Source of the DNA: Escherichia phage CAjan | Direction: 5' to 3' (one strand) | Sequence record: KP064094 | DNA: 59,670 bases | Part shown: positions 1 through 59,670 of the stretch, one piece after another | How positions within the stretch are numbered: position 1 is the stretch's first letter | Layout: each line of letters begins with the position of its first letter | Notes under the pieces: model-generated | Told to the model about the DNA's origin: nothing | The model's database searches: none | The model's input: the letters and a program-made list of their open reading frames with translations, nothing else | Made by a program: the position numbers and the translations under genes

Positions 1-558
1 ATGAACGGGGCAAGTCAAGAGCAATATGATCGTGACTGGACGAATTACATCCAGTATGCAAATAGCTTGTCCGCTGAAGAGATGGCAATACGTGACAAAG
101 TTGTTGCTGAGTACATGTTCGACTACAATTGGACTAACGCTTGCATGAGATGCGGGTTCAATGCTATGTTTGCACAGGAGCTTGGCCAACGCTTTGCCAC
201 GGACTGTTATGTTCGATGGAAGCTCAAGGAGATTGAAAGATCCCGTGTTCAACGTACTTCTGAGCAAGCTAACATTGAAGCAGACCTTGAGCGTCAGCAT
301 ATCATTGAAGCATTAAAACGTGAAGCTCATTATACAGGACCGGGATCTTCTCAAGCTGCTAGAGTCGCCGCATTGGGCAAGCTTGCACAAATTTATGATT
401 TGGATGCTCCCAAGAAGGCTAAGATTGATGTTACTAACAGAGGCGGCGTAATGATAGTCCCTGCTGTAGCAAATATTGACGAATGGGAAAAAACTGCATC
501 CGAGTCTCAACAACGACTAGTTAAAGAGACTGAAGATGGAGCTAAACCGACAACCTGA
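1..558 (+). CDS. putative terminase small subunit
   Basis: 185-aa ORF beginning with ATG at window position 1, immediately upstream of and overlapping the large terminase gene; assigned by synteny only. Confidence 0.45.
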   Translation: MNGASQEQYDRDWTNYIQYANSLSAEEMAIRDKVVAEYMFDYNWTNACMRCGFNAMFAQELGQRFATDCYVRWKLKEIERSRVQRTSEQANIEADLERQHIIEALKREAHYTGPGSSQAARVAALGKLAQIYDLDAPKKAKIDVTNRGGVMIVPAVANIDEWEKTASESQQRLVKETEDGAKPTT

Positions 559-2095
559 TAACATGCCGCGAGTAGTCTGGAAACCACATCCAGGTTCACA
601 GACACTCGCTCTATCCTGCCCCGCTGATATTATCCTATACCACGGAACTCGCGGTCCTGGAAAAACGGACTGCCAGCTTATGCGTTTCCGTAAGAACGTT
701 GGCGTAGGGTACGGTAAATTTTGGAAGGGTATTATATTCGACCGTGAATATAAAAACCTTGATGACCTTGTAACTAAATCCCAGCGTTGGTTTCCTGAAT
801 TTAAAGACGGGGCTAAATTCCTTAGCTCTAAGTCTGATTATAAATGGGTTTGGCCTACAGGTGAAGAGCTACTGTTCCGCGTTGCTTGTAAAGAAAAGGA
901 TTACTGGTCTTATCACGGTCACGAATACCCATTTATCGGATGGAACGAATTAACAAAATATCCGGACGGGCGTTTGTTTGAAGCTATGATGTCCTGTAAC
1001 CGTTCATCTTTCTTACCAGAAGATAACCCAATTATTAATCCAGATGGTACGGTCACATATTTACCGGATATCCCTCTTGAAGTGTTTGCTACCAGTAACC
1101 CGTTTGGTGCGGGGCATAACTGGGTTAAGAAACGCTTCATTGACGCTGCACCGATGGGTAAAATACTCAGGAAGACTACGAGAGTGTTTAACCCGAGGAC
1201 GCAGAAAGACGAAGATGTGGTTACGACGCAATGCCATATCTTTGGTTCGTACCGTGAAAACAAAAACCTAAGTCCAAAATATATTGCAGAACTTATGTCT
1301 ATCACAGACCCGAACAAGCGTGCTGCATGGTTGGGCGGGAGCTGGGATATTACATCCGGTGGTATGTTCGATGACCTGTGGCGTAGCACTGTTCACAAAG
1401 TACGACCATTCCCGATTCCAGCGAGTTGGAAGATTACACGTTCTTTCGACTGGGGTTCTTCAAAACCGTTTTCTATCGGTTGGTGGGCTATTAGTGATGG
1501 TTCGGATGTTGTGCGTGAAGATGGCACTACATTCTCCACGGTCCGCGGTGACCTGTTTAGGATTAACGAATGGTATGGGACCAACGGTAAAACAAACGAA
1601 GGTCTACATTTGCTGGACTCAGAAATTGCAAGCGGTATACTGGAGCGGGAATTGGCCTGGGGTATACACGATCGTGTAGTTCCTGGTCCTGCGGATAACT
1701 CCATTTGGGATCTGGAGAACAATAACTCCACCGCTGCAACAATGGCGAAGAAAATTCGTCTTAACGGGAAGTTATACAACGGTATACATTGGAAGCGCAG
1801 TGATAAGTCTGCTGGGTCACGTAAACGAGGCTGGCAGAAAATGCGTGAGTTCCTTAAAGCTGCACTGCGGGAAGATGCGAACGGTAAACCTTTGCCCGGT
1901 CCGCGCGAGAATCCGGCAATGTACATTTTTGATAACTGCAACTATTTCTTTGAGCTGGTTCCAAGTCTACCTCGCGATGAAGTGGACCAGGACGACGTTG
2001 ATACGGAATGTGAAGACCATATGGGTGATGAAGTTCGTTATATGGTTCTGGATCAAGCTGTTTATACAGGTGTTGGCAAAACTATCGGTATTTAA
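536..2095 (+). CDS. terL: terminase large subunit
   Basis: 519 aa; N-terminal P-loop-like segment GTRGPGKTD and acidic C-terminal nuclease-like region; sits before the portal gene. Alternative ATG at 563. Confidence 0.8.
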   Translation: MELNRQPDNMPRVVWKPHPGSQTLALSCPADIILYHGTRGPGKTDCQLMRFRKNVGVGYGKFWKGIIFDREYKNLDDLVTKSQRWFPEFKDGAKFLSSKSDYKWVWPTGEELLFRVACKEKDYWSYHGHEYPFIGWNELTKYPDGRLFEAMMSCNRSSFLPEDNPIINPDGTVTYLPDIPLEVFATSNPFGAGHNWVKKRFIDAAPMGKILRKTTRVFNPRTQKDEDVVTTQCHIFGSYRENKNLSPKYIAELMSITDPNKRAAWLGGSWDITSGGMFDDLWRSTVHKVRPFPIPASWKITRSFDWGSSKPFSIGWWAISDGSDVVREDGTTFSTVRGDLFRINEWYGTNGKTNEGLHLLDSEIASGILERELAWGIHDRVVPGPADNSIWDLENNNSTAATMAKKIRLNGKLYNGIHWKRSDKSAGSRKRGWQKMREFLKAALREDANGKPLPGPRENPAMYIFDNCNYFFELVPSLPRDEVDQDDVDTECEDHMGDEVRYMVLDQAVYTGVGKTIGI

Positions 2096-2106
2096 CTGGA
2101 GGGTAT

Positions 2107-3603
2107 ATGGGTATTGATGCAACTCACCCGCTATATGATAAGTGGAAGGATGCATGGGTCAAGTGCAACGACTGCTATGAGGGTGAAGATAAAATTAAGG
2201 AAGAAGGTGTTAAATATCTACCGCCTTTAGCTTCCATGATTATTGATGGGATGAATAATCCTAATGATTTGGGCTTTCAACGTTGGCTCGCTTATCGTCT
2301 GCGTGCTAACTTCCCTGACGATTATTCAAGTGCGGTTACAAACAATTTAGGTCTGCTACACCAGAAGCCTCCTACAATTCAGCTTCCCCCTGAAATGGAA
2401 TACATGCGGGAGCTGTGTACTGCGGACGGTGAAGATATTATTGCTCTGCTACGTCGCATCAACGAAATGCAGTTAAAAAATGGACGTTTGGGGCTGCTGC
2501 TGGACTTGCCGAAAGGTGAGGATGTAAATAACAGACCTTATATTAGCGTTTATGATGCTTTATCCATTATCAACTGGGATGATGGTAAAGATGAATTGGG
2601 TAATATCAACTTGAACATGGTTGTTCTGGATGAAAGCGGCCCTGTACGTGTCAATCAGTTTGACTGGAAAGAAGAGAAGCGTTATCGCGTTCTACAATTA
2701 GGTCCAATGGACACAGATGAAGTTGCAGGTGGGGCGGTCTACTCCCAACATCTGTTTATTAACAATACCAATTATGATGAAGGGCAAATGATTGCTCCTT
2801 ATTATAAAGGTAATACGCTGGATGAAATACCTTTCCAGTTTGTCAATACAACAGATATTACCCCAGCACCGGAAGCGCCTCCATTGTTGGGTCTTGCTAA
2901 CATTTGTCTAAGCATGTACCGAAGTGACGCGGATTACCGCCAATGCTTGCATATGCAGGGTCAGGATACTTTAGTTGTTGTTGGTGGTTCCATGGAAAAT
3001 GGAGATAAATCCCCTCAACGCATCGGACCTGGCGCTGTCATTAACGTTGCTATTGGTGGTGACGCTAAATATGTAGGTCTTAGCGGTGACGGTTTGTCCG
3101 AGCAACGTCTCGCACTGGCAGCGGATAAGCAAGAAGCCCAAATTAAAGCCGGGCAAATGGTAAACAACACCAAGAGCACGCAGGAATCAGGCGAAGCTAT
3201 GAAAACGCGTATTGCTGCGCGTACAGCTAGTTTGATTCGAATTGCGTATACTGGTGCGGCTGGTTTGGAGAACTTGCTGAAGGTTTGCGCTAAGTGGATG
3301 GGTGCGGATCCCGAGAAGGTTGTGGTTAAGCCTAATCTTGAATTTACCAAGAGCATGTTTAACGGTCAGGACTTTGTTCAAATTATTACTGCACGCAACC
3401 TTAAGGCTCCGATTAGCTTGCAGTCTATTCATGGCTGGCTTGTTGATCAGGGCTTAACCACACTAAGCTTTGAAGAAGAAATGGCAATTCTTGAAGAAGA
3501 GCTTAAGAAGTGGCCACTGCCAGATGATGCTAAAGCTGATTTAAACGCAGAGCAGCAAGTAAGCAAAGATCCTAAGGAAGACAACGCTTCCGATAAAGAA
3601 TAG
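2107..3603 (+). CDS. portal protein
   Basis: 498 aa, strong SD (GGAGGG), directly downstream of terminase; size, acidic C-terminus and position typical of portal. Confidence 0.7.
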   Translation: MGIDATHPLYDKWKDAWVKCNDCYEGEDKIKEEGVKYLPPLASMIIDGMNNPNDLGFQRWLAYRLRANFPDDYSSAVTNNLGLLHQKPPTIQLPPEMEYMRELCTADGEDIIALLRRINEMQLKNGRLGLLLDLPKGEDVNNRPYISVYDALSIINWDDGKDELGNINLNMVVLDESGPVRVNQFDWKEEKRYRVLQLGPMDTDEVAGGAVYSQHLFINNTNYDEGQMIAPYYKGNTLDEIPFQFVNTTDITPAPEAPPLLGLANICLSMYRSDADYRQCLHMQGQDTLVVVGGSMENGDKSPQRIGPGAVINVAIGGDAKYVGLSGDGLSEQRLALAADKQEAQIKAGQMVNNTKSTQESGEAMKTRIAARTASLIRIAYTGAAGLENLLKVCAKWMGADPEKVVVKPNLEFTKSMFNGQDFVQIITARNLKAPISLQSIHGWLVDQGLTTLSFEEEMAILEEELKKWPLPDDAKADLNAEQQVSKDPKEDNASDKE

Positions 3604-3698
3604 TTGCAACTTCCAAGTTGATCGGTTTATATTAACGAACACGGGGCTGGGACGGCTCAGCTCCAAAAACGTCACACGGGTGACAACGGAGATAAGAA

Positions 3699-4571
3699 AT
3701 GAAAAAGAGTTCTGTAGCTATTAGTGTTGGTATGGCTTTAATTAATCCACGCGCTCGCGGTGAAGGTGATGTGGAACTGGAATACGAATATGCATCTGCG
3801 GAAGAGATCCCGGCAGAGTTTGCAACTCTTTACGCAGAGCAGGGCGGTAAATACGTTCTTGCAAAAGTTAAAGGTGTAGCCCCTGCTGATAGCGTTCGTC
3901 GTCTGGAAAGTGCGTTAGCTAAAGAACGTAACGACCATCGTCAGGTGAAGCAACAGATTAGCGCACTTGGGCGTCCGGTTGAAGAAGTCCTTGCGGACCT
4001 TGATCGTATCCCTCAACTGGAAGCTGCCGCTAACGGTAAAGGTACTCCGGAAGACATCGAAAAGATGGTTAAAGCCCGTCTTGCTCCGCTTGAGCGTCAA
4101 TTGCAAACTGTAGCAGCTGAACGCGATTCCGTTAAGCAGGAAATTGAAGGCTACCGCACTCGCGAAACTAAAGCGAAGATTAAAGACGCAGTTATTGCTG
4201 CTGCATCCGGTGCTAAGCTGCGTCCGTCTGCTATCGAAGATGCGGTGACTTATGCACAGTTGCAAATGACAGTCGACGAGAACGGCAATGTGGTTACGAA
4301 AGATGGGGCTGGTGTAACTCCATACCTAACCCCGGCGGATTGGCTTAACGAGATCCTCCCGAAACGTCCTCACTGGGTTGAAGGTTCTGCTGGTGGCGGT
4401 GCATCTGGTCCGGGTGCTGGCGGCCATCACGGTGAAGACCCATACAGTCACGACGGTTGGAACATCTCTAAGCAGATGAATCTCTGGAAAACTAATCAAT
4501 CTTTAGCTAAACGCTTAGCTGAAAAGAATGGCGTAGATCCGCTGAAGCCTGTACGTCCTGCTAAGAAATAA
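3699..4571 (+). CDS. putative scaffolding protein
   Basis: 290 aa, charged and coiled-coil-like (many E/K/R/A/Q) with Gly-rich segment; lies between portal and major capsid genes. Confidence 0.5.
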   Translation: MKKSSVAISVGMALINPRARGEGDVELEYEYASAEEIPAEFATLYAEQGGKYVLAKVKGVAPADSVRRLESALAKERNDHRQVKQQISALGRPVEEVLADLDRIPQLEAAANGKGTPEDIEKMVKARLAPLERQLQTVAAERDSVKQEIEGYRTRETKAKIKDAVIAAASGAKLRPSAIEDAVTYAQLQMTVDENGNVVTKDGAGVTPYLTPADWLNEILPKRPHWVEGSAGGGASGPGAGGHHGEDPYSHDGWNISKQMNLWKTNQSLAKRLAEKNGVDPLKPVRPAKK

Positions 4572-4572
4572 G

Positions 4573-4618
4573 TTGACATCCCGACGTCCCTGATGTTAAG
4601 TTTCAACACATCAGGGAC
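4573..4618 (+). promoter_or_regulatory. consensus -35 box plus perfect 11-bp inverted repeat upstream of major capsid gene
   Basis: TTGACA at 4573-4578; GTCCCTGATGT (4586-4596) and ACATCAGGGAC (4608-4618) form a perfect inverted repeat. Confidence 0.3.
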
Positions 4619-4693
4619 ACGGGTTCCTAAACAGCCTTCCACGGGGAAAGGCTACCAACAGTAAACAAATCAATCCTTTTCCTGGAGACAAGT

Positions 4694-5755
4694 ATGTCTA
4701 AATCTAAAATTATTCTACCATTTGGTCGTGGTGAAACTGACCTGACTCGTTTGAAGGATGTCATTGTCCCTGAGATCTTCACTGGTTATGTGCAGACGCA
4801 GACCGCTGAACTTTCTGCTCTGATTCAATCCGGTGCGGTTGTAATGGACGAGCGTTTATCTGCTAACCTTGCTGGTGCAGGTCTGACTTTTAACGAGCCG
4901 TTCTATAACGACCTGAAAGATGAAGACGAAGATATCGCTGTTGATAAAGGCGATCCGTCCAAACCGTCTAACATCACTACCGGATCTGAAGTTCAGGTTC
5001 GTATGAGTCGTTCAAAATCCTGGGGTTCTGCGGATCTGGTATCAGCTTTGATTGGTAACGACCCAATGACCGCTATCGGTAACCGCGTGTCTGCGTGGTG
5101 GGTCCGCCGTCTGCAAGCTGCATACATCGCAACCTGGAAAGGTGTATTTGCTAATGCGAAGAAATCTCATAACGACGATTTGACTTTCGACATCTCTGGT
5201 TCTTCTTTTGTAAATAACCAGACCAACTTTACCGCGTCTAACTTCATCAACGCAACTGCAACGATGGGTGATGCTGCCCGCGGTCTGACTATGATTATGG
5301 TACACTCTACCGTTCGTAACCGTATGCGTCAGTTGAACCTGATCGACTTCATTCCAGATGCTCGCGGTGAAACTCAGTTTGAGTATTATCAGGGTCTGCG
5401 TATTATTGAAGACGACTCCATGCCACACGATCCGTCTACTGGTGTGTTTGAAAGCTGGCTGTTCGGCCCGGGCGCAACTGCAATGGGTGCTGGATCACCG
5501 AAAGTTCCGACCGCTGTGGTGCGTGACGAAGCCGCTAACCAAGGCGCTGGTGAAGAAGTTCTTCACAACCGTGTTGAATGGATTCTGCATCCGGTTGGCC
5601 ATGCTTGGGCTGCTGCTCAAACTGCTAAAGGTGGTCCGTCTAACGCTGCTACCACTAACAACCTGGCCCATGAAGATTCCTGGCGTCGTGCGTTCCCTGA
5701 GCGCAAGCAGCTTAAAGTTGCACGCCTGATCACTCGTGAGTATCAGGGTTCCTAA
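4694..5755 (+). CDS. major capsid protein
   Basis: 353 aa, strong SD, preceded by promoter-like element and followed by an intrinsic terminator; canonical position after scaffold. Confidence 0.75.
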   Translation: MSKSKIILPFGRGETDLTRLKDVIVPEIFTGYVQTQTAELSALIQSGAVVMDERLSANLAGAGLTFNEPFYNDLKDEDEDIAVDKGDPSKPSNITTGSEVQVRMSRSKSWGSADLVSALIGNDPMTAIGNRVSAWWVRRLQAAYIATWKGVFANAKKSHNDDLTFDISGSSFVNNQTNFTASNFINATATMGDAARGLTMIMVHSTVRNRMRQLNLIDFIPDARGETQFEYYQGLRIIEDDSMPHDPSTGVFESWLFGPGATAMGAGSPKVPTAVVRDEAANQGAGEEVLHNRVEWILHPVGHAWAAAQTAKGGPSNAATTNNLAHEDSWRRAFPERKQLKVARLITREYQGS

Positions 5756-5786
5756 GGCTTCACTCAACGCCGCGCTGTAGTATTTT

Positions 5787-5813
5787 GGGGACATCTTATG
5801 TCCCCTCTTTTTT
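5787..5813 (+). terminator. intrinsic terminator after major capsid gene
   Basis: GGGGACA-TCTTA-TGTCCCC hairpin followed by TCTTTTTT. Confidence 0.6.
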
Positions 5814-5825
5814 AGGAGAACAACC

Positions 5826-6149
5826 ATGCGTTATCAACGTTATGAGCGACATGACTTGATGGAAAAATCGTTGCAGGTGGAGCCAATTTCGATTACTCTC
5901 GATCCTGCTAAGATTGACACCACAACTTCAGAAGTAAAAACGGTTACTGTTAAAATAAACTTTGTCCCAGGCGGAACTACAAACAAAGCGTATAGCGCGT
6001 CAGTTGACGGTTCCTCTGCTACAATTAAAGACAACGGGGACGGTACAATTACCGTGACCACAACCGCAAGCAGTGGTACTTCAAACTTGACAGTAACGTC
6101 CAAGGCAAAGGATAGTGTTACTGGTACATGTGTTATTAATGTGACCTAA
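5826..6149 (+). CDS. Ig-like (Big_2-type) domain protein, probable head decoration
   Basis: 107 aa rich in T/S/V/G beta-strand pattern (TVTVKINF...TITVTTTASSGTSNLTVTSKAKDSVTGTCVINVT) typical of bacterial Ig-like domains; directly after capsid gene. Confidence 0.5.
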   Translation: MRYQRYERHDLMEKSLQVEPISITLDPAKIDTTTSEVKTVTVKINFVPGGTTNKAYSASVDGSSATIKDNGDGTITVTTTASSGTSNLTVTSKAKDSVTGTCVINVT

Positions 6150-6165
6150 AAATAAGGATTAAACA

Positions 6166-6819
6166 ATGAAGACATTAATTGAAGCATTGTTAGAACTTGA
6201 TCCGGATAACCCGAATCATTGGACTAGCGACGGTCTACCTAAAGTGGATGCTTTGCGTTTCGCTACCGCTAACCCGTCTTTAACCCGCGACGATATTACA
6301 ACTGCTGCCCCTCTATTCACCCGCGACAACCGCGTGCTGGAAGAGCCTGAGCCTGTGGAACCCGTTAAATCTGCTGATCCAGTTTTACATGAAGCAGTTA
6401 AACAGGAGAAAGCTCATGAAGAACAAAAGAAAGTCGCGGTTGCAACGATGCAAATCGAAGTTAAGATTAGCGAAGCACTGCGTGCTATTCTGGAGCCGGA
6501 AAAAATCGGTGACGCTTCCAGCTTAACCGATGAAGAACTGAAAGCGAAGCGCGAAAAGCTTAGCAATGTGGTTAAAGAGATTGCCCACACTAAGCACGCG
6601 TTGGAGCTCGCTATCGCAGACGTTCAAGCGGATCTGGATAAGATTATCGTTGAGCAGGAGCGTCGTCGTCCTAAGTCCGGTCTTACTGCAACTCAGATGT
6701 ACCTTGAAGCGCAGAAAAAACGTAAACCTGAAGACATGCTTTCTGACCATCGCTTCCAGAACCCTATTGACGATCCGGTCGCCCGTATGGTTGCACGTAA
6801 TATGATGCGTCGAGGTTAA
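6166..6819 (+). CDS. hypothetical head-associated protein
   Basis: 217 aa acidic, helical protein in head module; no recognised motif. Confidence 0.4.
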   Translation: MKTLIEALLELDPDNPNHWTSDGLPKVDALRFATANPSLTRDDITTAAPLFTRDNRVLEEPEPVEPVKSADPVLHEAVKQEKAHEEQKKVAVATMQIEVKISEALRAILEPEKIGDASSLTDEELKAKREKLSNVVKEIAHTKHALELAIADVQADLDKIIVEQERRRPKSGLTATQMYLEAQKKRKPEDMLSDHRFQNPIDDPVARMVARNMMRRG

Positions 6820-6873
6820 CCATGGAAATGAGCCATAGACAATATGTGTTGTGGCTCCTCCGACGTAATAGAA

Positions 6874-6903
6874 AACGGCGTCAAGAAGACGCCGTTTCTG
6901 TTC
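6874..6903 (+). terminator. intrinsic terminator-like hairpin
   Basis: AACGGCGTC-AAGAA-GACGCCGTT perfect 9-bp stem followed by T-rich TCTGTTCC. Confidence 0.45.
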
Positions 6904-6957
6904 CTGAAGAAGAGCTCCCACCGCTTATCCCTACAACCATCGCAATGAGGAAGAAAG

Positions 6958-7464
6958 ATGGAGATTCCACTGATAGTTGAAGATGGTACTGGTGTACCGG
7001 ACGCCAACAGTTATGTCACCATTGAACAAGTCCGCATGTATGCAGCAATGCGAGGTATTGTACTTCCAAGTGAAGACGAAGATCTAAAGACAAAGATCTT
7101 TGACGCTATGGATTTTGTGGAAGGGTACAGCCAACGCTTTAAAGGTTATAAAATTAACCCACAGCAACCGCTAAATTGGCCACGCTACGGGGTGTTTGTG
7201 GACGGGTTCGAGCTACCCCAAAGCCCCTTACCAAAGGCGCTTATAAACGCTGTTTGCCAGCTTACAGCGGACTCAGCTACTGGCGGTCCTCTTAATGGGA
7301 AAACTACTGCATATGCAGTCAAAAGAACTAAAGTAGAAGGTCTTGAGATTGAATATGCAACTGGTAGCACAGCACAGTCAGGTCCAGCAAAAACATATGA
7401 TAAAGCTATGACGTTTTTATCACCTTTGCTGGGTTATCAAATGGGTAATAGATTGATACGGTGA
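6958..7464 (+). CDS. putative head-tail connector/adaptor
   Basis: 168 aa; position after head genes and N-terminal segment resembling gp6-like connector proteins. Confidence 0.45.
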   Translation: MEIPLIVEDGTGVPDANSYVTIEQVRMYAAMRGIVLPSEDEDLKTKIFDAMDFVEGYSQRFKGYKINPQQPLNWPRYGVFVDGFELPQSPLPKALINAVCQLTADSATGGPLNGKTTAYAVKRTKVEGLEIEYATGSTAQSGPAKTYDKAMTFLSPLLGYQMGNRLIR

Positions 7465-7467
7465 TTT

Positions 7468-7848
7468 ATGAGCTTTCCTTACGAGCAGCTAGTTGAAGCT
7501 GCAAAGCAAATGATCAACGATGCTGGTGTTAACTGTACCCTTGTTGTTATGGAGCAAGGGGAAGGTCAAGATGAATGGGACGATCCGAGCGTTGAAAAAC
7601 GATACCCATTCATTGGAGCTTTCCTTTCACCGAAGGAAAAGATGATTGGCGGCAGTCTTGTTTCTGCTGGTGAACTGAAAGTGTTGACTTACCCAATGAC
7701 ACCTCCATTGACTCGCGATAAAGCAATGACTGCACGCATTGAGCGTGTGTCACCGGATGGGGAACTGGAAGTGTGGACAATAAATGAGTTTGTTGATACA
7801 CGACCAGCTAACGTTTCTGTTCTTTACACTTTTAAGGTGACGCGATAA
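7468..7848 (+). CDS. hypothetical head-tail joining protein
   Basis: 126 aa, ends in a TAATG stop/start overlap with the next gene within the late operon. Confidence 0.4.
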   Translation: MSFPYEQLVEAAKQMINDAGVNCTLVVMEQGEGQDEWDDPSVEKRYPFIGAFLSPKEKMIGGSLVSAGELKVLTYPMTPPLTRDKAMTARIERVSPDGELEVWTINEFVDTRPANVSVLYTFKVTR

Positions 7849-8255
7849 TGGGATTCGGGGCGGATATTCGACGTGCAAGTCAGAAGGTACTTGTTCAGAC
7901 AAGCGAACAGGCCAAAAAAGTCGTTGTCAAGTTCACAGAGAACGTGATACAGGATACTCCTGTTAAGACCGGACGCACAAAAGGTGGCTGGCGGTCATCC
8001 ATTGGTGCGCCGTATGCAACGGAAACTATCCGCCTCGATCCTACTGGAGAGATGGCTAAAGCTGAAGCCCGAGTTGTTGCACGCCAACTACCTAATGATA
8101 AAGACTGGACTTTCTATTTTAGCAACCTGACACCATATGCTGGCAAACTGGAGTTCTTAGGTTGGTCACAGCAAGCCCCGAACGGTATGGTTCGTATTAA
8201 CGTAGCGAAGCTTCCAATGTTGATACGTCAAGCTATAGCAGAAGGAAAACTATAA
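7848..8255 (+). CDS. HK97 gp10-like neck/tail component
   Basis: 135 aa containing DTPVKTGRTKGGW, resembling the DTPxDTG signature of the HK97 gp10 family. Confidence 0.5.
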   Translation: MGFGADIRRASQKVLVQTSEQAKKVVVKFTENVIQDTPVKTGRTKGGWRSSIGAPYATETIRLDPTGEMAKAEARVVARQLPNDKDWTFYFSNLTPYAGKLEFLGWSQQAPNGMVRINVAKLPMLIRQAIAEGKL

Positions 8256-8704
8256 TGCTTGGATACGATTTCATTAATGATGCATTTAATAAGATGCTAC
8301 GCGAAGCAGTTGGACCGGATATTGGTATAGCGTGGAAGAATAAGAAGTTCACACCTAAAGCCAACCAGATGTGGTTAAAGGCAATCAATGCTCCCGCTTC
8401 CACTTACGCTGCAACGCTAGGTGATAACGGTCTGAATGAAATTCCAGGCTTCTACCAAATCACAGTATATAGCCCTTTAAACACTGGAACGTCTAAGCAG
8501 AATCAAATCTTGGATTCTATTCGGAAAAAGTTTAAACTGGGCTTGCGTATCCCGTGCCCGGATGACCACACGTTACGGATTGTCAGTTTAGACTTTTCGC
8601 AAGGTGGACAAACTTCGCTGAACGATTTTACCAAAGGCGGGGTTGAAGATAACTGGGACGTTAACTTTATCACAATCTATTGGTCGGCTCGTGAGCCGAG
8701 GTAA
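8255..8704 (+). CDS. putative tail terminator/completion protein
   Basis: 149 aa, immediately upstream of the major tail protein gene; synteny only. Confidence 0.4.
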   Translation: MLGYDFINDAFNKMLREAVGPDIGIAWKNKKFTPKANQMWLKAINAPASTYAATLGDNGLNEIPGFYQITVYSPLNTGTSKQNQILDSIRKKFKLGLRIPCPDDHTLRIVSLDFSQGGQTSLNDFTKGGVEDNWDVNFITIYWSAREPR

Positions 8705-8718
8705 GAGAGGATCTAAAT

Positions 8719-9642
8719 ATGGCTACAGGTTCACGTTATTCGTGTTACTACGTCAAAGAAGATGTAAGCAACACTACGCCAGCGAGTGCGAAGTTTACTC
8801 CGTTCCGTGTGACCAGCTCCGGTCTGGACATTAATATTGCAACGCTGGAATCTGAAGAACTGCGCGATGACGCTGAAACTGCGGACTTCCGCCTCGGTGC
8901 TCGCAGTGTTGAAGGTACAGTAACGGGCGAAATGTCCTTCGGCACCTTCGATGATCTTATTGCTGCTGCACTTCGTGGGGAGTGGCAAGACAACGTCCTT
9001 AAAGGCGGTATTATCCGTCAGTCATTTACTTTCGTAGACTATAACGCAGATCTACCGTCAGGTAAATATACAATTTATCGCGGTTGCGAAGTTAATAGCA
9101 TGACTTTCTCATTGTCTGCGGAAAACATGACCACAGTGGAATTCGGTATTGTTGGTCGCTCAATGGAAATTGCGGAATCGCTCCCATCTGGTGCAACTAT
9201 CAAAGAGCGTACGACTACTTCACCGATGGATGGTTTCTCCGGTCGCTTGCTGGAAAACGACGAAGAAATCAGCGTTATTACTGAAATCGGTCTTACCGTT
9301 GAAAACGATATTGCACCGCGCTTTGTTGTTGGTTCTAAGTTCTCCATTGAACCGTCCGCTGGTCGTCGTGCGGTAACTGGTACAGCTAACGTGTACTTCC
9401 TGGATAACAAGCTGCGTATGAAGTATCTGGATGAAGTGGAAACTTCAATCAAGTTTGATCTGATTGACCCAAGCAATCCGGAACAAAAATACACTGTGGA
9501 AATTCCTCGCGTGAAATTCACTGAAGCTCCACGTCCTATTGACGGCGAAGGGGATATCATGCTTAATATGGGCTACCGCGGATTGCTGGACCCAACAACC
9601 GCAAGTTCCATCAAAATTACCCGCGTTCTAGCGGCAGCCTAA
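8719..9642 (+). CDS. major tail (tube) protein
   Basis: 307 aa, strong SD (AGAGAGGA), position before chaperone and tape measure genes. Confidence 0.6.
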   Translation: MATGSRYSCYYVKEDVSNTTPASAKFTPFRVTSSGLDINIATLESEELRDDAETADFRLGARSVEGTVTGEMSFGTFDDLIAAALRGEWQDNVLKGGIIRQSFTFVDYNADLPSGKYTIYRGCEVNSMTFSLSAENMTTVEFGIVGRSMEIAESLPSGATIKERTTTSPMDGFSGRLLENDEEISVITEIGLTVENDIAPRFVVGSKFSIEPSAGRRAVTGTANVYFLDNKLRMKYLDEVETSIKFDLIDPSNPEQKYTVEIPRVKFTEAPRPIDGEGDIMLNMGYRGLLDPTTASSIKITRVLAAA

Positions 9643-9651
9643 GGATAAGAA

Positions 9652-10059
9652 ATGACCGACACCAAAAAAGCCAAAGTTGCAGTAGCTAAAAGCTTCCGTG
9701 ATTTTAAAACTGTGAGCCGGGCCAACGACCCGGCAAACACTAAGCCTATGAATGTGGTTATTCCTGGTGTAGGCGACACTGGCGAAAAACTCTACATTCG
9801 TAGCCGCTACTGCACAGAGTACCGTGATGCTGAACTGAAAGCACAGCGTCAACTGTTGGCGCTTATGCAGGGTAAAGACGGTGAAGTAACGGATGCTATG
9901 AAGGAAGATATCCTTACCCGTTCACTGTGTAACCTTGTAGCAGGTTGGACTTTTGACGAGCCACCGACTGTTGACAACGTGTTTGAGTTCTTAACGGAGA
10001 ACCCAACTGTCCGAGAAGATCTTAACGTATTTGCCGCTAAAGATAGTAATTTTTTCTAA
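9652..10059 (+). CDS. tail assembly chaperone (G-like)
   Basis: 135 aa acidic protein directly upstream of tape measure; ends at a T_TTT_TTC slippery heptamer. Confidence 0.55.
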   Translation: MTDTKKAKVAVAKSFRDFKTVSRANDPANTKPMNVVIPGVGDTGEKLYIRSRYCTEYRDAELKAQRQLLALMQGKDGEVTDAMKEDILTRSLCNLVAGWTFDEPPTVDNVFEFLTENPTVREDLNVFAAKDSNFF

Positions 10060-10456
10060 AAGCGCGCAGACAGTTAATTGATAAGAAGATCCTCCAATGG
10101 GAACTAAATAGCAAAGTCCCCGGCGGGGGATCTTCTTTATTATCGCAACTGCAAAAGGTTGAGGAACAGTCTGGTAAGACGCCACCTAAGCTTAAAGAAT
10201 ATCGGGAAAAGGAAATACCGGTTTGCTTTGAATACCTGTCTACTTTATTTGATGACATTTACACTGGAGGGGATTTTAGTTATACAGAATTGCACAGCTA
10301 TCAGGTAACAATGGGCTTACATCTTCAACCGTACGAATGCGAAATACTGCGACAGCTATGGCTTGAAAAGCGCGTGTCTGAAGCTGAACAAAATGCTAAA
10401 CTCATGGAAAGTCAAATGCAAAATCAAAATAAAGGTAGAAGAAAAAGGAGAAGATA
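9652..10456 (+). CDS. tail assembly chaperone frameshift fusion (GT-like), predicted -1 frameshift
   Basis: The -1 frame is open from the slippery heptamer T_TTT_TTC (10050-10056) to TAA at 10455-10457, which overlaps the tape-measure ATG; matches the conserved G/GT arrangement. Confidence 0.45.
10050..10056 (+). other. candidate -1 ribosomal slippery heptamer TTTTTTC
   Basis: X_XXY_YYZ heptamer in the zero frame (aaT TTT TTC TAA) at the end of the chaperone ORF. Confidence 0.45.
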
Positions 10457-13400
10457 ATGGCCGAAACCGCTTCGCTAGTAATCAGAGTTGACGCGAGAGG
10501 GATTAGTACCGCGGACTCTATGTTGCGGAACTTAGCGCGTACAGGTGACACAGCGGAGCGGTCTGCTCAACGTGTCACATCCAGCTATAAAACATTGTCT
10601 AACACATCTAACGAACTTGCAACTGTCACAAGTCGTTTAGATGCTGCAATTGTAGGAATGATCAGCGTTGACACCATTAACCGTGTTATTTCGCTATCGG
10701 ACTCCTGGACTATCCTCACCAACAAACTTGAACTGGCTCGTACGGGTAATGAAACCGTTGCGGATGCACAGCAACGCGTGTTTGATATTGCCCAGCGGTC
10801 ACGTACAAGCTTGGAAGCAACTGCAACTCTATATTCCCGTCTCCAGCGTGCAATGAAGAATACTGGTATGACGGGTATGGAGCTTGGACGTATCACTGAA
10901 ACAATTAACAAAGCGATGATTGTTTCCGGTGCAACGTCACATGAAGCAAGCGCTGCTCTTATTCAGTTTTCGCAAGCAATGGCATCCGGTGTTTTGCGCG
11001 GGGATGAATTCCGTTCTGTTGCAGAACAAGCCCCGCGCTTAACTCAAATCATGTCCGATGCGTTAGGTGTTACCATTGGACAATTGCGTGAAATGGCTTA
11101 CAGCGGCAAGTTGAGCGCCGATGTGGTTATCAAATCGTTGTCTGGTGCTGCGGATACAATTGATAAAGAATTTAGCCGCACTATGCCAACGTTTAACCAG
11201 CAATGGACGGTTGCAACAAACAACTTGACTAAGTTCATGGGCGAATCCCAAAAGACTCAAGGTGCGGTTGCTGCATTGGGACAGACGTTTGTTGCGTTAT
11301 CCGAAAACTTAGGAACGGTTGTAACAGTTGGTTCAGCTTTAGCCACAGTAATTACCGCCCGTATCATTACGGCAATGCTTGCTAAGACTAAAGCGTCTAT
11401 AGCTGCTGCAAAAGCATCGCAGATGGAAGCTGCACAAACGGCGGCAACTACTGCGGTGATGCAAAGCTCTATTGGCGTTACCGCGCAGAAAGCGGCTGCG
11501 GATCGTGCTGCTTCTCTTGCAGCGTTACAGGTTGCTCGCGGGTCATTAGCGGTTGCTAAAGGTACGGCAGCGGAAGCAGGCGCACGTCTTGCGCTTATTA
11601 ACGCTACCCGTGCGCATTCTGCGGCAATTATGGCGGACGTACAAGCGCGGCAAGCGCTCAATGCTGCACTTAATGCAACTGTACCAGCCGCAAGCCGGGC
11701 AGCTACAGCAATGAGCGTGCTGCGCGGTGCTATGGGGTTAATTGGCGGTCCTGTTGGTGTAGCAATGCTGGCAGCGGGTGCAATTTACTCTTATAAAGCA
11801 TCGCTGGAAGCTGGTCGTGCGGAAAACAATCAGTTTGCGGATAGTGTTGATTCTGTACGCGAGAAACTGATGCAGATGACAGAAGCTCAGTTGGCAGCTA
11901 ACGCAGTTAAAGCTCGCGCAATCCTCCCTGAACTTGAAGAGCAAATGAAGCGGGAGCAAACTGCTCTTAAATCTGCAACGGAAACGCAGAAGTTCTATGA
12001 AGCACAATTAAAACGTCGTGCTGCGTCCGGTCGTGATACGGCCAGTGCTGAAAAGAATTTACAAATTGCAACGGATAACGTCAAGCTTGCTGCGGAACGT
12101 GCTGAAGAAGCTCAACGTCGTTACAACAATGTGCTTGAAATGACAAGTCCCGCTATAGAGAAAATAATCCCTCTAGCGCGTCAGCTTGCTGCGGATATGA
12201 AGGCTGTCCTTAACATTAAATCCGGTCCGTTGATTGACGAAAAAGTATTGGACCGCTTTAAAGGTCAACTAGGGGACGTTAACCGTGAGATTGATGTTAA
12301 CACGGTTAAGGGTGCTGGCAATGCTCGCCAAGCTGCAATCCTTAGTGGACTGTATCAGACGCTGGGCAAGGATGCTGATACATACGGAAGTCTTATTCGC
12401 AAAGTAGCTATGGGTCAGGACGTTAGCTCAGAGGCAACAAGCGAGTCCGCTAAAGAGCTTGTTAAATATGCTCAAGATTTAGCCCAAGCTCTTGGCAAAA
12501 ACTACGATCTTGAAGAAGCAGAGAGAAACCGGACTAAAGCTACAAAAGACGCTATTAAGGCGGATCAACAAAACGCTAAGGTTATTGACGATCTACGAAA
12601 CAAGCTTAACGAAGTAACCACAGGGGTTAAGGAAAACGCCAAAGCGAAAGCTCAAGCTGTGGCTTTAAACAAGCTCAATACGTCTGCAACTGCCGCGGAA
12701 AAAGCAGAAGTTGTTAGTCTTGCTGCTGCAATTTACGATGCAGAAGAAGCTCAAAAGAAACTGGACGAGCGTAAGAAGAATCGTAAGTTTGCTCAGGGTC
12801 TGTTAGATGAAGGTATGACAGACTATGAAAAAATCGCGTACGAGCAAAATACAAAGATTGCAGAGCTTAATGCAAAACAGCGAGCCGATGATTTAGCTTA
12901 CTATCAGCTTTACGAAGATGCTAAAACCCAAGTGCTGAAAAAAGCAAGCATGGAAAGGGAAAACCTGGATAAAGTTCTTATGAACCGAATGATATCCTTT
13001 TCTCAGGAATCCTTAGGCATTATAATGGATGGGCTGTCACAGGCTGTAAGCCAGCAGAACTTCTTTTATAAAGCTATGTTTGCAGCACAGAAAGCAATGC
13101 AAATCCCATCAATCCTTGCCAACACGGAAACGGCAGCATCTGCGGCGCTTGCATGGGGTACACAGCAAGGCGGTGCCACGATGGGTGCAACAATGGCGGC
13201 TATAGTGAAAACTATGGGTTACGCCTCGGCTGCTACTGTGGGTGGCTTAGCGATTGCTGGTATGGCTCACGACGGTATTGATAACGTTCCGCGTGAAGGT
13301 ACATGGTTGCTGGATAAGGGTGAACGTGTACTTAATGCTCCGTCTAATGACAAGTTAAATCGCTTCCTGGATAGCCAAGCTTCACAACAAGGTGGCGTGA

Positions 13401-13573
13401 ATATGTCCGGTGGTGTTAGCATTGTTCAGTATATCACGGTGCAAGGAAATGGCGATGCAGCACTCACACAAGCCATGCAAAAAGCGGCCCGTGATGGCGC
13501 TGAGCAGGGATATAATAAAGTTCTTAATGACTTTGCATCCCGAGGAACAATTCGTAGAACTGCAATGGGGTAA
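10457..13573 (+). CDS. tail tape measure protein
   Basis: 1038 aa, Ala/Gln-rich helical protein with hydrophobic Gly/Ala stretch near C-terminus; canonical position. Confidence 0.8.
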   Translation: MAETASLVIRVDARGISTADSMLRNLARTGDTAERSAQRVTSSYKTLSNTSNELATVTSRLDAAIVGMISVDTINRVISLSDSWTILTNKLELARTGNETVADAQQRVFDIAQRSRTSLEATATLYSRLQRAMKNTGMTGMELGRITETINKAMIVSGATSHEASAALIQFSQAMASGVLRGDEFRSVAEQAPRLTQIMSDALGVTIGQLREMAYSGKLSADVVIKSLSGAADTIDKEFSRTMPTFNQQWTVATNNLTKFMGESQKTQGAVAALGQTFVALSENLGTVVTVGSALATVITARIITAMLAKTKASIAAAKASQMEAAQTAATTAVMQSSIGVTAQKAAADRAASLAALQVARGSLAVAKGTAAEAGARLALINATRAHSAAIMADVQARQALNAALNATVPAASRAATAMSVLRGAMGLIGGPVGVAMLAAGAIYSYKASLEAGRAENNQFADSVDSVREKLMQMTEAQLAANAVKARAILPELEEQMKREQTALKSATETQKFYEAQLKRRAASGRDTASAEKNLQIATDNVKLAAERAEEAQRRYNNVLEMTSPAIEKIIPLARQLAADMKAVLNIKSGPLIDEKVLDRFKGQLGDVNREIDVNTVKGAGNARQAAILSGLYQTLGKDADTYGSLIRKVAMGQDVSSEATSESAKELVKYAQDLAQALGKNYDLEEAERNRTKATKDAIKADQQNAKVIDDLRNKLNEVTTGVKENAKAKAQAVALNKLNTSATAAEKAEVVSLAAAIYDAEEAQKKLDERKKNRKFAQGLLDEGMTDYEKIAYEQNTKIAELNAKQRADDLAYYQLYEDAKTQVLKKASMERENLDKVLMNRMISFSQESLGIIMDGLSQAVSQQNFFYKAMFAAQKAMQIPSILANTETAASAALAWGTQQGGATMGATMAAIVKTMGYASAATVGGLAIAGMAHDGIDNVPREGTWLLDKGERVLNAPSNDKLNRFLDSQASQQGGVNMSGGVSIVQYITVQGNGDAALTQAMQKAARDGAEQGYNKVLNDFASRGTIRRTAMG

Positions 13574-13576
13574 TAT

Positions 13577-14161
13577 ATGCTCACTTGGCCCGAAGAAATT
13601 AGACCGTCTGAGATGGAATGGTATCTAGTTTCAAACTCTGTAGAATTTACAAGCCCCTTCAATGGGGCTTCCCAAACTGTGTCCTATCCTGGATCACGAT
13701 GGGAAGCAACGTTGACATTTAGTAATTTAAATGACTGGAAATCCAGAAAGCTCGAATCAACATTAGCTAAGCTTGATGGTAAAGCTGGTCGAATTATGCT
13801 TCAAGATTTTGGTCGTTGGGGACGCGCACCGATTGGATCACCTGTGGTTAACGGTGCAAACAATACAGGGACAACTTTATCAACTAAAGGTTGGACACCT
13901 AATAGAAAAGTTTTATGGGAAGGGGATTACATCGCAGTAAACAATGAATTAAAATTAATAACCGAGGATGCTTGGAGTGATTCTTCTGGCAACGTGATAT
14001 TAAATATCGCCCCGATGCTAAGGACTATTCCACCGAATGGGGCTAAAATCGAAACTCAAAAGCCACAAGGGGCTTTCCGGTTAGCGGAAAATACTAACGG
14101 GGTTAAGCGTCAGCCAGCTTTTAATAATTCATTCACTCTAAAATTCTCGGAGGCGTTCTAA
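13577..14161 (+). CDS. minor tail protein
   Basis: 194 aa, directly after tape measure; synteny with lambda M/L region. Confidence 0.5.
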   Translation: MLTWPEEIRPSEMEWYLVSNSVEFTSPFNGASQTVSYPGSRWEATLTFSNLNDWKSRKLESTLAKLDGKAGRIMLQDFGRWGRAPIGSPVVNGANNTGTTLSTKGWTPNRKVLWEGDYIAVNNELKLITEDAWSDSSGNVILNIAPMLRTIPPNGAKIETQKPQGAFRLAENTNGVKRQPAFNNSFTLKFSEAF

Positions 14162-14745
14162 TGCTATTCAGTCCTTTCAGCGATACGCTTCTCAACGCAA
14201 TGGAGCAGCCGAACGTTAGTCTAGTGCTTGCTGCGGAGATTGACTTTCCTTCTGGTGTAACGCGTGTGCATACTGGGACAGGGGTTGTTGTTATTAATGG
14301 TCAGACTTTCCTGGGTGTTGGTACTCTTGGGGACGTTGGGTCCGTGACTGAGGAAAACAGCACTAGCTCCAGCACAATGTCCATGGCGCTTAGCGGTCTG
14401 GACATGAGTCTTGTTGGGGAGACATTAAACGAAGAAGTTATCGGACGTAATGTTGTTTGCTATATTGCAGTAATGAACGAGCAAGGAAATGTCATTGCTG
14501 CTAATATTTTATTTGAAGGTTTTATTACAGACACCGCATTACAAGCAGGTCAACAGAATGCCTTGAGTTATGTTATTTCCAACGTGTTTGAGCGTTGGTC
14601 ACAAGGTTTACCGGATCGCTATACAGATGAAAGTCAACAGCGTTTATATCCGGGCGACCGTTTCTTTAGATACATTGCACAAATGGCTGAACGTTCAATC
14701 TTTTGGGGGAGTAAGAAAGATGCGCCAGGGTTCTCCTATGAGTAA
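14161..14745 (+). CDS. minor tail protein (lambda gpL-like position)
   Basis: 194 aa; TAATG-coupled start; N-terminal pattern VSLVLAAEIDFPSG resembles lambda L-type proteins. Confidence 0.5.
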   Translation: MLFSPFSDTLLNAMEQPNVSLVLAAEIDFPSGVTRVHTGTGVVVINGQTFLGVGTLGDVGSVTEENSTSSSTMSMALSGLDMSLVGETLNEEVIGRNVVCYIAVMNEQGNVIAANILFEGFITDTALQAGQQNALSYVISNVFERWSQGLPDRYTDESQQRLYPGDRFFRYIAQMAERSIFWGSKKDAPGFSYE

Positions 14746-15154
14746 GTTACCGGGCTGGCAGACACGTTTATTAACCACAGTAAAGGAGTTGTCATCGACT
14801 CCTTTTTCTTGGGGTGAAAATGATTGCTGCACCTTCGCGGCTAAATGTGTTGATGCGCAATACGGCACAAATATCTACGAACAAGTTGCTGGAAAATATA
14901 GTACCGAGCTTGGAAGTAAAAAGTTCACTATTGAAAGAGTTGGAACCGCTTACCTTCCATTGTTATTGGATACTTACCTCAGCGAACGAGTTGACAAGAA
15001 CTATGCGCAAAGAGGCGATGTGGTTACATTTGAGGGAGCATTGGGCTTAACTGCTGGCATATTATGGACTGGATATGTATGGGCTATGGGTCCGAACGGT
15101 GTGGAAACATTCCCGCTTAATAAGATCAAAATTACGGATATTTGGAGGGTCTAA
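14720..15154 (+). CDS. tail tip assembly protein (hypothetical)
   Basis: about 144 aa from ATG 14720 (track ORF begins earlier); contains DCCTFAAKC Cys pair; lies in the lambda K/I position. Confidence 0.4.
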   Translation: MRQGSPMSKLPGWQTRLLTTVKELSSTPFSWGENDCCTFAAKCVDAQYGTNIYEQVAGKYSTELGSKKFTIERVGTAYLPLLLDTYLSERVDKNYAQRGDVVTFEGALGLTAGILWTGYVWAMGPNGVETFPLNKIKITDIWRV

Positions 15155-18100
15155 TGCCACCAGCAATAATTGGAGCAGCGATAGCTTTAGGTGCGTCGGC
15201 TGCTGCTGCGGCTAGTATTATTTCGGCTACTACCGCTCTCGTTATCGGTATTGCTGCAACCGCGGCAGGTGCTCTTTTGACTAAGACACCAAATATGAAC
15301 TTTGATGCTTACAAGGGGCAGCAAGAGCGTAAACAGGTTCTGCGTGCAGCTACAGCGTCACGTTCTGTTGTATATGGCACGACTGTAGCGTCCGGACTAT
15401 TAGCATTTGCGGAGGAAGAAGCTGGAGATCAAGATGAAGGTGAATGGATGCATCTTGTTGTCGTTCTTGCTAGTCATAAATTGGAAGGTATTGAAACGAT
15501 TTGGTTGGGTGATGACGGAATTGATTGGTTTGGTGAAAACGCTACTTGGGAGTTTCATAACGACCGTCAGACTGTTGACCCATTCATGTTAAAACATTGT
15601 CCTTCCTGGAAGGAGGATATGATTGGTAAGGGTATTGCGTGGCTACGTTTAAGCTTAAAGTTTGATGCTGAAAAATTCCCATCCGGTTTGCCAAACGTCA
15701 AGGTGTTGAAAAAGGGACGTAGAGTTTATGACCCACGTTCCGGTCAAACTGTCTTTAGCGATAACGCTGCTCTTGTTATTCTTGATTATTTCCGCACGTA
15801 TTTAAAGCGCAAGGACGAGAATATTAACTGGGACCAATTCAAGGAAGCTGCTAACATCTGCGACGAGTTTGTAACTAATGCGGATAACACTACGGAAAGA
15901 CGCTACCGCATTAACGGTGAGTTTGAAGTGGACGAAGCACCTGCTAAGATCCTTGATGCTATGCTTGAAGCTTGCGGCGGGGAACTAACCTATATTGGCG
16001 GTAAGCATGGTCTGTTAGTTGGTGCGTATTACGGTCCAGCCACCATGACTTTGGATGAAAGCTGCATTGCTGGGGATATCAAAATAATCCCTGAGACGTC
16101 TTATAAAGAGCGTACCAATACCATTACAGGTACATTCGTCGACCCGAAGCAAACATACGCTGAAGCAGATTTCCCTCCAGTTGTGGTTAAGGAATGGGTG
16201 GAAAAAGATGGCGGTGAAATAACGCAAGACATGGATTTCCGCTTTGTTACAAGTGAATATCAAGCTCAACGTCTTGCTAATATTATTTTACGTCGTAAGC
16301 GTGTTGGTCGAACAATTGAAGTGCCGTGTAACATGAAGGGGTATAAATTCCGCCCCGGCATGTATGTCAACGTAACCATTACAAATATCGGAATGAAAAA
16401 CGTTGAGATGCGCGTTACTAAATGGTCATTCGATCCTAAAGGTGGGATTAATCTTGTTCTTCGTCAAGACTTCCTGGAAATGTGGGACGACGCTATTGGT
16501 AAACCAATGGAGCGCCCGGATCTGGTAGACCTTCCGTCTGGTGCTATTGCTCAACCGCAAAACCTTCAGTATCAGGTATTGCAGATTAGCGATGTTGTGC
16601 AGGGTGTTTTAACGTGGAGCAATATTGGACAGGTGGCATATAACCGCGTAGCCGTGCGACAGGGAGGTACAACGGTTTGGACCGCACAAGTCCCTGGCCA
16701 AAACGTTCGCGTTACTGGGCTGCTGCGTGGCGCGTATACAGCGCATGTTCAAGCGGTAGCTTATAGCGGGGCAATATCGCCGGAAGCATATCTTCAATTT
16801 AATATTCAGGCTCCGCCACCACCAACATCTGTTGAAGTGCAACAGGGTTACTTTGCTATAAGTTTGATCCCAAAATCTGCGGATATTGCGAACGTTAGCA
16901 CACAATATGATTTCTGGACGTCCGGTGAAACAAGGTTGTCTTCCGTGTCTACAGACGTTGTTGAGCGTGAAGCAACTCGTAAAGGTATGGGCACAACCTG
17001 GACTTCGGAAGGTTTGAAGAATGACCACACTTATTACTGGTATGTGCGCACTATTAACGCTTTCGGATCTTCCGCATTTGTAGAAGTAGCTGCATTGTGC
17101 TTTACGACAGCTACAGATTTGATGCCACAAATTGATTCTGAGTTTAAGAAGACGGAGACTTACAAAGAGCTTACTACTGAAATCACAGGCGTTAAAGATG
17201 GAGTTACTCAGCTTAGCCAAACTGTGGTAGAAACTGAACAGCGTTTAAGTCAAAGCGTTAGCAATGTTCAACAAAGCGTTATCACTTTGGATGGTGTTGT
17301 TCAGGATCAGGGCGTTACCATTAACGAACAAGGACAGCTCATTGATGCACAGGGTAAGTTGATTGACACTCAAGGTAAGACTATTGAAACGGTTAGCGCG
17401 ACCGTGCAGGAGACAAGTAAAGCAGTTGTAGATCTGGAAGGTAATGTTAACGCTCAATGGGGTGCTAAAGTACAGGTAGATAGTAAAGGGCAAAAATACG
17501 TTGCTGGTATGCAGTTAGGTATGGAAGGGTCCGGTGGAGCTGTTCAGTCTTACTTCATGGTAAGCGCTAACAACTTTGCTATCTATAACCCGACAAATAG
17601 CGTAGCAGAACTAGCATTTGCTGTTAAGAACGGTCAAGTGTTCATGAAGGCTGCGTTTATTGAAAATGGTACTATTGACAGCGCTAAAATTTCAAATCAA
17701 ATTCAGTCAACAAACTACGCAAGCAATAGCGCGGGTTGGATGATTAACAAGAATGGTAGCGCTCAGTTTAACAACGTAACGATAAGAGGTACTGTATACG
17801 CTAGCAACGGATCTTTCACAGGCACAGTGAACGCAACAAGCGGTAAATTCAAGGGTACTGTGGAAGCCACCAGTTTTGTGGGTGATGTTGCGAATATGTG
17901 TGTCATTGCTGAGTCTGCAATACCAAACACACAAACTACAAGTTCAAGAACCTGGACAAAAACTTTCAAAGACTCATCTGGTTCAACATTATCTAAAGAC
18001 TTTGTGTTGCTATTAAGTTATAGTTTAACCGCATATACATCAAATCAGGCGAGTCGTATAATTGTGACTGCTAACATAGGGGGGACATCAATTACAAGGA

Positions 18101-18276
18101 GGATTGAGCGAGCTGCCAATGGACCTGCGATGGATGTAACCATACCTTTAGCAGTGAAAGGAAAGACAGCGTCGAGCGTAACAATAAGCGTTAAGGAGGA
18201 GTATACGAACGTCTATGGGAGCTACTTGCGCCCGTCTGTAATATTAATGACTCGCGGAACTGGTAGTTGGTCGTAA
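15154..18276 (+). CDS. host specificity protein, lambda J-like central tail fiber
   Basis: about 1040 aa from ATG 15154 (track start 15142 is TTG); central region resembles the lambda J fibronectin-like segment (YYWYVRTINAFGSSAFVEV, KYVAGMQLGMEGSGG...FMVSANNFAIYNP). Confidence 0.75.
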   Translation: MPPAIIGAAIALGASAAAAASIISATTALVIGIAATAAGALLTKTPNMNFDAYKGQQERKQVLRAATASRSVVYGTTVASGLLAFAEEEAGDQDEGEWMHLVVVLASHKLEGIETIWLGDDGIDWFGENATWEFHNDRQTVDPFMLKHCPSWKEDMIGKGIAWLRLSLKFDAEKFPSGLPNVKVLKKGRRVYDPRSGQTVFSDNAALVILDYFRTYLKRKDENINWDQFKEAANICDEFVTNADNTTERRYRINGEFEVDEAPAKILDAMLEACGGELTYIGGKHGLLVGAYYGPATMTLDESCIAGDIKIIPETSYKERTNTITGTFVDPKQTYAEADFPPVVVKEWVEKDGGEITQDMDFRFVTSEYQAQRLANIILRRKRVGRTIEVPCNMKGYKFRPGMYVNVTITNIGMKNVEMRVTKWSFDPKGGINLVLRQDFLEMWDDAIGKPMERPDLVDLPSGAIAQPQNLQYQVLQISDVVQGVLTWSNIGQVAYNRVAVRQGGTTVWTAQVPGQNVRVTGLLRGAYTAHVQAVAYSGAISPEAYLQFNIQAPPPPTSVEVQQGYFAISLIPKSADIANVSTQYDFWTSGETRLSSVSTDVVEREATRKGMGTTWTSEGLKNDHTYYWYVRTINAFGSSAFVEVAALCFTTATDLMPQIDSEFKKTETYKELTTEITGVKDGVTQLSQTVVETEQRLSQSVSNVQQSVITLDGVVQDQGVTINEQGQLIDAQGKLIDTQGKTIETVSATVQETSKAVVDLEGNVNAQWGAKVQVDSKGQKYVAGMQLGMEGSGGAVQSYFMVSANNFAIYNPTNSVAELAFAVKNGQVFMKAAFIENGTIDSAKISNQIQSTNYASNSAGWMINKNGSAQFNNVTIRGTVYASNGSFTGTVNATSGKFKGTVEATSFVGDVANMCVIAESAIPNTQTTSSRTWTKTFKDSSGSTLSKDFVLLLSYSLTAYTSNQASRIIVTANIGGTSITRRIERAANGPAMDVTIPLAVKGKTASSVTISVKEEYTNVYGSYLRPSVILMTRGTGSWS

Positions 18277-18283
18277 TAAATAA

Positions 18284-18311
18284 TTAACCCCTCGTTTGAG
18301 GGGTTAATTTT
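18284..18311. terminator. bidirectional intrinsic terminator between J-like gene and lipoprotein gene
   Basis: TTAACCCCTC-GTTT-GAGGGGTTAA perfect 10-bp stem, T-run downstream and A-run upstream. Confidence 0.65.
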
Positions 18312-18544
18312 CAATAATCAATCACACAGTTTGAAGGTGAGCCAATTCGTCGGTATTCGTGATCAATTTCATGGCACCATTGCCCAGTCATTGGAAGCTT
18401 TTCGGTATCATAAATTAAAGAACCGTTACCATCGCGATCCAAAGGTTTTGGAATGACGCCGGAATTAGGTTTACCAGTATTTAAACCATTACCACATGCA
18501 GTAAGGGATAAACATAATGCCAGCATAATTAGAGCGTATTTCAT
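18311..18544 (-). CDS. small lipoprotein, candidate superinfection-exclusion (receptor-blocking) protein
   Basis: 77 aa with signal peptide and lipobox (LSLTACGNG); opposite strand to flanking tail genes, with own SD (AAGGAG), promoter-like element and terminator. Confidence 0.55.
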   Translation of the reverse strand: MKYALIMLALCLSLTACGNGLNTGKPNSGVIPKPLDRDGNGSLIYDTEKLPMTGQWCHEIDHEYRRIGSPSNCVIDY

Positions 18545-18580
18545 CGGGACTCCTTTGTGTTGTTGTCAAGGTTCAATTTT

Positions 18581-18608
18581 AATATACTTGTTGTGTTGAG
18601 TAAGTCAA
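18581..18608 (-). promoter_or_regulatory. promoter candidate for lipoprotein gene
   Basis: On the minus strand TTGACT - 16 bp - TATATT, about 30 bp upstream of the lipoprotein start. Confidence 0.35.
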
Positions 18609-18626
18609 ATAAATGTGGGAGATATT

Positions 18627-21600
18627 ATGGCAACTCGTTTATATGGTACTTTGCGTGATGGACTGGGCAAACCAATTATCAACGCTACAGTCGCTCTTTT
18701 GGCAAAAGGGAATACCATTACCGTATTGACAGGCAGTGAAGCTATCTTTAAAACAGATTCGCAAGGTGCTTATAACATTACTGTTCAAACAGGCTATTAT
18801 AAGGTTATCATAGGTCCACAAGGCATTGAACCTTATAAAGCTGGGGAGATTGCTATTTATGCGGACAGTAAGGAAGGATCGCTTAATTCTTATCTAACTA
18901 GCTGGGCTCCGGAAGAATTAACTCCAGAAGTTATTGCACAAGTCAAAGAGCTTGTTGCTAACTCTGAGCAGTTTGCGCTTCAAGCAGGTAGAGCTGCGGC
19001 GGCTGCTCAATCTGATGCTACAGATGCTCGCAATAGCAAAGCTTCCGCTGCTCAATCTGCTTCGGAAGCCCTTGTGTATAAGAATGATTCTAAAACCAAT
19101 GCTGACGCTGCTAAACAAGCGCAAGCCGGGGCTTCAGGGTCTGCTAACACTGCCAGTGCAGCTTTAACCACAATTCAAGGCATTCAAAAGGATGTTACTT
19201 CATCCAAGGACCGCGCTGTAACGGCAGAAACCAATGCTAAGTCCAGCGAGACTGTGGCTACGCAAGCTAAAACCGATGCTGTTACCGCTAAAGAGCAAGC
19301 TGTAGCTGCTAAGGATAAAGCTCAACAGATTGCAGATTCTATAGACCCACAATCAATTAAAAACTCTATAGGTCTTGGTGTTGAAAGACGTTACCTTTCG
19401 GATCTAACAAAGCCTTTCTCAGATGTTGGTTTTTTCATGATCAACTCTAGTACGATTGGGTATCCTTCCGTAGCTGACCAATCCGCTATGTCCGGTTATG
19501 TAGCAAGACAGGATGGTTCACCTTCCTATACGGGTTTGTTTGTAGATCCCGGTCATGGGCACGCTTACACCATGACGCAATTCAATAATGTTGCAACATT
19601 CCGCCAATTAACGTTCTCAGCAGATGTTGATAGGATTAAACAACTATCATCAGGTACTCGCGTTTACGGTGGCCCTCAAGATGAACGTTATTTTGAAGTT
19701 CATACTGGTGCATGGGGTGTTTATAACGTAACAGAAAAGAAATGGTTGCCATTAGCTATTCAACAAGGTGGAACCGGAGCCGTTACTGCTGACGATGCAT
19801 TGAAGAACATTGGCGGGTTCAAAATGCAGAGGAGCACGATAGGTACAGCTAATCTTAATGACTTTACCGGATCCAAATGCGGTGTCTATTTTCAAAACAG
19901 TATTGCTAACGCAACAAAAGATAGGAATTATCCTATCAACTCCGCTGGTGTGTTGCTTGTTTATATGACCTTTGCCAACGGGGTGGAAAGTTGTGTACAA
20001 GAATATATCGAGTACCGATATGGGACAAAATTCATACGAACTTATGATGTTGGTAACAATACTTGGACTGAATGGAAACAGTTTGTAGTAGCTGGTCAAA
20101 ATATAACATTTGCAGGAGTAACCACACGTGGTCAGGATACCACATCCAGTTCATTTGTAAGCCAGGTTACAAATTCTTCCGGAGCTACTATCGGACAGTT
20201 TGAAGCAAGAGCCGACACGACTGGAAACGCTTCTCTTATAGTTCGGGATCTTAGCGGTTCCAACTCTAGATTTTACACATTAAATCTAAACGGGAGTTTT
20301 GACGCGCCTGAAGGTTATGCGCTAAAAACAACCTCTGACTGGAATGCATTATTGAATGTGAACGCAGCATCCTTCAAAATGGTTTCCGGTCCAACAAACT
20401 CACCAGTGGAAACCGTCAACTATGGTGGGTTCCACCTAAGCTTTAGCGGTAATTACGGCGTCCAGTTTGCTGGCAGAAATAATGATTATATGCTTCGTGG
20501 TATTGAAGCTGGTGAGTATTCCGACTGGAACAGAATTATAGTTGGCACTAAAGCAAAATATATACCTCTTGATTCCCGAGATGGTTTTATTAGCGACAAT
20601 GACGGTAACACCACATGGGCTCCTAGCAATGGTGGCGGTTTCCAAGCCAGTTATGCGGAAAACCGCATTATGCAAGGATGGGTTGATGGAGCGGGTCGTC
20701 TTTATGGCCGCTTCTTAACGTCAGATCAGGCAACAACTCCAAAAACCGATGTAGCTTGGAAGAGTTCCGCAATGTTGGAGATGGATAACAGATTCACAGG
20801 AACCAATACATTTATCGGGGATGTTGTGTGTAGTGCAGCTAACCCGTTACGATTAAGATCGGGGAACCCGACAATATCATTTGTTGAGTCCGACACAAGT
20901 GAATCTACTTATTTATTTGTGGCAGATGGCGGGAACTTTAGACTTAACAGAGATACTACTGCTGGAGCAGAATTGTTCAGCTATAGCCGCTCCCAAAACA
21001 ATTTAAAGCTGGGAGTTAGTTCATATTTCACGTTAAACACAAGATTTGATCAAGGTTGGACGTCTAAAGGTGCCGTGGATGTAACTACTACAGGTTATAG
21101 CACAGTGTCGGTTATTACGACAACTTCCACAGATGCTGTTGGTGCACGAAACCAATTTGAAGTTAACCCAAGTACCAATGAGTTTTATTTAGCTCGACGC
21201 AATAGAAGTAACCTTACTGGTCAATGGCTTATAAAATTCCCTTCCGCTGGAGGCACATTAGCCTTAAGTGGAACATCGGATATTAATTACAAAACTAACA
21301 TAGAGGATTATGATGGTCTTCACTCTGTGGAAAATATTAAAGCTATGGAGCTTGTCACTTTTGTATTCAAGGATGATGAAAAGAAACGTGTTCGTAGGGG
21401 TGTTATTGCACAGCAAATAGAGCAAATAGACCCAACTTATGTTAAGAGAACTTATGAACCTTGTGGTGAAGCAATCGTTGACGAGGATGGAGTTGTCCAA
21501 GGATATTCAGAGGAAAAAGAAAGAGTTGTATTGGACAACAATGTAATATTGTTGGATTGTTTATGTGCTATCCAAGTTTTAATAAAACAGGATGAGGAAA

Positions 21601-21710
21601 AAACACAGGAATTAGATAAACTCAAACAAGAAGTGTTAGAATTAAAAAACACTGTTAAGGAGCTTGTCAATACTATTAATAAAACAACAGACCCTTCCCA
21701 ATTACCTTAA
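18627..21710 (+). CDS. tail fiber protein with C-terminal intramolecular chaperone (S74-like) domain
   Basis: about 1027 aa from ATG 18627; Ala-rich coiled region; C-terminus has SDINYKTNIED...ELVTFVFKDDEKKRVRRGVIAQQIEQ and a terminal coiled coil, as in autoproteolytic tail-fiber chaperone domains. Confidence 0.7.
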   Translation: MATRLYGTLRDGLGKPIINATVALLAKGNTITVLTGSEAIFKTDSQGAYNITVQTGYYKVIIGPQGIEPYKAGEIAIYADSKEGSLNSYLTSWAPEELTPEVIAQVKELVANSEQFALQAGRAAAAAQSDATDARNSKASAAQSASEALVYKNDSKTNADAAKQAQAGASGSANTASAALTTIQGIQKDVTSSKDRAVTAETNAKSSETVATQAKTDAVTAKEQAVAAKDKAQQIADSIDPQSIKNSIGLGVERRYLSDLTKPFSDVGFFMINSSTIGYPSVADQSAMSGYVARQDGSPSYTGLFVDPGHGHAYTMTQFNNVATFRQLTFSADVDRIKQLSSGTRVYGGPQDERYFEVHTGAWGVYNVTEKKWLPLAIQQGGTGAVTADDALKNIGGFKMQRSTIGTANLNDFTGSKCGVYFQNSIANATKDRNYPINSAGVLLVYMTFANGVESCVQEYIEYRYGTKFIRTYDVGNNTWTEWKQFVVAGQNITFAGVTTRGQDTTSSSFVSQVTNSSGATIGQFEARADTTGNASLIVRDLSGSNSRFYTLNLNGSFDAPEGYALKTTSDWNALLNVNAASFKMVSGPTNSPVETVNYGGFHLSFSGNYGVQFAGRNNDYMLRGIEAGEYSDWNRIIVGTKAKYIPLDSRDGFISDNDGNTTWAPSNGGGFQASYAENRIMQGWVDGAGRLYGRFLTSDQATTPKTDVAWKSSAMLEMDNRFTGTNTFIGDVVCSAANPLRLRSGNPTISFVESDTSESTYLFVADGGNFRLNRDTTAGAELFSYSRSQNNLKLGVSSYFTLNTRFDQGWTSKGAVDVTTTGYSTVSVITTTSTDAVGARNQFEVNPSTNEFYLARRNRSNLTGQWLIKFPSAGGTLALSGTSDINYKTNIEDYDGLHSVENIKAMELVTFVFKDDEKKRVRRGVIAQQIEQIDPTYVKRTYEPCGEAIVDEDGVVQGYSEEKERVVLDNNVILLDCLCAIQVLIKQDEEKTQELDKLKQEVLELKNTVKELVNTINKTTDPSQLP

Positions 21711-21726
21711 CCACATCTAACTTCCA

Positions 21727-21753
21727 CAGCGCGTCTTCGGGCGCGCTTTTTAT
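21727..21753 (+). terminator. intrinsic terminator after tail fiber gene
   Basis: GCGCGTC-TTCG-GGCGCGC hairpin followed by TTTTTATT. Confidence 0.55.
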
Positions 21754-21881
21754 TGACTGTCAATCCTAATTTACAAAATCTTTACATTTGGATCATTGTA
21801 AAAAGCATGTTAAGGGGTATGCTTTACTTCGTAACCAGTTGGTTACATCCGCTTAACAAATCCATATATGGAGATTTTCCT

Positions 21882-22589
21882 ATGTCTGACATGACTCTTT
21901 TACCTACTAATCTCGGTGGCGACGGTTTCGGTGGTGAAGCTGGTGCGGCTGGTATCGGTGGCGCGATCGGTGGCTTAATTGGTTCCTGGATCGGTAATGG
22001 TTGGGGCGGCAATGGTGGTTGGGGTGGTCGCGGTAACTTCGCTGGCCCGGTGGAAGTGCAAGCTTCTGTTGACACCAACGCAATTCTGCAAGCTATCAAC
22101 AACGGTACTCTTCAGACCATTCAGGGGCAGAACGGTACTAACCTGACTGTTGAGCGCTCCGCTGCTTCTACCTATAACGGTATTACTCAGCAGAACACTC
22201 AGAACCTACTGGCTTCCGTTCAGGGCTTTGCTGGTCTGAACACGCAAATCCAGGGCGGCACCAGCCAAGTGCTCGCGGCTCTGTGTAACAACGAAGCAGC
22301 TAACATTACCCGCTCCTTCCAGGCTCAGTTAGAAGCTCAGAAGTGTTGCTGCGAAACCAACCTGAACATCGAGCGTCAAGCAGAAGCTACTCGTGCTCTC
22401 CTGCGCGATCAGCACGCACAGGCGCAAGCAGTTCTGATCTGTGACCTGAAATCTCAGTTGCAGGAAGCTCGCTTTGCAAACTCTCAGTTGGCACAAACGG
22501 CTGGTCTTACTTGTAAGATCAATCAGGTTGAGCAGTTAGTTAACTTTAAACTGCCAACTCCTCCGACTCCTCCGACTGGCTGCTGCTAA
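21882..22589 (+). CDS. Gly-rich / Gln-Asn-rich cysteine-containing protein of unknown function
   Basis: 235 aa from ATG 21882 with SD GGAG; N-terminal glycine-zipper-like stretch (GGDGFGGEAGAAGIGGAIGGLIGSWIGNGWGGNGGWGG), CCC and C-terminal PTPPTPPTGCC. Confidence 0.45.
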   Translation: MSDMTLLPTNLGGDGFGGEAGAAGIGGAIGGLIGSWIGNGWGGNGGWGGRGNFAGPVEVQASVDTNAILQAINNGTLQTIQGQNGTNLTVERSAASTYNGITQQNTQNLLASVQGFAGLNTQIQGGTSQVLAALCNNEAANITRSFQAQLEAQKCCCETNLNIERQAEATRALLRDQHAQAQAVLICDLKSQLQEARFANSQLAQTAGLTCKINQVEQLVNFKLPTPPTPPTGCC

Positions 22590-22660
22590 TCGTTGTAGTG
22601 TGGTTAAACTAAAGCGCCTTTCGCTCCTCCGCTTGGGGCGCTTTTAACAGAGGTAATATC

Positions 22661-23029
22661 ATGAGCCACATTAAAATTGCAACGATGGGAATGCCACGGG
22701 TCAAATTGCCTAAGGTTGCTTTACCTCGCATTAGCGTAGGCGAGCACCACCATGAACATGAGAAAGAGGAATATAAACATGCTCACTCTTATGCTCGAGA
22801 TCATGAACATATGGCAGCTATGTCAAATGTTCTTGACCGGATGGAAGAACCTCCGCATACGTGGGCGGCGTACCACGACAAGCCCGGCGGTATGATGTCC
22901 ATTGTTGAAATGGAATACCGCGAATTAATGGAGTGTAAGAAAGAAGGCGACCGCGCAGGGATCATGAAAGAGTTGACTGATCTTGCCGCAGCTTGTACTT
23001 GTGCTCTTCAAAAAATGAAAGATATGTAA
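22661..23029 (+). CDS. His-rich protein with MazG-like segment
   Basis: 122 aa; His-rich N-terminal half (EHHHEHEKEEYKHAHSYARDHEH); C-terminal EMEYRELMECKK...KELTDL resembles the ExxE...ExxD pattern of MazG-type NTP pyrophosphohydrolases. Confidence 0.35.
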   Translation: MSHIKIATMGMPRVKLPKVALPRISVGEHHHEHEKEEYKHAHSYARDHEHMAAMSNVLDRMEEPPHTWAAYHDKPGGMMSIVEMEYRELMECKKEGDRAGIMKELTDLAAACTCALQKMKDM

Positions 23030-23044
23030 GAATAGGAAGCCGAC

Positions 23045-23575
23045 ATGCAAAACGTAAACGCAGGAATGGGCGTAACCCAGTTCAACGGGATGAAACCGAA
23101 AAACTCCATCAACATGGGCGGTGTTGATTGGACGTTACGTCGGGACGCTACCGATTCAACTACCATGTTCCCACACCAGAAGGTGAGCTGGCTTAATGCA
23201 GGCTGTGAACCTATGGGTGATGGAAGGGTTCATTACTGTTGGATTATGGGAGTGATACCGCCTACGCCGGGCACTATCGAACGACCCGTGAATGTGATGT
23301 ATGTCGGCTTCCACCAGTTCAAGATTACAATTGCTCCAAACTCCATTAGTCAATCAGATCTTGATCGTATGCATGTTTACGTCAGCGATGGTACAGACTT
23401 CGCAGGGGATTTTATTAGTAAGTTTCTTGGTATGCAACCGGAGCAGCCTGTAGAAGCACGCGAGCATATTAGCCCGTGGCCACCCATGATTGATCAGGAA
23501 GTGCTGCAACCAAAGACCGCTCAAACGGTCCCTCAGAAACCGGAGCAGAAGGTGAAACCAAATGACGAAGAATGA
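23045..23575 (+). CDS. hypothetical protein
   Basis: 176-aa ORF with SD, coding-like composition. Confidence 0.45.
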   Translation: MQNVNAGMGVTQFNGMKPKNSINMGGVDWTLRRDATDSTTMFPHQKVSWLNAGCEPMGDGRVHYCWIMGVIPPTPGTIERPVNVMYVGFHQFKITIAPNSISQSDLDRMHVYVSDGTDFAGDFISKFLGMQPEQPVEAREHISPWPPMIDQEVLQPKTAQTVPQKPEQKVKPNDEE

Positions 23576-23846
23576 AGGTATTGATAAAGTCGTTGAAGGA
23601 CTTTCTATTCGTGCTCATGTTATAGCAGACGAAGGTCATGATCAACTTACAATTATGAAATCTGCATTCAGCGATTTTAAGTCTCTTGGAAACTTAAGCG
23701 GGTTAATGACTGTGGTTTCGACCGGAAAATTAACCCAGCAGCAAATCAGTCTAGCTCAGCGTATTGCTGTTAAAGTTATTGCGGTACTTGGGATGATTGA
23801 AGCTGAAAAACCCAGTTCCAAGCAGGATAACGAAAGCGACCTTTAA
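23562..23846 (+). CDS. hypothetical protein
   Basis: 94-aa ORF with good SD (GAAGGTGA). Confidence 0.4.
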   Translation: MTKNEGIDKVVEGLSIRAHVIADEGHDQLTIMKSAFSDFKSLGNLSGLMTVVSTGKLTQQQISLAQRIAVKVIAVLGMIEAEKPSSKQDNESDL

Positions 23847-23857
23847 GGAGGTCTACT

Positions 23858-24061
23858 ATGTGTGGTAATACTAACCGTTGCTGTCTAGGCAGTCCTGCAA
23901 CACAAGCAGGTATACTTCAGGGGCAATTGGCTCAAGCAGCGTGTAATTGCAAAACTTTTCAACCAGTAGCTCCAACTCCTGTGTTTGTGAATGCTTTTGC
24001 ACCGCCTGTTTTCAATACTTTTGGCGTATACCCATACGGTGCTTTCTTTCGTATATTCTAA
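23858..24061 (+). CDS. small Cys-rich protein
   Basis: 67 aa with strong SD (AAGGAGG), 5 Cys; followed by a bidirectional terminator. Confidence 0.35.
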   Translation: MCGNTNRCCLGSPATQAGILQGQLAQAACNCKTFQPVAPTPVFVNAFAPPVFNTFGVYPYGAFFRIF

Positions 24062-24067
24062 GAAGAG

Positions 24068-24094
24068 AAAAGGGGCAAACGCCCCTTTCTTTAA
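24068..24094. terminator. bidirectional terminator between convergent gene blocks
   Basis: AAAGGGGC-AAAC-GCCCCTTTCTTT at the junction of plus-strand late genes and minus-strand genes. Confidence 0.6.
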
Positions 24095-24372
24095 CGCTTA
24101 TGAAAAGCTGACAGGATTGCAAGTGTTACAGCACCCAATCCGACGACGGTAGCATAAGTGAGTTGGTGTTGAACTTTAACAAAGCCATAATAGGTGCTAG
24201 GGGTGTCTACAATCCCAAACGCCATAGCAAAGCTGGTCCCAAGCAGTGCTACAGCAAGGGCGCGTAATAACGCCCTGCTCATTGCTGTAAAGCCCTTCTC
24301 ATTACTATCTCCGGTCATTATAACAACAATGATTAGAAATAGCGAAACGACAACTAATAGATATTCCATCAT
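24091..24372 (-). CDS. small membrane protein
   Basis: 93 aa with about three hydrophobic helices. Confidence 0.45.
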   Translation of the reverse strand: MMEYLLVVVSLFLIIVVIMTGDSNEKGFTAMSRALLRALAVALLGTSFAMAFGIVDTPSTYYGFVKVQHQLTYATVVGLGAVTLAILSAFHKR

Positions 24373-24575
24373 TTGCGTCTCCTGTACATGTATTGATCAT
24401 ACGCAGTCGCAATAATAGTGACTGGCCAGCAAGCGAGTATACATAGAAGACTTACAATCTTCTCCCAACGTTTCTTATGGGCTAGCGCATAATCATAGTT
24501 ATTCCAACAAAAGAAATAAGTCATTGCTGCAATGATTGCGCCAATTACAAAATACATAACCACATACTCACTCAT
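24369..24575 (-). CDS. small membrane protein
   Basis: 68 aa from ATG 24575 (track start is TTG), SD GGGAG; two hydrophobic segments. Confidence 0.4.
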   Translation of the reverse strand: MSEYVVMYFVIGAIIAAMTYFFCWNNYDYALAHKKRWEKIVSLLCILACWPVTIIATAYDQYMYRRRK

Positions 24576-24759
24576 TAACAAACTCCCATGTTAAATGATT
24601 ACGATATACACCATTGTCTACATACCGTCCGGGACGTGGATCAAAGCTAGGTACAGTAAATGCTAACGTTCCCGCAGTGTAAAGTTGCACCTTTTGTCCG
24701 TCCCACGGTCCGCCTATCAATTTAAAAGTCTGCCGATAACCTTTTGCAGCTTTAGCCAT
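24568..24759 (-). CDS. hypothetical protein
   Basis: 63 aa from ATG 24759 with SD AAGGAG. Confidence 0.4.
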   Translation of the reverse strand: MAKAAKGYRQTFKLIGGPWDGQKVQLYTAGTLAFTVPSFDPRPGRYVDNGVYRNHLTWEFVNE

Positions 24760-24801
24760 GCTCACTCCTTAAATACCCGCGCGAACGCGGGTATTATTTT
24801 A

Positions 24802-25008
24802 TTACGCTTCCGGTGTTTCCGGTGATGGTTCATCAGGAACAACAATAACGTCAGTTAAAACTTTTAACGCTTCTTGTTGCTCCGCGGTCATATTATTCCA
24901 GTAATAGACGTGAATGTAAACTACTGGTTTGTCACCATGTTGCCACGGTTCGCGACTTGCTACATCCACACCTAAATCGCTTGCTACGCTCTTTTCTTTA
25001 CCAGCCAT
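24802..25008 (-). CDS. hypothetical protein
   Basis: 68-aa acidic ORF. Confidence 0.4.
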   Translation of the reverse strand: MAGKEKSVASDLGVDVASREPWQHGDKPVVYIHVYYWNNMTAEQQEALKVLTDVIVVPDEPSPETPEA

Positions 25009-25040
25009 GCTAATGTACCCCTTTAAGGTTTTACACGCGG

Positions 25041-25334
25041 CTAGCCCCCAAAAGTACCCCTATGATCAAGGGTTCTAATGCGCTGCTCCAGCCAACGTGC
25101 GTTCTTTTCAAAATGTTTATTGGTACGCGCTGCTTTGCACGCATCAATAATACCTAACTCACATCCAAGCTGCGTTTGGCCCATCACGTAAGAATGGGTT
25201 AACATGCTGGATACAAGCTCTTCACATTGTAACTTAATAGGATGGTCTTGGCATAGTTTCTTTGCTGCGTCTTTCAAATCCACAGCTTGGACACCATGCG
25301 CTATCAGCAAAGTTACGAGTAATAAACGTTTCAT
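25041..25334 (-). CDS. secreted/periplasmic protein (signal peptide)
   Basis: 97 aa; N-terminal MKRLLLVTLLIAHGVQA signal-peptide-like segment, several Cys. Confidence 0.45.
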   Translation of the reverse strand: MKRLLLVTLLIAHGVQAVDLKDAAKKLCQDHPIKLQCEELVSSMLTHSYVMGQTQLGCELGIIDACKAARTNKHFEKNARWLEQRIRTLDHRGTFGG

Positions 25335-25618
25335 TATGCTTTCCCTTTACGACATAAGGCTTGAAGTTCCAGAAGCGCATCAATGTCTTCCTGTGGAGTT
25401 ACACCAACGTGAATTGGATATTTAGCGCGACATTTGTCGCCGACTTCAACAGTGTGGTTAATGTAGCCGTAAACACATCCACCAATAAGAGTGAAGATAA
25501 GCGCAACAATCATTGTAAGGTACTTACCTTGTTTGCGTTCTTCATTTTGTTTATTAAGCTGACGGTTAAGTTCCACAGCGTCAATTTTACCTTTATTGTA
25601 ATCGTCTACTAAGCTCAT
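25334..25618 (-). CDS. membrane-anchored hypothetical protein
   Basis: 94 aa from ATG 25618 with SD GAGGAG; one hydrophobic helix. Confidence 0.4.
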   Translation of the reverse strand: MSLVDDYNKGKIDAVELNRQLNKQNEERKQGKYLTMIVALIFTLIGGCVYGYINHTVEVGDKCRAKYPIHVGVTPQEDIDALLELQALCRKGKA

Positions 25619-25682
25619 TTTGTATCTCCTCTTGTTGTATGCATATATTAAAACAGACCCGCGAAGGGTCTGCAAGTAGAAT

Positions 25683-27668
25683 TTAGGCGTATCCCATGTC
25701 TTCGAGATACTTCTCTGCTTTAGCTATATAAGCATCATAATCTATGTCGTCCGGTATTTTATCCGGTAGCGTCATGATCGGGACACCTCCCGCACTACCA
25801 GCTACACGGTTGCCCGAGTTGGCATAGATTATTTCAGGTGTTTCTTCATTAGTGCTTAAGTACCAGCGTACAACCTTACCCAAAAATTCGCCATTCCATA
25901 CCGCGCCACCTTTTACCGCACGTAGGATAATGAATTTTCTAATATCGTTGCAATTGCGTATAGTACGAGAAACAGGCGTACCGTGGGCCAAACATTCACA
26001 TACAGCTTCCATAATAATTTCACCAGTACAGTTCTTTTGAAGACCTGTCTTTGCGAACCAGCCTTTACGCTTGATTTCAACATTTCCTTCCTCGTCAGGT
26101 TCTTTTACTGCAACATAGTTATTGACGTTAGCACTGTACAGCTTGTCATAGTAGTTGGATTCCATTTCAAAACCTGTTACGGATTCCCACCACTTGATCA
26201 TATTATCAACGAAGTCCTGCATGTGGTCTGGATACTTAACCACAATGCCGTCCGTGTTAGCCGAAATTACTTTAACACCATTCAACTCAAATGCTTCAAT
26301 AAGCATCAACAGTGATAGCTGCCCTGTTAATGTAACTTGTATCAATAATTGCGGCGCGTAAAGGACAGACCACATAGACCCCAGCTTACCAAACGATCCG
26401 TTAATAACGATCTTCAGCGTGTTGGCTGTGTTCTTGTCTCCGCTGTGCTTAGCTGCAATACGGCGGTCTACAATACTTTTATAAACACGAAGGAACGCTG
26501 GTCCCAACTGTTCTGGATATAAGCCCTGATTAAGAATGATTGAAGGATAATAAGACGTTACGTCAATGTCCCGCTTTTTGATACCAGGCTCTTTACCGTG
26601 GCCAGCACACTCTTCGGAGCTATGTAAACCACCAATACCCATACGGTAGACACCGTCTGCAATCTTGATCTCAAGACCTGTTAATGCTGGAGGTAAGCTG
26701 ACACCACCGTTATCGCTAACAATAAAGCGACAGTCCCGAACAATATCCAGAACACTATTCATCAAAGGTGTTTGAAAACGAATAAAGTCCGGTATGTTGT
26801 ATGCATACTTTGTTCCAGGATAAACTTGCGGACGCTGTGGGCGCACGCCCGTTAACGCTTGGATTTCGTGCTTAATTACGTCTTCTGCAATCTGTGCATC
26901 GGAGCGTGAACGTAGATCCACACCGTATTCTTGCGACATAATTTCACGCAAGTGAATAGGCTCTTGCAATGCAATAAAACATTCTTCTGTTTGTACAAGG
27001 TCGTTAATACAGTACCAGCGTACAATTAACATCTGGTCCTGCGTTAACATGGTATTGGGTTTGAACGGTAAATCCTGCATACGTCGAGTATGTACACGTC
27101 CGCCGTATTGTTTCAAACCGCCGGACCCAGGCAGCACTTCCATGATATCAATGTGGTTAACGTTCTGCATACGCTTGAGACGGTAACTTTTCAATACATC
27201 CGAAGGACGCCAGTCTTCAACGATTATCTTATCGGTCGCGTCTTTAAGCTGCGCATTAGAACAGCCGTTAAGCGCAAGCGTAGCAATGGGCATATCGTAC
27301 CCGTTACCGTTAAAGCTCACGATAAGGAAGTTTGTCATCACCCAGTTAAGTAATAAGCAATTCAAACTACAACCGTGATACATCTCGAAGTAGACAACTT
27401 TCTTAGTCCTTACTCCGCGGAATGCAATCAAGAAGTAGTTTGGATAACATTCAATATCATATACAAGCGGTTCGCGGTTAATCCATGCTTGAATAAGTTC
27501 GTCCTGTGTGTACAGGTTGTATTGGAAGTTCCGCGCTTCCTCAAGATTAGGCAAATAATCCGGGCGCTCCCAAGTGCGCTCAGGCGGTAAACGTTTAACC
27601 TTTTCTTTCTTTGCTTTTGGCTCAGGCGGTAAGTCCTGCCAAAAGAAACCAATAGCATCTGTCCGCAT
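25683..27668 (-). CDS. DNA polymerase, family B
   Basis: about 662 aa from ATG 27668; family B motifs DVTSYYPSII (motif A), KIVINGSFGKLG (motif B), ANTDGIVV (motif C) and N-terminal YDIE exonuclease-like motif. Confidence 0.8.
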   Translation of the reverse strand: MRTDAIGFFWQDLPPEPKAKKEKVKRLPPERTWERPDYLPNLEEARNFQYNLYTQDELIQAWINREPLVYDIECYPNYFLIAFRGVRTKKVVYFEMYHGCSLNCLLLNWVMTNFLIVSFNGNGYDMPIATLALNGCSNAQLKDATDKIIVEDWRPSDVLKSYRLKRMQNVNHIDIMEVLPGSGGLKQYGGRVHTRRMQDLPFKPNTMLTQDQMLIVRWYCINDLVQTEECFIALQEPIHLREIMSQEYGVDLRSRSDAQIAEDVIKHEIQALTGVRPQRPQVYPGTKYAYNIPDFIRFQTPLMNSVLDIVRDCRFIVSDNGGVSLPPALTGLEIKIADGVYRMGIGGLHSSEECAGHGKEPGIKKRDIDVTSYYPSIILNQGLYPEQLGPAFLRVYKSIVDRRIAAKHSGDKNTANTLKIVINGSFGKLGSMWSVLYAPQLLIQVTLTGQLSLLMLIEAFELNGVKVISANTDGIVVKYPDHMQDFVDNMIKWWESVTGFEMESNYYDKLYSANVNNYVAVKEPDEEGNVEIKRKGWFAKTGLQKNCTGEIIMEAVCECLAHGTPVSRTIRNCNDIRKFIILRAVKGGAVWNGEFLGKVVRWYLSTNEETPEIIYANSGNRVAGSAGGVPIMTLPDKIPDDIDYDAYIAKAEKYLEDMGYA

Positions 27669-28621
27669 TAGACACGTTCTCCAATTAACACACCGCGAAG
27701 ATTTTCCCCAAAGAATGCGCAAGGTTGCGGATATAAACTAAAGTCCGCAGTCTTAACCACATTTTCGAGTAATAACAGGATGTCGATATTGTAAACTCCC
27801 GTTATTGATCTGTCCTGCAATACGAAGCTTGCACCTTCTGCATCATCGTAATGAGTACGCGCTAGACCGTTTTCAATATATACGCGAGGACGATCTTCCG
27901 CAAAAGGTTTAATTTTATGCAAGCCCTCAAAAAGACCTGGATCAACAGGATGTGCATTGCATTGAACATTTAAAATACGACGAATATCGGGCCACTCCGC
28001 ATCAATAAGCTGTGTTCGCAACCAGCGACCTTCCGGATAATGAAACGTCACATTGTTCTTGCTAACCTGAATATGTGTCGGGTTAGCTTTAATGCGCAGT
28101 ATTTCTTTAATAGCAACAGACGGTATTATGCAGTCAATAGGGAATTGATTACCAAACCAATATTCCGCAATGGTGACGTTATTTGTAGCAAACAGGCTAC
28201 CGTTATTAATTAGAATACCGCAAGCCCACGGGCGGGATGCATCTGAGCCTACAAACGGAGCAACGGACTTCACACCATGAACGAAGCGAGCCCCATCTAT
28301 TTCGTATAAATCACCTTCAGGGAATACGTGAGGTGTTTCCTTGTCAATGCAGCGTATAGCAACACGAAACGGTCCGGACTTGATATTAAGTTTACCGTTA
28401 GCCATCATTGTTAACTGTACGGTTTCGTCACAGTTTGAAATAGCTTTAATCATAGGTCCAGCTTCGGGCTTGCAATCAATATCCAGCTCAATAGGACTAC
28501 CCAGTGCAATAACACCGTTGAAGCCCTGTACCTGTCCATCACGGATAAGAAAGCTGGTAAGCCCTTCTACCAGTTCCTTCTTCGCTACGGAGCCTTGAAC
28601 AAATTTAAGAGCGTCTAACAT
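27668..28621 (-). CDS. DNA polymerase sliding clamp (beta-clamp/DnaN-like)
   Basis: 317 aa; resemblance to bacterial DnaN segments (IKSGPFRVAIRCIDKETPHVFP and QLIDAEWPDIRRIL, cf. DnaN LVDGRFPDYRRVL); immediately upstream of the polymerase. Confidence 0.6.
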   Translation of the reverse strand: MLDALKFVQGSVAKKELVEGLTSFLIRDGQVQGFNGVIALGSPIELDIDCKPEAGPMIKAISNCDETVQLTMMANGKLNIKSGPFRVAIRCIDKETPHVFPEGDLYEIDGARFVHGVKSVAPFVGSDASRPWACGILINNGSLFATNNVTIAEYWFGNQFPIDCIIPSVAIKEILRIKANPTHIQVSKNNVTFHYPEGRWLRTQLIDAEWPDIRRILNVQCNAHPVDPGLFEGLHKIKPFAEDRPRVYIENGLARTHYDDAEGASFVLQDRSITGVYNIDILLLLENVVKTADFSLYPQPCAFFGENLRGVLIGERV

Positions 28622-28848
28622 TAGCGATCCTCGATTGCTCTAATTGTGGTTAAATCTAATTCACAGGTTGGAGGGTATCCATAAAGTCCCATTTGTTTTC
28701 CTTGTGCATTAAACCATGTACCTGACGGATCCTGCCACTGCTTAGGTGTCTTGTGGAGAAATACTACTCTGTTTTCACCGTAATAATTAATTCTTACGCC
28801 TGTGTGAGTATATTTACGTTTACCTTTTGGTCTTCTTAAGTTAGCCAT
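28621..28848 (-). CDS. hypothetical protein
   Basis: 75-aa basic ORF, translationally coupled (TAATG). Confidence 0.4.
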   Translation of the reverse strand: MANLRRPKGKRKYTHTGVRINYYGENRVVFLHKTPKQWQDPSGTWFNAQGKQMGLYGYPPTCELDLTTIRAIEDR

Positions 28849-29768
28849 CAGAACAACTCCATTACACGATCACGGAATGTGCCGTCATGGGTAGCGTTAA
28901 TGTTTGCAGCAATTACACCATAAGCCCATAAATTGAAGGCAGCACGTGATTCATAGATTGTTGATAAACGTTCGTAAGTGAAACCGTTTTGCTCAAGGTA
29001 TTTAAGGACAGCGTCTTGTTCAATTTCAGTTAATGTTGAAACATGCTTACCAAAATGATGGCGGTCCGGTGACTTATCTGATACGCGCATTGGTCCCCAC
29101 GGAGGGGTAACCACACTTCCAAACGCTGCTGCTTGAATCCAGGAGGATGAGTCGCAGCTATACCACGGATAACGTTCCATGATGGTTGTTGACGTAATAC
29201 CAAACGCATGAAGTTTAATCTTAGCACGTCCGCTACCGTCGCAAATATATTTGTCCCACATGCGGTCAAGCCAAGTCTTAAGCGTGTCCGTGGAACGTCC
29301 TACCATACCCCCGATAGTGATATATTCGTAGTTCTTCATGTAGTATTCAAGATAGCGGAAGTCCTCCCCAAAGTGAAAGCAAGGTAACGGTTTAGCACCG
29401 CGTGCTTCCATTTCAAGTTGGTTACGGTAGGTTTGCAACGGATCACCGATACCATCGAGCACCGACGCCATTACTGCGCCATCTTCTACGCGAAGGATGT
29501 CTTTGTTGCGCTTGATGTATTCGCAGTATTCAACAATATCAATGTGAGCACCTAACGAGTGCGCGGAGAATGCACCGGAGTCGAGAAACACTTTAGCTCC
29601 ATCCGCACGCATCTGATCAACATACTTTTGACGTCCAACGTAGTGGTATGATTCCAAAATATGGGGCAGATTGCGCGTGATATTTTTCTCATGCTCAGAC
29701 AGCTTTTCATAACGCTGCTGTCCAGGCATATATCCGTTCGTGTAAACTGCTGCCATAAAAACGTTCAT
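28848..29768 (-). CDS. dpdA: DpdA-like DNA 7-deazaguanine transglycosylase (TGT superfamily)
   Basis: 306 aa with FLDSGAFS, analogous to the DSGGFQ motif of tRNA-guanine transglycosylases; adjacent to FolE/QueD/QueC/QueE genes. Confidence 0.65.
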   Translation of the reverse strand: MNVFMAAVYTNGYMPGQQRYEKLSEHEKNITRNLPHILESYHYVGRQKYVDQMRADGAKVFLDSGAFSAHSLGAHIDIVEYCEYIKRNKDILRVEDGAVMASVLDGIGDPLQTYRNQLEMEARGAKPLPCFHFGEDFRYLEYYMKNYEYITIGGMVGRSTDTLKTWLDRMWDKYICDGSGRAKIKLHAFGITSTTIMERYPWYSCDSSSWIQAAAFGSVVTPPWGPMRVSDKSPDRHHFGKHVSTLTEIEQDAVLKYLEQNGFTYERLSTIYESRAAFNLWAYGVIAANINATHDGTFRDRVMELF

Positions 29769-29971
29769 TTTTGGAACGGTCCTCCAAACTGATCAATTAG
29801 TTCTAAAGTACGCCACACTTCATTAAATGCTTCGTCCGCTTGATGTTTAGCGTCAATAAGCTGCTGCTTTAAGACATTTGTAGGAGCATCATTCTGTATC
29901 GCAGAGCAAGCATCCGCAGTACCTGCTTTAAGCTTGTAGAATGCAGCTTCTAAAATTAATTGTCTTGACAT
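29765..29971 (-). CDS. hypothetical protein
   Basis: 68 aa from ATG 29971; start uncertain (track gives 29998). Confidence 0.35.
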   Translation of the reverse strand: MSRQLILEAAFYKLKAGTADACSAIQNDAPTNVLKQQLIDAKHQADEAFNEVWRTLELIDQFGGPFQK

Positions 29972-30042
29972 ATTTCCCCCAATGACTAAAAAGCCCATAC
30001 CAGTATTATGACCGATATGGGCTTGATCTGTAAAGCTATCTA

Positions 30043-30633
30043 TTATTTACAAGCTTCAAGGAACTCCCGGCGCCATTCTTTACCAATATCGCTACCATGC
30101 TCCAGTTCTGTAGCGCCCCGGAACGCTTTGGTAATAGTAGAGCTTCCGCATACCTGCTTGACGCCACGACTTTCCATGCACATATGCTTGGCGTCAATAT
30201 AAACACATACAGCTTTCGGGTTTAAATGCTCCTGAATAGCGTCTGCAATCTGGTTAGTAAGACGTTCCTGAACTTGCAGTCGACGACTAAAAGCATCCAC
30301 AACGCGAGACAGCTTACTAAGCCCAACGATCTTCCCATTGGGGACATAACCCACAACAGCACGCCCGATAATAGGAGCCATGTGATGCTCACAATGACTG
30401 TATACAGGAATATCACGGACAATGACCATTTCATCCGCACCTTCCGCACCATCTTCAAAGGTTTTAAACAATCCAGCGATATCTACATCGTAACCGCTGA
30501 ACCACGTTGCATAAGCTTTCGCTACACGCTCCGGAGTTTCCATCAACCCATCACGCAGACCTTCTTCTGCTTTTACGCCTTCAATCTGACGCAGGATAGA
30601 AATAATATTCGCTTCGAGTATTGTTTTATTCAT
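30043..30633 (-). CDS. folE: GTP cyclohydrolase I
   Basis: 196 aa with HCEHHMAPI zinc-binding active-site motif of GTP cyclohydrolase I. Confidence 0.85.
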   Translation of the reverse strand: MNKTILEANIISILRQIEGVKAEEGLRDGLMETPERVAKAYATWFSGYDVDIAGLFKTFEDGAEGADEMVIVRDIPVYSHCEHHMAPIIGRAVVGYVPNGKIVGLSKLSRVVDAFSRRLQVQERLTNQIADAIQEHLNPKAVCVYIDAKHMCMESRGVKQVCGSSTITKAFRGATELEHGSDIGKEWRREFLEACK

Positions 30634-30669
30634 GGTTTGCAGTTTCCTTGTTTGTTAATGTGGTCATAC

Positions 30670-31191
30670 TTACAGGCTATAATTTACGTGACATTTCAAA
30701 GTTTCTTCGATGGTGCATTCTACAAGTTGAACACCATGCTCGTCAAGCAGTTGCGGCCCAATTACTTCAACCATGTATGCAGCTAAGTTTTCCGCAGTTG
30801 GGTTGAACGGTAGAGCTACCAGTGAATCAACGAAATGTGAGTGCTCTTCTTCTGTAATATAACCTTCACTTTCATCCGCTAAAACATCACGAAGACCGAT
30901 AAGTAAGTGATCTTTTTCCCAATGCAGGAACTTATGATCCCAGTTATCTTCCAGCCACTGGCAAAGCGTAGTTTTAACCACACTGAAGTCGATAACACGA
31001 CCAACACTGTCCAGGCCTCCTTCTAGCGTCAGTTTACCGCACGTAATCTTTTTAACATCCGTGCGACCTTTCGGGGCAACCTTAAAGTGAAACTTATAGT
31101 TATGTCCGTGAAGATGTCGACATTTGCTTTCATGTCCTACAACACGGTGCCCAGCGCAAATTTCATGTGAACGGATCACTGTATAGCTCAT
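30670..31191 (-). CDS. queD: 6-carboxy-5,6,7,8-tetrahydropterin synthase
   Basis: 173 aa with CxxHGH-type motif (CRHLHGHNY) and second His/Glu region typical of QueD/PTPS family. Confidence 0.85.
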   Translation of the reverse strand: MSYTVIRSHEICAGHRVVGHESKCRHLHGHNYKFHFKVAPKGRTDVKKITCGKLTLEGGLDSVGRVIDFSVVKTTLCQWLEDNWDHKFLHWEKDHLLIGLRDVLADESEGYITEEEHSHFVDSLVALPFNPTAENLAAYMVEVIGPQLLDEHGVQLVECTIEETLKCHVNYSL

Positions 31192-31192
31192 T

Positions 31193-31516
31193 TTATTCTC
31201 CTAACTCTGCTTTAACCGCTGCTTCGATATCTTCAAGGGCTTTAAGTTCATGAGTATAGTAACTCATATCATCTGGTTCAGTCGACTCTTCGTGCATGGT
31301 TTCTAATGCTTGACGCCATATAGCTATGTGACCTTTAATCATACATGCAAGCGAACTATGACCTTTGTAAACTGCTTTGTCCACTTGCATCTGTGGGTTG
31401 AATTGCACAATAGCATCTTCAACAAGATCAATCAGATCATATGCTTGTTGAGGGACTGGGTTTCCAAATGCTTTATGAGCTATACCCATTCTTGCTAAAT
31501 TACTTATCCTATTCAT
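31193..31516 (-). CDS. hypothetical protein embedded in the deazaguanine cluster
   Basis: 107 aa, SD AAGGAG; no recognised motif. Confidence 0.45.
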   Translation of the reverse strand: MNRISNLARMGIAHKAFGNPVPQQAYDLIDLVEDAIVQFNPQMQVDKAVYKGHSSLACMIKGHIAIWRQALETMHEESTEPDDMSYYTHELKALEDIEAAVKAELGE

Positions 31517-32082
31517 TTCGATACTCCTTTCGATTGTTCAATTTCTAACGCACGCTGTGCGGACGCAATAATGTCTTTTAAGTCTTCTACCAGACTTTTA
31601 TGCCCGCGCTCACCGGGTTGCAATGCTTTTTTGATAAGGTGTTGCAGAGCTGGGTTCGTTGTTTCCCAGGCGGTAAGAACATCATACACATCTACAACAA
31701 TTGAAGCAACATGCCCGTCAATATCTTTACCGCGGATAAGGCGCTGGTATTTGGTCAGACGGTTATCTTCAGGATAGCTCTGGTAACGCGCTTCTGGAAC
31801 CGTCATTGCAATTTCCATCACTTCTTTAAACTTGTGCTCGGTTATTGGGTCTTTGCTGGTCATTTGTTGATTAATTGGCTCTTCAATGATGTAACGCCAA
31901 GCAGTCACATCAAATTGTGTGGTCATTGGGATTGGCGAATATGACCATATCCAACCAGCTCCGCGATGGTTTCTTAAAACGTTACCATTTCTTAGTTTCA
32001 CTTCAAAATGGTCATTCTGAAGATAGACGGGCATCCCTTTGCCGTCGTGTTTGTGCCAAATTTTATCCAGATTATCTTTCAT
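31513..32082 (-). CDS. hypothetical protein embedded in the deazaguanine cluster
   Basis: about 189 aa from ATG 32082 (track start 32121 is TTG); no recognised motif. Confidence 0.45.
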   Translation of the reverse strand: MKDNLDKIWHKHDGKGMPVYLQNDHFEVKLRNGNVLRNHRGAGWIWSYSPIPMTTQFDVTAWRYIIEEPINQQMTSKDPITEHKFKEVMEIAMTVPEARYQSYPEDNRLTKYQRLIRGKDIDGHVASIVVDVYDVLTAWETTNPALQHLIKKALQPGERGHKSLVEDLKDIIASAQRALEIEQSKGVSK

Positions 32083-32083
32083 T

Positions 32084-32563
32084 TTATGCTCTCGCTGTAC
32101 GTGAATGAACTTCGTAAACAACCCAAAGGATAGCTGATGCTGTGAACTTACTTAAGCTCATTGCTACCATCGATCCCGGATTTACAATACCAATAATACT
32201 TAAGAATACAATGGAGTCAATTGGTACTGCGACCAAAGAGCTGATAAATACTCGTTGATGGAAAGGCTTCTTGGTGACCGTGTATACCACATAGTCAGCA
32301 AACTCGCTAAGTGCAAATGACGCAACGGATGCAACTACAACCGCAGGATCCCCGAACACCCAGCTAAGAATGCAACCGACAATCATTGCAGGGATAACGC
32401 CTTTGCCAGCGTTACGCTGTGCGTAGTCACGCAGGACGAAGATAATACCTACGAAGAAAGCCATCATGGGTACTACGCCAAGCGGCGTGTTAAGCATTGG
32501 AAGGTAGGAAAAGCCCAGGTTTACGAACGTAATTGCAGCCAGGTAAGCAACGATAAATTTCAT
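32084..32563 (-). CDS. integral membrane protein, possible 7-deazaguanine precursor transporter
   Basis: 159 aa, 4-5 hydrophobic helices, SD GGAGA; location inside a queuosine-precursor cluster suggests a YhhQ/QueT-like role (inference). Confidence 0.4.
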   Translation of the reverse strand: MKFIVAYLAAITFVNLGFSYLPMLNTPLGVVPMMAFFVGIIFVLRDYAQRNAGKGVIPAMIVGCILSWVFGDPAVVVASVASFALSEFADYVVYTVTKKPFHQRVFISSLVAVPIDSIVFLSIIGIVNPGSMVAMSLSKFTASAILWVVYEVHSRTARA

Positions 32564-32683
32564 ACTTTTGTTCTCCAGTTTTAACAGCGTTATTCGCTGG
32601 TTGTTGGGTTTAAAAGCTTTAGTAGTATAGTTGGGTTACCGCACCCTAAACAATGCGCTAGCGGTGCGGTTTTCGCGGTAAGA

Positions 32684-33406
32684 TCAAACGTGTTTGCTGT
32701 AAGCGTTATCCATAAATTCAGTGTAACCCTTAGCACGGAGTTTACACGCTGGGCATTCCCCGCAACCGTATCCCCAGTCATGCAAAGTTCGACGAATGCC
32801 GTTATAGCAGGTGTGCGACTGTTCAATAACTGTGGTTAAGAAACCAACCTTGTCCGCCAGCTCAAACGTTTCAGCTTTGTTTAAACGCATAAGTGGGGTA
32901 ACAAAATGAATATCTGTTTCATATCCAACGTTTAAGGTAGCTTCAAGCAAATCAACAAACTGCTGACGGCAATCCGGATAACCGCTATAGTCCGTTTCAC
33001 ATACGCCTGTAACCACATATCGGGCTCCGACCTTCTGCGCGTAAGCGTGCGCGGTTGTCAGAAAAAGCGCATTACGATTTGGCACAAAACTTGCCGGAAG
33101 GTTATTGTGCTGTTCGTGATGCTCGTTGACATCACCTTCGTTCCCGATCAAAGCGCTATTACCAATCTGTTTCAAAGCTGGTAATTCGAAGACAACAAAC
33201 GGGACATTGTGCTCTTTACAAATTTGATTAGCACAAGCCAGCTCAATGTTATGACGTTGACCGTATGCAAAACCAATAGCGTAAACTTTATCATAGTTAT
33301 TAAGCGCAAGACCTAGACAAGTCACGCTGTCCTGACCGCCAGACAGGACCACAACGGCGGAGTTATGATTTTTTACAGGGAACACCAGTTTATCTAATTT
33401 ATTCAT
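32684..33406 (-). CDS. queC: 7-cyano-7-deazaguanine (preQ0) synthase
   Basis: 240 aa with PP-loop SGGQDS and C-terminal zinc-binding cysteines (CYNG...CGECPACKLR); no fused amidotransferase domain. Confidence 0.85.
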   Translation of the reverse strand: MNKLDKLVFPVKNHNSAVVVLSGGQDSVTCLGLALNNYDKVYAIGFAYGQRHNIELACANQICKEHNVPFVVFELPALKQIGNSALIGNEGDVNEHHEQHNNLPASFVPNRNALFLTTAHAYAQKVGARYVVTGVCETDYSGYPDCRQQFVDLLEATLNVGYETDIHFVTPLMRLNKAETFELADKVGFLTTVIEQSHTCYNGIRRTLHDWGYGCGECPACKLRAKGYTEFMDNAYSKHV

Positions 33407-33407
33407 T

Positions 33408-33596
33408 TTAGAAACCTTTAAGGCTAATATTAAGGTTAACGACTACTTGTTCAACTACATCTTCACAGGTCACCTGACGCTTGTGAATTTCAAGTTCCGA
33501 ATATATTTTCTTTGAAGCTGCGCGACATAGGGCGTCATTCAATTCGTCTTGTAGACGTTGAATCTTGTGCATAAGCACTACAGTTTCTTCATTCAT
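33408..33596 (-). CDS. hypothetical small protein
   Basis: 62 aa from ATG 33596 with SD AAGGTG. Confidence 0.35.
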   Translation of the reverse strand: MNEETVVLMHKIQRLQDELNDALCRAASKKIYSELEIHKRQVTCEDVVEQVVVNLNISLKGF

Positions 33597-33801
33597 TTTC
33601 CACACCTTTAATATAACAAGGGTTGATTGTTACATTTGACATTACAATTGGATGATTACGTGCTCCAATTGTACTAACGTGATTAATATCTAATTCTACA
33701 TGCACACCCTGCATAGTAGCATGGGCAATTGCAGAATTAAGTTTTTCTACCAGCTCAGTAATCATTTCCTGATGCTGTTTTGCTTCTTCTAAAGTGATCA
33801 T
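33589..33801 (-). CDS. hypothetical small protein
   Basis: 70 aa; TAATG-coupled to queE. Confidence 0.4.
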   Translation of the reverse strand: MITLEEAKQHQEMITELVEKLNSAIAHATMQGVHVELDINHVSTIGARNHPIVMSNVTINPCYIKGVENE

Positions 33802-34508
33802 TATTCTACCCCAATATATTTGTGAACCTGAAGCTGCAACGTGTAACCGTGTTTCATACAGCTTTGGACAACGGCTTGGATGTTACTGTGGTTAAGATCT
33901 TCATCCTGCTCGTCCATTGGCTGTAAATATATCTTACCCTTGAAACCCTTCGGAGGTCTAGCGATAAATGGCGTAGCTTGATGATCTAATGCCTGAAGCG
34001 GCAAACCATCTTCCACGTTTACACAGCACGCTTTAAGTACATATTTAAATGCATTAGCGCGGCGCAGCACAGAAGGATGAATCTTTGAGGTCTTGGGACT
34101 ACATACAATTACAGGTAACTGGGAAAAGTTCTTAGGTAAAGGCATAGACCCATTAGTTTCAATTTGCACCAAATACCCGCGCGATAACAGTTGTTCAATA
34201 AACGGGTTAATTTGCTGACGGAACGGTTCGCCCCCAGTGATAACCACAAGTGAGGTGCTATTGCCGGATTCCAGCTTACGGCTTTCGATTAAACGCATAA
34301 TATCGACAATGTGATAAAGACTACGACCAACAGTATAATCTGTATCACAGCCAGGGCATTGCAGATTACACCCAGCAAGACGCACAAATACAGCAGGTTG
34401 GCCGCAGAATGGACCTTCACCCTGAATGGTAGAGAATACCGAATGCACGTCTAAATACATATCGTTTTCTTTAGAACGGGACTCGGGAGCTTGTTGATTA
34501 ATATTCAT
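33801..34508 (-). CDS. queE: 7-carboxy-7-deazaguanine synthase (radical SAM)
   Basis: 235 aa with CNLQCPGC (CxxxCxxC radical SAM cluster motif) and QueE-like length; SD AGAGGA. Confidence 0.85.
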   Translation of the reverse strand: MNINQQAPESRSKENDMYLDVHSVFSTIQGEGPFCGQPAVFVRLAGCNLQCPGCDTDYTVGRSLYHIVDIMRLIESRKLESGNSTSLVVITGGEPFRQQINPFIEQLLSRGYLVQIETNGSMPLPKNFSQLPVIVCSPKTSKIHPSVLRRANAFKYVLKACCVNVEDGLPLQALDHQATPFIARPPKGFKGKIYLQPMDEQDEDLNHSNIQAVVQSCMKHGYTLQLQVHKYIGVE

Positions 34509-34521
34509 CTTAAATCCTCTA

Positions 34522-34553
34522 GTGAAAAAGAAAGCGCCTCATTGGGCGCTTTC
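34522..34553 (-). terminator. intrinsic terminator-like hairpin upstream of queE
   Basis: GAAAGCGCC-TCATTG-GGCGCTTTC with a T-run on the minus strand. Confidence 0.45.
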
Positions 34554-34577
34554 ATTATAACGTGATATGTTTTGATA

Positions 34578-35381
34578 TTACAAGCCGTTCAGGGCTTCCG
34601 GTACTGGCATAGGTACGCGACCAGTCACACCATTAAACTTCTTCCAACGCGCATACTGAGTTTTAACGGTATCTTCGTTCAGACCGTGGCGACCAGCCAG
34701 ATTCAGAACATAAGAGATTGGAGCAGGCTGACCCAGCGTAGCGCTAATCTGATCCATCAGAGCCCAGGCACGACCGCAGGAAGTTTCCGGTTGCGGACGA
34801 CGAACACCATTCTGTTCAGGCATACGGTTCGCTTCTTTCGCTTTTTCACGTTCAGCTTTTTCGCGGGCTTTTTCAGCAGCCTTTTCAGCCTGTTTAGCAG
34901 CGCGGATCTTGTCTTTGAAGCCTTTGATAGACGAATCCAGTTCGTCGACCATGCTCTGAGCAGCAGTTACTGCACCGGACAGATCTTCACCTTTGGATTT
35001 TTTAACAACTGCTTTCAGATCTTTCAGAGCATTCTTTAAATGCTTCAGCTGTTCGGAACCCTTAGATTCTGCTTCCGTAATCTGTTCAACAGTGCTTTCA
35101 TCGGTAATACCGGATAAAGCAAACTTCACGGTTTCAACTGCCTGGGAAAGAGCGGTAAATTTATTTTCAGCTTCAGTACGAATTTCAGCTTGTTTCTTTT
35201 CAGCGGCAGCTTTTTTCTCTGCTTCTTTTTTCTCTTTTGCTACGCGTGCAGCTTCAGCGGCAGCGGCTTTTTTAGCTTCTGCGTCGTTAGCAGTAGCTTC
35301 TTTCTTTGCAGGCTTAGCAGATTTTGCAGCGGCAGCAGCGGCTGCGGCAGCAGCGGCTTTCTTATCTTCAATATTACTCAT
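34578..35381 (-). CDS. Ala/Lys-rich histone H1-like protein with C-terminal HTH-like domain
   Basis: about 267 aa from ATG 35381; AKKA/KAAAE-type low-complexity repeats over about 200 aa, then a globular C-terminal segment (GRAWALMDQISATLGQPAPISYVLNLAGRHGLNEDTVKTQYARW). Confidence 0.5.
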   Translation of the reverse strand: MSNIEDKKAAAAAAAAAAAKSAKPAKKEATANDAEAKKAAAAEAARVAKEKKEAEKKAAAEKKQAEIRTEAENKFTALSQAVETVKFALSGITDESTVEQITEAESKGSEQLKHLKNALKDLKAVVKKSKGEDLSGAVTAAQSMVDELDSSIKGFKDKIRAAKQAEKAAEKAREKAEREKAKEANRMPEQNGVRRPQPETSCGRAWALMDQISATLGQPAPISYVLNLAGRHGLNEDTVKTQYARWKKFNGVTGRVPMPVPEALNGL

Positions 35382-35508
35382 TTTCTTCACTCCGAATTAT
35401 TATGGGTTCGTTTGTTACCAACGGGGTTAAATGTACCAAAGGATTTTGTGACACGCAACCCCTTACATAAACATTTTTAAAAATATTTTTGATCAGGGTT
35501 AGAACTTA

Positions 35509-36003
35509 TTAGCTCTTCGCACCTCTGCCCGGTGTCCATGCTGCTTGCAATGCGGGTTGCTCACAAATGACCCTGGCACCGGAAATAATACCACCCTCCC
35601 GTTCAGCATCGTATTTGACACGGGCAGGTTTCCAAAGTCCTTCATCCATTGACGGTACATATTGCCCAAGTTGAGGCGAGCAAAAGCCCTGGATATCATA
35701 TTCCACACAGAATTCGGCTTGTGCGCTAATTTGGGCGTGATCCAGGAGTGTTTCTGGAAGTTGCGTAAAGTAATCAGACAAAATGCGCTCAACGATTTCC
35801 CGTTCATAAGGTGCAGCTCCTAAATTTTCTGTCAAGTTAATATAAAGCATTTGTAGATCAACATCTTCAAGATCGTGTAAATCGTCTACTGGTGTTACCA
35901 GTGTTGACTCCGGACAACAAATAATTCCAAGTTGGTGTAGTGTCAGCCAATTGGGATGCTTTGCCAAGAGTTCAAATTTATCTGTATCAATTAGGACGTA
36001 CAT
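35509..36003 (-). CDS. hypothetical protein
   Basis: 164-aa acidic ORF with SD AGGGGA. Confidence 0.45.
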   Translation of the reverse strand: MYVLIDTDKFELLAKHPNWLTLHQLGIICCPESTLVTPVDDLHDLEDVDLQMLYINLTENLGAAPYEREIVERILSDYFTQLPETLLDHAQISAQAEFCVEYDIQGFCSPQLGQYVPSMDEGLWKPARVKYDAEREGGIISGARVICEQPALQAAWTPGRGAKS

Positions 36004-36013
36004 TGCAATCCCC

Positions 36014-36046
36014 TATAAATAAGTAATGCCCCAATAGTAGGGGCAT
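36014..36046 (-). terminator. intrinsic terminator after helicase gene
   Basis: AATGCCCC-loop-GGGGCATT perfect 8-bp stem with T-rich tail on the minus strand. Confidence 0.5.
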
Positions 36047-36062
36047 TAGATGTCGAAGTCAA

Positions 36063-38039
36063 TTAGAACGGAACGTAATCCGGATCTTCTACTTGTACAG
36101 GGTTAACCACATTGTTTACCGTTATACCTTGCGTATTCTGCGAAACAATATCGTCCCAGCTTACATCATCGTTATAGCTCGGACCTTCTGTTGTTCCATC
36201 CTGCCCGTATACTTTAACCTGAATAGCTTCGTCGTCCTGTGGAGCTTCAAACTTACCGAAACAAGTACCATCATAATCATAGTTCAATATCTCAGGCCAT
36301 TTCTTATTGGTATGAACTTTGATGTATTTTGGTGTTTTAAGCATTGCAGCAACATCAAGGGCTTCTTCAATAGTTTGTGGTAAAGGTAAATGTGTCCTTT
36401 TCTTCCACCATGCCACCGCTTTACGACCCGCCCAGTCCCCATGAAGCAGAGCTACCCATTCACTGAATATTTTACTACCGCAATAATAAGTCACCTTCAT
36501 TGTTGGAGGTTTAGAGCTGTCATTGCGTTTAGTGTGCTTCGCATAAGTAACATGCGTAACTTTAAAGTCTTCAACTACTGGAATATCCTGCTTGATCAGG
36601 GCTTCCGTACTTGCAGCTTTCTTGAGTTTGGTCTGGAACTTAAACTCATGGCCGCAAAAGCCTTCTTTAACGTAATCCGTCCCGCGTAGCCTAAAACCTT
36701 TCAGATATAATTGTTGAACTTGTTCCTGTGTGACGCTGTCCATTGGGATTGGTGCGAAGCCACCGCAATAGCGAGCGGATGCATGATTATACGACCCACA
36801 TACATCGCATTCTTTAACCGGAGCAGTGCCAGCACCTTTTTCGCCCGGGCGCTTGGGTTTAACAGGGTCGTTAATAGGGCCCAAACGGCGCGTATTACCG
36901 CTGAAATCCAGTACAAGGCAGTTCTGCTTGGGGCTTGCCGCAATAGCTTGTAAGCGTCCCTCCTGCGTGGAAAGATCAAAGCCCTCCGCGTACACCGGAC
37001 GCGTACCGCGACCCAGCATCTGAACCCATAGCACCGCCGACGCAGTGGGACGGAGCATGATAATTAAGTCCAGCATTGGATGATCAAAACCTGTGGTTAA
37101 GACGTTGTTGTTCGTTAATGCTCGAAATTCACCGCGCTTGAATTTTTCAATAATCTCGTCACGTTCTTTTGCATCAAGCTTAGAGTGAATACATCCACAG
37201 CTAATACCCATATCGTTCAGCATATCACACGCGTCTTTAGCGTGTTCAATGCCAGAACAAAATATAAGCCAGCTTTGACGGTCTTCACCACATTCAATCG
37301 CTTCCTCAAGTGCGCGGAGTGTTGCGTCATCGCGGTTTACCGCACTTTGCAGCTCACTCTGGATAAACTCACCGCCGCGTTTACCTACCCCGTTGAGGTC
37401 CAGCTCCATCTTAGTACGCTTTGGCACAACCGGAAGAAGATAACCTTGTTCCAGAAACCAGTTGAAGGCTTCCGGAGTAGTTGCATCAAACGTTACCTTA
37501 TCAAATAACGCATCATCGTCTTCGTTTTCCTTAACAATTGAACCATACCCCAGTCGATAAGGTGTAGCAGTAAGACCGATGATTTTTAAGTAAGGGTTAA
37601 CTTCACGCAACGCTGCAAAGAACTTCTTATACATTGTTGCATCACGCGGACTAATAAGATGCGCTTCGTCCACAAAAATAAGATCAACTTTGCCGAACTT
37701 TTTCGGATGCTTAGCAACGGACGCAATCCCTGCAAAGGTAATAAGATTGTAGACTTCTTTACGCTTCAAACCCGCGCTGTAAATACCTGCTGGCGCTTCG
37801 GGCCAGACTTTCATTAATTTATCATAGTTTTGTGCAATTAACTCTTTGACGTGAGTTAACATCATTACGCGCTGGTTTGGATACCATTTGTAAAGCAGAT
37901 CGAGGAACCCCGCGATAACGAGCGATTTTCCTGTCCCTGTTGGTAACAGGATCAAAGGGTTCCCCGCGTTACCCTTTTCAGCATCAAAATAGCGGAATAC
38001 GCTATAAACTGCTTCCTGTTGATAATCGCGGAGTTGCAT
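36063..38039 (-). CDS. superfamily II DNA helicase (DEAH-box)
   Basis: 658 aa; Walker A LLPTGTGKS, Walker B VDEAH, motif III TATP, motif VI QMLGRGTR; C-terminal extension with Cys cluster. Confidence 0.8.
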   Translation of the reverse strand: MQLRDYQQEAVYSVFRYFDAEKGNAGNPLILLPTGTGKSLVIAGFLDLLYKWYPNQRVMMLTHVKELIAQNYDKLMKVWPEAPAGIYSAGLKRKEVYNLITFAGIASVAKHPKKFGKVDLIFVDEAHLISPRDATMYKKFFAALREVNPYLKIIGLTATPYRLGYGSIVKENEDDDALFDKVTFDATTPEAFNWFLEQGYLLPVVPKRTKMELDLNGVGKRGGEFIQSELQSAVNRDDATLRALEEAIECGEDRQSWLIFCSGIEHAKDACDMLNDMGISCGCIHSKLDAKERDEIIEKFKRGEFRALTNNNVLTTGFDHPMLDLIIMLRPTASAVLWVQMLGRGTRPVYAEGFDLSTQEGRLQAIAASPKQNCLVLDFSGNTRRLGPINDPVKPKRPGEKGAGTAPVKECDVCGSYNHASARYCGGFAPIPMDSVTQEQVQQLYLKGFRLRGTDYVKEGFCGHEFKFQTKLKKAASTEALIKQDIPVVEDFKVTHVTYAKHTKRNDSSKPPTMKVTYYCGSKIFSEWVALLHGDWAGRKAVAWWKKRTHLPLPQTIEEALDVAAMLKTPKYIKVHTNKKWPEILNYDYDGTCFGKFEAPQDDEAIQVKVYGQDGTTEGPSYNDDVSWDDIVSQNTQGITVNNVVNPVQVEDPDYVPF

Positions 38040-38040
38040 A

Positions 38041-38949
38041 TCAATCTTTCCCGTAATAATTAGCTACTTGATAGTTTTGACAACCAACTTTCTGCCCTTG
38101 CGTATCCACTGCGGCGGAATGGAAATTGCAATACCATGTTCCATCTTCTTTTGGTTCAAGGAATTGGCATGTGCGGCAGTTTACTTCCGGCATAGTTTTA
38201 CGCCAGCATAGTGAGGAGTGATCGCACCATTTACATTCGAAGAAAGTGGAATCTTTAAATGCGCGGTCCGGAATATCTGTAGCAATAGCAATCTGCACAC
38301 CACGATCAATATACATGTCCGCGGTAACAGGATCAAACGGAATAATTTCTGCGTAAACTTCATCGTCATTCTTGTTTACTGCAAGATATAACGCTGCGCC
38401 AAGACCTAGTTTTCGCATATACACGTTCATCTGTACATAGTGCTCAGGTTTAGCTTCTTTGACACCTTTAGCTTTCAGCTTTTTAAAAGACTTATCGTTA
38501 TGCGTCTTCATTTCGGTGAGCACGGGCATCCCAGGCTGCACGTCCGGACAACCTATAACCACACCATCACAGGAACCGCCAAAGTGTCCGCCAGCTTCGC
38601 TGATACGGAACTGGTGTCCATTTTCGTCCTGCTGATAGACCTGCATACCTGCCGCAAGAAGCATAGCAATGAAACGCGCTTCTTCCAGATGTCCGCGGTT
38701 AAACAGTCGAAGCTGGCGTCCGTCAAACTCTTTGCGTGTAGCCCAGCGATATCCATAGAAAAGCTTGCGTGCGCATTGCTGCCCAATAAGGGAAGCGCCT
38801 AAGTGACTGCGGTTACCGCTTTCAGGGCGATAAGCGTCTTCAATTGTGGGAATGACTACGCCAAGATACTTACGGTAAGTCCCACCCTGATCTTTTTGCA
38901 CACCGTCATTGATCGCTTGAAGTGTTTTTTCTGCAATATAAATAGCCAT
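38041..38949 (-). CDS. PD-(D/E)xK family exonuclease (RecB/Cas4-like with C-terminal Cys cluster)
   Basis: 302 aa; D...EMK core (CDGVVIG...LTEMKTH), YVQMNVY segment and four C-terminal cysteines (CKWCDHSSLC...CRTC). Confidence 0.55.
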   Translation of the reverse strand: MAIYIAEKTLQAINDGVQKDQGGTYRKYLGVVIPTIEDAYRPESGNRSHLGASLIGQQCARKLFYGYRWATRKEFDGRQLRLFNRGHLEEARFIAMLLAAGMQVYQQDENGHQFRISEAGGHFGGSCDGVVIGCPDVQPGMPVLTEMKTHNDKSFKKLKAKGVKEAKPEHYVQMNVYMRKLGLGAALYLAVNKNDDEVYAEIIPFDPVTADMYIDRGVQIAIATDIPDRAFKDSTFFECKWCDHSSLCWRKTMPEVNCRTCQFLEPKEDGTWYCNFHSAAVDTQGQKVGCQNYQVANYYGKD

Positions 38950-38961
38950 TGGAATACCTTA

Positions 38962-38988
38962 GAAAAATAAGCCGTCTTTCGACGGCTT
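38962..38988 (-). terminator. intrinsic terminator downstream of ssDNA-binding gene
   Basis: AAGCCGTC-GAAA-GACGGCTT followed by ATTTTTCT on the minus strand. Confidence 0.6.
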
Positions 38989-39014
38989 ATGGACACTACA
39001 GAGGGAGGGTTATC

Positions 39015-39902
39015 TTACTGCTGCCACGGCGGGACTGCTGCTTGTGCCGGATGCGGTTCAGCTTGCTGCTGGGGCTGAGCTTGCTGCTGAGGTGCTGCTG
39101 CCTGGCCCGGCTGTGCTACCTGCTGCGCCCACGGCTGCTGAGCTGCTTCCTGTGCTACTGGCTGTTGTACCGGAGCTTGCTGCACTGGCTGCTGTGGTGC
39201 TGCGTTTTGAGCAGGATTATCCCACGGCTGCGGTGCGGCATTCTGCCACGGTTGTGCTGCTGCGCCCTGCTGTGGTGCTGGTTGCTGCTGCACAGGCTGC
39301 TGAACTGGCTGCTGTTGCTGCACCGGAGCTTGCTGCTGTACAGGCGCTTGCTGTTGCTGTGCAAACGGGTTAGCTGCTGGTTGCTGAGGTGCTGCGCCCG
39401 GGAAAGCTGGCTGCTGTGCTGGCGCACCTGCACCGAACGGGTTAGCTACTGCCGCTTGAGCACCCATTGCTGGAGCACCTGCTTCTTTTTCTGCATACTT
39501 AACCGGATCGTTGATGTTAGCATAACCGTTAGGCTCGTTGCTGTCTTCATAACCTTCCTGAGAACGAACTTTCAGACGCAGGTTCAGCGGAATGTTATGC
39601 AGTTGAGCAGGAGTATCCCAGCGAATTACGCCAACCGCATGGGAAAGCGCGCCCAGTTGTTCGTATGCAATACGCACAGTATCTTCGTTGTCGTTGATAA
39701 CGTTGTAACGAGCAAAGATTTTACGACCTTTAGCAAAACCATCAATGATGCTAAACGTTACCTGGATCGCCATACCGCCATTTTTGGTCGGTTTAAATTC
39801 AGATGCTTCAATTACTGCTTTATACCAACCTTTCGGCAATGCGCCGTAAGAAGGTGCTTGATAGCTGCTCGCGTCAAAGTGGAAATTAGTTGGCATAGTC
39901 AT
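39015..39902 (-). CDS. putative ssDNA-binding protein (DUF669-like) with Q/A/P-rich low-complexity tail
   Basis: 295 aa; globular N-terminal about 110 aa, then a long Gln/Ala/Pro-rich tail encoded by CTG/CAG-rich DNA; next to AAA ATPase as in Sak4-type recombination modules. Confidence 0.45.
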   Translation of the reverse strand: MTMPTNFHFDASSYQAPSYGALPKGWYKAVIEASEFKPTKNGGMAIQVTFSIIDGFAKGRKIFARYNVINDNEDTVRIAYEQLGALSHAVGVIRWDTPAQLHNIPLNLRLKVRSQEGYEDSNEPNGYANINDPVKYAEKEAGAPAMGAQAAVANPFGAGAPAQQPAFPGAAPQQPAANPFAQQQQAPVQQQAPVQQQQPVQQPVQQQPAPQQGAAAQPWQNAAPQPWDNPAQNAAPQQPVQQAPVQQPVAQEAAQQPWAQQVAQPGQAAAPQQQAQPQQQAEPHPAQAAVPPWQQ

Positions 39903-40630
39903 TAGTTAATACCTTTCATTTTGTTGATAACAGAACCTAAGTGTGGGACTTCAACCGCATCTAAACGTCCCGAACGATCCTTAGCGATTGTATTAAAGTC
40001 CGGTTGAGTTTGCAAGTAACGATACGAGTTACCTTGCTGATCCTTATTTACATTCAGACGAAATACTTCGTCGAAGAAGTAAGGGAGCATTTGCCCCAAT
40101 TTGGACCCAGGCATAGATGGAGCATACGCGGTAACACCGGAGACTTCATCTTTGTCTTTGCCCATTTTAGCAGACATATAAACATGTTTGCCAGGAATAT
40201 CGCGAAACTTACGGATCAGATCTTGCATCTTTTCAAGCAAAGTACCATAAGCTTGACGAGGATCTTTCGTTCCCTTTTTCGCGTTGTTTAAACATTGTTC
40301 AGCAATTTCGCTCAAGCTGTCAAGTGCAATAGAATCGAAATACTGCTGGTTAGCTGGAGTTACACACCACTGATAAGCCGCTTCAACGTCTTCCAGACAT
40401 TTCACTTCAATTACCGGAATATCGTAGACGATGGGCAAACCCATGTTACCATAAACACGGTTAAGGTTTTCCGCTGCAATAGACAACAGACCGGATTCTG
40501 CGCTGATTAAAATTGGTTTAGGTAGTGTGGCTACAAGGCTGGTTTTACCCATACCTGCTTCACCGTAAACCAGAATTTTAACACCTGTGTCCTGCACAAC
40601 TTGTGAAGACATTTTAATTTCAATGGCCAT
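39902..40630 (-). CDS. AAA ATPase (Sak4/RecA-like recombination ATPase)
   Basis: 242 aa; Walker A GEAGMGKTS near N-terminus and Walker B-like hydrophobic-D segment. Confidence 0.6.
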   Translation of the reverse strand: MAIEIKMSSQVVQDTGVKILVYGEAGMGKTSLVATLPKPILISAESGLLSIAAENLNRVYGNMGLPIVYDIPVIEVKCLEDVEAAYQWCVTPANQQYFDSIALDSLSEIAEQCLNNAKKGTKDPRQAYGTLLEKMQDLIRKFRDIPGKHVYMSAKMGKDKDEVSGVTAYAPSMPGSKLGQMLPYFFDEVFRLNVNKDQQGNSYRYLQTQPDFNTIAKDRSGRLDAVEVPHLGSVINKMKGIN

Positions 40631-40695
40631 TTAACGCCTCTCTTTTAAGTTCGCGCTCATTGTAACGTAATATACTTTGAACCCTCAATTACTTT

Positions 40696-41622
40696 TTAAT
40701 CTAAAGCCTGATCACTTTCATCGCGGAAATGCATAAAGTTTGCAAAACGCGGTTTATCTTTCACGCCATGAGGGAAGTGTTTATATGAAATAGTCCGACC
40801 TTTAATTTTGTCAGGGTTATTCCAATAATAAATCTTATCCTCTTGCGTTAGTTTACCAGGACTAACGTTGATTGTATTGCCCGTCTTAACGTCTTTACAA
40901 ACCAACGTCCCGATCATACCGTTAGGAACTTTATTTTCCTGATGCGAAGATCGTGTAGTCCTGCCCAGCTCGTTAACAGTAGCTTCATTAAGGTTAGTTT
41001 CACCCTCAATAATATCAAGGACAATAGCATCTTCCTGAATAAAGCGTTTAATACGAAGATATCCACCTTCACGAACTGTGCCGCGCCCATGTTTATAAGG
41101 CTTGTCAGGATCACGGATAATAATACCTTCATAACCCATATCAAGCCAGATGTTTTCCCAGTAGAGCAACTCTTCTAAAGACTTAACCACATACATTGGC
41201 ACAACTTGCAGGTCGAGCAATTCACCTTTCGCGTGCTGTGTGGTTATAAAATCTTTCATCATGTTGTAGCGGGCTTCATAGCCCAGCTCTGCAACACTCT
41301 CAGCGCACAGATCAAAGATGTGCCATTTCAGGAACGGTTCACCTTCAATTGTGTTTACCGCACTGGTTGTTTTACGACACAGGTCTGGATCTGTTTCCAC
41401 CCCTGCCGCAAGCTCACCGTCATAGCCCATGTATTGAGAACCGCTGAAAATTGCGCTGGTATGGCGGTTTTTAAACAGCTTTAAGCTTCGCCCTACTATC
41501 TGCCCGTCCGGATTTAAACCGCGTACACCGTCGATTTTAGGCAGTATACAGCACGGAAACTTAATCTTTTCTTCAACCGCGTCAGTCGCTAAATGTGGTT
41601 TAAATGCCATTGTTAACCTCAT
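40696..41622 (-). CDS. ATP-dependent DNA ligase
   Basis: 308 aa with KIDGVRG adenylation motif (KxDG) and downstream ligase-like motifs; alternative ATG at 41610. Confidence 0.8.
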   Translation of the reverse strand: MRLTMAFKPHLATDAVEEKIKFPCCILPKIDGVRGLNPDGQIVGRSLKLFKNRHTSAIFSGSQYMGYDGELAAGVETDPDLCRKTTSAVNTIEGEPFLKWHIFDLCAESVAELGYEARYNMMKDFITTQHAKGELLDLQVVPMYVVKSLEELLYWENIWLDMGYEGIIIRDPDKPYKHGRGTVREGGYLRIKRFIQEDAIVLDIIEGETNLNEATVNELGRTTRSSHQENKVPNGMIGTLVCKDVKTGNTINVSPGKLTQEDKIYYWNNPDKIKGRTISYKHFPHGVKDKPRFANFMHFRDESDQALD

Positions 41623-42242
41623 TCATAATAATCATGTTGATGAGAACTGCCACGTATACCGCAACGTTCTAAAAGTATTGCAGCTTTTTGAGCTTTCTCT
41701 TTCATACGGGTATTACGGCGTAAATGTCCGCTACCCTTTTTAGGTCTATTTTCCTTTTTCTTTGCTTCGGAAATAAGCTCTTTGCATTCCTGCAAACGGA
41801 TCTTGCTTCTTTCCAATCGCATAGCAGAACGCGCACGTTCATCGCAAAATCTTTGGGCTTTACTACGCTGGTCCTGATTAGCTGTATGACCTTTAACGTG
41901 GCGGAACTCAATAGTTAGATTATATTTACGCAATTGATCGTTCAACCATTTGAAAGCTACACCTTCCTGTTCACTTTTCCAGCTTGCTTCTTTATACACT
42001 TTAATAGCTGTTGAACAATCTGTTTGCACAATTAAATGATCGCCTGGATGGATTAATTTAGCCTTCATCCCCTCCCAAATAACATTACAGATTGCCATTG
42101 TTTCAGCTGCATTATTATCAGGAGCTCCACGTAACGGCCCACCGTTAGCGTTATTTCCACGGTTGCACACTACCCAGCCACCGTATCCCGCGGCTTTTGT
42201 ATTTGGACAAAAACTTGCATCAGATATAATTGTTACTCTCAT
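41619..42242 (-). CDS. ribonuclease H
   Basis: 207 aa; RNase H-like catalytic pattern (ISDASF, AAETMA, QTDCS, KGH) with basic C-terminal tail. Confidence 0.75.
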   Translation of the reverse strand: MRVTIISDASFCPNTKAAGYGGWVVCNRGNNANGGPLRGAPDNNAAETMAICNVIWEGMKAKLIHPGDHLIVQTDCSTAIKVYKEASWKSEQEGVAFKWLNDQLRKYNLTIEFRHVKGHTANQDQRSKAQRFCDERARSAMRLERSKIRLQECKELISEAKKKENRPKKGSGHLRRNTRMKEKAQKAAILLERCGIRGSSHQHDYYE

Positions 42243-42255
42243 TATTTATCCTTAA

Positions 42256-42280
42256 TAAAAAGGGGTCTGTTGACCCCTTA
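42256..42280 (-). terminator. intrinsic terminator
   Basis: AGGGGTC-AACA-GACCCCT followed by TTTTTATT on the minus strand. Confidence 0.6.
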
Positions 42281-42283
42281 TAG

Positions 42284-42514
42284 TTATGCAGGAATGGATT
42301 CTTCCGGTGCTTCCGGAATAACAATCTCAATTTCTTCCTCATTCTGGAAGGTTAGTCGAAACCCGTCTCCTGGACGCCCGAAAGCAAAGGTAAGGGCTAT
42401 CGTATTATCCTGCTCGTAATGACAGATGCTTTCTACTTTCATTTCGTTACCGTAAAAGTCACGGTAAATCATTCCAGGAAGTGCATCGGTCGCTTTGATC
42501 TTTCTTACAGCCAT
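42284..42514 (-). CDS. hypothetical protein
   Basis: 76-aa ORF with SD GGGGGA. Confidence 0.4.
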   Translation of the reverse strand: MAVRKIKATDALPGMIYRDFYGNEMKVESICHYEQDNTIALTFAFGRPGDGFRLTFQNEEEIEIVIPEAPEESIPA

Positions 42515-42525
42515 TATTCCCCCGT

Positions 42526-43317
42526 TTACAGTTTGTCTTTGAACTCTTCGATATATTGCTCGATCGGATACTGCTTACGCTTGAAACGATCAAACAAGAT
42601 TTTAGCAGATTCTACGTCTTCGTCGCTCTCTTTACTTGCGCCCGGTGCCATAAAATCACGCCATGTAAAACCGTTCAGATTATGCATCTTAGCGATGTGC
42701 TTGTTGTAACGGCTTTCCCAGTCCACACGCGGATCTTCCATCTTGCGTAAACCGCGCCCAAGCACCTGTACATATAGATCTTTCTGACGTTGTACAGCTT
42801 CGCCATTATAAGGTCCGGTTTTAAACTCAACAACACTACCGTTAAGATCTACACCATCTGCAAAGTTGTGTAGCATAGTTTCAATGACGTCATTCAATGT
42901 TGGAACCGTCACTTTACCCTGAGCAATACCTGCTAAATAACCGACGTTTTCTTCACCGTACAACTCGATCAGTTCTTTCTTGGTTGCTTCTGCTTCTTTG
43001 TTTGCGGACAAAGCCAACATCTGTTGTTCGAACATGTGTTCCTGTTCCAGGAAGTGAGCATAGCGCTCTTCGTCTACTTTGCACACAATCCATTTATATT
43101 CAACATCCTTGCTGAAGTCCGGATACTGATCTACTTCTACTACTTCCGTAGTAAAGAACTTGCCGTTATATTGAATAACAACTGTATCGCCCGGCTGCAA
43201 TTCGTCACTTTCCAGAGCACGGTAGGTATAAAGGCGACCACCTGCTTCAAACTTAACTTTGACAGTCACAACGCCTTTTAACAGAGCATGATAAGCTTTC
43301 TGAAATTCTTTACGCAT
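42526..43317 (-). CDS. hypothetical protein
   Basis: 263-aa ORF with SD GAGGA. Confidence 0.45.
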   Translation of the reverse strand: MRKEFQKAYHALLKGVVTVKVKFEAGGRLYTYRALESDELQPGDTVVIQYNGKFFTTEVVEVDQYPDFSKDVEYKWIVCKVDEERYAHFLEQEHMFEQQMLALSANKEAEATKKELIELYGEENVGYLAGIAQGKVTVPTLNDVIETMLHNFADGVDLNGSVVEFKTGPYNGEAVQRQKDLYVQVLGRGLRKMEDPRVDWESRYNKHIAKMHNLNGFTWRDFMAPGASKESDEDVESAKILFDRFKRKQYPIEQYIEEFKDKL

Positions 43318-43358
43318 TTTAGTTTCCTCTTGGGCGGATTGACCGCCCGTTAATGTGG

Positions 43359-43769
43359 TTAGGCTTTATTCGGCACAATTTCCAGAGACGCGGAACCAAC
43401 TTTCGATTCAACGCACTGGTTAAAGACTGCGGCTTGCTCCGCTGTAAGTTTACGCCAAGCCGCAACTTTCAACACAGGTTTATTTTCCACAAGCTGATCA
43501 ACGTTAACACCAACTTTAATCAGATCGCCCAGGATTCCGTTAAGGCTTGGAAGATCAATCTTGCGATCAATCTTGTGTGTCATTTTCATAACCCCGCCAG
43601 TAATTTCAACTTTATTAGTCCCTTCTGATGGAGCAGGGAAATAGGACTTAATAATCTTTTCGCGTAGTGCTCGCTCGCGAGCTTGAAGCTTTTGTAATTC
43701 TGCTTTGGTTTTATACCACTCAATAACATCTGCTTCGGTTGCTTGTACTGCTTTATCTGCGTCGAACAT
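43359..43769 (-). CDS. hypothetical protein
   Basis: about 136 aa from ATG 43769 with SD AGAGGA (track start 43829 is TTG). Confidence 0.4.
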   Translation of the reverse strand: MFDADKAVQATEADVIEWYKTKAELQKLQARERALREKIIKSYFPAPSEGTNKVEITGGVMKMTHKIDRKIDLPSLNGILGDLIKVGVNVDQLVENKPVLKVAAWRKLTAEQAAVFNQCVESKVGSASLEIVPNKA

Positions 43770-44010
43770 TTTTCTATCCTCTGTTGTGTTTCGATGTATG
43801 TATAATAGCACATCCATGTGACAGGGCAAGACTCAATTCGTATCAATTAATCTTTTTAAACGGATTAGTAATCTAGCAACCTTCCTCCATTCAGCATCCT
43901 CCATTAATGGTGAAGGCTTATACGCTTCAGGTATCGGACAAGGTATATAGGGTTCCATGTCAGATATTACTTGCTTTGATAACTTTTTCTTCCGTTTACC
44001 CATAAATAGC

Positions 44011-44667
44011 CTATTTCAAATAGCGGGAAGTCATAATTGGATGCAGAGACACTTCTTCCTCAGATGTAACCACATTGGTAGCAGGTACAAAGTTGTTTGA
44101 CTGCTCGTCTCCAAGTTTCCACCCTTTGCCGTTACCCTTTTTAAGTTCGCCCGTACCAGTGGACCCAAAGCCATTAACACCGCGCTCAGTGGTCTTAAGC
44201 TCGTCCACTTCTACCAGTTGCACGCTGGGCAGCTTAATAAGCATAGCTTGCGCAATGCGATCACCATGATTGACAGTAAAACTACCATCGTTATCAATAG
44301 TAATCTTAACCTTAAGTTCCCCAGTGTAGTCGCTATCAATGACGCCCACGCAGTTTGCCAGACGCACGTCGTTTTTGAATCCGTGTCCGCTACGGGAATA
44401 CACCATAAGCGCGTGACCTTCAGGAATATCAAACGCCAATCCTGTGCGGAATATGTGCTCGTAAGAGAAAATAATTTGCTCACATCCATCTTCACTCTTA
44501 AGATCCGCGTGCAGGTCAAAGCAAGCTGCCCCCGCACTGGCAAACGATGGAAGAATTGCGCTGTCTGTTAAGCGTTTCACCCCGAGAAGAGTTGGCGCAA
44601 AGGATGCAGCAGTTACGCTAGAATTAGTTATAGAAATAGTGTGCATATTATTTAATACGTCCGTCAT
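44011..44667 (-). CDS. dut: dUTP diphosphatase
   Basis: 218 aa with the five dUTPase motifs (AGAACFDL, RSGHGF, GVIDSDYTGE, GDRIAQ, RGVNGFGSTG). Confidence 0.85.
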   Translation of the reverse strand: MTDVLNNMHTISITNSSVTAASFAPTLLGVKRLTDSAILPSFASAGAACFDLHADLKSEDGCEQIIFSYEHIFRTGLAFDIPEGHALMVYSRSGHGFKNDVRLANCVGVIDSDYTGELKVKITIDNDGSFTVNHGDRIAQAMLIKLPSVQLVEVDELKTTERGVNGFGSTGTGELKKGNGKGWKLGDEQSNNFVPATNVVTSEEEVSLHPIMTSRYLK

Positions 44668-44676
44668 AATTTCACC

Positions 44677-45144
44677 TTATTGGATTGAACCGCGATCAAT
44701 TAACCATTGTTTCGCGTGCGCTTTAAAGATAATGCGGTAGTCATCGAGACTAATTTCCGCGCGGATGGAATCTTTAACTTCATACCACTGCCATTCACCA
44801 TTACTGAAGACAACCGGATTAAGCGGTAGAACGACCTTCCATCCTTTACGTTCTATTTTATACATCAGAACTGGATATCTGCCAAGCTCTTTAGCAGATT
44901 GGACAGTCTGCTTCCACCATGTGTTTACTTGTGGCGTAGCATGGTTTTTTACTTCAACCGCATGGTGGCATGTATTGCTGATATCACAACCACCGACAGC
45001 ACTTTGATTCTGGTTTCGCTGAGCAATAGGTTTTTCCGGTAACTGCATCCCCAGCTCTGCGTAGATTTCGGCATAAATTGCATTAAAGAAATCACATACT
45101 TCCCGCTCACCGCGTTGACCTTTAGCGCGAATATTTACTGCCAT
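44677..45144 (-). CDS. putative Holliday-junction resolvase-like PD-(D/E)xK nuclease
   Basis: about 155 aa from ATG 45144 (SD GGAGA); RGEREV...GGCDIS...AVEVKN pattern resembles Hjc/VRR-NUC type nucleases. Confidence 0.45.
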   Translation of the reverse strand: MAVNIRAKGQRGEREVCDFFNAIYAEIYAELGMQLPEKPIAQRNQNQSAVGGCDISNTCHHAVEVKNHATPQVNTWWKQTVQSAKELGRYPVLMYKIERKGWKVVLPLNPVVFSNGEWQWYEVKDSIRAEISLDDYRIIFKAHAKQWLIDRGSIQ

Positions 45145-45215
45145 GTTTGTCTCCATAACTTTAATGTAAAACACTTCATAAAGAATTTTATATTGAAGTT
45201 ATGTTGATCGCAAGG

Positions 45216-45249
45216 AACAAAAAAGCCCAGGCATAAGGATTCCTGGGCT
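45216..45249 (-). terminator. intrinsic terminator
   Basis: GCCCAGG / CCTGGGC stem followed by TTTTTTGT on the minus strand. Confidence 0.5.
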
Positions 45250-45561
45250 CTCTTGATTGTCGGATAGCTTACTTTGACTGCCGTCTTCGTCTATCCTGGC
45301 CTACTTGTACAGCCTCGCCAAAGGCTGGTGACGGTTTGGTACATCTGGCGCCGTCTCGTTAAACATCGTTTACATCGTTCAGTAAGTTGCGGGTTTATCC
45401 TGTCCGCTCCAGGAAGCCCAGCGAAAGTAGTTGCTGTAAGGAGGTACAGCTACCGCTTTCAAGGGCTTGAGTTAAGCATCGTTCACTAAGTTAATGTTGT
45501 TAAATTGTTAAACCTCGTTAACTGTGGTTATCTTAAAGGATGCAGTCTTGAATGGCAAGCT

Positions 45562-45879
45562 TCAATTTTGCGCGGTTCCCTTTGCCGCTTTTGGTGCTAA
45601 AGTACCGTCGTCTAACATCAACTCAAAACCTGTTACTTGATCGGTTGGAACAATAGGGTAATTCATAATAGCCATGTGGATACGATTCCCTCCGTCACAT
45701 TCATCGATGTATTCATTACCCCAATAGTATAAATGACCATCTCTTCGAATATCCATTGCTGTTGGGAAATCTACAAGAATTCTTTTGATTTCTTTTCGTC
45801 CTTCTTTATGTAGATTAGTTTCAATACGGATAAGCTCCGCATAAATTGCTTCACAGATAGTGTTTACAATACTCATCAT
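45562..45879 (-). CDS. hypothetical protein
   Basis: 105-aa ORF with SD AAGGGG. Confidence 0.4.
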   Translation of the reverse strand: MMSIVNTICEAIYAELIRIETNLHKEGRKEIKRILVDFPTAMDIRRDGHLYYWGNEYIDECDGGNRIHMAIMNYPIVPTDQVTGFELMLDDGTLAPKAAKGTAQN

Positions 45880-46073
45880 TTACCCCTTAAGTTTTGAATC
45901 ATTCTATCACAGGCAGCTTTTACAGAAGAGTTTTGCCAGTCTTCCTCAATTTGTGAAGGTTCTTCAGGTGAATAAGCAGCACTAATCAAGCACTGATTAT
46001 AACCTTCAATATAAGCCTGTTTTGCGGTATCTACTATTGATTGTAAAGCGATATTGAATAATTGTTCAGACAT
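45876..46073 (-). CDS. hypothetical small protein
   Basis: 65 aa from ATG 46073 with SD GAGGTG; track ORF extends further upstream. Confidence 0.35.
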   Translation of the reverse strand: MSEQLFNIALQSIVDTAKQAYIEGYNQCLISAAYSPEEPSQIEEDWQNSSVKAACDRMIQNLRGK

Positions 46074-46314
46074 TTTACACCTCACAAAATATACATAAAC
46101 CAGAAATAACCAGCTACGAAAATAGCACCCGCAAATAATTTTAAAATCTCGAACATTGTTCCCTCCGTTAACTTTATGCTGTAAGTATAGCAGGACTTGC
46201 GATGTATGCAACAACTTTAGACTTGAAATACATCTATGAAATAGCACGATTTGCCTTTACCTCTGATCCGTCTAGCTGTACTATTAACCCATAAACAGAG
46301 CGGAGGATTACAAA

Positions 46315-46539
46315 ATGGTCATGCTGAATAAAGTATATAGCACAATGGGCGCGGATTATAAAGTTGTACGTCACCCGCGTACTGGTAAATTTGAAGCATA
46401 TATCCGTCCGATGGGTGAAGGTTGGATGTATTACGGTACTTATGACGACGCTGAGCAAGCTTATAAAGAAGCGGAAAGTGCCGCGGAAGCATCCGAAATT
46501 ATGGCAAGGTACGACGTTGATGATTACTACCTTAACTAA
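46315..46539 (+). CDS. hypothetical protein (isolated plus-strand gene)
   Basis: 74 aa, SD GGAGGA, own promoter-like element and bidirectional terminator; opposite orientation to all neighbours. Confidence 0.5.
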   Translation: MVMLNKVYSTMGADYKVVRHPRTGKFEAYIRPMGEGWMYYGTYDDAEQAYKEAESAAEASEIMARYDVDDYYLN

Positions 46540-46543
46540 CAAT

Positions 46544-46567
46544 AAAGGGCCAAATGGCCCTTTATTT
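46544..46567. terminator. bidirectional terminator
   Basis: AAAGGGCC-AAAT-GGCCCTTTATTT between convergent genes 46315-46539 (+) and 46566-48908 (-). Confidence 0.6.
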
Positions 46568-48908
46568 ATTCCTCTTCTCCTAAGTTTGCCATAATACCTT
46601 CAACATCTTGCGTAATGCGCCAAGCCGCGCCAGTGAATCCCAGTTTGATAGTCTCCTCCCGTGTTACCGGAACAAGGGCACCCATAGCAACCATCTCTTT
46701 GATTGTAGACTCAATTGCTGCGGACAATCCGTGGTGATAGTTTTTAAACGCGGACTTACTTGCAAGACGAGTAGTAATATCACCCCGCGTGATAATACCT
46801 TCTTTACGCAGATCTACACGTTTAACTTTCACCCAATCTTTAGTTAGATAATTCACACAAACCTGGCACATAGTACGGATACGAGCTTCGTCATTAGTAC
46901 CGATACCCCCACTATGCCATTCCTTCATAATGATATCCTGTCCATGACGCACAAAGTCCAAGGCCCATTGAACATGATAGGTCTGCACAACCGGATTGAT
47001 CCAGTTTTCTCCCACAGCTAACAGGGCGGATAGACGTAACACCTTCAGGTGCGCACGGTTCCACGGCTGGCGGATTGCTTCGTCTTTGGTTGCGTTAATA
47101 TTACGGTCGCATTCGTCGTTAAACTGATCACATAATGCTTCCGCATCCGGGCTAAACTGCACTTCAATACTTTGATGCTTTGCCATTGCGACTAAGGTGT
47201 GGTTAACAAGATGACACACCATATCCCGCAAATGCTGATCCATTGTAGTCTGCTGGTTCTTGTTTAAAGGTGGTCGATCCCCTTCATAGCGGACAACATG
47301 GAAACGGGATAAGAAACCATCCTCCATCATTTCACGCGTCAACGCTTCAAAAAACGTGTCCGGTGTCGTTTCGCCCATGATGCTATAGGCCACACCTTGT
47401 TGAGCTTCCGTATTATTAGCCTTATCAGAATAAGACATACCACCAACAATAGACATCTGACCGGACTTTTGATAAATATCGGTAAGGTCATTCTTGAAGC
47501 TTTGCATTGGTGAACCTGCTGGCGCCGTTGCCATTGCTTTAATAATCTTACCAAACTCACCGTTCAAGTTGATAAAAGATTGTTTGTCCGCAAAAGATTT
47601 ACGCAGTGCGGAGCCGGAAGCGCATCGGTCAAAGGATACAAAGCTATGAATCTGCGGAAACGGTTCCTGAAGCTGGCTAACTATATTAGATAGCCCACTG
47701 TTCAACGTTTCTTTACCAACACCAGAACGAGCAATAAGGACGAAATATCCATTAAGACCCGATTGCGGAATCTGCCAGACCTTCCCGCATACCCCAGCCA
47801 TAAAGCCTAGCGCTGTCACAATAGAAATTTCTTTCACTGGTCGGACGGAGGCTTTATAGATGTATTTCGCAAGCTCCCCAGCAAGCCCCGGCGGCCAGTC
47901 AATAGCGGTTGCATCAATAGATGTACTTTCTGCAACTACTGTCTGCCCCTGTGTTGTTTCAACAGTTACGGGCATTTCCGCTACCTGCTGCATTGCACTG
48001 TGTGCCGCTTGCATACGGGCAGCATAATCCCGCGCCAGCGCCGCTACGTTTTCCTGGGCAATGCGCTCACGCTCCATGCGACCGCGACACATACGCAAGC
48101 AACGGTCAATATGAACATTGTTCTTATTAGCCTTCTCACGTTTGCCCAGCGCACTATAACGGAACAGACGGCGACATTGCTCATTACTTTCCGTGTAGAA
48201 TGCATACATAGAGATAAGGGCAAGGTCTGCTTCAGACTGGGAAGGGAATCCCATTTCAACCCATTCACCGTTAAATAACCGTGCATACTTATCGCCGTTA
48301 TCCGCTTCAAGTGCACGCTGATGAATAGTTGCATCATCTTCTACCGGATCTTTTTCTACCAGTTCAATTTCATATGTCTTGCGCTGAAGATCAATTTCAT
48401 TCACAAGCATAGTAAGGTAATGATCACGTTCTGCAACTGGTTTGTTGTAGACGGGATTGCCCGTGCAGATAATAAAACGCTCCTGACTATAAACCTCGAC
48501 ACCATCACGTCGACGACCTTTACCGATGTTACCTCTTAACCACAGGTGGACACCCAGGCCTGAGCGACTTACTTCGGTGTAAGTATCGAACGCAGTCATG
48601 ATCTGTTCGAAGCGGCGCAACTGCTCTGGCGTCGTGTGCTTCTTGGGATCAGGTTCATTGGTTGCGTTCTTCACATCCAGGTCGATGCAGGTGAACGGGT
48701 CTTGTGCAGTAAGCACGAATCCAATATAAGGTTTATTAAAATGAGCGGCGCAACCTTTGGCAGCTTCAAACGTCATAAGCATATCCGGATCGGTAACGTC
48801 CGCCGCCATCAAACGTCCAATATCGCTATCCCATACCAACGGCTTTTTATCCGCATCGGCCACCGCCCATTGTGGGAAAGCTTTAATTTCAGCGGGAAAC
48901 AGTTCCAT
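46566..48908 (-). CDS. primase-helicase (archaeo-eukaryotic primase-type domain fused to P-loop NTPase-like domain)
   Basis: 780 aa; N-terminal AEP-like motifs (CIDLDV, SGLGVHLW) and central P-loop-like SGVGKETLNSG. Confidence 0.6.
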   Translation of the reverse strand: MELFPAEIKAFPQWAVADADKKPLVWDSDIGRLMAADVTDPDMLMTFEAAKGCAAHFNKPYIGFVLTAQDPFTCIDLDVKNATNEPDPKKHTTPEQLRRFEQIMTAFDTYTEVSRSGLGVHLWLRGNIGKGRRRDGVEVYSQERFIICTGNPVYNKPVAERDHYLTMLVNEIDLQRKTYEIELVEKDPVEDDATIHQRALEADNGDKYARLFNGEWVEMGFPSQSEADLALISMYAFYTESNEQCRRLFRYSALGKREKANKNNVHIDRCLRMCRGRMERERIAQENVAALARDYAARMQAAHSAMQQVAEMPVTVETTQGQTVVAESTSIDATAIDWPPGLAGELAKYIYKASVRPVKEISIVTALGFMAGVCGKVWQIPQSGLNGYFVLIARSGVGKETLNSGLSNIVSQLQEPFPQIHSFVSFDRCASGSALRKSFADKQSFINLNGEFGKIIKAMATAPAGSPMQSFKNDLTDIYQKSGQMSIVGGMSYSDKANNTEAQQGVAYSIMGETTPDTFFEALTREMMEDGFLSRFHVVRYEGDRPPLNKNQQTTMDQHLRDMVCHLVNHTLVAMAKHQSIEVQFSPDAEALCDQFNDECDRNINATKDEAIRQPWNRAHLKVLRLSALLAVGENWINPVVQTYHVQWALDFVRHGQDIIMKEWHSGGIGTNDEARIRTMCQVCVNYLTKDWVKVKRVDLRKEGIITRGDITTRLASKSAFKNYHHGLSAAIESTIKEMVAMGALVPVTREETIKLGFTGAAWRITQDVEGIMANLGEEE

Positions 48909-48914
48909 ATTAAA

Positions 48915-49118
48915 TTAAGACCTCCGACGCTTATCGCCTTGCATTGCTATAAGTGCTGGCTCAGCAATTTCACGCACGTATACAAATACGTTAGCGATAC
49001 GAACAGCTCCAGGAAGTATATCTCGATTGCGGCACAACTTATAACGACTAACCCCGAAACGGGCTTCAATCTCTGATGTGGTTATATACTTAGCATCAAA
49101 CTCGTCTTGTGCAGTCAT
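48915..49118 (-). CDS. helix-turn-helix DNA-binding protein
   Basis: 67 aa, HTH-like ITTSEIEARFGVSRYKLCRNRD; strong SD AGGAGG. Confidence 0.5.
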   Translation of the reverse strand: MTAQDEFDAKYITTSEIEARFGVSRYKLCRNRDILPGAVRIANVFVYVREIAEPALIAMQGDKRRRS

Positions 49119-49179
49119 AGCTCCTCCTTTGTCCGCACACTATACACAGATAAGAGGAGCCATTGCAACCAAATTTGCA

Positions 49180-49962
49180 TTATTGCGCAGCAAAGTTCGC
49201 ATATCCCATAACGCATTCATATACCTCTTCAGGAGTGCGACCTTCCCGTAGATTTATCATCCATTCGTCCAATTGTCCAAGGCGTTGCTGAGCCTTCGCA
49301 ATGTCATGAAATGCTTGCCATGGAAAAAAGTTTCCCCCAGCTAGTGCAACCTCTATGCCCGTAGCGGCGTTGCCATATGCCTTGAGCTTGCAAACAGGCC
49401 AACGTCCACGATTATCCCAAATTGCTGGTTCCACATTTTTATCCGGTCGCGAATACCATCTATTTTTAAGCGATGTGATTTCTTTTTCCGTTAACTGCTC
49501 ACCCTTCGCACGCTCATTCTTGGCAAGCCAAACTTTAAACGCGGACTCATTATTTTTATCCTTTGTTTGGCAAACCTTAAAAGCATTCTCATATGGTGCC
49601 TGCGGTCCAAACCGTTTGTAGTAGTCAAACTTGCCGCGGAACTTTGCAACTTCTTTAGTTGTAAGTTCACGGTTTTCTTTTTCCTTTATTTGTTCGCGCA
49701 CCCATGTCATAAACTTATCACGCTCAGGGTTTTCTTTTTTTGCAGCAGCTTTTCCGTGTTTAACTTTAGACTTCACATCTTGTGCGCTATCAAAATAATC
49801 CTCAACCATCTTAAGAGCCTGCTCTTTAGTTACCTTTCCGCGAATACGGGAACACGCTTGCACGACCCAAGCAGCGAAGCACAAATCCTTAACCACATTT
49901 GGGTGAGTGCTGGTCGGCTGTTCCTCCGCCACCGCGTTATTGTTAGTCAGCTCTGTATTCAT
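49180..49962 (-). CDS. hypothetical protein
   Basis: about 261 aa from ATG 49962 with SD GGAGG; Lys-rich; first gene downstream of the CCCTAT repeat region. Confidence 0.45.
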   Translation of the reverse strand: MNTELTNNNAVAEEQPTSTHPNVVKDLCFAAWVVQACSRIRGKVTKEQALKMVEDYFDSAQDVKSKVKHGKAAAKKENPERDKFMTWVREQIKEKENRELTTKEVAKFRGKFDYYKRFGPQAPYENAFKVCQTKDKNNESAFKVWLAKNERAKGEQLTEKEITSLKNRWYSRPDKNVEPAIWDNRGRWPVCKLKAYGNAATGIEVALAGGNFFPWQAFHDIAKAQQRLGQLDEWMINLREGRTPEEVYECVMGYANFAAQ

Positions 49963-49967
49963 ATAGC

Positions 49968-50260
49968 CTCCGATAGGGTATTGCCTTAACCCTATGGTAA
50001 GACCCTCCCTATTAAATTGCAAGAGTTATTGTAAAACAATAGGTATAGGGTGCAATACAGGGTTCATATAGGGTAACCCTATAAACACCCTATAAAATAC
50101 CCTCCCTATGCAGCTTTCTAAATTTATAGTTTTAGTTTACCCCTTGCGCCCCCGCAGAAAAACTAAAGATAGGGGTACTAGGGTAAACATTGGCAAATAC
50201 CCTATACCCTACTCCCTATACTATGATTCTAAAAAATTTGGTGTATACCCCTATAAACTT
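49968..50260. repeat. array of CCCTAT/ATAGGG repeats (iteron-like) followed by AT-rich tract to about 50420
   Basis: At least 12 copies of the CCCTAT(A) core in both orientations within about 300 bp, including palindrome ATAGGGTAACCCTAT and runs such as ACCCTATACCCTACTCCCTATAC. Confidence 0.6.
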
Positions 50261-50592
50261 ATAAACTTTCAGTCAACTAACTAAAATAAAACTAATTAAA
50301 CTAATATTAATAATAACTATAAATATATATAAAATAAGGATTTATTATTATTGTATATAGTACCTATTGGTATTATGTGATGAGTTTATAGTCACTAAAT
50401 AAACTCTATAAATTTTAATAAACCTGAACGGATGCAGATCAAAAATGAGAAGTCAAGTGCTTTTGAGGGAAATTTATTGAACTATTGTGATCGGAAGGTA
50501 TATCAAGCTATAATGCGCTTAATCGCGGGATATTGGAGGAGGACTTTATTGCGCGGTTAACCGGACCAGTAGGAGGGCTGGCCCGGAGTAGT

Positions 50593-50919
50593 TTAGAGCT
50601 GTACAGGTATAAAGTGGGCTAATGTGTCGTCGGACATAATACCCGACAATTTTTCGCTTACCCATTCGGACCAAATGCTATCCGGTTCCTGGCGATGCAC
50701 AAACCAGATTTCGGAAGTGCCTTCTTTGCGCATTGGTTGCACTTCTACGAGGAACTTGTCCTGCATAAGGCGGGTGAAGCAGACGCTGGTCATTGGAACC
50801 GGCTTTTCGTGTTTATTGTAATAAGGAGTCAGTAATTTATTTCCGAAGTTAGCAACTTCATAAACTGTTCCTTTGCGAAGACCTCTGATGTCTGTGTAAG
50901 AGCGGATAAATGTTTTCAT
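50593..50919 (-). CDS. hypothetical protein
   Basis: about 108 aa from ATG 50919 with SD AGGAG. Confidence 0.4.
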   Translation of the reverse strand: MKTFIRSYTDIRGLRKGTVYEVANFGNKLLTPYYNKHEKPVPMTSVCFTRLMQDKFLVEVQPMRKEGTSEIWFVHRQEPDSIWSEWVSEKLSGIMSDDTLAHFIPVQL

Positions 50920-50969
50920 GCTCACTCCTAGGGCTCCCGCAGAAGCCCGTTGGTTGATGTGGTTATAGA

Positions 50970-51452
50970 TTATGCGTCCAGACCGTGGTTGGCGTGAAAT
51001 TTGTAATGCTCTTCCGCTTGTTTACGGGCCTGTTTTGCGTCCTCTATAGTATCATATAAACCTAGATACTTTTTCAATCCGTTTATTTGAATGTAAGCCT
51101 GAAATTTACATGCCTTTTTATTAAAGTAAACTCCTGTTACTCCGGTAGAGTTATTTATTGCCCTGCTAAGATTTTTACTATTATCGCTTGGCAACACTAA
51201 GCGCAAATTCTCTATGCGGTCGTCCCATGTACAATGGTTAATATGGTCTATTTGATGTCCTTCCGGTATCGGGCCTTTATGCAACTCCCATACTAACCTT
51301 GAACGACGATATAGTTTTCCCTTGTATCCTATCAGGATGTATCCGCGCTTATTTGGTACACCAGCTTTACTACCGATAGAAATCTGTTTAGCTGGTTTTA
51401 TTTTCCAAAATAATTCTCCGTTTTGATAGCTGAAGATATTATTTAAGTCCAT
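50970..51452 (-). CDS. HNH homing endonuclease with AP2 DNA-binding domain
   Basis: 160 aa; HNH motif (HQIDHINHCTWDDRIENLRLV) and AP2-like segment (TGVTGVYFNKKACKFQAYIQINGLKKYLGLYDTIEDAKQARKQAEEHY). Confidence 0.7.
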   Translation of the reverse strand: MDLNNIFSYQNGELFWKIKPAKQISIGSKAGVPNKRGYILIGYKGKLYRRSRLVWELHKGPIPEGHQIDHINHCTWDDRIENLRLVLPSDNSKNLSRAINNSTGVTGVYFNKKACKFQAYIQINGLKKYLGLYDTIEDAKQARKQAEEHYKFHANHGLDA

Positions 51453-52050
51453 GATAAGTTCTCCAAGCGTAGAACTGAATGGCGACCGTTGTCCCGTTGT
51501 AAGAAGGCATTGCAGCTTTCATTTCTTTCAGCTCCGGCGTGCGGCCCAGTTCGGCTAAAAGTTTGTCGCCCATTGCCCACACTTCGGCGGTTTTTCCTTT
51601 CAGCGGCTTGCGAGCACCATTTTTGAAATCACAGCGAGCAGCTTTTGCATCCTGTTTTGGCGCGGCAGCTTTTGGCTCTTCAATTTTGATTTCAGAAACC
51701 TGCGTGGCAGCTTTTGCATGTTTCATATCTTTCTCTTCCTCCTGCTCCAGAGCTTCGAGGCAGCTTTTGACGATTTCCGGATTTACCATCGGGCGCAGTA
51801 CCGAGACGCTGGCAGCTGGCGCGGCGGTCGGTGCCGGTACTTTCTGCTCCGGCTGTTGCGCTTTTTTATGGTCGCGCAGTACCTGAAGCACTTCCTTCTC
51901 CACGATGTAAAAACCAATCTCATCCTGATGGATTAACTGCTCGTGTGCATCGCGTGCAACCTGGCCCCAACGGGTCTTCAGGGCGCGGCGTGCATTCGTT
52001 TTCATGGTGTAACGCATTTTGTCCTGTTCGCGGTGAGTTACTTTAGACAT
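51439..52050 (-). CDS. hypothetical protein
   Basis: about 203 aa from ATG 52050 with SD AAGGAG (track start 52095 is GTG). Confidence 0.4.
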   Translation of the reverse strand: MSKVTHREQDKMRYTMKTNARRALKTRWGQVARDAHEQLIHQDEIGFYIVEKEVLQVLRDHKKAQQPEQKVPAPTAAPAASVSVLRPMVNPEIVKSCLEALEQEEEKDMKHAKAATQVSEIKIEEPKAAAPKQDAKAARCDFKNGARKPLKGKTAEVWAMGDKLLAELGRTPELKEMKAAMPSYNGTTVAIQFYAWRTYHGLK

Positions 52051-52123
52051 GGTATAGCTCCTTTCGTTAATATTAGTTTGCTTATTACTGCCCACCGTAA
52101 TGATGAGCAGTGTATAAGAAAAC

Positions 52124-52372
52124 TTATTGCACGATTGCTACGAAATCGGCGGTTGCGATATCCATGCTTGCGAAAGCAACGATGCTATAGTCGGTGTCGT
52201 TCTCGGCGTTAAACGCTTTGAGGAACTGTTGCACCGCTGCTTTATGGTTAAGCGTTACGTCGATAGCATAGTCCCAGCTATAGACTTTGCGCTTGCCAAA
52301 ACCTTTAACTGCAATGCGTGAGCCTTTAGTGTTGGTTGGTGCCAAAAATTTGGTGACGATAGAAGTAGCCAT
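52124..52372 (-). CDS. hypothetical protein
   Basis: 82-aa ORF with SD GAGGA. Confidence 0.4.
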   Translation of the reverse strand: MATSIVTKFLAPTNTKGSRIAVKGFGKRKVYSWDYAIDVTLNHKAAVQQFLKAFNAENDTDYSIVAFASMDIATADFVAIVQ

Positions 52373-52440
52373 GATGTAATCCTCGTTTTGTTTAAGTTGA
52401 CTTATTATTGCCCGGTCCGATCAACTGGGCAAGATATAAA

Positions 52441-52653
52441 TCACTTAATTTGGACTAAATCGTATTCCTTGTAAATGTCGCTAATGTACATATCGAACTG
52501 ACCCATTAAGAAGATTTCGGCCTCCTCCCAACTTGGAGCAGATACATAACCAGCTATTTTACCGGACGCGAGTTCCACTAATTTGAATTCCATGATGCAA
52601 CCCTTAATGTGGTTAAGCAGTATTGCTTTGTTGAAGTAATAATAGCCTTGCAT
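52441..52653 (-). CDS. hypothetical protein
   Basis: 70-aa ORF, first minus-strand gene next to the divergent promoter region; weak SD. Confidence 0.3.
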   Translation of the reverse strand: MQGYYYFNKAILLNHIKGCIMEFKLVELASGKIAGYVSAPSWEEAEIFLMGQFDMYISDIYKEYDLVQIK

Positions 52654-52798
52654 CGTGATATTGAATAGGCCAAAAGTGCTATTTTAGAATTGTTTTGCAT
52701 CTAGTGAAAATTATGCTTGCCTTGCACGTTTAGCACTAATGGCCTAACTAACATCACATTATCTGGAGTATTCGCGCGGGCGCACACATACATATAAG

Positions 52799-52925
52799 GT
52801 GTGCCGGATCGACCAGGTGGGAGCGATGCGCCGAATTGACCAGGGGCACCGGATGCCCCTGCGTGTGCGGAGCCTACCAGGTGGGAGCAGCTCCCGCGTG
52901 TGCCGGAAATACCAGGGGCGCGCGA
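52799..52925. repeat. GC-rich degenerate direct repeats in divergent intergenic region
   Basis: Units GTGTGCCGGATCGACCAGGTGGGAGC, GTGTGCGGAGCCTACCAGGTGGGAGC, GTGTGCCGGAAATACCAGGGGCGC plus palindromes GGGGCACCGGATGCCCC and GGGAGCAGCTCCC. Confidence 0.55.
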
Positions 52926-52960
52926 GCCCATGCACTTTACAAAATATTTTTATAAAAAGT

Positions 52961-52989
52961 GCAAAAAGGTGTAGACACATGATCGGTCT
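52961..52989 (+). promoter_or_regulatory. sigma70-like promoter candidate for rightward small-gene block
   Basis: TAGACA - 17 bp - TACTAT about 60 bp upstream of the ATG at 53052; next to a TTTTTATAAAAA palindrome. Confidence 0.3.
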
Positions 52990-53051
52990 AGCACTACTAT
53001 ATACACATACCGCAAGGGTACTACAAATCAACTAATTTACGGGGGTACAAA

Positions 53052-53315
53052 ATGGTCCGCATCCTGGAACGTTATAAAAACGAAGCTACTGGCGCTATTG
53101 CATTCAAACGTATGTTAGTAAAACAAATCGACGGTTTATTCCGTGTTGTTAAAGAAGTCGATTACGGCAACGGCGCAGGAGTAACTACAACTATTGTCCC
53201 GGGCATTAAAGCGTATAAAACTTTAAAAGGTGCCGAGAAGGCCCTGGCAGCCTGGAAACCTGAACGCTATCAAATGACCCGTGTTGAATGGCTCATGCAG
53301 GAAGGTAAGATCTAA
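53052..53315 (+). CDS. hypothetical protein
   Basis: 87-aa ORF with SD GGGGG; first plus-strand gene after the divergent region. Confidence 0.45.
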   Translation: MVRILERYKNEATGAIAFKRMLVKQIDGLFRVVKEVDYGNGAGVTTTIVPGIKAYKTLKGAEKALAAWKPERYQMTRVEWLMQEGKI

Positions 53316-53383
53316 GTTTGTTTATACAATGGGCATTAATACAGTGCCCATTAATAAGCTAACTAATCATATCGAGGTATATT

Positions 53384-53668
53384 ATGTCCATCGTTACTAT
53401 GTCGTTCTTCGACCATTGCAATAACGAAAAACAAATTATCGTTAACCTGCAAAAAGGGTCTGTTGTTGCACGCAATGCTAAACGCCAATGCATCGCGCTA
53501 ACCGATTTTGCTTTCCGCCTTAACGTGGACAATACCACCGCCAAAAATATCGTTCACGATACAGCGTTGGAAGCTGCTCACGCAGCGAAGGATGAAGGTA
53601 TTCGCGCCGCACGTAAAATCATGCACAAAGCGCTCGGCATCACGTTCTTCGTTGGGATTAAGGGGTAA
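53384..53668 (+). CDS. hypothetical protein
   Basis: 94-aa ORF with SD GAGGT. Confidence 0.45.
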   Translation: MSIVTMSFFDHCNNEKQIIVNLQKGSVVARNAKRQCIALTDFAFRLNVDNTTAKNIVHDTALEAAHAAKDEGIRAARKIMHKALGITFFVGIKG

Positions 53669-53825
53669 CTACTATGTCACGCAAATACACGCTTACACGC
53701 GCACAGCACGCGTTATTAATTGCAGCAATGCGCGCAGAATATGCAGTTCATGGCTGGCATAGTGCTATGATGCGCGGTAAAAGCATATATGCGGACATGC
53801 GCTCGCAAGGATAACGCACACAGCG

Positions 53826-53920
53826 CCACTCTAGCGAGCTAATGTACATAGGTAATGGTAATGCATTAGCTCGGGCGAAACAGGCGCACAGCGTCGCGCA
53901 CAGCTCGCACAGCGCACACA
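53826..53920. repeat. inverted repeat and CGCACAG direct repeats in non-coding region
   Basis: GAGCTAATG...CATTAGCTC 9-bp inverted repeat flanking GGTAATG x2, followed by CGCACAG x4 and GACCC repeats. Confidence 0.5.
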
Positions 53921-54242
53921 GACCCACGCAGACCCAGCCGCGCGACCCGACCCATCCTTTTCCAGGTACTTGGATCGCTGGGGCGTGCCCTGTCCATCCT
54001 GATAGTAAGTCCTTGTCTAAATCTCACCTGTCACATTCCTATCCACCTACATCCATGACCACACCTACCTTCTTTTTGAATATATTGCGCTCATCCTTTC
54101 TAAATATATGGATTTGGTAGTAAATTCTGAGTCGTCAACGTATAATTCGTCTTGTAGCTGCTCCATAGCTACCATCTTTAAGCGGATGCAACCAATTTCT
54201 ATCAATTCACACCTGTTTTAGAGCATCAAGGAGGAGGTATTT

Positions 54243-54494
54243 ATGTGCGACATCAGTGCAAGCGCTGCACCCAGCACCTCCAGCAATGTGGTTACAGAGG
54301 TAAATGCAATGCGATTAGGCCCATATCGCGGGTATTATGGTCGGGCAGCATGGAATGACGCTACTCAACGTTTTGAAGGCTGGATTATCTGTCCGGAACG
54401 TGTTAAATTTCATTCCGTAAAAGAGAAAAATATCGTTCTTAATTTTCAAAAATGTGTCACTAAATATGTAGAGGAGCAAGAAGAATGCGTGTAG
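54243..54494 (+). CDS. hypothetical protein
   Basis: 83 aa, very strong SD AAGGAGGAGG. Confidence 0.45.
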   Translation: MCDISASAAPSTSSNVVTEVNAMRLGPYRGYYGRAAWNDATQRFEGWIICPERVKFHSVKEKNIVLNFQKCVTKYVEEQEECV

Positions 54495-54763
54495 AAGAGA
54501 TTGTTGAAGGTAAAGAGTATCGTTTACTGACCGATATTGGTGGTGTCGGATATACTCCGGGCGATGGTGTTGAGTTCCGGGAACTGAAAGCTGGTTCTAT
54601 TGTTACTGTTAATAAGGTGGTGTTTGATCTGCATAGCCTTTTCGGACAGTGGAACCATACTGTAATTGTTAGCCAGGGTGGCGATGAATACGATGAAGAA
54701 GAGGATGCTTACGAAATCAGTTATACTGGTCTTGTAGGCGCCAATTTCCTGGAGAAAGTATAA
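54485..54763 (+). CDS. hypothetical protein
   Basis: 92-aa ORF with SD GAGGAG, overlaps preceding gene. Confidence 0.45.
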   Translation: MRVEEIVEGKEYRLLTDIGGVGYTPGDGVEFRELKAGSIVTVNKVVFDLHSLFGQWNHTVIVSQGGDEYDEEEDAYEISYTGLVGANFLEKV

Positions 54764-54814
54764 TTATCAATCTATAATGGGCTCTAAGGAGCCCTTAATT
54801 ATCTGGAGGTTGTT

Positions 54815-55117
54815 ATGCTGTATTTAGGAATGGACGAAACTGGTCACGAAATTCCTTCTGTTAACAAAGAAACGCAAGTATTTACAGACTATTACGGGTC
54901 TGCTGTCCCTGTTGAGCCCTGGGCAAACTTTATCGCTGTAGACGAAGACGGTAAAGTTCATTGTTATGACGCCAAACCTTCTTGGTATGAATCTGGTAAG
55001 CAATGGATGATTGGCGTATACGGATTACATGTGCGCTACTGCGGTGAAGTTGACCTTGAAGGCGCGGACTGGCGCGATACGCTAAGGGAAATTAAAGAAT
55101 ATCGGCTTAACCCATGA
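54815..55117 (+). CDS. hypothetical protein
   Basis: 100-aa ORF with SD GGAGG. Confidence 0.45.
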   Translation: MLYLGMDETGHEIPSVNKETQVFTDYYGSAVPVEPWANFIAVDEDGKVHCYDAKPSWYESGKQWMIGVYGLHVRYCGEVDLEGADWRDTLREIKEYRLNP

Positions 55118-55338
55118 AAATATTCATGATATTAGGTGCTATAATTGCCGCTTTTGTTGTATTTGCAATTGCAGACTCCAAAGAAATGGAGCGGCAAAAC
55201 TGCCAACGTACTGGTAACAGCCGGGATGATATCATTTGGCAATATATCTACGATGCAAAAGGTAATGTTATGTCAATGTATCCTCAGGTTATTACTGAGT
55301 ATGAATATAAATGCAATGACCGTAACAGGTGGAGATAA
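55114..55338 (+). CDS. small membrane protein
   Basis: 74 aa with N-terminal hydrophobic helix; ATGA overlap with upstream gene. Confidence 0.4.
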   Translation: MKIFMILGAIIAAFVVFAIADSKEMERQNCQRTGNSRDDIIWQYIYDAKGNVMSMYPQVITEYEYKCNDRNRWR

Positions 55339-55340
55339 TA

Positions 55341-55532
55341 ATGCATCGACTGACAGATGAGCGTGTTGCTAAGCTTGCGGAATATGACTGTGCAAGCAAT
55401 GACGAAGTTATGTCGTTGGCACAAGAAGTAAAGGAACTTCGTGCTGTAGCAAAGGACTTCCTGCGTCGTAATAAATATGGTCCTTTGTTCTATCGTGATT
55501 TGTATAACCGTTTTAAGGAGATTGTGGAATGA
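55341..55532 (+). CDS. hypothetical protein
   Basis: 63 aa from ATG 55341 (track start 55329 is GTG), SD GGAG. Confidence 0.4.
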   Translation: MHRLTDERVAKLAEYDCASNDEVMSLAQEVKELRAVAKDFLRRNKYGPLFYRDLYNRFKEIVE

Positions 55533-55798
55533 TTACTGCTCAAGAAGCTCGTGAATTAAGCGATAAGCTGGATATTAGCGAAGATATTGAATTTATCAGT
55601 GACAGCATTCGCGTAGCTGCTACAAAGGGATACAATAAAGTATCACTGGTAACCAAATACGGAGCTGTTGGCAATCCTGACACTCAAGACCCGACCACTA
55701 TGAAGATTGCTAAATGGTTATCCGATTCTGGTTTTACGGTGCTATATTATCCTTCCATGGACCAACGTGATAACGAGCGTACTGAGGTAGCATGGTGA
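55529..55798 (+). CDS. hypothetical protein
   Basis: 89-aa ORF with SD AAGGAG. Confidence 0.45.
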   Translation: MITAQEARELSDKLDISEDIEFISDSIRVAATKGYNKVSLVTKYGAVGNPDTQDPTTMKIAKWLSDSGFTVLYYPSMDQRDNERTEVAW

Positions 55799-55865
55799 TT
55801 GAAGAAAATATCAAATATTGGAAAGGCTTTATTGACGAAATGTTGAAACCATTGGAGAAGAAATA

Positions 55866-56258
55866 ATGCTATTAGTCGTCACCGGAGGTCGAGATTTTAA
55901 GCATGTGGAGTATATTTATGCTCAATTGGATAAGCTGCATATGCAAAGAAGGATAACCACACTTCGCCACGGTGACGCTGACGGTGTTGACCGCATTTGC
56001 GCACAGTGGGCAGAGCGCAACGGTATTAAGACAGAAGCGTTCCCTGCCCCGTGGGACAATCTTTCCTTACCAAATACCAAGATACGGTATAACGCCAAGG
56101 GTGCTTATAATGCACAAGCTGGCGCTTACCGCAATCAATTAATGCTGGATACTGATCCTAAACCAGATCACGCTATTGTGTTTCCTGGCGGAGCTGGTAC
56201 TATGGATATGTACAGACGGATTAAAGCATCCGGTATCCCTTACACATTAGCGGAGTAA
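55866..56258 (+). CDS. SLOG/DUF2493-like Rossmann-fold protein (predicted nucleotide-binding)
   Basis: 130 aa with LLVVTGGRDF, GDADGVD and VFPGGAGTMD, resembling LOG/SLOG-family PGGxGTxxE signatures. Confidence 0.45.
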   Translation: MLLVVTGGRDFKHVEYIYAQLDKLHMQRRITTLRHGDADGVDRICAQWAERNGIKTEAFPAPWDNLSLPNTKIRYNAKGAYNAQAGAYRNQLMLDTDPKPDHAIVFPGGAGTMDMYRRIKASGIPYTLAE

Positions 56259-56261
56259 ATA

Positions 56262-56732
56262 ATGGCTGACGTTAAAACTATTGTTGATGCAATGGACGAA
56301 TCCAAAGACTGTCAACTGAAGAAGTCGTTTGAAGTAAAACAGGTTACAGAGACTCAGTTGGTCTGTAATTTTGCGCGTTATTGTGGACTGGGGCGCGGGA
56401 AAGACTGGAACGGGCTTATTGTTATGCCCACATCACAAATCCTCGTTTACGTCCGCAACGTTGTAGAAGATGTTCTGCGTCTTCAGGTTGAAATCGGTGA
56501 CGTAGAAATTAACATGACCGCGAGCTCTACCATTGTGGTTAAATGGCAGTCGGGCGAGACACTGCGTTTGGAAGCGTGCCATTGTGCTAAGAGCCTACAC
56601 CACCTGCGCGGTTGTCATTACCAGTTCGTTGGGTTTGTACATCCGCAAGGGTTAAGCGAGCGTACGGCGCTGGTAGCGCGTTTGCTGCTGCGTCCTTATA
56701 ATAACGAGCCGGAAGTTATATACGAGGCATAA
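56262..56732 (+). CDS. hypothetical protein with Cys/His cluster
   Basis: 156 aa with EACHCAKSLHHLRGCHY, a possible metal-binding site. Confidence 0.45.
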   Translation: MADVKTIVDAMDESKDCQLKKSFEVKQVTETQLVCNFARYCGLGRGKDWNGLIVMPTSQILVYVRNVVEDVLRLQVEIGDVEINMTASSTIVVKWQSGETLRLEACHCAKSLHHLRGCHYQFVGFVHPQGLSERTALVARLLLRPYNNEPEVIYEA

Positions 56733-56733
56733 A

Positions 56734-57159
56734 ATGTCAGTAAATTTTGTCAAACAGCCAACTTTAAATACATGCGTTTCTGCGTGTTTGGCAATGATCC
56801 TTAATAAACCTGTTGAGAAGGTTATTGAGGAATTTCATAGTCGTTATTATAACAACTGGGAAATCACTATCAGCGAATATTTGACTAAAAACGGCGTCCA
56901 GCATCATTGTTCAGAAGGTGGTGGGCGTGAAACTTTGCATATGGGAGGTTTGTTCCTGTGCACGGTGCCAAGTCTTAATATTCCTGGCGCATTGCACCAG
57001 ATTGTGATTGATATGACGGATCACAAGTTTATTGTGCATGATCCAATTAAAGGATGGGAAGGTAAAAAGTTCTATGTTGGTCCGGATCAAGATCCTGAAG
57101 AGCCTGGAGCTTTTATCATTCATACTTGGGTCAAAGACGTTGAAATCCTGCCTTATTAA
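56734..57159 (+). CDS. papain-like cysteine peptidase domain protein (C39-like)
   Basis: 141 aa; N-terminal QPTLNTCVSACLAMIL matches the Q...C...ACLxMI pattern of C39-type peptidases, with downstream His (HQIVIDMTDHKFIVHD). Confidence 0.4.
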   Translation: MSVNFVKQPTLNTCVSACLAMILNKPVEKVIEEFHSRYYNNWEITISEYLTKNGVQHHCSEGGGRETLHMGGLFLCTVPSLNIPGALHQIVIDMTDHKFIVHDPIKGWEGKKFYVGPDQDPEEPGAFIIHTWVKDVEILPY

Positions 57160-57221
57160 TTTTCTTGCTATCACATAACCCTTCATTGTATTGTGTACCC
57201 ATCGAATAAGAGGGGTACACA

Positions 57222-57407
57222 ATGACCAAACTATACGCCGGATTGTTTTTATTTGCGACGTTGATGTTCGCTGGGCTTTATACCTATACAGTAGTCGAAC
57301 AACCTTCCACGGTTATCCGAATCTTTGCAAGTACAGGGCTTTGCATCTGTCTTATTCTATTTGTTTTATGCATTGTTATTATCCAAGACCAAAGGAAAGT
57401 TAAATGA
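57222..57407 (+). CDS. small membrane protein
   Basis: 61 aa with two hydrophobic helices; SD AGAGGGG lies within an inverted repeat. Confidence 0.4.
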   Translation: MTKLYAGLFLFATLMFAGLYTYTVVEQPSTVIRIFASTGLCICLILFVLCIVIIQDQRKVK

Positions 57408-57868
57408 CCACAATTGCGTTTGATGGAAAAGTATTAGCTGCGGACCGTGGAGTTATGCGCGGGGAAGCTGTGACTGCTTATAAGAAAGTTCATAGCGTGA
57501 ATGGACATCGTGGACGGTTTTTACTGGGCTTGTGCGGCCTTACAGCATTTACCGATCAGGTGTTGCGTTATTTTAATAGCGCGGAACCTGTTAAGTTCCC
57601 TGATATTAAACTTTACAGCAAAGATGATGATTACGGGCAAACTTGCGGTCTTGCTGTCACTCCGGAAGGTACTTGCCATTTTATTTATAATGATGGTACT
57701 TTGAGCGAGCCCATGCTGGATGGATGGGGATCTGAGGGTAGCGGTTGTGTGTTTGCTGCTGGGGCGTTAGCTGCTGGTGCAAGTGCGAGCGAAGCTATTG
57801 AGTTGGCAATTAAACACACCACATGCGCATTCCTGGGAGTTGATACAATATCATTTGAGGGTTTTTAA
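57404..57868 (+). CDS. HslV/proteasome beta-subunit-like Ntn hydrolase
   Basis: 154 aa starting MTTIAFDGK (Thr directly after Met, as in HslV MTTIVSV); GSEGSGCVFAAGALAAGASASEAIELA parallels HslV GSGGPYAQAAARALLEN. Confidence 0.5.
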   Translation: MTTIAFDGKVLAADRGVMRGEAVTAYKKVHSVNGHRGRFLLGLCGLTAFTDQVLRYFNSAEPVKFPDIKLYSKDDDYGQTCGLAVTPEGTCHFIYNDGTLSEPMLDGWGSEGSGCVFAAGALAAGASASEAIELAIKHTTCAFLGVDTISFEGF

Positions 57869-58129
57869 ATGACTACATTCAGTCACCTGATCCCACCTGC
57901 TTATCATAGTAAGGTAGTTGACCACGGGACGCATGTTGTAATTGGTGGCGAAATCTTTATCACAGATAACGAGGAAATCGCCATTGCAATTATTGACAGC
58001 ACTCAGCATGACTTTATGGTTATCCTGCAACACGAACCAGATAACTTCACTTTTTACTCCAGCTACGGGGTCGATAAAGGTGGAAAAAGTCTTGTTGCTT
58101 TCTACATTAACGACTGGTTTGACGGGTAA
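57869..58129 (+). CDS. hypothetical protein
   Basis: 86-aa ORF with SD GAGGG. Confidence 0.4.
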   Translation: MTTFSHLIPPAYHSKVVDHGTHVVIGGEIFITDNEEIAIAIIDSTQHDFMVILQHEPDNFTFYSSYGVDKGGKSLVAFYINDWFDG

Positions 58130-58211
58130 TCTCCTTAGATCAATTCTCCTTGCGCCGTATCAAGTTTCTCTGTTACCCTTGAGTGGTTCATGTCAAGCGG
58201 AGGAACTCGAT

Positions 58212-58649
58212 ATGGCACTTCAACCTCGTGGTATTCGTAATAACAATCCAGGCAATATTCGCTGGGGTGATAATTGGCAGGGCTTAGTTCCTGTTGATAA
58301 GCGAACCGATAAATCTTTTGCGCAATTCACGCAACCGATTTACGGCATTCGTGCACTAGCGAAAATCCTGACAAACTACACCAAACGTGAAGGCTTACCC
58401 AATGTGGGTAAGAAAAACATCGACACTGTACGTGAAATCATCGCTCGCTGGGCACCGCCTAACGAAAACGATACGGAAGCGTATATTCGCTCTGTTGCCA
58501 AAGCAATTGGTGTTCAACCTAACGATCCGATTAATGTCTTCGACAAGGCAATTATGTCAGGATTGGTGAAAGCAATCATTCGTCATGAAAATGGCATGAT
58601 GCCCTATACCGATGACGTAATTAACCGCGCTATTGCAATGGTACTTTAA
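58212..58649 (+). CDS. hypothetical protein, candidate endolysin by position
   Basis: 146 aa from ATG 58212 (SD GGAGGA); immediately upstream of holin and spanin genes; no catalytic motif recognised, function inferred from synteny only. Confidence 0.35.
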   Translation: MALQPRGIRNNNPGNIRWGDNWQGLVPVDKRTDKSFAQFTQPIYGIRALAKILTNYTKREGLPNVGKKNIDTVREIIARWAPPNENDTEAYIRSVAKAIGVQPNDPINVFDKAIMSGLVKAIIRHENGMMPYTDDVINRAIAMVL

Positions 58650-58654
58650 CTGAC

Positions 58655-58676
58655 GGGGCGTTAGCCCCTTTTATTT
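58655..58676 (+). terminator. intrinsic terminator-like hairpin between endolysin candidate and holin
   Basis: GGGGC-GTTA-GCCCC followed by TTTTATTT. Confidence 0.45.
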
Positions 58677-58685
58677 GGAGGGAAC

Positions 58686-59030
58686 ATGTTCAATTCACCC
58701 AACGAACATTGGGCAGTTCTAGCGGGGTTTGCGTTTATTTCCCTCATTGGGGGAGCTCTCGGTTATGTCATGCGTACAATAGACGCTGGTAAGAAAGTAC
58801 GGGCAAGCATTGCATTTCTTGAAGGCTTATCCGCCGCTTTCTTTGGCGTTATAATGTATGCGATCTACAGGGAGTTTAACATCAGCCTTTGGTTCGCTTT
58901 TGGCCTTGCTGGCCTATTTGCTTGGGCAGGTTCACGTGCTACGCTAAAAGCCCTAACGACGCTTATAGCTTCACGGACAGGGATCAAACTCGATTCAGGG
59001 GACTGCAAACATGAAAACGATTCTAAATAA
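58686..59030 (+). CDS. holin (class I-like, three transmembrane segments)
   Basis: 114 aa with three hydrophobic helices and charged C-terminus; directly upstream of spanin genes. Confidence 0.55.
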   Translation: MFNSPNEHWAVLAGFAFISLIGGALGYVMRTIDAGKKVRASIAFLEGLSAAFFGVIMYAIYREFNISLWFAFGLAGLFAWAGSRATLKALTTLIASRTGIKLDSGDCKHENDSK

Positions 59031-59487
59031 CTTCTTCGGTTTTATAAAAACTAAACCGCGTCTGTTTATCGAGTATTTGATGATCGGCGCGGTTGTGTTT
59101 TTATGCGGGGTGGCTGCATACTTGTGGTCACAGAACGAGCTCAGCAAAACTAATTTAAATCATGCTGAGCAAAGACTAACCGTTGTAGAACGGGACAATG
59201 CAAAGCTGGGCGAAGCTGTTGTATTTCTTGCATCCCAACGGGAGAAGGATACTGAATCCTATCGAAAATTGGCTTCAGCGATTGAAAGTGAGCAACATAA
59301 CCACAGGTTGCTTCAGGACAAATTAAAAGCACTGGAGAAAAGCAATGCCGACGTCAAAGCTTATCTTAATGAGCGTGTTCCTGATGATTTGCGCAGGCTG
59401 CTCGACGGAGATACAACCTCCACCACAGCCACAGATAGTCAAGATAAAACTTCCGGCTCATCTGTTGGTAGAATGTCGGGAAGTTGA
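59011..59487 (+). CDS. i-spanin (Rz-like)
   Basis: 158 aa; N-terminal transmembrane helix then charged coiled-coil periplasmic domain; contains an embedded out-of-frame lipoprotein gene. Confidence 0.55.
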   Translation: MKTILNNFFGFIKTKPRLFIEYLMIGAVVFLCGVAAYLWSQNELSKTNLNHAEQRLTVVERDNAKLGEAVVFLASQREKDTESYRKLASAIESEQHNHRLLQDKLKALEKSNADVKAYLNERVPDDLRRLLDGDTTSTTATDSQDKTSGSSVGRMSGS

Positions 59488-59650
59488 TAAATATCCTTTG
59501 GTTTATACAAGGGACATTATCCAACGTTTGCAGGATACAGAAACAGCTCTGACTGAATGTAAACTGAGGGTTAAGGAAATCATACGCTATGAAGCTGAAA
59601 ATGTTTCGCTTGATTTTGTAGGATCAAGCAATTATATTCAGCCTAAATAG
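59345..59650 (+). CDS. o-spanin (Rz1-like outer-membrane lipoprotein)
   Basis: 101 aa; signal peptide with lipobox-like ICAGC and Pro-rich segment (QPPPQPQ); starts inside the i-spanin gene in another frame. Confidence 0.55.
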   Translation: MPTSKLILMSVFLMICAGCSTEIQPPPQPQIVKIKLPAHLLVECREVDKYPLVYTRDIIQRLQDTETALTECKLRVKEIIRYEAENVSLDFVGSSNYIQPK

Positions 59651-59670
59651 CAATAAGAAAGGGGGCTTCC

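What the first reader, a model, noticed from the sequence alone, without database searches (positions are those of the whole stretch)
9652..10456. Programmed -1 frameshift producing a G/GT-type tail assembly chaperone
The chaperone ORF ends ...AAT TTT TTC TAA, giving the slippery heptamer T_TTT_TTC at 10050-10056. I traced the -1 frame from there: it stays open for about 134 codons and stops at TAA 10455-10457, overlapping the tape-measure ATG. This is the conserved lambda G/GT arrangement. An inverted repeat (GAAGATCCTCC...GGGGGATCTTC, 10083-10136) lies about 27 nt downstream.
Basis: seen in the sequence. Interest (0 to 1): 0.55.

Follow-up and report, generated by a model that had tools for sequence, protein, structure and literature searches.

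The report
Known tail-chaperone frameshift in a Seurat-like phage
This is the usual programmed -1 ribosomal frameshift that lets a long-tailed phage make a short and a long version of its tail assembly chaperone; it is real on all sequence evidence, but it is already annotated in near-identical phages, so it is ordinary.

Summary
ORF G (9652-10059, 135 aa) ends AAT TTT TTC TAA. The heptamer T_TTT_TTC lies at 10050-10056 in the correct phase. The -1 frame opens exactly at 10050 and runs to TAA 10455-10457, which overlaps the tape-measure ATG at 10457. The predicted fusion is 268 aa.

The -1 segment is coding. Its substitutions fall on -1-frame third positions (36 of 49), it matches Pfam PF23812 (tail assembly chaperone), and no start codon occurs in its first 78 codons. 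All 35 related sequences examined (GenBank records and IMG/VR contigs, down to about 24% identity, including GC-rich Xanthomonas and Pseudomonas phages) keep TTTTTTC in phase at the homologous Phe-Phe junction.

The window is a Seuratvirus, 98.6% identical to phage slur01. The GenBank records of phages Seurat and SA80RD already carry the joined CDS with "ribosomal slippage". It works like lambda G/GT but shows no sequence homology to lambda gpG or gpT.

The inverted repeat is a real, stable hairpin (10083-10137). It starts 26 nt after the heptamer, too far for a canonical stimulator, and its role is unknown. No fusion protein has been detected experimentally for this family as far as I found.

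Verdict: already known, low interest.

The parts
8719..9642 (+). Tail tube (major tail) protein gene, 307 aa. It is the upstream neighbour expected for a G/GT pair.
   Evidence: Pfam PF18906 Phage_tube_2, E 3.8e-41; ORF list.
9652..10059 (+). G: the tail assembly (tape measure) chaperone, 135 aa, made by standard decoding. An SD-like AAGGA lies at 9641-9645.
   Evidence: phrog_313 'Tail assembly chaperone', E 5e-12, on residues 41-143. Annotated as tape measure chaperone in Seurat, SA80RD and the BASEL phages.
10044..10049 (+). TAG and TAA stops in the -1 frame immediately 5' of the heptamer. They confine any -1 shift to the heptamer itself.
   Evidence: Translation of the -1 frame; frame boundaries.
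10050..10056 (+). Slippery heptamer T_TTT_TTC (Phe134-Phe135). It is the proposed site of tandem -1 slippage of tRNA-Phe.
   Evidence: In phase in 35 of 35 related sequences. F134 and F135 are invariant in alignment A1. All-pyrimidine UUY motifs are frameshift-prone in E. coli (PMC4066793).
10057..10059 (+). The 0-frame TAA stop of G, directly abutting the heptamer.
   Evidence: More distant relatives have this stop 39-48 nt further on, so adjacency is not a family requirement.
10056..10457 (+). T segment: 133 codons read in the -1 frame after the shift (CTA AAA GCG ...), ending at TAA 10455-10457. Together with G it gives GT = join(9652..10056,10056..10457), 268 aa.
   Evidence: Pfam PF23812 Phage_TAC_18, E 5.9e-9, on fusion residues 170-239. 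The full-length fusion matches phrog_569, E 2e-77. Variable columns fall 7/6/36 at -1-frame codon positions 1/2/3. The first in-frame ATG/GTG/TTG is at T codon 79 and has no SD.
10083..10137 (+). Stable hairpin inside the T coding sequence: a 13-bp stem (10083-10095 with 10125-10137) and a structured 29-nt loop. It begins 26 nt after the heptamer. Its role is unknown.
   Evidence: MFE -33.7 kcal/mol, z -3.7 against dinucleotide shuffles. Hairpin alone -27.3 kcal/mol; pair probabilities are 0.99 or more for 11 of the 13 stem pairs, and 0.34 and 0.73 for the two basal A-U pairs. More stable than all 300 synonymous recodings. Hairpins at a similar position but in a different register occur in the 9g, K9PH25C2 and Vid5 clades.
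10457..13573 (+). Tape measure protein gene, 1038 aa. Its ATG overlaps the T stop (TAATG), and AGGAG at 10446-10450 serves as its SD.
   Evidence: Pfam PF20155 TMP_3, E 6.5e-60; phrog_339; sequence.

Best explanation
This is a programmed -1 ribosomal frameshift in the tail assembly chaperone gene of a Seuratvirus (Queuovirinae) siphophage.

Ribosomes translating G reach UUU(10051-53)-UUC(10054-56) with tRNA-Phe in the P and A sites. Most then read UAA(10057-59) and release the 135-aa G protein. A minority slip back one nucleotide onto UUU(10050-52)-UUU(10053-55), read CUA(10056-58) next, and continue for 133 codons to UAA 10455-57. The product is the 268-aa fusion GT (...AAKDSNFF-LKARRQ...).

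By analogy with lambda, G and the G part of GT coat the tape measure protein. The T part recruits the tail tube protein, so that the tube polymerises around the tape measure. Neither protein ends up in the virion.

Shown here: the frames, the heptamer and its phase, the coding constraint on the T segment in the -1 frame, family membership of the T segment, and conservation in 35 related sequences.

Inferred: that slippage really happens, its frequency (probably a few percent), and the protein functions.
For: 1. Anatomy. G ends AAT TTT TTC TAA. The -1 frame opens exactly at the heptamer and closes on the tape-measure ATG.

2. Position. The pair lies between the tail tube gene and the tape measure gene.

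3. The T segment is coding in the -1 frame. None of 20,000 shuffles is stop-free. Among 9 Seuratvirus sequences, variable columns fall 7/6/36 at -1-frame codon positions 1/2/3, and 3/5/26 in the part upstream of the internal ATG 10311. Window versus Skure gives synonymous:nonsynonymous codon changes of 21:8 in the -1 frame, against 2:29 and 0:30 in the other two frames.

4. The T segment cannot be made on its own. There is no ATG/GTG/TTG in its first 78 codons and no SD before the later ones. The PF23812 domain spans T codons 35-104.

5. Family. PF23812 Phage_TAC_18 is hit by the T part of all 12 reconstructed fusions. The fusion matches phrog_569 end to end, E 2e-77, and the G part matches phrog_313 'Tail assembly chaperone'.

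6. Comparative evidence. 30 of 30 sources plus 5 of 5 more distant phages keep TTTTTTC with its first T at codon position 3 at the homologous Phe-Phe junction. These span Seuratvirus, Nonagvirus, Vid5, PSTCR4, PMBT28, PaMx11, ZQG1, Xp12, AAT-1, JeffCo, Bhz54 and pVco-14, at 24-99% protein identity. The alignment runs gaplessly through the junction. The preceding codon varies (AAT, CTT, GAT, CAT and others) but always ends in T.

7. Motif quality. UUN A-site codons and all-pyrimidine X/Z motifs are frameshift-prone in E. coli (PMC4066793, section 17).

8. Precedent. G-T frameshifting is widespread among long-tailed phages (PMC5009743).
Against: I found no protein-level evidence for GT in this phage family. 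The Seurat genome paper only lists a 'tape measure chaperone', and full-text searches found no paper naming TTTTTTC as a phage tail-chaperone shift site.

No stimulatory structure lies at the canonical 5-9 nt spacing; the hairpin starts 26 nt downstream.

Conservation of the heptamer is partly confounded with conservation of the encoded Phe-Phe dipeptide.

Several GenBank records instead call a short separate ORF in the T segment.
Confidence: 0.92

Rival explanations
1. The same GT fusion is made, but by single-tRNA slippage at a 'shifty stop'. With tRNA-Phe on UUC (10054-56) in the P site and the slowly decoded UAA in the A site, the P-site tRNA alone slips to UUU (10053-55), and CUA is read next.
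For: The 0-frame stop directly abuts the heptamer in Seuratvirus, Nonagvirus and the K9PH25C2-like phages. From my own knowledge, stop codons 3' of shift sites are known to enhance shifting in E. coli (Weiss et al. 1987). The product would be identical.
Against: In PSTCR4, PMBT28, VLCpiS6a, PaMx11, ZQG1, Xp12, AAT-1, JeffCo and Bhz54 the 0-frame stop is tens of nucleotides downstream, yet the full heptamer, including its first T, is kept. That pattern argues for two-tRNA slippage as the common mechanism of the family.
Confidence: 0.12
2. Transcriptional slippage. RNA polymerase adds one extra U in the T6 run, and the edited mRNA is then read normally into the T frame.
For: The site is a homopolymeric T6 run (T7 in 9g, PaMx11, Xp12 and others). 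Inserting one nucleotide would give the same fusion. Transcriptional slippage is a recognised route to such products (PMC5009743).
Against: From my own knowledge, bacterial RNA polymerase slippage needs longer runs, roughly 8-9 A or T. The run is always in the X_XXY_YYZ phase and always followed by C in 35 of 35 sequences, including those whose frames overlap by 52-274 nt and where phase would not matter for polymerase slippage.
Confidence: 0.04
3. There is no recoding. The T segment is expressed separately from an internal start (ATG 10311 or TTG 10290), as annotated in the BASEL phages, CSP1C and Skure.
For: Several GenBank records annotate such short ORFs.
Against: These starts have no SD and are not conserved; in 9g the first in-frame ATG is at T codon 117. 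The 78 codons upstream of the first start show third-position-biased substitution, 3/5/26. They are conserved at protein level down to 24% identity. They also contain more than half of the PF23812 domain.
Confidence: 0.02
4. Artefact or decay. A sequencing error or a recent frameshift mutation split one gene in two.
For: Homopolymer runs are error-prone in sequencing.
Against: The same heptamer and the same two-frame arrangement occur in 34 independently sequenced close relatives and in every distant relative examined.
Confidence: 0.01

Closest known systems
Tape measure chaperone G/GT of Escherichia phage Seurat (KM236243, CPT_Seurat13/14) and of vB_EcoS_SA80RD (OL960575, SA80RD_14/15)
   Same: Same genus. 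The DNA of this region is 96.6-98.7% identical. The heptamer, frames and stops are identical. The GT protein differs by one residue in Seurat. Both records annotate the joined CDS with 'ribosomal slippage'.
   Different: Essentially nothing. The window is another isolate or strain of the same kind of phage.
Bacteriophage lambda gpG/gpGT (Levin, Hendrix and Casjens 1993; Xu, Hendrix and Duda 2004, 2013, 2014)
   Same: Gene order tube - G - T - tape measure. A -1 shift near the end of G on an in-phase X_XXY_YYZ heptamer. G is about 135-140 aa and GT about 270-280 aa. T has no start of its own (PMC5009743).
   Different: No detectable sequence homology: hhalign probability 1.6%, and lambda matches PF06894 and PF06223 rather than PF23812. 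The lambda heptamer is G_GGA_AAG (tRNA-Gly and tRNA-Lys), 15 nt before the G stop. Here the heptamer is T_TTT_TTC (two tRNA-Phe) and abuts the stop.
Phage P2 E/E+E' tail chaperone frameshift (Christie et al. 2002; recalled from memory, together with PMC5009743)
   Same: A T-rich heptamer in a tail chaperone gene upstream of the tape measure gene (as I recall, T_TTT_TTG), with -1 shifting.
   Different: P2 is a myovirus and the protein family is unrelated. P2 frameshifting is reported to be 2- to 3-fold more efficient than lambda's. The efficiency here is unknown.
Pfam PF23812 (Phage_TAC_18) chaperones of Nonagvirus 9g, Pantoea phage Vid5, and Pseudomonas phages PaMx11 and AAT-1
   Same: The G and T parts are homologous, and the T_TTT_TTC heptamer is identical at the same Phe-Phe junction.
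   Different: Protein identity is 24-41%. In the more distant members the 0-frame stop is 39-48 nt downstream. The Pseudomonas phages PaMx11 and ZQG1 have a hairpin 5-6 nt after the heptamer rather than about 26 nt.

Membership tests
G/GT-type tail assembly chaperone frameshift arrangement (Xu, Hendrix and Duda 2004) | Two overlapping ORFs located between the major tail (tube) gene and the tape measure gene | tested here: met
   8719-9642 matches Phage_tube_2 and 10457-13573 matches TMP_3. G and T fill the gap between them.
G/GT-type tail assembly chaperone frameshift arrangement (Xu, Hendrix and Duda 2004) | A slippery sequence in the frame overlap, in the phase that allows the tRNAs to re-pair in the new frame | tested here: met
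   T_TTT_TTC at 10050-10056 with its first T at codon position 3. The overlap is only 10 nt.
G/GT-type tail assembly chaperone frameshift arrangement (Xu, Hendrix and Duda 2004) | The downstream ORF has no initiation signals of its own but is under coding constraint from the shift site onward | tested here: met
   No start codon in the first 78 codons and no SD. Substitutions are biased to the third codon position from the heptamer onward.
G/GT-type tail assembly chaperone frameshift arrangement (Xu, Hendrix and Duda 2004) | The arrangement and the shift site are conserved among diverged relatives | tested here: met
   35 of 35 related sequences. The fusion alignment has no gap at the junction.
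G/GT-type tail assembly chaperone frameshift arrangement (Xu, Hendrix and Duda 2004) | Two protein products, G in excess over GT, both required for tail assembly and absent from virions | not testable with these tools
   Needs immunoblot or mass spectrometry, plus genetics. No such data were found for this family.
Lambda gpG and gpT sequence families (Pfam PF06894 Phage_TAC_2, PF06223 Phage_tail_T) | Significant sequence match to these profiles or to lambda gpGT | tested here: not met
   Neither family appears in the Pfam scan of the fusion. hhalign of A1 against lambda GT gives probability 1.6%. Lambda GT itself hits both families.
Pfam PF23812 Phage_TAC_18 (phage tail assembly chaperone) | Score above the gathering threshold | tested here: met
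   36.4 bits against a cut-off of 27, on fusion residues 170-239, which lie in the -1-frame T segment. All 12 relatives match, best E 6.6e-22.
PHROG 569 and PHROG 313 (phage tail chaperone families) | Significant profile match | tested here: met
   phrog_569 E 2e-77 over residues 1-268, although its label 'tail length tape measure protein' is a misnomer. phrog_313 'Tail assembly chaperone' E 5e-12 on the G part.
Canonical bipartite -1 PRF signal (heptamer plus a stem-loop or pseudoknot 5-9 nt downstream, as in dnaX or IS911) | A stimulatory RNA structure beginning about 5-9 nt 3' of the heptamer | tested here: not met
   The only strong structure starts 26 nt downstream (22 nt if the weak A-U base is counted). 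No SD-like motif lies in the 20 nt upstream. From my own knowledge, lambda G/GT does not need a stimulator either.
Tail assembly chaperone fold (spiral-forming TACs, Pell et al. 2013; recalled from memory) | Structural similarity of G to solved TAC structures | tested here: inconclusive
   The single-sequence AlphaFold2 model has mean pLDDT 43 and is unusable. No homologues were returned from which to build an alignment. No PDB relative was found by sequence profile.

The most novel reading that the evidence does not exclude
The stable hairpin that begins 22-35 nt after the heptamer in four clades (Seuratvirus, Nonagvirus, K9PH25C2-like, Vid5) is a selected RNA element with a non-canonical role. 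In each clade it has a different sequence and register, and in each it is more stable than synonymous recodings. Possible roles: it could tune the G:GT ratio from an unusually long distance, for example by pausing ribosomes that have already shifted. Or it could protect the sparsely translated 400-nt T segment, and hence the downstream tape-measure message, from Rho-dependent termination or RNase attack.
Probability: 0.15. Interest if true: 0.4.

Novelty: already known. Interest (0 to 1): 0.1.

Why it matters
It matters mainly for annotation. The correct gene model is join(9652..10056,10056..10457). Many GenBank records of this genus instead call a short orphan ORF in the T segment, or label G as a 'tape measure protein'.

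One modest by-product: the whole PF23812 chaperone family appears to use a single invariant heptamer, T_TTT_TTC, at an invariant Phe-Phe junction. This holds across hosts from Escherichia to Xanthomonas and even in GC-rich genomes. That gives a simple rule for annotating this family and a clean set of natural variants for studying U-rich -1 shift sites in bacteria, since the stop is adjacent in some members and distant in others, and the hairpin is near in some and far in others. None of this changes what is understood about the mechanism.

Tried and rejected
1. The search for related loci with the 12-sequence alignment A1 failed because no stretch was conserved enough. The narrower alignment A2 gave 15 IMG/VR loci, mostly the same clades.

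2. The search for homologous proteins with the 268-aa fusion returned no hit at E <= 1e-3. This left no alignment for structure prediction and no test for naturally fused single-frame homologues.

3. AlphaFold2 on G alone gave pLDDT 43, which is unusable, so I ran no fold search.

4. A PDB profile search found only noise: a designed protein at E 0.003 and DNMT3 at E 0.02 or worse. NCBIfam gave nothing meaningful.

5. I considered the hairpin as a canonical stimulator and rejected this on spacing.

6. I considered the hairpin as an intrinsic terminator. The scan flags only a small inner CCCC/GGGG hairpin with a T-rich tail. The T-rich tail is absent in 9g and K9PH25C2, so I did not pursue it.

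7. I looked for pair-by-pair covariation of the hairpin across clades. RNAalifold finds no shared structure once Nonagvirus, K9PH25C2 and Vid5 are added (-4.5 kcal/mol), because the registers differ. Within Seuratvirus the arms hardly vary. Only the position of the hairpin is conserved, so no covariation is claimed.

8. The +1 frame is closed after 28 codons, at 10079-10081, which excludes a +1 shift.

9. Literature searches for TTTTTTC or UUUUUUC as a phage tail-chaperone shift site found nothing relevant.

Full report
OBSERVATION

ORF 9652-10059 encodes a 135-aa protein ending ...AAKDSNFF. Its last codons are AAT(10048-50) TTT(10051-53) TTC(10054-56) TAA(10057-59). TTTTTTC therefore lies at 10050-10056 with its first T at codon position 3, the phase required of an X_XXY_YYZ heptamer.

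In the -1 frame there are stops TAG and TAA at 10044-10049. That frame then runs open from 10050 to TAA 10455-10457, and the final A of this stop is the A of the tape-measure ATG (10457-10459). The two frames overlap by only 10 nt, which are the heptamer plus the G stop. Any -1 shift joining them must happen on the heptamer. The +1 frame closes at 10079-10081.

The reconstructed fusion is 135 + 133 = 268 aa.

Chance is not a plausible explanation. None of 20,000 composition-preserving shuffles of the 399-nt T segment is free of stops. TTTTTTC occurs only 12 times on both strands of the 59.7-kb window, against 21 expected.

WHAT THE WINDOW IS

The region is 98.6% identical to Escherichia phage slur01 and 93-98% identical to some 30 other Seuratvirus (Queuovirinae) genomes. 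Window coordinates coincide with those of several complete genomes opened at terS, so the window is probably a whole Seuratvirus genome.

Upstream of G lies the tail tube gene (8719-9642; Pfam Phage_tube_2, E 3.8e-41). Downstream lies the tape measure gene (10457-13573; Pfam TMP_3, E 6.5e-60). This is the canonical position of a tail assembly chaperone pair.

IS THE -1 SEGMENT A GENE, AND IS IT EXPRESSED ONLY AS A FUSION?

Four independent lines say yes.

1. Family membership. The -1-frame translation (fusion residues 170-239) matches Pfam PF23812 'Phage tail assembly chaperone' above the gathering threshold (36.4 against 27 bits). The whole 268-aa fusion matches phrog_569 end to end (E 2e-77). 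The G part matches phrog_313 'Tail assembly chaperone'.

2. Substitution pattern. Among nine distinct Seuratvirus sequences, the 49 variable columns of the T segment fall 7/6/36 on -1-frame codon positions 1/2/3. In the 255 nt that precede the internal ATG some records use as a start, the split is 3/5/26. Window versus Skure gives 21 synonymous and 8 nonsynonymous codon changes when read in the -1 frame, against 2:29 and 0:30 in the other two frames.

3. No independent start. The first ATG/GTG/TTG in the T frame is at codon 79 (TTG 10290) and has no Shine-Dalgarno motif. Candidate starts are not conserved among relatives. More than half of the PF23812 domain lies upstream of codon 79.

4. Continuity. 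Fusion proteins reconstructed in the same way from 12 phages align without a gap through the junction, with Phe134 and Phe135 invariant. All 12 hit PF23812 in their T part.

CONSERVATION OF THE SHIFT SITE

In the window plus 29 loci from GenBank and IMG/VR, an in-phase TTTTTTC lies at the junction of a 0-frame ORF of at least 100 codons and a -1-frame ORF of at least 90 codons. These loci cover Seuratvirus, Nonagvirus, K9PH25C2-like phages, Vid5, PSTCR4, PMBT28, VLCpiS6a, PaMx11 and ZQG1.

Five further distant relatives have it as well: Xanthomonas Xp12, Vibrio pVco-14, Pseudomonas AAT-1, Acinetobacter JeffCo and Stenotrophomonas Bhz54. Some of these are very GC-rich locally; Xp12 reads GCGCGCCCTTTTTTTCGCAGCC.

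The codon before the heptamer encodes different residues (Asn, Leu, Asp, His, Ser) but always ends in T. The Phe-Phe pair is always TTT TTC. At 24-40% protein identity, synonymous sites are saturated. I infer that this retention reflects selection on the nucleotide sequence and not only on the dipeptide.

In the distant members the 0-frame stop is 39-48 nt downstream of the heptamer and the frame overlap is 52-274 nt. The heptamer nevertheless keeps its phase there. This favours ribosomal tandem slippage over two alternatives: polymerase slippage, for which phase is irrelevant, and a mechanism dependent on the stop codon.

MECHANISM

The best-supported mechanism is tandem -1 slippage of two tRNA-Phe from UUU-UUC to UUU-UUU, followed by decoding of CUA and onward translation of T. 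Ribosomes that do not shift terminate at once on UAA.

Sharma et al. measured all 64 heptamers in E. coli. They found UUN A-site codons, all-pyrimidine ZZN codons, and motifs with homogeneous X and Z to be the more shift-prone classes (PMC4066793, section 17). U_UUU_UUC satisfies each of these rules.

The functional reading rests on the lambda work as reviewed in PMC5009743, not on anything tested here. In that reading, G and the G part of GT bind the tape measure protein, and the T domain recruits the tube protein. The G:GT ratio is about 30:1 in lambda, and neither protein is in the virion.

THE HAIRPIN

The inverted repeat is a real and stable hairpin.
- Its free energy is -27.3 kcal/mol, and pair probabilities are 0.99 or more for 11 of the 13 stem pairs; the two basal A-U pairs are 0.34 and 0.73.
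- The 104-nt context folds with z -3.7 against dinucleotide shuffles.
- It is more stable than all 300 synonymous recodings of the same peptide.
- It is among the most stable 70-nt windows between 8700 and 13600, though it ties with a few windows inside the tape measure gene.

Comparable hairpins, also more stable than their recodings, begin 28-35 nt after the heptamer in 9g, K9PH25C2 and Vid5. They differ in sequence and register, and RNAalifold finds no common structure across clades. Position is therefore conserved, but pair-by-pair covariation cannot be claimed. The recoding control used this window's codon usage, so it overstates z for the GC-richer phages.

A spacer of 22-26 nt places the stem well outside the mRNA entry channel when the heptamer is being decoded. 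From my own knowledge, canonical stimulators lie 5-9 nt away. I therefore do not accept the hairpin as the stimulator. Two Pseudomonas-phage relatives, PaMx11 and ZQG1, do have hairpins 5-6 nt after the heptamer. The role of the hairpin here is unknown.

COMPARISON WITH WHAT IS KNOWN

This works like lambda G/GT but does not belong to lambda's protein families. hhalign of the family profile against lambda GT gives probability 1.6%. Lambda GT hits PF06894 and PF06223, and neither appears for the window protein. The lambda heptamer, G_GGA_AAG, lies 15 nt before the G stop.

The exact feature is already on record. GenBank KM236243 (phage Seurat, the type species) annotates CPT_Seurat14 as a two-piece joined CDS and notes 'ribosomal slippage (10236)', which corresponds to window position 10053. 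OL960575 (SA80RD, 98% identical) does the same.

Other records are inconsistent. The BASEL phages and CSP1C call a 48-aa ORF from ATG 10311. Skure calls a TTG-initiated ORF. RefSeq re-annotations label G as 'tail length tape measure protein'.

WHAT IS NOT SHOWN

No protein-level evidence for GT in this family was found. Structural membership in the chaperone fold could not be tested. The single-sequence model was poor (pLDDT 43), the protein database returned no homologues, and there is no PDB relative by sequence.

VERDICT

The feature is a textbook kind of recoding and is already annotated in near-identical genomes, so interest is low. The family-wide invariance of T_TTT_TTC and the recurrent distant hairpin are the only points that go slightly beyond what the records state.

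Noticed in passing
window 10083-10137; L007 (9g), L008 (K9PH25C2) and L009 (Vid5), 28-35 nt after their heptamers: A stable hairpin recurs at roughly the same distance (22-35 nt) downstream of the shift site in four clades. Sequence and register differ between clades, and each hairpin is more stable than synonymous recodings (z -2.3 to -4.5). The distance is too great for a canonical frameshift stimulator, and the function is unknown.
   Followed up: partly
L012 (PaMx11) 922-946; L013 (ZQG1) 910-950: In the Pseudomonas and Stutzerimonas phage members of the same chaperone family, a hairpin starts only 5-6 nt after the T_TTT_TTC heptamer, which is the canonical stimulator geometry. The family therefore offers natural 'near' and 'far' hairpin variants around one invariant heptamer.
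   Followed up: partly
window 10030-10038 paired with 10061-10070: In a fold of naked RNA 10000-10260, the sequence just 3' of the stop (AGCGCGCAGA) pairs with TTTGCCGCT upstream, with most pairs at probability 0.9-1.0. This places the heptamer and the stop in a loop. GCGCGC is kept 6 nt after the heptamer in Seuratvirus, yong3 and Vid5 despite synonymous freedom. Its significance is unknown.
   Followed up: no
window 10290-10457 and 9652-10059; GenBank records MZ501071, PQ202980, MK672798, NC_028831, NC_027378: Annotation of this locus differs between public records. Some call a short separate ORF in the T segment from an internal ATG or TTG. RefSeq re-annotations name G 'tail length tape measure protein', and phrog_569, which models the GT fusion, carries the same misleading label.
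   Followed up: yes
whole window, both strands: TTTTTTC occurs 12 times against 21.4 (sd 4.5) expected from dinucleotide-preserving shuffles, and 99 of 100 shuffles have at least 12. This is a mild depletion, consistent with avoidance of slippery runs outside the programmed site.
   Followed up: no
window 15142-18276, compared with OL960575 15164-17803: The large tail fibre ORF after the distal tail genes is longer in the window (1044 aa from a TTG, by mechanical ORF calling) than its annotated counterpart in SA80RD (879 aa). This suggests a different receptor-binding C-terminal module.
   Followed up: no
protein database search: the search for homologous proteins returned no hit at all for the 268-aa fusion, although the G protein is present in about 30 GenBank phage records. 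The collection or its word index apparently does not cover these phage proteins.
   Followed up: no

Follow-up and report, generated by a model that had tools for sequence, protein, structure and literature searches.

Receptor-blocking lipoproteins determine whether a cell can be infected by more than one of the phages in a cocktail or community, and whether progeny go to waste on cell debris. So far, the mechanism has been solved for two pairs, FhuA–Llp and LptDE–Rtp45. The closest described relative of the lipoprotein reported here is gp116 (mEp010_116) or Lpp010, a ‘type-C lipoprotein’ of the mEpimmI phages. Cloned behind Ptac and induced with IPTG, Lpp010 excluded mEp010, mEp044, mEp554 and, unexpectedly, lambda, while mEp013 escaped exclusion; all five of these phages need LamB (PMC11893012). 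Lipoproteins of this kind had been anticipated by van den Berg et al. (2022, PMC9586334), who wrote that LamB phages such as Bas23 “likely do have SE lipoproteins”. As they noted, LamB lacks both a plug domain and any known allostery; how a lipoprotein could disable it was left open.

Here we report an analysis of the genome of Escherichia phage CAjan (KP064094), in which a lipoprotein that is probably of this kind is encoded next to the J-like gene. The window, the whole stretch of DNA that was analysed, comprises 59,670 nucleotides. Three strands of evidence were already on record: the annotation of the cassette in phage Seurat, the exclusion prediction for Bas23 (2022) and the exclusion shown for a 54%-identical homologue (2025). 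New here are the explicit homology link between these strands, the linkage statistics, the uncoupling of the lipoprotein from the J subtype, the boundaries of the cassette and the copy in E. coli Nissle 1917. The Seuratvirus, Nonagvirus, Dhillonvirus and Nissle 1917 copies are now tied to Lpp010, the sole family member with an experimental phenotype. The mature protein is a well-defined, highly conserved candidate of 61 residues for structural work on LamB.

The lipoprotein gene and its product

CAjan is a virulent Seuratvirus (Queuovirinae) with a mosaic genome, 93-98% identical to Skure, SLUR75, Greed and GottfriedDienst. The 340-bp gap between its J-like gene and its lateral tail-fibre gene contains a single ORF on the minus strand (Table 1). 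The preliminary description had placed here a 77-aa reverse-strand lipoprotein gene, 18311-18544, with the lipobox LTAC, and had proposed signal-peptide and lipobox prediction as a check. Gene, extent and lipobox all hold, with the signal peptide at residues 1-16 and LTAC at residues 14-17. The full precursor is MKYALIMLALCLSLTACGNGLNTGKPNSGVIPKPLDRDGNGSLIYDTEKLPMTGQWCHEIDHEYRRIGSPSNCVIDY. Its N-terminal part reads MKYALIMLALCLSLTAC followed by GNG, with cleavage before Cys17. A short positively charged N-terminus is followed by a hydrophobic core and then by the lipobox L14-T15-A16-C17, in which Cys17 is the lipid-modified residue. The mature protein has a mass of 6.7 kDa and a pI of 5.5. It carries Gly at position +2 and two further cysteines at positions 41 and 57 (C57 and C73 of the precursor). 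According to the Lol sorting rule of E. coli, lipoproteins with Asp at +2 stay in the inner membrane. Since the +2 residue is Gly and not Asp, an outer-membrane location is predicted.

The ORF is a real gene under strong purifying selection. This follows from its match to the phrog_12984 profile, its homologues in 42 phage records and its dN/dS of 0.09-0.26 against six relatives, with synonymous sites near saturation. The product is 100% identical to bas21_0021 of GottfriedDienst (Bas21), which is annotated as ‘hypothetical protein’. At the same spot the GenBank record of Seurat carries the labels ‘putative lipoprotein’ and ‘bidirectional terminator between end of gene and end of apparent moron’. 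The paper on phage Greed (PMC10433841) does not mention the lipoprotein gene.

Table 1. Features of the CAjan window referred to in the text. The J start codon was adopted from the Bas21 annotation.
Feature	Coordinates	Strand	Remarks
J-like central tail fibre / tail tip gene	15154..18276	+	1040 aa; Pfam Phage_Tail_Tip, Ig_J_second; phrog_31 ‘central tail fiber J’; convergent with the lipoprotein gene
J C-terminal extension	17854..18276	+	about 140 aa from ‘GTVEA’; presumed LamB-binding domain, subtype 1
Cassette, apparently mobile	18277..18685		nucleotide similarity to E. coli Nissle 1917 prophage, 88% identity
Hairpin	18282..18309	both	perfect 12-bp stem, 4-nt loop; bidirectional terminator-like, common to the convergent J and lipoprotein genes
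Lipoprotein precursor gene	18311..18544	-	77 aa; sole ORF in the gap between J and side-fibre genes
Mature lipoprotein	18314-18496	-	61 aa from Cys17
Signal peptide	18497-18544	-	residues 1-16 of the precursor
Shine-Dalgarno AAGGAG (reverse complement)	18550..18555	-	5 nt before ATG
Sigma-70-like promoter candidate	18581..18608	-	TTGACT (18608-18603), 16 nt, TATATT (18586-18581); 10/12 consensus matches
Lateral (side) tail-fibre gene	18627..21710	+	Pfam phage_tail_N, Peptidase_S74; divergent from the lipoprotein gene
FolE	30043-30633	-	
QueD	30670-31191	-	
QueC	32684-33406	-	
Radical-SAM (QueE-like) gene	33801-34508	-	
Endolysin	within 57942-58649		
Holin	58686-59030		
i-spanin	59011-59487		PHROG spanin match
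o-spanin	59345-59650		overlaps i-spanin; signal sequence ...LMICAGC; PHROG spanin match

The lipoprotein belongs to the Lpp010 family

The phrog_12984 ‘lipoprotein’ profile matches the precursor over positions 1-77 of 77 with an E value of 7.5e-57. BLASTP aligns it with Lpp010 over the full length at 54% identity (E 3e-32). The motifs PNSGV, DTEKLP.TGQWC and NC and the Cys pair are identical in the two proteins. The mEp010 gene also occupies a convergent position after J with a hairpin in common, and its carriers are LamB-dependent. Judged by sequence, the CAjan protein is thus a member of the Lpp010 / phrog_12984 family. Differences are found in the first 12 or so residues after the lipidated Cys, where GNGLNTGK of CAjan stands against AVDKEAALHNL of Lpp010. 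In addition, mEp010 is temperate whereas CAjan is virulent, and the J receptor-binding domain paired with the lipoprotein is of another subtype in CAjan, with 27-29% identity. We infer that the CAjan protein would have the same exclusion activity as Lpp010.

Among phage genomes, tblastn located the gene in 42 records. Its carriers include Seuratviruses, the Nonagvirus 9g, the Dhillonviruses EP23, PNS1, HH3, Maverick and CS16, Enterobacter phage AS5 of the Drexlerviridae, and the temperate mEpimmI phages mEp010, mEp013, mEp044 and mEp554. Most of them are strictly virulent. The same arrangement of J and lipoprotein genes is also present in E. coli and Salmonella prophages, and 39 of 5426 complete E. 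coli genomes contain the cassette in a prophage. A large word-indexed sequence search returned 29 clusters. An exhaustive profile search of 1.84 billion representatives returned three true ones, all from the family itself, together with two repeat proteins, P0031 and P0032. By these searches the family is small and confined to the phages and prophages of enterobacteria. In an alignment of its members (22-30 sequences), the PNSGV, T-E, G-W-C and N-C columns are invariant, and the lipobox Cys, C57 and C73 are invariant or nearly so.

Searches outside the family returned little. The lipoprotein matched no Pfam family, NCBIfam gave nothing but sub-threshold matches to signal peptides, and a sequence search of the PDB found no match at E <= 10. 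The two repeat proteins are giant, repeat or adhesin-like. Profile positions 34-66, the DG.G.L..DTEKLP.TGQW core, matched nine repeats in P0031 (4467 aa) and four in P0032 (704 aa), and P0032 also has a sub-threshold MORN_2 match. As family relatives both were set aside as repeat or compositional matches, which nevertheless hint that the core could be a short β-hairpin-type repeat unit. A 72-aa homologue with 57% identity is found among small genes on two E. coli contigs (P0027; L016 3293-3511 and L017 2212-2430). There is no J gene within these 4-5 kb contigs, and the canonical lipobox is absent (…VAIALCCTAF…). This protein may come from a decaying copy, or from one that sits in another genomic context.

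The lipoprotein is linked to LamB-type J proteins

The terminal receptors listed in the BASEL S5 table allow the presence of the gene to be compared with receptor use. LamB is the terminal receptor of Bas21, Bas22, Bas23 and Bas24, all four of which carry the lipoprotein gene. LptD is that of Bas19, Bas20 and Bas25, from which the gene is absent. The content of the slot after J thus differs between LamB- and LptD-using Seuratviruses. LptD-type loci have a reverse-strand gene of 311-321 aa there. In Bas25 and Bas20 this gene is 321 aa long, and J is 115-160 aa shorter and has no C-terminal extension.

The 321-aa genes (VogelGryff / Bas25, L004 4828-5793; FritzHoffmann / Bas20, L005 5590-6555) presumably encode the RBP. 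No small lipobox ORF of at least 30 aa is apparent beside them, unlike in phage Rtp, where rtp44 is accompanied by rtp45. In LptD-using Queuovirinae an exclusion lipoprotein may be absent or encoded at another locus.

An alignment of J C-termini revealed that all lipoprotein-carrying phages have an extra domain, which starts with ‘GTVEA..F[IV]GD[IV]AN’ and ends with ‘GSGS[FW]’. At all 11 loci examined, the lipoprotein gene is convergent with and directly downstream of a J that has this extension. So in the carriers the receptor-binding function appears to be fused to J, and the slot to hold the lipoprotein only. A recent preprint came to the same conclusion for LamB phages, namely that their receptor-binding function is fused to J. 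The extension of CAjan J is 99% identical to that of the LamB user Bas21. The receptor concerned is almost certainly LamB, not FhuA.

The C-terminal domain of J occurs in at least four subtypes, which are mutually 27-34% identical. The first is found in CAjan, Bas21, Seurat and EP23, the second in Bas22, 9g, mEp010 and HK97, the third in AS5 and the fourth in a Salmonella prophage. The lipoprotein is present in 30 of the 30 phage records with subtype 1 and in 11 of the 13 with subtype 2. The exception named in the latter group is HK97, a LamB phage in which J is followed by an empty gap of 207 bp.

Conservation of the lipoprotein is independent of the subtype of J. Between CAjan and Bas22 the mature lipoproteins are 97% identical, whereas the J C-terminal domains are only 27% identical. 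Such a difference is expected if the partner of the lipoprotein is a host receptor and not the virion. A constant partner, the LamB of the host, would be the simplest explanation. The lambda J tip is unrelated, so that the exclusion of lambda by Lpp010 is in line with this explanation as well. The preliminary description had proposed a receptor-blocking exclusion lipoprotein beside a receptor-binding gene. As a predicted function this proposal gains support from the homology to Lpp010 and from the linkage to LamB-type J.

A small outer-membrane lipoprotein encoded within the tail gene block might also be an o-spanin, which it resembles in type, or a component needed for tail assembly or for the virion. 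We regard both roles as barely credible. The gene is transcribed opposite to the tail genes. It is linked to LamB-type J yet is dispensable for J function in HK97, which argues against a structural or assembly role; the tail-factor reading was rejected because HK97 builds a functional LamB-type J tail without the gene. The o-spanin reading was rejected as well, as the lysis cassette of the genome is complete and the lipoprotein has neither a spanin match nor an adjacent i-spanin. That cassette is located at the right end of the genome, at 57942-59650 (Table 1).

Expression signals and the shared hairpin

The gene had been credited with a strong Shine-Dalgarno sequence and a promoter-like element of its own, and both are found. 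The Shine-Dalgarno sequence AAGGAG, 5 nt ahead of the ATG, is kept in Seuratvirus, 9g and AS5. The putative promoter, TTGACT-16-TATATT, agrees with the consensus at 10 of 12 positions. Eight candidate sites occur in the 2-kb region against 4.5 +/- 2.3 expected, so that taken alone this site is a mere consensus match. Nevertheless, the Seuratviruses Bas21, Seurat and Bas22 have every base of it unchanged, and the Nonagvirus 9g has an almost identical site.

The convergent J and lipoprotein genes are separated by a hairpin with the sequence AATTAACCCCTC GTTT GAGGGGTTAATT. It begins 5 nt past the J stop codon and ends 1 nt short of the lipoprotein stop codon. A perfect bidirectional terminator of 10 bp had been described at this position. 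The perfect hairpin is indeed present, but its stem measures 12 bp. Folding yields a free energy of -17.6 kcal/mol for the + strand and -19.8 kcal/mol for the - strand; against shuffled sequences the z-scores are -5.4 and -5.6, respectively. The whole 59,670-nt genome contains only two perfect close inverted repeats of at least 12 nt, and the hairpin is one of them. The U-tracts on both of its sides are broken by A. A hairpin is found at the same place in all eight phages compared, and in Bas22, 9g, EP23, mEp010 and AS5 the equivalent hairpin has another stem sequence. Its structure is therefore kept although its sequence varies. The Seurat, mEp010 and 9g records annotate it as a terminator.

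Several smaller features were noted around these signals. Compared with Seurat (KM236243), the 12-bp stems are identical and the loop (18294-18297), GTTT on the + strand in CAjan, is reverse-complemented. This difference is a micro-inversion within a perfect palindrome. Between the J and side-fibre genes, which share the + strand, lies the reverse-strand cassette (18311-18626). If a late transcript read through the hairpin, it would run antisense to the entire lipoprotein mRNA. Only 8 nt separate the -35 box of the lipoprotein promoter candidate from the Shine-Dalgarno sequence of the side-fibre gene. Upstream of the side-fibre gene there is only a weak promoter-like site on the + strand (18489-18518, 9/12 matches).

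The cassette is exchanged between prophages and virulent phages

Comparison with E. coli prophages defines the limits of the cassette. The MS 115-1 prophage is 90% identical to CAjan over 17761-18685, a stretch that takes in the receptor-binding domain of J, the cassette and the start (60 nt) of the side-fibre gene. The similarity of the Nissle 1917 prophage, at 88% identity, is limited to 18277-18685, and the cassette there is paired with a subtype-2 J. In both comparisons similarity stops at 18685, and the first 60 or so nucleotides of the side-fibre gene form the right edge of the exchanged segment. The pattern indicates a mobile cassette that passes between temperate prophages and virulent phages whatever the subtype of the J receptor-binding domain.

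The cassette has the features of a moron. It combines a promoter-like site, which is putative, with a hairpin, is oriented opposite to its neighbors, and is present or absent between syntenic genomes. Morons can serve the host, as does Bor of lambda, a fitness or serum-resistance lipoprotein. A host-directed function of this type, unrelated to phage exclusion, would agree with the autonomous promoter candidate and terminator, with the ‘apparent moron’ label in the Seurat record and with the prophage copies in E. coli genomes. We consider it very improbable. Functions that improve the fitness of a lysogen make little sense in strictly virulent phages, which are the majority of the carriers. Moreover, the gene goes together with a single class of receptor-binding domain, and its homologue Lpp010 has a demonstrated exclusion phenotype.

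Proposed function and mechanism

Taken together, the data point to a function in superinfection exclusion. The CAjan gene probably encodes an exported, outer-membrane-sorted lipoprotein, lipidated at Cys17, which renders LamB, the presumed terminal receptor of the phage’s own J, unusable for phages. In the outer membrane the protein would sit on the periplasmic face and bind LamB directly. With its LamB disabled as a receptor, the infected cell would be protected from superinfection. Progeny would also not be wasted on the LamB of cell debris, a benefit that Llp provides for T5. The Bas23 lipoprotein, for which exclusion had been predicted, is 97% identical to the CAjan protein.

Structure prediction speaks neither for nor against such an action on LamB. 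AlphaFold2 gave low-confidence models with both the full and the mature-only alignment (pLDDT 54.2 and 57.7). A Foldseek search of the PDB with these models found no match at E <= 0.001 and one at E 6.2, a result that is uninformative with models of this quality, also as regards an Llp-like fold. No paper on a LamB–lipoprotein structure was found in the literature. For the Rtp45–LptDE pair, AF3 had given a wrong prediction (PMC12685063). Since LamB has no known allostery, the Llp mechanism is not simply transferable.

The E. coli Nissle 1917 chromosome (NZ_CP148105.1, L018) contains the whole cassette after the J gene of a lambdoid prophage, at 2214452-2214685. The mature protein encoded there (WHM01_RS10450) differs from that of CAjan by the single exchange K49N, which affects a position with hardly any variation in the family. 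Bury et al. (2018, PMC5987069) found Nissle 1917 to be fully resistant to lambda. The phage was still bound via LamB and inactivated, and they concluded that a factor, which they did not identify, prevents DNA entry. The cassette gene is a candidate for this factor.

These observations raise the main alternative, exclusion after adsorption. LamB binding would remain intact, and the block would act on the trigger of DNA ejection or on the DNA as it crosses the envelope. It would account for a strain with a near-identical copy being lambda-resistant though lambda binds its LamB (PMC5987069). It would also agree with the behavior of mEp013, a LamB user spared by Lpp010, so that LamB is evidently present and usable by some tail tips. 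However, the argument from Nissle 1917 requires an expressed and active copy, and K49N falls on a nearly invariant position. For a virulent phage, LamB debris that still binds progeny would be a waste, the opposite of the benefit that T5 draws from Llp. A lipoprotein in the outer membrane is better placed to act on an outer-membrane protein, and in both solved cases, Llp–FhuA and Rtp45–LptDE, RBP binding is abolished (PMC9586334, PMC12685063). On balance, exclusion after adsorption seems unlikely.

The same two observations bear on how a lipoprotein that disables LamB as a receptor would act. Binding of lambda to Nissle 1917 argues against a simple masking of the LamB site, if the copy is expressed and active there. 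Together with the escape of mEp013, it suggests that LamB is neither simply removed nor completely masked. With considerable doubt, we tentatively consider the family as a possible third class of lipoproteins that disable receptors, independent in structure from the other two. LamB, a plain trimeric diffusion porin, would then be inactivated neither by long-range allostery, as in Llp–FhuA, nor by loop displacement, as in Rtp45–LptD, but in another way. One option for such a class is that the invariant N-terminal PNSGVIP segment is threaded into or against the LamB barrel from the periplasm. The other is that phage binding is uncoupled from DNA ejection, which would also explain the lambda resistance of Nissle 1917.

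Comparison with Llp, Cor and Rtp45

The lipoprotein had originally been likened to Llp of T5 and Cor of phi80 and N15. In format and position the likeness is clear. Llp and the Cor proteins of T1, phi80 and N15 are likewise made as precursors of 75-77 aa with a lipobox and a mature part of about 60 aa. They share with the CAjan protein one intramolecular Cys pair, the absence of Asp at +2, an own promoter (a candidate in CAjan) and a location adjoining the receptor-binding gene. The expected biological role is also the same. The likeness does not extend to family membership. When aligned by hhalign with T5 Llp and T1 Cor, only the signal peptide and lipobox matched. The Cys pair is at mature positions 41/57 in CAjan, compared to 11/58 in Llp and 9/57 in Cor. 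The receptors are of different classes, as LamB is a trimeric diffusion porin and FhuA, the target of Llp and Cor, is a TonB-dependent transporter. In addition, Llp and Cor reportedly give high-confidence predicted folds (bioRxiv 10.64898/2026.03.26.714494), unlike the CAjan lipoprotein (pLDDT 54 and 58).

Rtp45 of phage Rtp (PDB 9RPS, PMC12685063) is similar in other respects. It is also a small lipoprotein with one disulfide, encoded by a small siphophage in a reverse-strand slot downstream of J, and its target receptor, LptD, is not TonB-dependent. In hhalign, the comparison with Rtp45 reached a probability of 62%, a weak and unconvincing match mostly contributed by the signal peptide, and the Cys positions do not match (11/19 in Rtp45). 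Next to rtp45, phage Rtp has a separate RBP gene, rtp44, whereas in CAjan the receptor-binding function is assigned to the C-terminal extension of J and the slot has no RBP gene. Membership in the Llp/Cor or Rtp45 families was rejected, as no convincing similarity was found beyond the signal peptide and lipobox, the Cys layout is another and the closest relatives are LamB users. The CAjan lipoprotein is thus best described, from these alignments, as a functional analogue of Llp, Cor and Rtp45 and not as a member of their families.

Other features of the genome

The side-fibre product is a mosaic of 1027 aa, with a conserved phage_tail_N N-terminus and a C-terminal Peptidase_S74 intramolecular-chaperone domain. 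Similarity of its gene to most relatives ends about 500 nt in. In Bas21, which is otherwise near-identical, the side-fibre region is annotated as several short fragments. Further downstream, the minus strand encodes the 7-deazaguanine DNA-modification genes typical of Seuratvirus (30043-34508; Table 1).

What the first reader, a model, noticed from the sequence alone, without database searches (positions are those of the whole stretch)
21882..22589. Glycine-zipper / Gln-Asn-rich protein with cysteine clusters downstream of the tail fiber
The N-terminal GxxxG-rich stretch (GGDGFGGEAGAAGIGGAIGGLIGSWIGNGWGGNGGWGG) resembles membrane-active glycine-rich microcins. The rest is Q/N/T-rich with a CCC triplet and a C-terminal PTPPTPPTGCC. 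I recognise no standard phage function; it may be a virion accessory protein or a moron with membrane or bacteriocin-like activity.
Basis: seen in the sequence. Interest (0 to 1): 0.5.

Follow-up and report, generated by a model that had tools for sequence, protein, structure and literature searches.

The report
Abundant glycine-zipper membrane protein, accessory phage cassette
This is a real, strongly conserved but dispensable gene of virulent enterobacterial phages; it probably makes a very abundant, membrane-anchored, cysteine-stapled helical protein of unknown function and heads a conserved cassette of unknown genes, and it does not look like a microcin.

Summary
Window 21882-22589 (+) encodes a 235-aa protein with a Gly-rich GxxxG N-terminus, a CCC triplet and a C-terminal PTPPTPPTGCC. 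The window is a Seuratvirus (Queuovirinae) coliphage.

- **Real gene.** dN/dS is 0.03-0.17. It belongs to PHROG 9288 and 16490, both of unknown function. Pfam, NCBIfam, PADLOC and PDB give no hit.
- **Membrane anchor.** In remote homologues the glycine zipper is replaced by ordinary hydrophobic transmembrane helices, so the N-terminus is most likely a membrane anchor.
- **Rest of the protein.** It is predicted, at low confidence, as one long helix. CCC and C187 are invariant in the close family.
- **Expression.** It has the highest optimal-codon fraction in the window (0.77; capsid protein 0.74). It is bracketed by terminators and has a leader conserved across genera.
- **Cassette.** It is the first gene of X-A-B-C (plus D and E in some lineages), found in several phage lineages and at different genome positions.
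- **Dispensable.** It is deleted, truncated, amber-mutated or pseudogenised in many isolates, and essentially absent from bacterial genomes.

The microcin reading is not supported: the protein is too large, there is no exporter, and the C39-like peptidase does not co-occur with it. Best guess, at low confidence: an abundant bitopic envelope protein acting on the infected cell envelope. A virion fibre and a cytoplasm-facing scaffold remain open.

The parts
21728..21752 (+). Intrinsic terminator closing the lateral tail fibre gene (stem 21728-21747 plus a T run)
   Evidence: Terminator scan. RNA fold -14.1 kcal/mol, z = -3.0. Annotated as a terminator in the near-identical SA80RD genome.
21753..21881 (+). 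Conserved leader/regulatory region of X: TTTACAAAATCTTTACAT (21770-21787), candidate -35 TTGTAA (21796-21801), candidate -10 TATGCT (21818-21823), palindrome GTAAC-N6-GTTAC (21831-21846), TTAACAA (21853-21859), RBS GGAG (21870-21873)
   Evidence: The same order of elements is found upstream of X in KarlJaspers, polluks, eiAU-183, Sasha, JenP2 and FSL SP-126. The palindrome is unique in the window and the 18-mer has only one distant second match. The candidate promoter matches only 8 of 12 consensus positions and was not called by the consensus scan, so promoter function is inferred. The hairpin fold is -10.7 kcal/mol, z = -1.7.
21882..22589 (+). Gene X: 235-aa protein (stop codon included), PHROG 9288
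21882..21938 (+). Acidic N-tail (aa 1-19, MSDMTLLPT...), with no Lys or Arg
   Evidence: The N-tail is net negative in 94% of 188 family members. M1, M4, L6 and P8 are invariant in the close family.
21939..21995 (+). Glycine-zipper segment (aa 20-38, AGAAGIGGAIGGLIGSWIG; G26/G30/G34/G38), inferred transmembrane anchor
   Evidence: Kyte-Doolittle maximum is only 1.27. However, the aligned segment in remote homologues is an ordinary hydrophobic helix, e.g. LIGILLIAALF, WLWIIVVFALLF, ILALIIVFILLF.
21996..22127 (+). Gly/Trp/Asn-rich linker and Q/N/T-rich region (aa 39-82), predicted disordered
   Evidence: AF2 pLDDT is below 50 for residues 1-85.
22128..22547 (+). Predicted long helical domain (aa 83-222) containing the QGFAGLN motif, CCC (22344-22352) and C187 (22440-22442)
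   Evidence: AF2 gives a single helix 83-222 at pLDDT 54-87. There is no clean heptad periodicity. The QGFxGLN unit is repeated 1-4 times at about 22-aa spacing in remote homologues. CCC and C187 are invariant in the close family.
22551..22586 (+). Pro/Thr-rich C-terminal tail ending in GCC (aa 224-235)
   Evidence: KLPTPPTPP is invariant or nearly so. The terminal GCC(GC) is lost in some members. Remote members end in T/P/A-rich tails.
22612..22645 (+). Terminator-like hairpin with a T run between X and A
   Evidence: Centroid fold. Annotated as a terminator at the same place in SA80RD and Sasha. It was not called by the simple scan.
22661..23029 (+). Gene A (122 aa, PHROG 9157), possibly an all-alpha NTP-pyrophosphatase-like protein
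   Evidence: Syntenic with X. A profile of A gives a weak hit to PDB 2p06 (E = 0.007). Assigning that entry to the MazG-like superfamily is my own recollection.
23045..23575 (+). Gene B (176 aa, PHROG 8329), the most constant partner of X
23562..23846 (+). Gene C (94 aa, PHROG 7239)
   Evidence: Syntenic in most lineages.
23858..24061 (+). Gene D (67 aa, Cys-rich, PHROG 25697)
   Evidence: Syntenic in Seuratvirus and in the 9NA-like phages Sasha and 9NA. No profile similarity to X.
24091..24372 (-). Gene E (93 aa, small multi-pass membrane protein), convergent with the cassette
   Evidence: Homologues lie at the same relative position in 9NA, Sasha (annotated with 3 TMDs) and eiAU-183.

Best explanation
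X is an accessory, very highly expressed, single-pass membrane protein made in the infected cell.

Proposed anatomy (inferred):
- The short acidic N-tail and the glycine-zipper helix (G26-G30-G34-G38) insert into the inner membrane and pack as a homo-oligomer.
- A flexible Gly/Trp/Asn linker leads to an elongated, mostly helical, Q/N/T-rich stalk. At about 140 residues it would span up to roughly 20 nm.
- Chains of the stalk are stapled together by the invariant CCC/C187 cysteines and the terminal GCC.
- The protein ends in a Pro/Thr-rich tip.

I favour the orientation with the C-terminal domain outside the cytoplasm, because clustered cysteines and P/T-rich tails are typical of extracytoplasmic proteins. 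The proposed role is at the cell envelope: the protein would modify or shield the envelope of the infected cell, for example by excluding superinfecting phages, protecting progeny, or altering envelope integrity. It would not take part in core replication, assembly or canonical lysis.

The gene is transcribed as its own unit, and the terminator after it appears to let lower amounts of A, B and C be made by read-through. B and C are obligate-looking partners of unknown role.

Shown: the gene is real, conserved, dispensable, mobile and codon-optimised, and part of a cassette. Inferred: membrane insertion, topology, oligomerisation, disulfides and function.
For: - **Real and constrained.** dN/dS is 0.03-0.17. 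Twelve of the 13 differences from SeppeHuegi are synonymous.
- **Membrane anchor.** HMMER-significant remote homologues (E from 1e-12 to 1e-5 against 1.8 billion proteins) have ordinary hydrophobic TM helices aligned to the glycine zipper. G30 and G34 are invariant, and G26 and G38 nearly so.
- **Abundance.** The optimal-codon fraction is 0.77, the highest of the genes compared (MCP 0.74, major tail protein 0.66, holin 0.49, spanins 0.45-0.49, Llp-like lipoprotein 0.43, A/B/C 0.50-0.54).
- **Transcription unit.** It has a strong RBS and flanking hairpins, the same bracketing seen for the capsid gene, and a leader conserved across genera.
- **Not core, not canonical lysis.** The window has its own endolysin, LydA-type holin, i-spanin and LysC/Rz1-type o-spanin. 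X is unrelated to the i-spanin (hhalign probability 0.8%).
- **Dispensable.** It is deleted or truncated in Seurat, KS_A3, KS_S4, KS_W4, GottfriedDienst, PLYYY01, CSP1C and others. SHIN8 carries an in-frame tail fibre-X fusion. Skure and SeppeHuegi carry an amber at codon 83.
- **Mobile and phage-restricted.** The cassette sits at different genome positions in different lineages, and only two weak hits were found in genomes of 185,579 species.
- **Shape.** AF2 gives a long helix 83-222, and QGFxGLN repeats vary in number among homologues, which suggests a stalk of variable length.
Against: - No experiment or homology supports any particular function.
- Hydrophobicity of the window's own segment is marginal (1.27).
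- Charge distribution gives no positive-inside signal for N-in/C-out. The N-tail is acidic and the only conserved basic residue follows the helix, which fits the opposite orientation, with the Cys-rich domain in the cytoplasm next to the signal-less A, B and C proteins.
- Known exclusion proteins are not expected to need capsid-level expression, and the phage's own Llp/Cor-like lipoprotein has a low optimal-codon fraction.
- The AF2 model has low confidence (pLDDT 58, pTM 0.23) and there is no heptad periodicity. The central Q/G/N repeats could instead form beta structure.
- The candidate promoter is weak (8 of 12) and expression timing is unknown.
Confidence: 0.3

Rival explanations
1. X is a non-essential virion component present in many copies, such as a disulfide-stapled head or tail fibre or decoration, comparable in role to dispensable fibres and decoration proteins of other phages. 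In this reading B and C act as its assembly factors, and the N-terminal conserved motif plus Gly-rich segment is the attachment or membrane-penetrating end.
For: - Codon adaptation and terminator bracketing match the capsid and scaffold genes.
- The gene often sits at the end of the tail module and is co-deleted with the lateral tail fibre.
- An abundant gene followed by lower-expressed small partners resembles the fibre-plus-chaperone layout.
- It has an elongated predicted shape and a variable repeat number.
- Clustered cysteines could oxidise after lysis.
- B gives a PHROG hit (E = 1.8e-7) to the C-terminal part of a tail-fibre family, which may be compositional.
Against: - Remote homologues have strongly hydrophobic N-terminal helices typical of membrane anchors.
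- The cassette is outside the structural module in PY100 and follows terminase in Sasha.
- No solved virion structure contains a homologue. This is uninformative, because the closest solved capsid is SPP1.
Confidence: 0.2
2. X is anchored with its N-terminus outside and its large Cys-rich domain in the cytoplasm. There it forms a membrane-attached scaffold that works physically with the cytoplasmic A (NTP-pyrophosphatase-like), B and C proteins. The CCC/C187 cysteines would bind a metal or cluster rather than form disulfides.
For: - The N-tail is acidic and free of Lys/Arg in 94% of members, and a conserved Arg follows the helix. In my own knowledge this resembles N-out proteins such as the Pf3 coat protein.
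- A, B and C have no signal peptides and are tightly syntenic with X.
- Exactly four cysteines are invariant in the close family.
- B has invariant His/Cys/Asp residues, as an enzyme or metal-binding protein would.
Against: - P/T-rich tails and terminal CC motifs are unusual for cytoplasmic domains.
- Three adjacent cysteines on one helix cannot chelate a single ion within a monomer.
- C187 and CCC are lost in some remote members.
- The match of A to a pyrophosphatase fold is weak (E = 0.007), and B has no recognisable fold relatives.
Confidence: 0.17
3. X is a lysis-related accessory: a glycine-zipper pore former, a holin/antiholin-like timer, or a fusogenic, spanin-like protein that modulates envelope disruption.
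For: - It has a single N-terminal TM segment with a large C-terminal domain bearing conserved cysteines, the general layout of T4-type holins and i-spanins (my own knowledge).
- Glycine zippers line small pores such as pinholins and VacA (my own knowledge).
- The N-terminus resembles a viral fusion peptide in composition. The profile hit to influenza HA2 has E = 0.81 and is not significant.
Against: - A complete canonical lysis cassette lies 36 kb away.
- There is no similarity to the phage's i-spanin.
- No partner lipoprotein is embedded or adjacent.
- The lysis genes of this phage have a low optimal-codon fraction, unlike X.
- X-less phages are viable and lyse their hosts.
Confidence: 0.1
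4. X is a bacteriocin- or microcin-like membrane-active toxin, made in bulk, released by phage lysis and acting on neighbouring cells. Its layout loosely recalls colicins: a Gly-rich N-terminus followed by a long helical region.
For: - The N-terminus is Gly-rich and GxxxG-rich.
- GG lies at residues 12-13 after a conserved short N-terminal motif.
- Predicted expression is very high, and release would not need an exporter.
- A C39-like peptidase ORF exists in the genome.
Against: - The protein is 235 aa, far above microcin size.
- The 13-residue N-terminus does not fit the double-glycine leader consensus (my own knowledge of that consensus).
- No exporter is evident in the annotation of a near-identical genome, no immunity gene could be identified, and no cytotoxic domain was detected by Pfam.
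- The C39-like ORF is sub-threshold (14.3 bits against a cut-off of 22) and its distribution does not follow X.
- No homology to any bacteriocin family in Pfam or NCBIfam.
- The family is essentially absent from bacterial genomes.
Confidence: 0.05

Closest known systems
Moron-encoded inner-membrane superinfection-exclusion proteins (HK97 gp15; also P22 SieA, T4 Imm)
   Same: An independently transcribed add-on gene in or beside the tail module, dispensable and spread by horizontal transfer, whose small protein inserts into the inner membrane (PMC3594210 for HK97 gp15 and the definition of a moron). X shares the flanking terminators, a GC content different from its neighbours (0.53 against 0.42-0.46), a patchy distribution and a predicted membrane anchor.
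   Different: There is no sequence relationship. X occurs in virulent phages and is essentially absent from bacterial genomes, so it is not a prophage-expressed function. It is codon-optimised like a capsid protein. It has a large Cys-rich helical domain and comes with conserved partner genes. An exclusion phenotype has not been tested.
Two-component spanin inner-membrane subunit (Rz-type i-spanin)
   Same: N-terminal membrane anchor followed by an elongated helical domain with conserved cysteines. That Rz forms intermolecular disulfides is my own knowledge.
   Different: The phage already has an i-spanin/o-spanin pair in its lysis cassette. There is no profile similarity, no partner lipoprotein, and X lies outside the lysis cassette. 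X is dispensable.
Transmembrane glycine-zipper motif (GxxxGxxxG) as in VacA, pinholin S21 and channel helices
   Same: A G26-G30-G34-G38 register conserved in the family. The motif is associated with tight homo-oligomeric helix packing in membranes (my own knowledge).
   Different: This is a motif, not a family. No channel activity has been shown. Remote homologues replace it with ordinary hydrophobic helices, which suggests anchoring rather than a specific pore.
Class II microcins / double-glycine-leader bacteriocins (ColV, MccE492)
   Same: Gly-rich, GxxxG-rich hydrophobic sequence and a GG pair near the N-terminus.
   Different: About three times larger. It has no matching leader, no exporter or recognisable immunity gene and no homology, and the C39-like ORF does not co-occur with it.
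Interchain cystine knots at the ends of trimeric fibres (the collagen III C-terminal GPCCG type)
   Same: A Pro-rich segment followed by adjacent cysteines at the very C-terminus, and a CCC triplet inside a predicted rod. Both are suited to covalent stapling of parallel chains (my own knowledge; a lead only).
   Different: There are no Gly-X-Y repeats. The oligomeric state and any disulfides have not been tested. The terminal GCC is not universal in the family.

Membership tests
Class II microcin / double-glycine bacteriocin | Small precursor (under about 10 kDa mature peptide) | tested here: not met
   235 aa. Full-length homologues are 190-290 aa. The short hits are frameshifted or truncated remnants.
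Class II microcin / double-glycine bacteriocin | Double-glycine leader of about 15-30 aa with conserved hydrophobic/acidic spacing | tested here: not met
   Only 9-13 residues precede the first GG. The sequence MSDMTLLPTNLGG lacks the consensus positions, as compared by eye with the consensus I recall, and the GG position varies in the family.
Class II microcin / double-glycine bacteriocin | Linked C39-peptidase ABC exporter and immunity gene | tested here: not met
   No exporter is evident in the annotation of a near-identical genome. The stand-alone C39-like ORF 56734-57159 is sub-threshold (E = 0.037) and occurs in X-less phages such as Seurat and KS_A3, while it is not seen in X-bearing T1-like or 9NA-like phages.
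Transmembrane glycine-zipper motif | (G/A/S)xxxGxxxG register in a membrane helix, conserved in homologues | tested here: met
   G26, G30, G34 and G38; G30 and G34 are invariant, G26 and G38 at least 90% conserved. Membrane location is inferred from homologues with hydrophobic helices.
Moron (independent transcription unit added to a phage genome) | Own terminator and promoter | tested here: inconclusive
   Terminators lie on both sides. The leader is conserved, but the candidate promoter TTGTAA-16-TATGCT matches only 8 of 12 positions and was not called by the scan.
Moron (independent transcription unit added to a phage genome) | Base composition differs from neighbours; patchy, horizontally transferred distribution | tested here: met
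   GC is 0.53 against 0.447 for the window and 0.42 for the tail fibre gene, partly owing to Gly/Ala codons. The gene is present or absent within Seuratvirus. The leader plus 5' end is 85-92% identical in T5-like phages.
Moron (independent transcription unit added to a phage genome) | Expressed from a prophage to benefit the lysogen | tested here: not met
   The carriers are virulent phages, and only two weak hits were found in genomes of 185,579 species.
Superinfection-exclusion inner-membrane proteins | Blocks entry of superinfecting phage DNA when expressed | not testable with these tools
   This needs plating assays with X expressed from a plasmid.
i-spanin (Rz family) | Sequence or profile similarity to Rz-type proteins, and a cognate o-spanin embedded or adjacent within a lysis cassette | tested here: not met
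   hhalign probability against the phage's own i-spanin is 0.8%. The o-spanin (Pfam LysC/Rz1-like, E = 3.9e-12) and holin are at 58.7-59.65 kb. No lipobox ORF overlaps X.
   Pfam, PHROG function labels, NCBIfam and PDB profiles give nothing significant for X.
PHROG 9288 / 16490 (unknown function) | Full-length profile match | tested here: met
   E = 1e-129 over residues 1-235. Of 26 diverse homologues, 24 match phrog_9288 and 13 match phrog_16490.

The most novel reading that the evidence does not exclude
X, together with B and C, may be the core of an undescribed accessory system of virulent enterobacterial phages. In this reading X is a bulk-produced, glycine-zipper-anchored rod stapled by disulfides. 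It would either span the periplasm as a barrier or a fusogenic/pore-forming device, or be released at lysis as a colicin-like membrane-active agent. B would be a new-fold enzyme or chaperone dedicated to it. In either form this would be a new kind of phage-encoded envelope effector unrelated to holins, spanins, Imm/Sie proteins or known bacteriocins.
Probability: 0.12. Interest if true: 0.75.

Novelty: new variant of a known kind. Interest (0 to 1): 0.45.

Why it matters
The gene appears to be the most strongly expression-optimised gene of this phage, yet it is dispensable and has no assigned function. It heads a cassette conserved across Queuovirinae, Drexlerviridae, 9NA-like, eiAU-like, PY100-like and uncultured phages, several of which are used as model or therapeutic coliphages (the BASEL collection). 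Finding out what an abundant, membrane-anchored, cysteine-stapled protein does in these infections would fill a visible gap in phage accessory-gene biology and could bear on host range or phage-phage competition. Natural knock-out alleles already exist (the Q83 amber in Skure and SeppeHuegi, and deletions in Seurat, SHIN8 and KS_A3), so the question can be tested directly. If the gene turns out to be one more exclusion-type membrane protein, the result is useful but ordinary.

Tried and rejected
- **Family searches.** Pfam, NCBIfam, PADLOC and the PDB sequence/profile search gave nothing significant for X, A, B, C, D or E. The one exception is a weak hit of A to PDB 2p06.
- **Structure of X.** The AF2 model is one low-confidence helix and was not worth a fold search.
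- **Coiled-coil periodicity.** There is no heptad signal. Peaks near 5.7, 3.3 and 2.2 residues could not be interpreted.
- **Double-glycine leader cut by the phage's C39-like peptidase.** Rejected on phyletic distribution.
- **Paralogue of the i-spanin or of the Cys-rich gene D.** Rejected by hhalign.
- **Functional small N-terminal peptides.** The short homologues are frameshifted or deleted remnants.
- **Functional copy in T5-like phages.** The polluks copy has in-frame stops and Gostya9 keeps only a stub.
- **Prophage or bacterial homologues.** Essentially none.
- **Suppressor tRNA to explain the amber allele.** No tRNA gene is present in the window.
- **Literature.** The PY100 and 9NA virion-proteome papers and the CAjan paper are not held. 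The papers that could be read say nothing about this gene.
- **BASEL label.** The product name 'putative sugar-binding protein' given to the Hanrivervirus orthologue has no support in any search here.
- **L020-type gut contigs.** These carry a TM-CCC-CCC protein but were not relied on, because similarity is weak and the neighbourhood is different.
Full report
**1.

The region is 98% identical to Seuratvirus (Queuovirinae) coliphages such as SeppeHuegi, slur01, Greed and SA80RD.

It has a Gly-rich N-terminus (20 Gly among residues 11-50), a CCC triplet at 155-157, eight cysteines in all, a Q/N/T/A-rich body and a C-terminal KLPTPPTPPTGCC. It follows the 1031-aa lateral tail fibre gene, which carries Pfam phage_tail_N and the Peptidase_S74 intramolecular chaperone domain.

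ATG 21882 is the true start. GGAG lies 8 nt upstream, and orthologues in six other phage lineages (KarlJaspers, eiAU-183, Sasha, JenP2, P400, FSL SP-126) all start at MSDM. The Pro-rich antisense ORF 21824-22102 is simply the complement of the glycine codons.

**2. It is a real gene under strong constraint**

- The word-indexed search found 169 homologues.
- An exhaustive HMMER search with a family profile found 124 cluster representatives, nearly all 190-290 aa.
- dN/dS against orthologues in SA80RD, JenP2 and Sasha is 0.03, 0.17 and 0.09.
- Twelve of the 13 nucleotide differences from SeppeHuegi are synonymous.
- In the close family the invariant positions include M1, M4, L6, P8, G30, G34, CCC155-157, C187 and most of KLPTPPTPP.
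- The only family assignment is PHROG 9288 (E = 1e-129), together with PHROG 16490 for the more distant members. Both are of unknown function.
- Pfam, NCBIfam, PADLOC and PDB profiles give nothing significant.
- Source databases call every member 'hypothetical', apart from an unsupported BASEL label 'putative sugar-binding protein'.

**3. Anatomy**

The window's own glycine segment (AGAAGIGGAIGGLIGSWIG; G26/G30/G34/G38) is only marginally hydrophobic, with a Kyte-Doolittle score of 1.27.

In remote but statistically secure homologues the aligned segment is an ordinary transmembrane helix. Examples are GGLIGILLIAALFGG, WLWIIVVFALLFGWG and ILALIIVFILLFG. I therefore read the N-terminus as a membrane anchor whose close-family version is a glycine zipper.

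The N-tail is net acidic in 94% of 188 members, and a conserved Arg follows the helix. The usual charge rule therefore does not settle the orientation and, if anything, favours N-out.

AlphaFold2, run with a shallow alignment, gives disorder for residues 1-85 and one long helix for 83-222 at low confidence (pLDDT 58, pTM 0.23). I found no heptad periodicity.

Remote members repeat a QGFxGLNxxI unit one to four times at about 22-residue spacing. They end in T/P/A-rich tails, and some end in extra Cys motifs. This points to an elongated stalk of variable length.

The adjacent cysteines, CCC inside the rod and GCC at the very end after a Pro-rich segment, are what one would expect for covalent stapling of parallel chains. 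That is an inference from general knowledge and was not tested.

**4. Expression signals**

X has the highest fraction of E. coli optimal codons of the genes compared, 0.77, and 0.76 without the Gly-rich part. For comparison:

| Gene | Optimal-codon fraction |
|---|---|
| X | 0.77 |
| Major capsid protein | 0.74 |
| Scaffold-position gene | 0.69 |
| Major tail protein | 0.66 |
| A, B, C | 0.50-0.54 |
| Holin | 0.49 |
| Spanins | 0.45-0.49 |
| Llp/Cor-like lipoprotein | 0.43 |

X is bracketed by hairpin terminators at 21728-21752 and about 22612-22645. The same bracketing is annotated in SA80RD and Sasha and is also seen around the capsid gene.

The 129-nt leader is conserved in order and partly in sequence upstream of X in Drexlerviridae, a T5-like phage, Eiauvirus, Sashavirus and Nonagvirus. 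Its elements are TTTACAAAA, a -10-like TATGCT, the palindrome GTAAC-N6-GTTAC, TTAACAA and the RBS.

The palindrome is unique in this window. Its half-sites are invariant while the spacer varies. That pattern fits a protein operator at least as well as an RNA hairpin, although a 5'-terminal stabilising stem-loop is also plausible (fold). The candidate promoter matches only 8 of 12 consensus positions and was not called by the scan. Promoter identity and timing therefore remain inferred.

**5. The gene heads a conserved cassette**

X is followed by three genes:
- A (22661-23029, 122 aa)
- B (23045-23575, 176 aa)
- C (23562-23846, 94 aa)

The same order, X-(A)-B-C, occurs in:
- KarlJaspers and FSL SP-126 (Drexlerviridae)
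- JenP2 (Nonagvirus)
- Sasha (9NA-like)
- eiAU-183, P400 and PY100
- uncultured viral contigs of 40-174 kb, where X is only 28-37% identical to the window protein

A small Cys-rich gene D (23858-24061) and a convergent small membrane-protein gene E (24091-24372, -) are syntenic in Seuratvirus and 9NA-like phages.

The cassette's position varies between lineages:
- after the lateral tail fibre in Seuratvirus, Nonagvirus, Drexlerviridae and Eiauvirus
- after the terminase region in Sasha
- divergent from head genes in P400
- between early operons in PY100

The tail-fibre neighbourhood is thus linkage in some lineages, not a defining feature.

**6. Dispensability and mobility**

Within Seuratvirus the cassette is often damaged:
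- Seurat and CSP1C lack X, A and the 5' part of B.
- KS_A3 and KS_S4 lack the whole cassette.
- GottfriedDienst and PLYYY01 lack most of X.
- SHIN8 carries an in-frame fusion of tail fibre residues 1-133 to X residues 168-235.

Skure (Denmark) and SeppeHuegi (Switzerland) share a CAG-to-TAG change at codon 83. The downstream 152 codons are otherwise intact and identical in protein to the window. The window encodes no tRNA, so this allele is unexplained.

T5-like phages carry only decayed copies or N-terminal stubs. They share the tail-fibre 3' end, the leader and the X 5' end at 85-92% nucleotide identity, which indicates recent exchange together with tail-fibre modules.

A scan of one genome from each of 185,579 bacterial and archaeal species found only two weak matches. 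The family is thus confined to phages, apparently virulent ones.

**7. What it is not**

- **Not the phage's lysis machinery.** The endolysin, a LydA-type holin, an i-spanin and a LysC/Rz1-type o-spanin sit at 58.2-59.65 kb. X shows no profile similarity to the i-spanin.
- **Not the receptor-blocking lipoprotein.** That candidate is the lipobox protein at 18311-18544 (-).
- **Not a microcin.** The protein is 235 aa, its N-terminus does not fit a double-glycine leader, and there is no exporter or recognisable immunity gene. I did notice a stand-alone C39-like peptidase ORF (56734-57159). Its Pfam match is sub-threshold (E = 0.037), although the Cys and His...DP motifs are visible by eye. Its distribution does not follow X: it is present in Seurat and KS_A3, which lack X, and in Ackermannviridae, Vibrio and Pseudomonas phages. 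It was not seen in T1-like or 9NA-like phages that have X.

**8. Most likely mechanism and rivals**

The combination of features points to a bulk-produced, bitopic protein acting at the envelope of the infected cell. Those features are a membrane anchor, capsid-level expression signals, clustered cysteines, a P/T-rich tail, dispensability, mobility and restriction to virulent phages.

I favour the orientation with the rod outside the cytoplasm, as a disulfide-stapled oligomer, with a role in exclusion, protection or envelope modification. My confidence is only about 0.3. Topology, oligomerisation and phenotype are all untested, and the very high predicted abundance is unusual for exclusion proteins.

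The rivals, with my estimates, are:
- a non-essential multi-copy virion fibre or decoration, with B and C as assembly factors (0.2)
- a cytoplasm-facing membrane scaffold working with A, B and C (0.17)
- a lysis-related pore or fusion accessory (0.1)
- a released bacteriocin-like agent (0.05)

**9. Comparison with known systems, and novelty**

Functionally the nearest described things are moron-encoded inner-membrane exclusion proteins such as HK97 gp15 (PMC3594210). By layout only, the nearest are i-spanins and single-TM holins. X is not a member of any of them; the membership table gives the individual tests.

It is an uncharacterised family (PHROG 9288/16490) with an unusual set of features and dedicated partners. 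I rate it as a new variant of a known kind (phage accessory envelope proteins), with a modest chance that it is something new. Interest is moderate. The gene is conspicuous and easy to test with existing natural mutants, but nothing yet shows a surprising mechanism.

Noticed in passing
window 21753-21881: The leader upstream of X is conserved across Queuovirinae, Drexlerviridae, a T5-like phage, Eiauvirus and Sashavirus. It includes an invariant palindrome GTAAC-N6-GTTAC (21831-21846) with a variable spacer, just after a -10-like TATGCT. This could be an operator (it resembles a TGT-N12-ACA or TyrR-box-like dyad, from my own recollection) or a 5'-terminal stabilising hairpin.
   Followed up: partly
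window 22661-24372: Genes A, B, C, D and the convergent membrane-protein gene E all lack an assigned function and travel with X. B (23045-23575) has invariant His/Cys/Asp residues and a confidently modelled fold with no structural relatives.
   Followed up: partly
L001 20182-20889 (SeppeHuegi) and L101 291-998 (Skure); window codon 83 at 22128-22130: Two phages isolated in different countries share the same CAG-to-TAG amber at codon 83 of X, while the rest of the ORF stays intact and protein-identical. The annotators split the gene into two CDSs. No suppressor tRNA is encoded in the window.
   Followed up: partly
L005 3614-4222 (SHIN8): A natural in-frame deletion fuses the N-terminal 133 residues of the lateral tail fibre to residues 168-235 of X. 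It is annotated as a 'tail fiber protein'.
   Followed up: yes
L006 4794-5520 (polluks), L097 4091-4288 (Gostya9), L095 3105-3428 (FritzHoffmann): T5-like phages and a Nonagvirus carry pseudogenised or stub copies of X. The tail-fibre 3' end, the leader and the X 5' end are 85-92% identical in nucleotide sequence between Seuratvirus and T5-like phages, so the block moves together with lateral tail fibre modules.
   Followed up: partly
window 56734-57159 (+) and 57404-57868 (+): A stand-alone C39-like cysteine peptidase ORF (Pfam E = 0.037; Cys and His...DP motifs visible) and an Ntn/proteasome-like ORF (MTTIAF..., Pfam Proteasome E = 0.015) lie just upstream of the lysis cassette. The C39-like gene is widespread in Queuovirinae, Ackermannviridae, and Vibrio and Pseudomonas phages.
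   Followed up: partly
window 18311-18544 (-): A small lipoprotein gene (lipobox LSLTAC) lies between the J-like tail tip gene and the lateral tail fibre gene. It is probably an Llp/Cor-type receptor-blocking exclusion protein.
   Followed up: no
window 4571-4693: The capsid gene has a good sigma-70-like promoter (TTGACA-17-TTAAGT) that overlaps a long inverted repeat (GTCCCTGATGT...ACATCAGGGAC), and terminators flank the gene. This is the same 'bracketed, own promoter' layout as X.
   Followed up: no
window 21824-22102 (-): A 92-aa Pro-rich antisense ORF mirrors the glycine codons of X. It is an artefact and should not be annotated.
   Followed up: yes
L020 5635-6324 and many similar loci (L019-L079): A large set of 25-46 kb viral contigs from one metagenome encode a distantly similar protein with a strong TM helix, two CCC motifs and a C-terminal GGCNCG. 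Its neighbourhood is different and includes a 156-aa ORF that looked to me like a BclA C-terminal-type domain, although Pfam found nothing for it. Homology to X is weak.
   Followed up: partly
L090 5959-6940 (phage 9NA): 9NA itself appears to have lost X and the 5' part of B (gp13 is a 116-aa fragment) while keeping C, D and E. Its relative Sasha keeps the full cassette.
   Followed up: partly

Follow-up and report, generated by a model that had tools for sequence, protein, structure and literature searches.

A family B DNA polymerase and a beta-type sliding clamp encoded side by side in Escherichia phage CAjan, with candidate clamp-binding motifs in the polymerase and in DpdA

DNA enzymes that work bound to a clamp include eukaryotic DNMT1, which uses a PIP-box with PCNA, and bacterial MutS and MutL with beta; the phage T4 clamp also serves other clients, its late transcription factors. 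Phage-encoded homologues of PolIII-beta that come without a loader have been discussed before by Kazlauskas and Venclovas, whose surveys left open whether such clamps use the host loader or form no ring at all (PMC3201878, PMC4889955). The Rhc protein of phage PhiKZ joins one clamp-like domain to RNase H (PMC13648687). Phage CAjan, a Seuratvirus, requires DpdA for the insertion of dPreQ0 into its DNA (PMC6884629).

We analysed a window of 59,670 nucleotides from Escherichia phage CAjan (record KP064094), by which we mean the whole stretch of DNA; it is a Seuratvirus (Queuovirinae) genome with 94-97% identity to published E. coli phages. The best overall explanation of the locus described below, to which we give a probability of roughly 0.7, is a Seuratvirus replicase in which a host-loaded ring clamp tethers the polymerase and probably DpdA.

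Gene order and identity of the clamp and polymerase

The clamp and polymerase genes are the last two in a coupled string, dpdA-orf75-clamp-polymerase, in which every stop codon overlaps the next ATG (Table 1). The clamp ORF runs from an ATG at 28621 to a TAA at 27670-27668, and this stop codon overlaps the polymerase ATG at 27668 in the sequence TAATG. The same ATG is the polymerase start in relatives (KurtStettler CDS) and yields 661 residues; in the program-made list of open reading frames the polymerase ORF spans 25683-27722, from a TTG. The small gene orf75 is translationally coupled on both sides through TGATG and TAATG stop/start overlaps. Its product belongs to PHROG 38388, of unknown function, and is limited to Seuratvirus-level relatives; as it was seen in only 2 of 80 related loci, we rejected it as a conserved partner and place it outside the conserved module. 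The hairpin that follows the polymerase gene, a pattern match from a consensus scan only, has an 8-bp stem with five GC pairs and then a T-rich tail.

Table 1. Positions of the features discussed, in coordinates of the window
Feature	Position	Strand	Remarks
Intrinsic-terminator-like hairpin	25653..25673	(-)	directly after polymerase stop codon
Family B DNA polymerase gene	25683..27668	(-)	661 aa + stop; compact, proofreading-proficient
Polymerase catalytic motifs A, B, C	26238..26564	(-)	invariant columns
Motif C, ANTDGIVV	26238-26261	(-)	residues 470-477
Motif B, KIVINGSFGKLG	26379-26414	(-)	residues 419-430
Motif A, DVTSYYPSII	26535-26564	(-)	residues 369-378
Candidate clamp-binding motif, D-A-I-G-F-F-W-Q-D	27633..27659	(-)	polymerase residues 4-12, N-terminal tail
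Beta-type (DnaN-fold) sliding clamp gene	27668..28621	(-)	317 aa + stop
Clamp C-terminal strand, LRGVLIGERV	27671..27700	(-)	family consensus RGAIIGMR
Clamp segment QLIDAEWPDIRRIL	27971-28012	(-)	clamp residues 204-217
orf75, small basic ORF	28621..28848	(-)	75 aa; between dpdA and clamp
dpdA (7-deazaguanine DNA transglycosylase)	28848..29768	(-)	first gene of coupled string
DpdA tail, R-V-M-E-L-F-stop	28851..28868	(-)	candidate second clamp-binding motif

Single-sequence and Pfam searches alone were too weak for either protein family, and assignment was decided by profiles and structure prediction. The polymerase, a compact enzyme of family B whose 3'-5' exonuclease is intact, matched PHROG 1252 at 2e-228, and its profile matched S. 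solfataricus PolB1 (7.6e-8) and E. coli Pol II (1e-5) in the PDB. A Foldseek search with its AlphaFold model (pLDDT 91.4) returned archaeal PolB, E. coli Pol II and Pol alpha with E values of 6e-15 to 2e-12 and a probability of 1.0, over approximately 720-750 aligned columns; TM scores were only 0.35-0.48, low values that are expected for a multi-domain enzyme with mobile domains. Exonuclease motifs, located with the consensus DxE (Exo I), Nx2-3[FY]D (Exo II) and Yx3D (Exo III), were invariant in 50 homologues as D71-I-E73, N120-GNGY-D125 and Y219-CIN-D223, respectively. Polymerase motifs A, B and C were read against DxxSLYPS, KxxxNSxYG and DTD. Motif C reads S-A-N-T-D-G, in which the second aspartate, the catalytic D473, is kept and the first is replaced by an invariant asparagine (N471); judged by sequence, this NTD is a variant of the family B consensus. 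Membership in the PolB_SITDG group of cyanobacteria and algae was rejected on the same SANTDG reading, and the main text of a PolB classification (PMC7544198) makes no mention of the phage group of CAjan. The curated Pfam models DNA_pol_B and DNA_pol_B_exo gave no match to the polymerase, and DNA_pol_B_exo2 aligned only below threshold (E 0.03; 14.4 bits against a cut-off of 24). Since the profile matches to PolBs in the PDB were significant, we attribute the Pfam result to divergence and not to a missing defining feature.

The upstream protein matched PHROG 947, 'DNA polymerase processivity factor', at 5e-82. Its AlphaFold model (pLDDT 93.9), whose secondary structure repeats three times, matched bacterial beta clamps over their full length (E 1.6e-20, TM 0.82-0.85), and beta clamps made up all of the best 50 Foldseek matches; the predicted structure thus confirms a full three-domain beta-clamp protomer. 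Sequence similarity was far weaker. Identity to E. coli beta is approximately 15%, and among the Pfam models DNA_pol3_beta, _2 and _3 none matched above threshold, the central-domain model DNA_pol3_beta_2 alone aligning (1.7e-4; 22.3 bits, below the cut-off of 27). Against PDB sequences the best E value was 0.01 with the single sequence and 1.8e-4 with a profile (D. radiodurans beta), while a profile search of 1.84 billion representatives collected 2,896 proteins. These sub-threshold Pfam scores, weak PDB E values and few profile matches place the clamp family, as far as sequence comparison goes, in a separate phage-borne branch of the beta fold and not among DnaN orthologues.

These results agree with much of an earlier note on this DNA, made from the sequence alone, which had proposed a family B polymerase with a DnaN-like protein encoded just upstream: all the peptides it quoted, from the polymerase and from the clamp (QLIDAEWPDIRRIL), are present, and its DnaN-like segment LVDGRFPDYRRVL is the stretch that HMMER aligned to E. 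coli beta residues 183-255. Its further view, that the two form an unusual replisome composition, goes too far. The pair is annotated in at least 30 near-identical phage records, under the names DNA polymerase B and DNA polymerase beta subunit or processivity factor. Members of the clamp family were counted in 360 of 50,697 phage records, and the family has approximately 2,900 cluster representatives. Of the 77 polymerase loci whose upstream DNA could be read, 73 carry the clamp gene immediately upstream in the same orientation, and this order was also found in distant GenBank phages (BcepGomr, RHEph04, Synechococcus Yong-L2-223 and Kopi). Cells, too, offer a precedent for the pairing: E. coli Pol II belongs to family B, works with beta and ends in QLGLF. 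The gene pair itself is ordinary for this phage group, and its possible weight lies in the mechanism; no experimental study of the clamp family was found in the literature searched.

Candidate clamp-binding motifs in the polymerase and in DpdA

Beta-binding pentapeptides of the QL[SD]LF type lie in flexible linkers or termini and have hydrophobic residues at positions 2 and 4 and phenylalanine at position 5. A search of the polymerase for a clamp-binding motif, a check proposed in the earlier note, returned a strong candidate that is new here, D-A-I-G-F-F-W: A5-I-G-F-F9, followed by W10, fits the pentapeptide pattern within residues 1-20, which are predicted to be disordered (pLDDT 47-60). In 50 homologues R2, D4, G7, F9, W10 and D12 are invariant, with a mean column identity of 54%, and the variants include ALGLF. 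The motif resembles the C-terminus of E. coli Pol II, which we checked to be QLGLF.

The motif also follows the clamp gene. G-[FLMI..]-F-W is found at the N-terminus of 68 of 73 clamp-linked polymerases, and four that lack it end instead in EKQLKFF, KQIGLF, EQITFF or LGPLFA. Four polymerase homologues are clamp-less, defined as no clamp match at E<0.1, and carry neither the N-terminal nor the C-terminal motif. Fisher's exact test gave p of approximately 4e-6 to 7e-7 for the association before allowing for shared ancestry; the compared loci come from related phages and cannot be counted as separate events, and the clamp-less polymerases, four in all, may represent one or two clades. This lack of phylogenetic independence leaves room for a reading in which the N-terminal tail binds some other partner, such as the primase-helicase or SSB, and the link to the clamp reflects shared ancestry only. 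In favour of this reading, the tail also has a second conserved element, PPERTWERPDYLPGL at residues 28-42. We nevertheless regard this explanation as highly improbable, since four lineages trade the N-terminal motif for a C-terminal beta-binding pentapeptide (QIGLF, QITFF, QLKFF), an exchange that another partner would hardly account for, and MSFLFDSF likewise opens a family A polymerase whose partner is a distant clamp-family member.

A second candidate was found at the C-terminus of DpdA, which matched PHROG 887 at 8e-96 and is annotated as DpdA in KurtStettler. The consensus tail of 61 clamp-linked DpdAs is R-[VI]-Q-E-L-F-COOH, with leucine in 60 and phenylalanine in 59; it is kept across 50 distinct last-eight-residue tails and at an overall identity of 24-25%. 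Among 3,922 ORFs, DpdA was the sole large family with such a C-terminus. Relative to the canonical Q-L-x-L-F register, [VI]-Q-E-L-F is shifted by one position. Six annotated GenBank DpdAs served as clamp-less controls, and none has the tail (6/6), although all six belong to a different, ParB-linked clade (actinobacterial and Cellulophaga phages), so that its absence could be a trait of that clade and not an effect of the missing clamp. An IMG/VR search for further clamp-less DpdAs with the Cellulophaga phiSM query found nothing, and four high-GC loci from the mycobacteriophage query were left out because their overlapping multi-frame stop-to-stop ORFs made the C-termini unreliable. The primase-helicase (46566-48908), which starts with MELF much as DpdA ends, was considered as a third clamp client and rejected: across 120 homologues MELF is not a conserved terminal motif, and its phenylalanine belongs to a [FLI]-P-x-E-[LM]-[KR]...QW element at a varying distance from the start.

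The DpdA tail suggests, at slightly less than even odds in our estimate, that the phage clamp is a hub on which DpdA would ride through its C-terminal peptide, physically coupling 7-deazaguanine hypermodification to the replication fork. No link between a DpdA-type transglycosylase and a phage-encoded bacterial-type clamp was found in the literature searched. If true, the link would be the bacterial-virus equivalent of maintenance methylation coupled to PCNA; it would explain the inheritance of dpdA, clamp and polymerase as a coupled block across Queuovirinae and related phages, as well as the post-replicative exchange of approximately one-third of all guanines before packaging, and would give a means to engineer or block anti-restriction DNA modification.

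The peptides of the polymerase and DpdA might instead dock on host beta, leaving the phage clamp another role, for example in competing with host clamp clients or taking over host forks. Both motifs resemble canonical bacterial beta-binding motifs, and host beta and its loader are always available. The tails, however, track the adjacent phage clamp gene, though all the hosts have beta; the clamp gene is translationally coupled to that of the polymerase, and the extra tryptophan specific to the polymerase family (G-F-F-W) suggests co-adaptation to a diverged cleft. Together these make docking on host beta improbable, and binding to the phage clamp remains our preferred reading.

The clamp cleft, ring formation and loading

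The C-terminal strand of the clamp aligned to VVMPMRL of E. coli beta in an hhalign global alignment, and R309, G310 and G314 of this strand are invariant; the C-termini of 73 family members were also compared. The E. coli segment is one that, from published structures, we take to line the peptide-binding cleft. By profile alignment only, with an alignment probability of 88%, E. coli T172, P242, R246, V247 and V360-R365 correspond to T146, P211, R215, I216 and V311-R316 of the clamp, and many of the residues so aligned are invariant in the phage family.

In agreement with the earlier note, no clamp loader was found, either by PHROG and Pfam scans of approximately 25 ORFs (all large ORFs of the replication module) or by a Walker A scan, which among real genes detected only the terminase and a Sak4-like AAA_24 ATPase. 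The latter, at 39902-40630, was considered as a loader and rejected as Sak4/RecA-like. With no encoded loader, the clamp could be a loader-independent processivity factor that forms no closed ring and, as a monomer or an open dimer, binds DNA directly alongside the polymerase, like UL42/UL44 and PhiKZ Rhc. Loaders accompany fewer than half of the viral processivity factors, and such non-ring solutions are known (PMC4889955; PMC3201878; PhiKZ Rhc, PMC13648687); the protomer is approximately 50 residues shorter than cellular beta (317 versus 366 aa). Against this, all three domains of the protomer can be superposed on beta clamps that form rings, and the C-terminal cleft strand and the ATxx and WPD motifs are conserved as in ring clamps. 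The clamp is also acidic (pI 5.56, net charge -7; family median pI 5.6; E. coli beta pI 5.25), where loader-less non-ring factors are markedly basic by the pI criterion of PMC3201878. We consider a non-ring clamp unlikely.

In the favoured ring reading, the clamp would form a DnaN-like head-to-tail dimer around duplex DNA, and the polymerase would be held by the QLxLF-type peptide A-I-G-F-F-W on its flexible N-terminal tail, which would enter the conserved cleft separating domains II and III of the clamp. DpdA would probably dock in the same cleft through its terminal ...V-M-E-L-F and, swapping guanine for preQ0, would ride the clamp left behind on freshly made DNA. The combination of no phage AAA+ loader with an acidic clamp like ring clamps makes opening and loading by the host DnaX (gamma/tau) complex most likely. 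With approximately 15% identity to E. coli beta and sub-threshold Pfam scores, recognition of the clamp by the E. coli delta subunit nonetheless appears far from assured. How phage bacterial-type clamps work without a loader was the question left by the 2011 and 2016 surveys, and the motifs offer short, defined peptides and point mutations for clamp-polymerase docking, host-loader dependence and DpdA tethering, in easily handled E. coli phages (CAjan, Seurat and the BASEL phages).

Comparison with known systems

E. coli Pol II with beta resembles the CAjan pair in its family B polymerase with 3'-5' exonuclease, its three-domain beta-type clamp and its terminal QLxLF-type peptide, predicted here for the phage enzyme; Pol II was also among the sequence and fold matches to the phage polymerase. 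In contrast to that system, the CAjan clamp is phage-encoded, approximately 15% identical to E. coli beta and 317 residues long, and the motif is N-terminal in most members of the phage family and C-terminal in Pol II. The phage polymerase is also shorter (661 versus 783 aa), with NTD for DTD in motif C. As the one polymerase that the phage encodes, it is presumably the replicase, whereas Pol II is a repair or translesion enzyme.

T4 and RB69, with gp43 and gp45, likewise have a phage family B replicase, their own clamp and a short terminal docking peptide (a candidate in CAjan). Their gp45, however, is a two-domain, PCNA-like trimer with its own gp44/62 loader, whereas CAjan has a three-domain protomer and no loader. 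The phage PolIII-beta homologues (PMC3201878, PMC4889955) are similarly phage-encoded, bacterial-type clamps, many without a loader. Among these, the loader-less clamp of Bacillus phage 0305phi8-36 has a raised pI and was read as non-ring, in contrast to the acidic CAjan family, and in RSL1 and Ma-LMM01 the partners of the clamp are a polymerase of family A and a gamma-like subunit. HSV UL42, CMV UL44 and PhiKZ Rhc are also polymerase accessory subunits of clamp ancestry and work without a loader; proteins of this type bind DNA through a basic face, as monomers or C-shaped dimers, whereas the CAjan clamp has three domains and a net negative charge.

In Rosemountvirus (Salmonella phage BP63), the gene directly upstream of the polymerase encodes a distant relative within the clamp family (E 2e-29 against its profile), and the polymerase N-terminus, MSFLFDSF, is also hydrophobic and aromatic. 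That polymerase belongs to family A (Pfam DNA_pol_A, 7e-63) and is unrelated to the CAjan enzyme, and BP63 has no DpdA. Finally, if DpdA does ride on the clamp, its delivery to newly made DNA would be analogous to that of DNMT1 by PCNA and of MutS and MutL by beta; the client would differ in being a base-exchanging transglycosylase that installs 7-deazaguanine, and the clamp in being bacterial-type and phage-encoded.

A family B polymerase and a beta-type clamp in one gene string

The earlier note had proposed a family B DNA polymerase paired with a bacterial beta-clamp-like protein encoded just upstream, and both open reading frames and every peptide quoted for them were found on the minus strand. 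The polymerase gave a sole, sub-threshold Pfam match (DNA_pol_B_exo2) and matched PHROG 1252 ('DNA polymerase') at 2e-228. In a PDB search, a profile of 50 homologues recovered S. solfataricus PolB1 (7.6e-8), E. coli Pol II (1e-5) and Pol alpha. When its AlphaFold model (pLDDT 91.4) was used for a fold search, every hit of probability 1.0 was a family B polymerase (E-values down to 6e-15). Exo I, II and III and motifs A and B were invariant across the 50 homologues, as was Asn N471, which replaces the first Asp of the usual DTD in motif C. The polymerase is a compact, proofreading-proficient and divergent member of family B.

The upstream product has the fold of a bacterial beta clamp. It matched PHROG 947 ('DNA polymerase processivity factor') at 5e-82; the central beta-clamp domain of Pfam scored 22.3 bits, below the cut-off of 27, and sequence matches to PDB beta clamps were weak (0.01 with the single sequence, 1.8e-4 with a profile). 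Its model was very confident (pLDDT 93.9), and the best 50 PDB fold matches were all bacterial beta clamps, which aligned from end to end (TM 0.82-0.85, about 15% identity).

A 4.8-kb stretch surrounding the two genes shares, along its entire length, 94-97% identity with more than 30 published Escherichia phages (Seuratvirus, Queuovirinae), including SLUR75, Skure, KurtStettler, Greed and slur01. Their records label the polymerase 'DNA polymerase B' or 'DNA polymerase elongation subunit' and the clamp 'DNA polymerase beta subunit' or 'DNA polymerase processivity factor'; the pairing is therefore already known at the level of annotation. The polymerase ATG used in these relatives overlaps the clamp stop codon as TAATG, with GGAG about 10 nucleotides upstream, and one-base overlaps also join dpdA, encoding a 7-deazaguanine DNA transglycosylase, to orf75 (TGATG) and orf75 to the clamp (TAATG). 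Thus dpdA, orf75, clamp and polymerase form one translationally coupled string. A terminator-like hairpin lies 10 nucleotides past the polymerase stop codon, a position consistent with the end of a transcription unit. The small orf75 is confined to Seuratvirus-level relatives (2 of 80 loci).

Features of the polymerase/clamp region and of other replication and modification genes
Feature	Position	Strand	Remarks
Terminator-like hairpin	25653-25673	minus	8-bp stem with 5 GC pairs, T-rich tail; pattern match only
Polymerase ORF	listed from TTG 27722; ATG 27668 in annotated relatives	minus	661 aa from ATG
Polymerase motif C	26238-26261	minus	S-A-N-T-D-G
Second conserved polymerase element	27543-27587	minus	PPERTWERPDYLPGL, residues 28-42
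Clamp-like gene	28621 to 27668	minus	ORF, 317 aa
orf75	28621-28848	minus	75 aa, basic; PHROG 38388, function unknown; stop/start overlaps on both sides
preQ0/7-deazaguanine gene set	28848-34508	minus	complete: dpdA, folE, queD, YhhQ-like transporter, queC, queE; just upstream of clamp
SF2 helicase	36063-38039	minus	C-terminus ...VEDPDYVPF, resembling the acidic tip of bacterial SSB
Primase-helicase	46566-48908	minus	780 aa; PHROG 3022; homologues with PF22763 and PF13148
Candidate docking peptide, polymerase			N-terminal MRTDAIGFFWQDL
Candidate docking peptide, DpdA			C-terminal FRDRVMELF

Probable ring character and host loading of the clamp

The main alternative is that the clamp needs no loader and does not form a ring, like the factors of herpesviruses or PhiKZ (PMC13648687). 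Loader-independent clamp homologues tend to be basic and ring clamps acidic (Kazlauskas and Venclovas, PMC3201878). With a pI of 5.56 and a net charge of -7, the CAjan clamp is acidic, as are its family (median pI 5.6) and E. coli beta (5.25), and by this criterion it looks like a ring clamp; its charge and its complete three-domain fold make a non-ring factor less likely. We infer that the clamp forms a dimeric ring.

As the earlier note had stated, no clamp loader was identified. When the replication module was scanned with PHROG and Pfam, no AAA+ clamp loader turned up; the scans identified an SF2 helicase, a Cas4-like exonuclease, a DUF669 SSB, a Sak4-like AAA_24 protein, an ATP-dependent ligase, RNase H, dUTPase, RusA and the primase-helicase. 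A Walker A scan across the whole window recovered, among real genes, only terminase and Sak4. The host DnaX complex would load the clamp. Bacterial SSB has an acidic tip ending in ...DDDIPF, which the helicase C-terminus resembles. The clamp of Septimatrevirus phage Kopi (L083:3452-4627) ends in ...SDDIPF and is extended at its N-terminus by 46 Lys/Arg-rich residues, and VAPDDIPF ends one clamp from IMG/VR. An SSB-like tip could attract host proteins that interact with SSB, among them the clamp-loader subunit chi. Among the early and replication genes of CAjan there is also an HNH endonuclease gene (50970-51452, minus strand; PHROG 99 at 1e-62), which may be a mobile homing element.

Terminal motifs of the polymerase and DpdA

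The earlier note had called for a search of the polymerase for a clamp-binding motif, and this yielded a candidate in its N-terminal tail. Residues 1-12 (M-R-x-D-A-x-G-F-F-W-x-D) hold six invariant positions in an alignment with a mean column identity of 54%, and in the model disorder is predicted only for residues 1-20 (pLDDT 47-60); invariance within predicted disorder is a pattern typical of short linear docking motifs. The core A-I-G-F-F (A-L-G-L-F in some homologues) closely resembles QLGLF, the C-terminal beta-binding pentapeptide of E. coli Pol II. A Lys-rich linker parts the motif from the second, strongly conserved element (pLDDT ~80-87), which precedes the exonuclease domain.

Six-frame ORFs from 80 polymerase loci in IMG/VR were searched with clamp and polymerase profiles. 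Three loci end at a contig edge; in 73 of the 77 scored, the clamp gene was directly upstream on the same strand. Of these clamp-linked polymerases, 68 carried N-terminal G-[FLMIVWY]-[FW]-[WD] and one more the variant S-L-L-W-D-E. The remaining four lacked the N-terminal motif and ended in ...EKQLKFF, ...KQIGLF, ...EQITFF and ...LGPLFA, the first three being textbook beta-binding motifs, C-terminal as in Pol II, and the last only loosely alike. Four polymerases are clamp-less: a profile search of the 6 kb to each side detected no clamp at E<0.1. They start 50-65 residues later and have neither an N- nor a C-terminal motif. The association of motif with clamp gave a Fisher p of ~1e-6, a value that treats related loci as if they were independent; more telling is that the motif has moved to the opposite terminus. 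Distant GenBank phages agree (BcepGomr MRFDSDGLFWQE, RHEph04 MSRWDTTGLFWDD and Synechococcus phage Yong-L2-223 MPRWDNVGLFWQD).

A global profile alignment of the clamp with E. coli DnaN (probability 88%) paired T172, P242, R246, V247 and V360-R365 of DnaN with T146, P211, R215, I216 and V311-R316, and several of the aligned clamp residues are invariant in the phage family. In published structures these DnaN residues line the client-binding cleft. The polymerase N-terminal motif would dock in the corresponding cleft between clamp domains II and III.

DpdA is a second candidate client. A DpdA homologue adjoins the clamp in 61 of the 80 loci, always with [LFM][FY] in its last nine residues (61/61) and ending exactly in LF in 44; the CAjan protein ends in ...R-V-M-E-L-F. 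The tail consensus R-[VI]-Q-E-L-F-COOH (L 60/61, F 59/61, Q 38/61, E 39/61) is shifted one position relative to QLxLF. There were 50 distinct last-8 sequences, residues immediately before the tail were variable, and the tail was kept in DpdAs with just 24-25% overall identity (QPALFDL, QPTLFDL, ESLFGF). In an unbiased scan of 3,922 ORFs from clamp loci for C-terminal [LFMI]F, one large homologous family emerged, DpdA (56 loci), the next relevant group being the four polymerases with C-terminal motifs. Clamp-linked DpdAs from GenBank agree (BcepGomr ...EQQGLFV, RHEph04 ...REQRLF, Yong-L2-223 ...DPVLF). LF-type tails were absent from six GenBank DpdAs without an adjacent clamp (Mycobacterium Tinciduntsolum, Gordonia Sour, Rhodococcus Finch, Microbacterium Megan, Arthrobacter Mufasa8 and Cellulophaga phiSM), all of a different, ParB-linked DpdA clade. 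The primase-helicase also carries MELF, the last residues of DpdA, at its N-terminus; this terminal motif was not conserved in its homologues.

The terminal tails might instead dock on host beta, a reading hard to square with the lack of such tails in every case where the phage clamp is missing. On docking to the phage clamp, DpdA would attach through its C-terminal tail. Deazaguanine genes of Queuovirinae adjoin polymerase genes (PMC10484667), and in Seuratvirus CAjan DpdA is essential for dPreQ0 insertion, with ~32% of G modified (PMC6884629). The gene set, in which no amidotransferase was apparent, likewise predicts dPreQ0-modified DNA. The literature searched contained no mechanistic link between DpdA and a clamp; a clamp-tethered DpdA is a lead to which we give roughly even odds.

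Spread of the clamp family and known counterparts

The clamp family was detected by tblastn in 360 of 50,697 phage records, among them Queuovirinae, PaMx25-like and Septimatrevirus Pseudomonas phages, and phages of Stenotrophomonas, Xanthomonas, Vibrio, Rhizobium and Burkholderia. Among 1.84 billion cluster representatives, a profile search returned 2,896 proteins, 858 of them below 1e-30, and over 100 phage models resembling beta clamps are present in BFVD. By sequence comparison, the family is large and well separated from cellular DnaN. In Rosemountvirus BP63, a Salmonella phage, a distant member is the immediate upstream neighbour of a family A polymerase (L084:4902-7864; Pfam DNA_pol_A 7e-63; N-terminus MSFLFDSF) unrelated to that of CAjan. 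The clamp is therefore a portable module that pairs with either polymerase family and is not tied to PolB.

The motif analysis adds a concrete, testable mechanism for clamp docking to a polymerase/clamp pair that is itself known and of modest interest. The suggestion that the composition is unusual is not supported: the pair is already annotated, is widespread and has cellular precedent.
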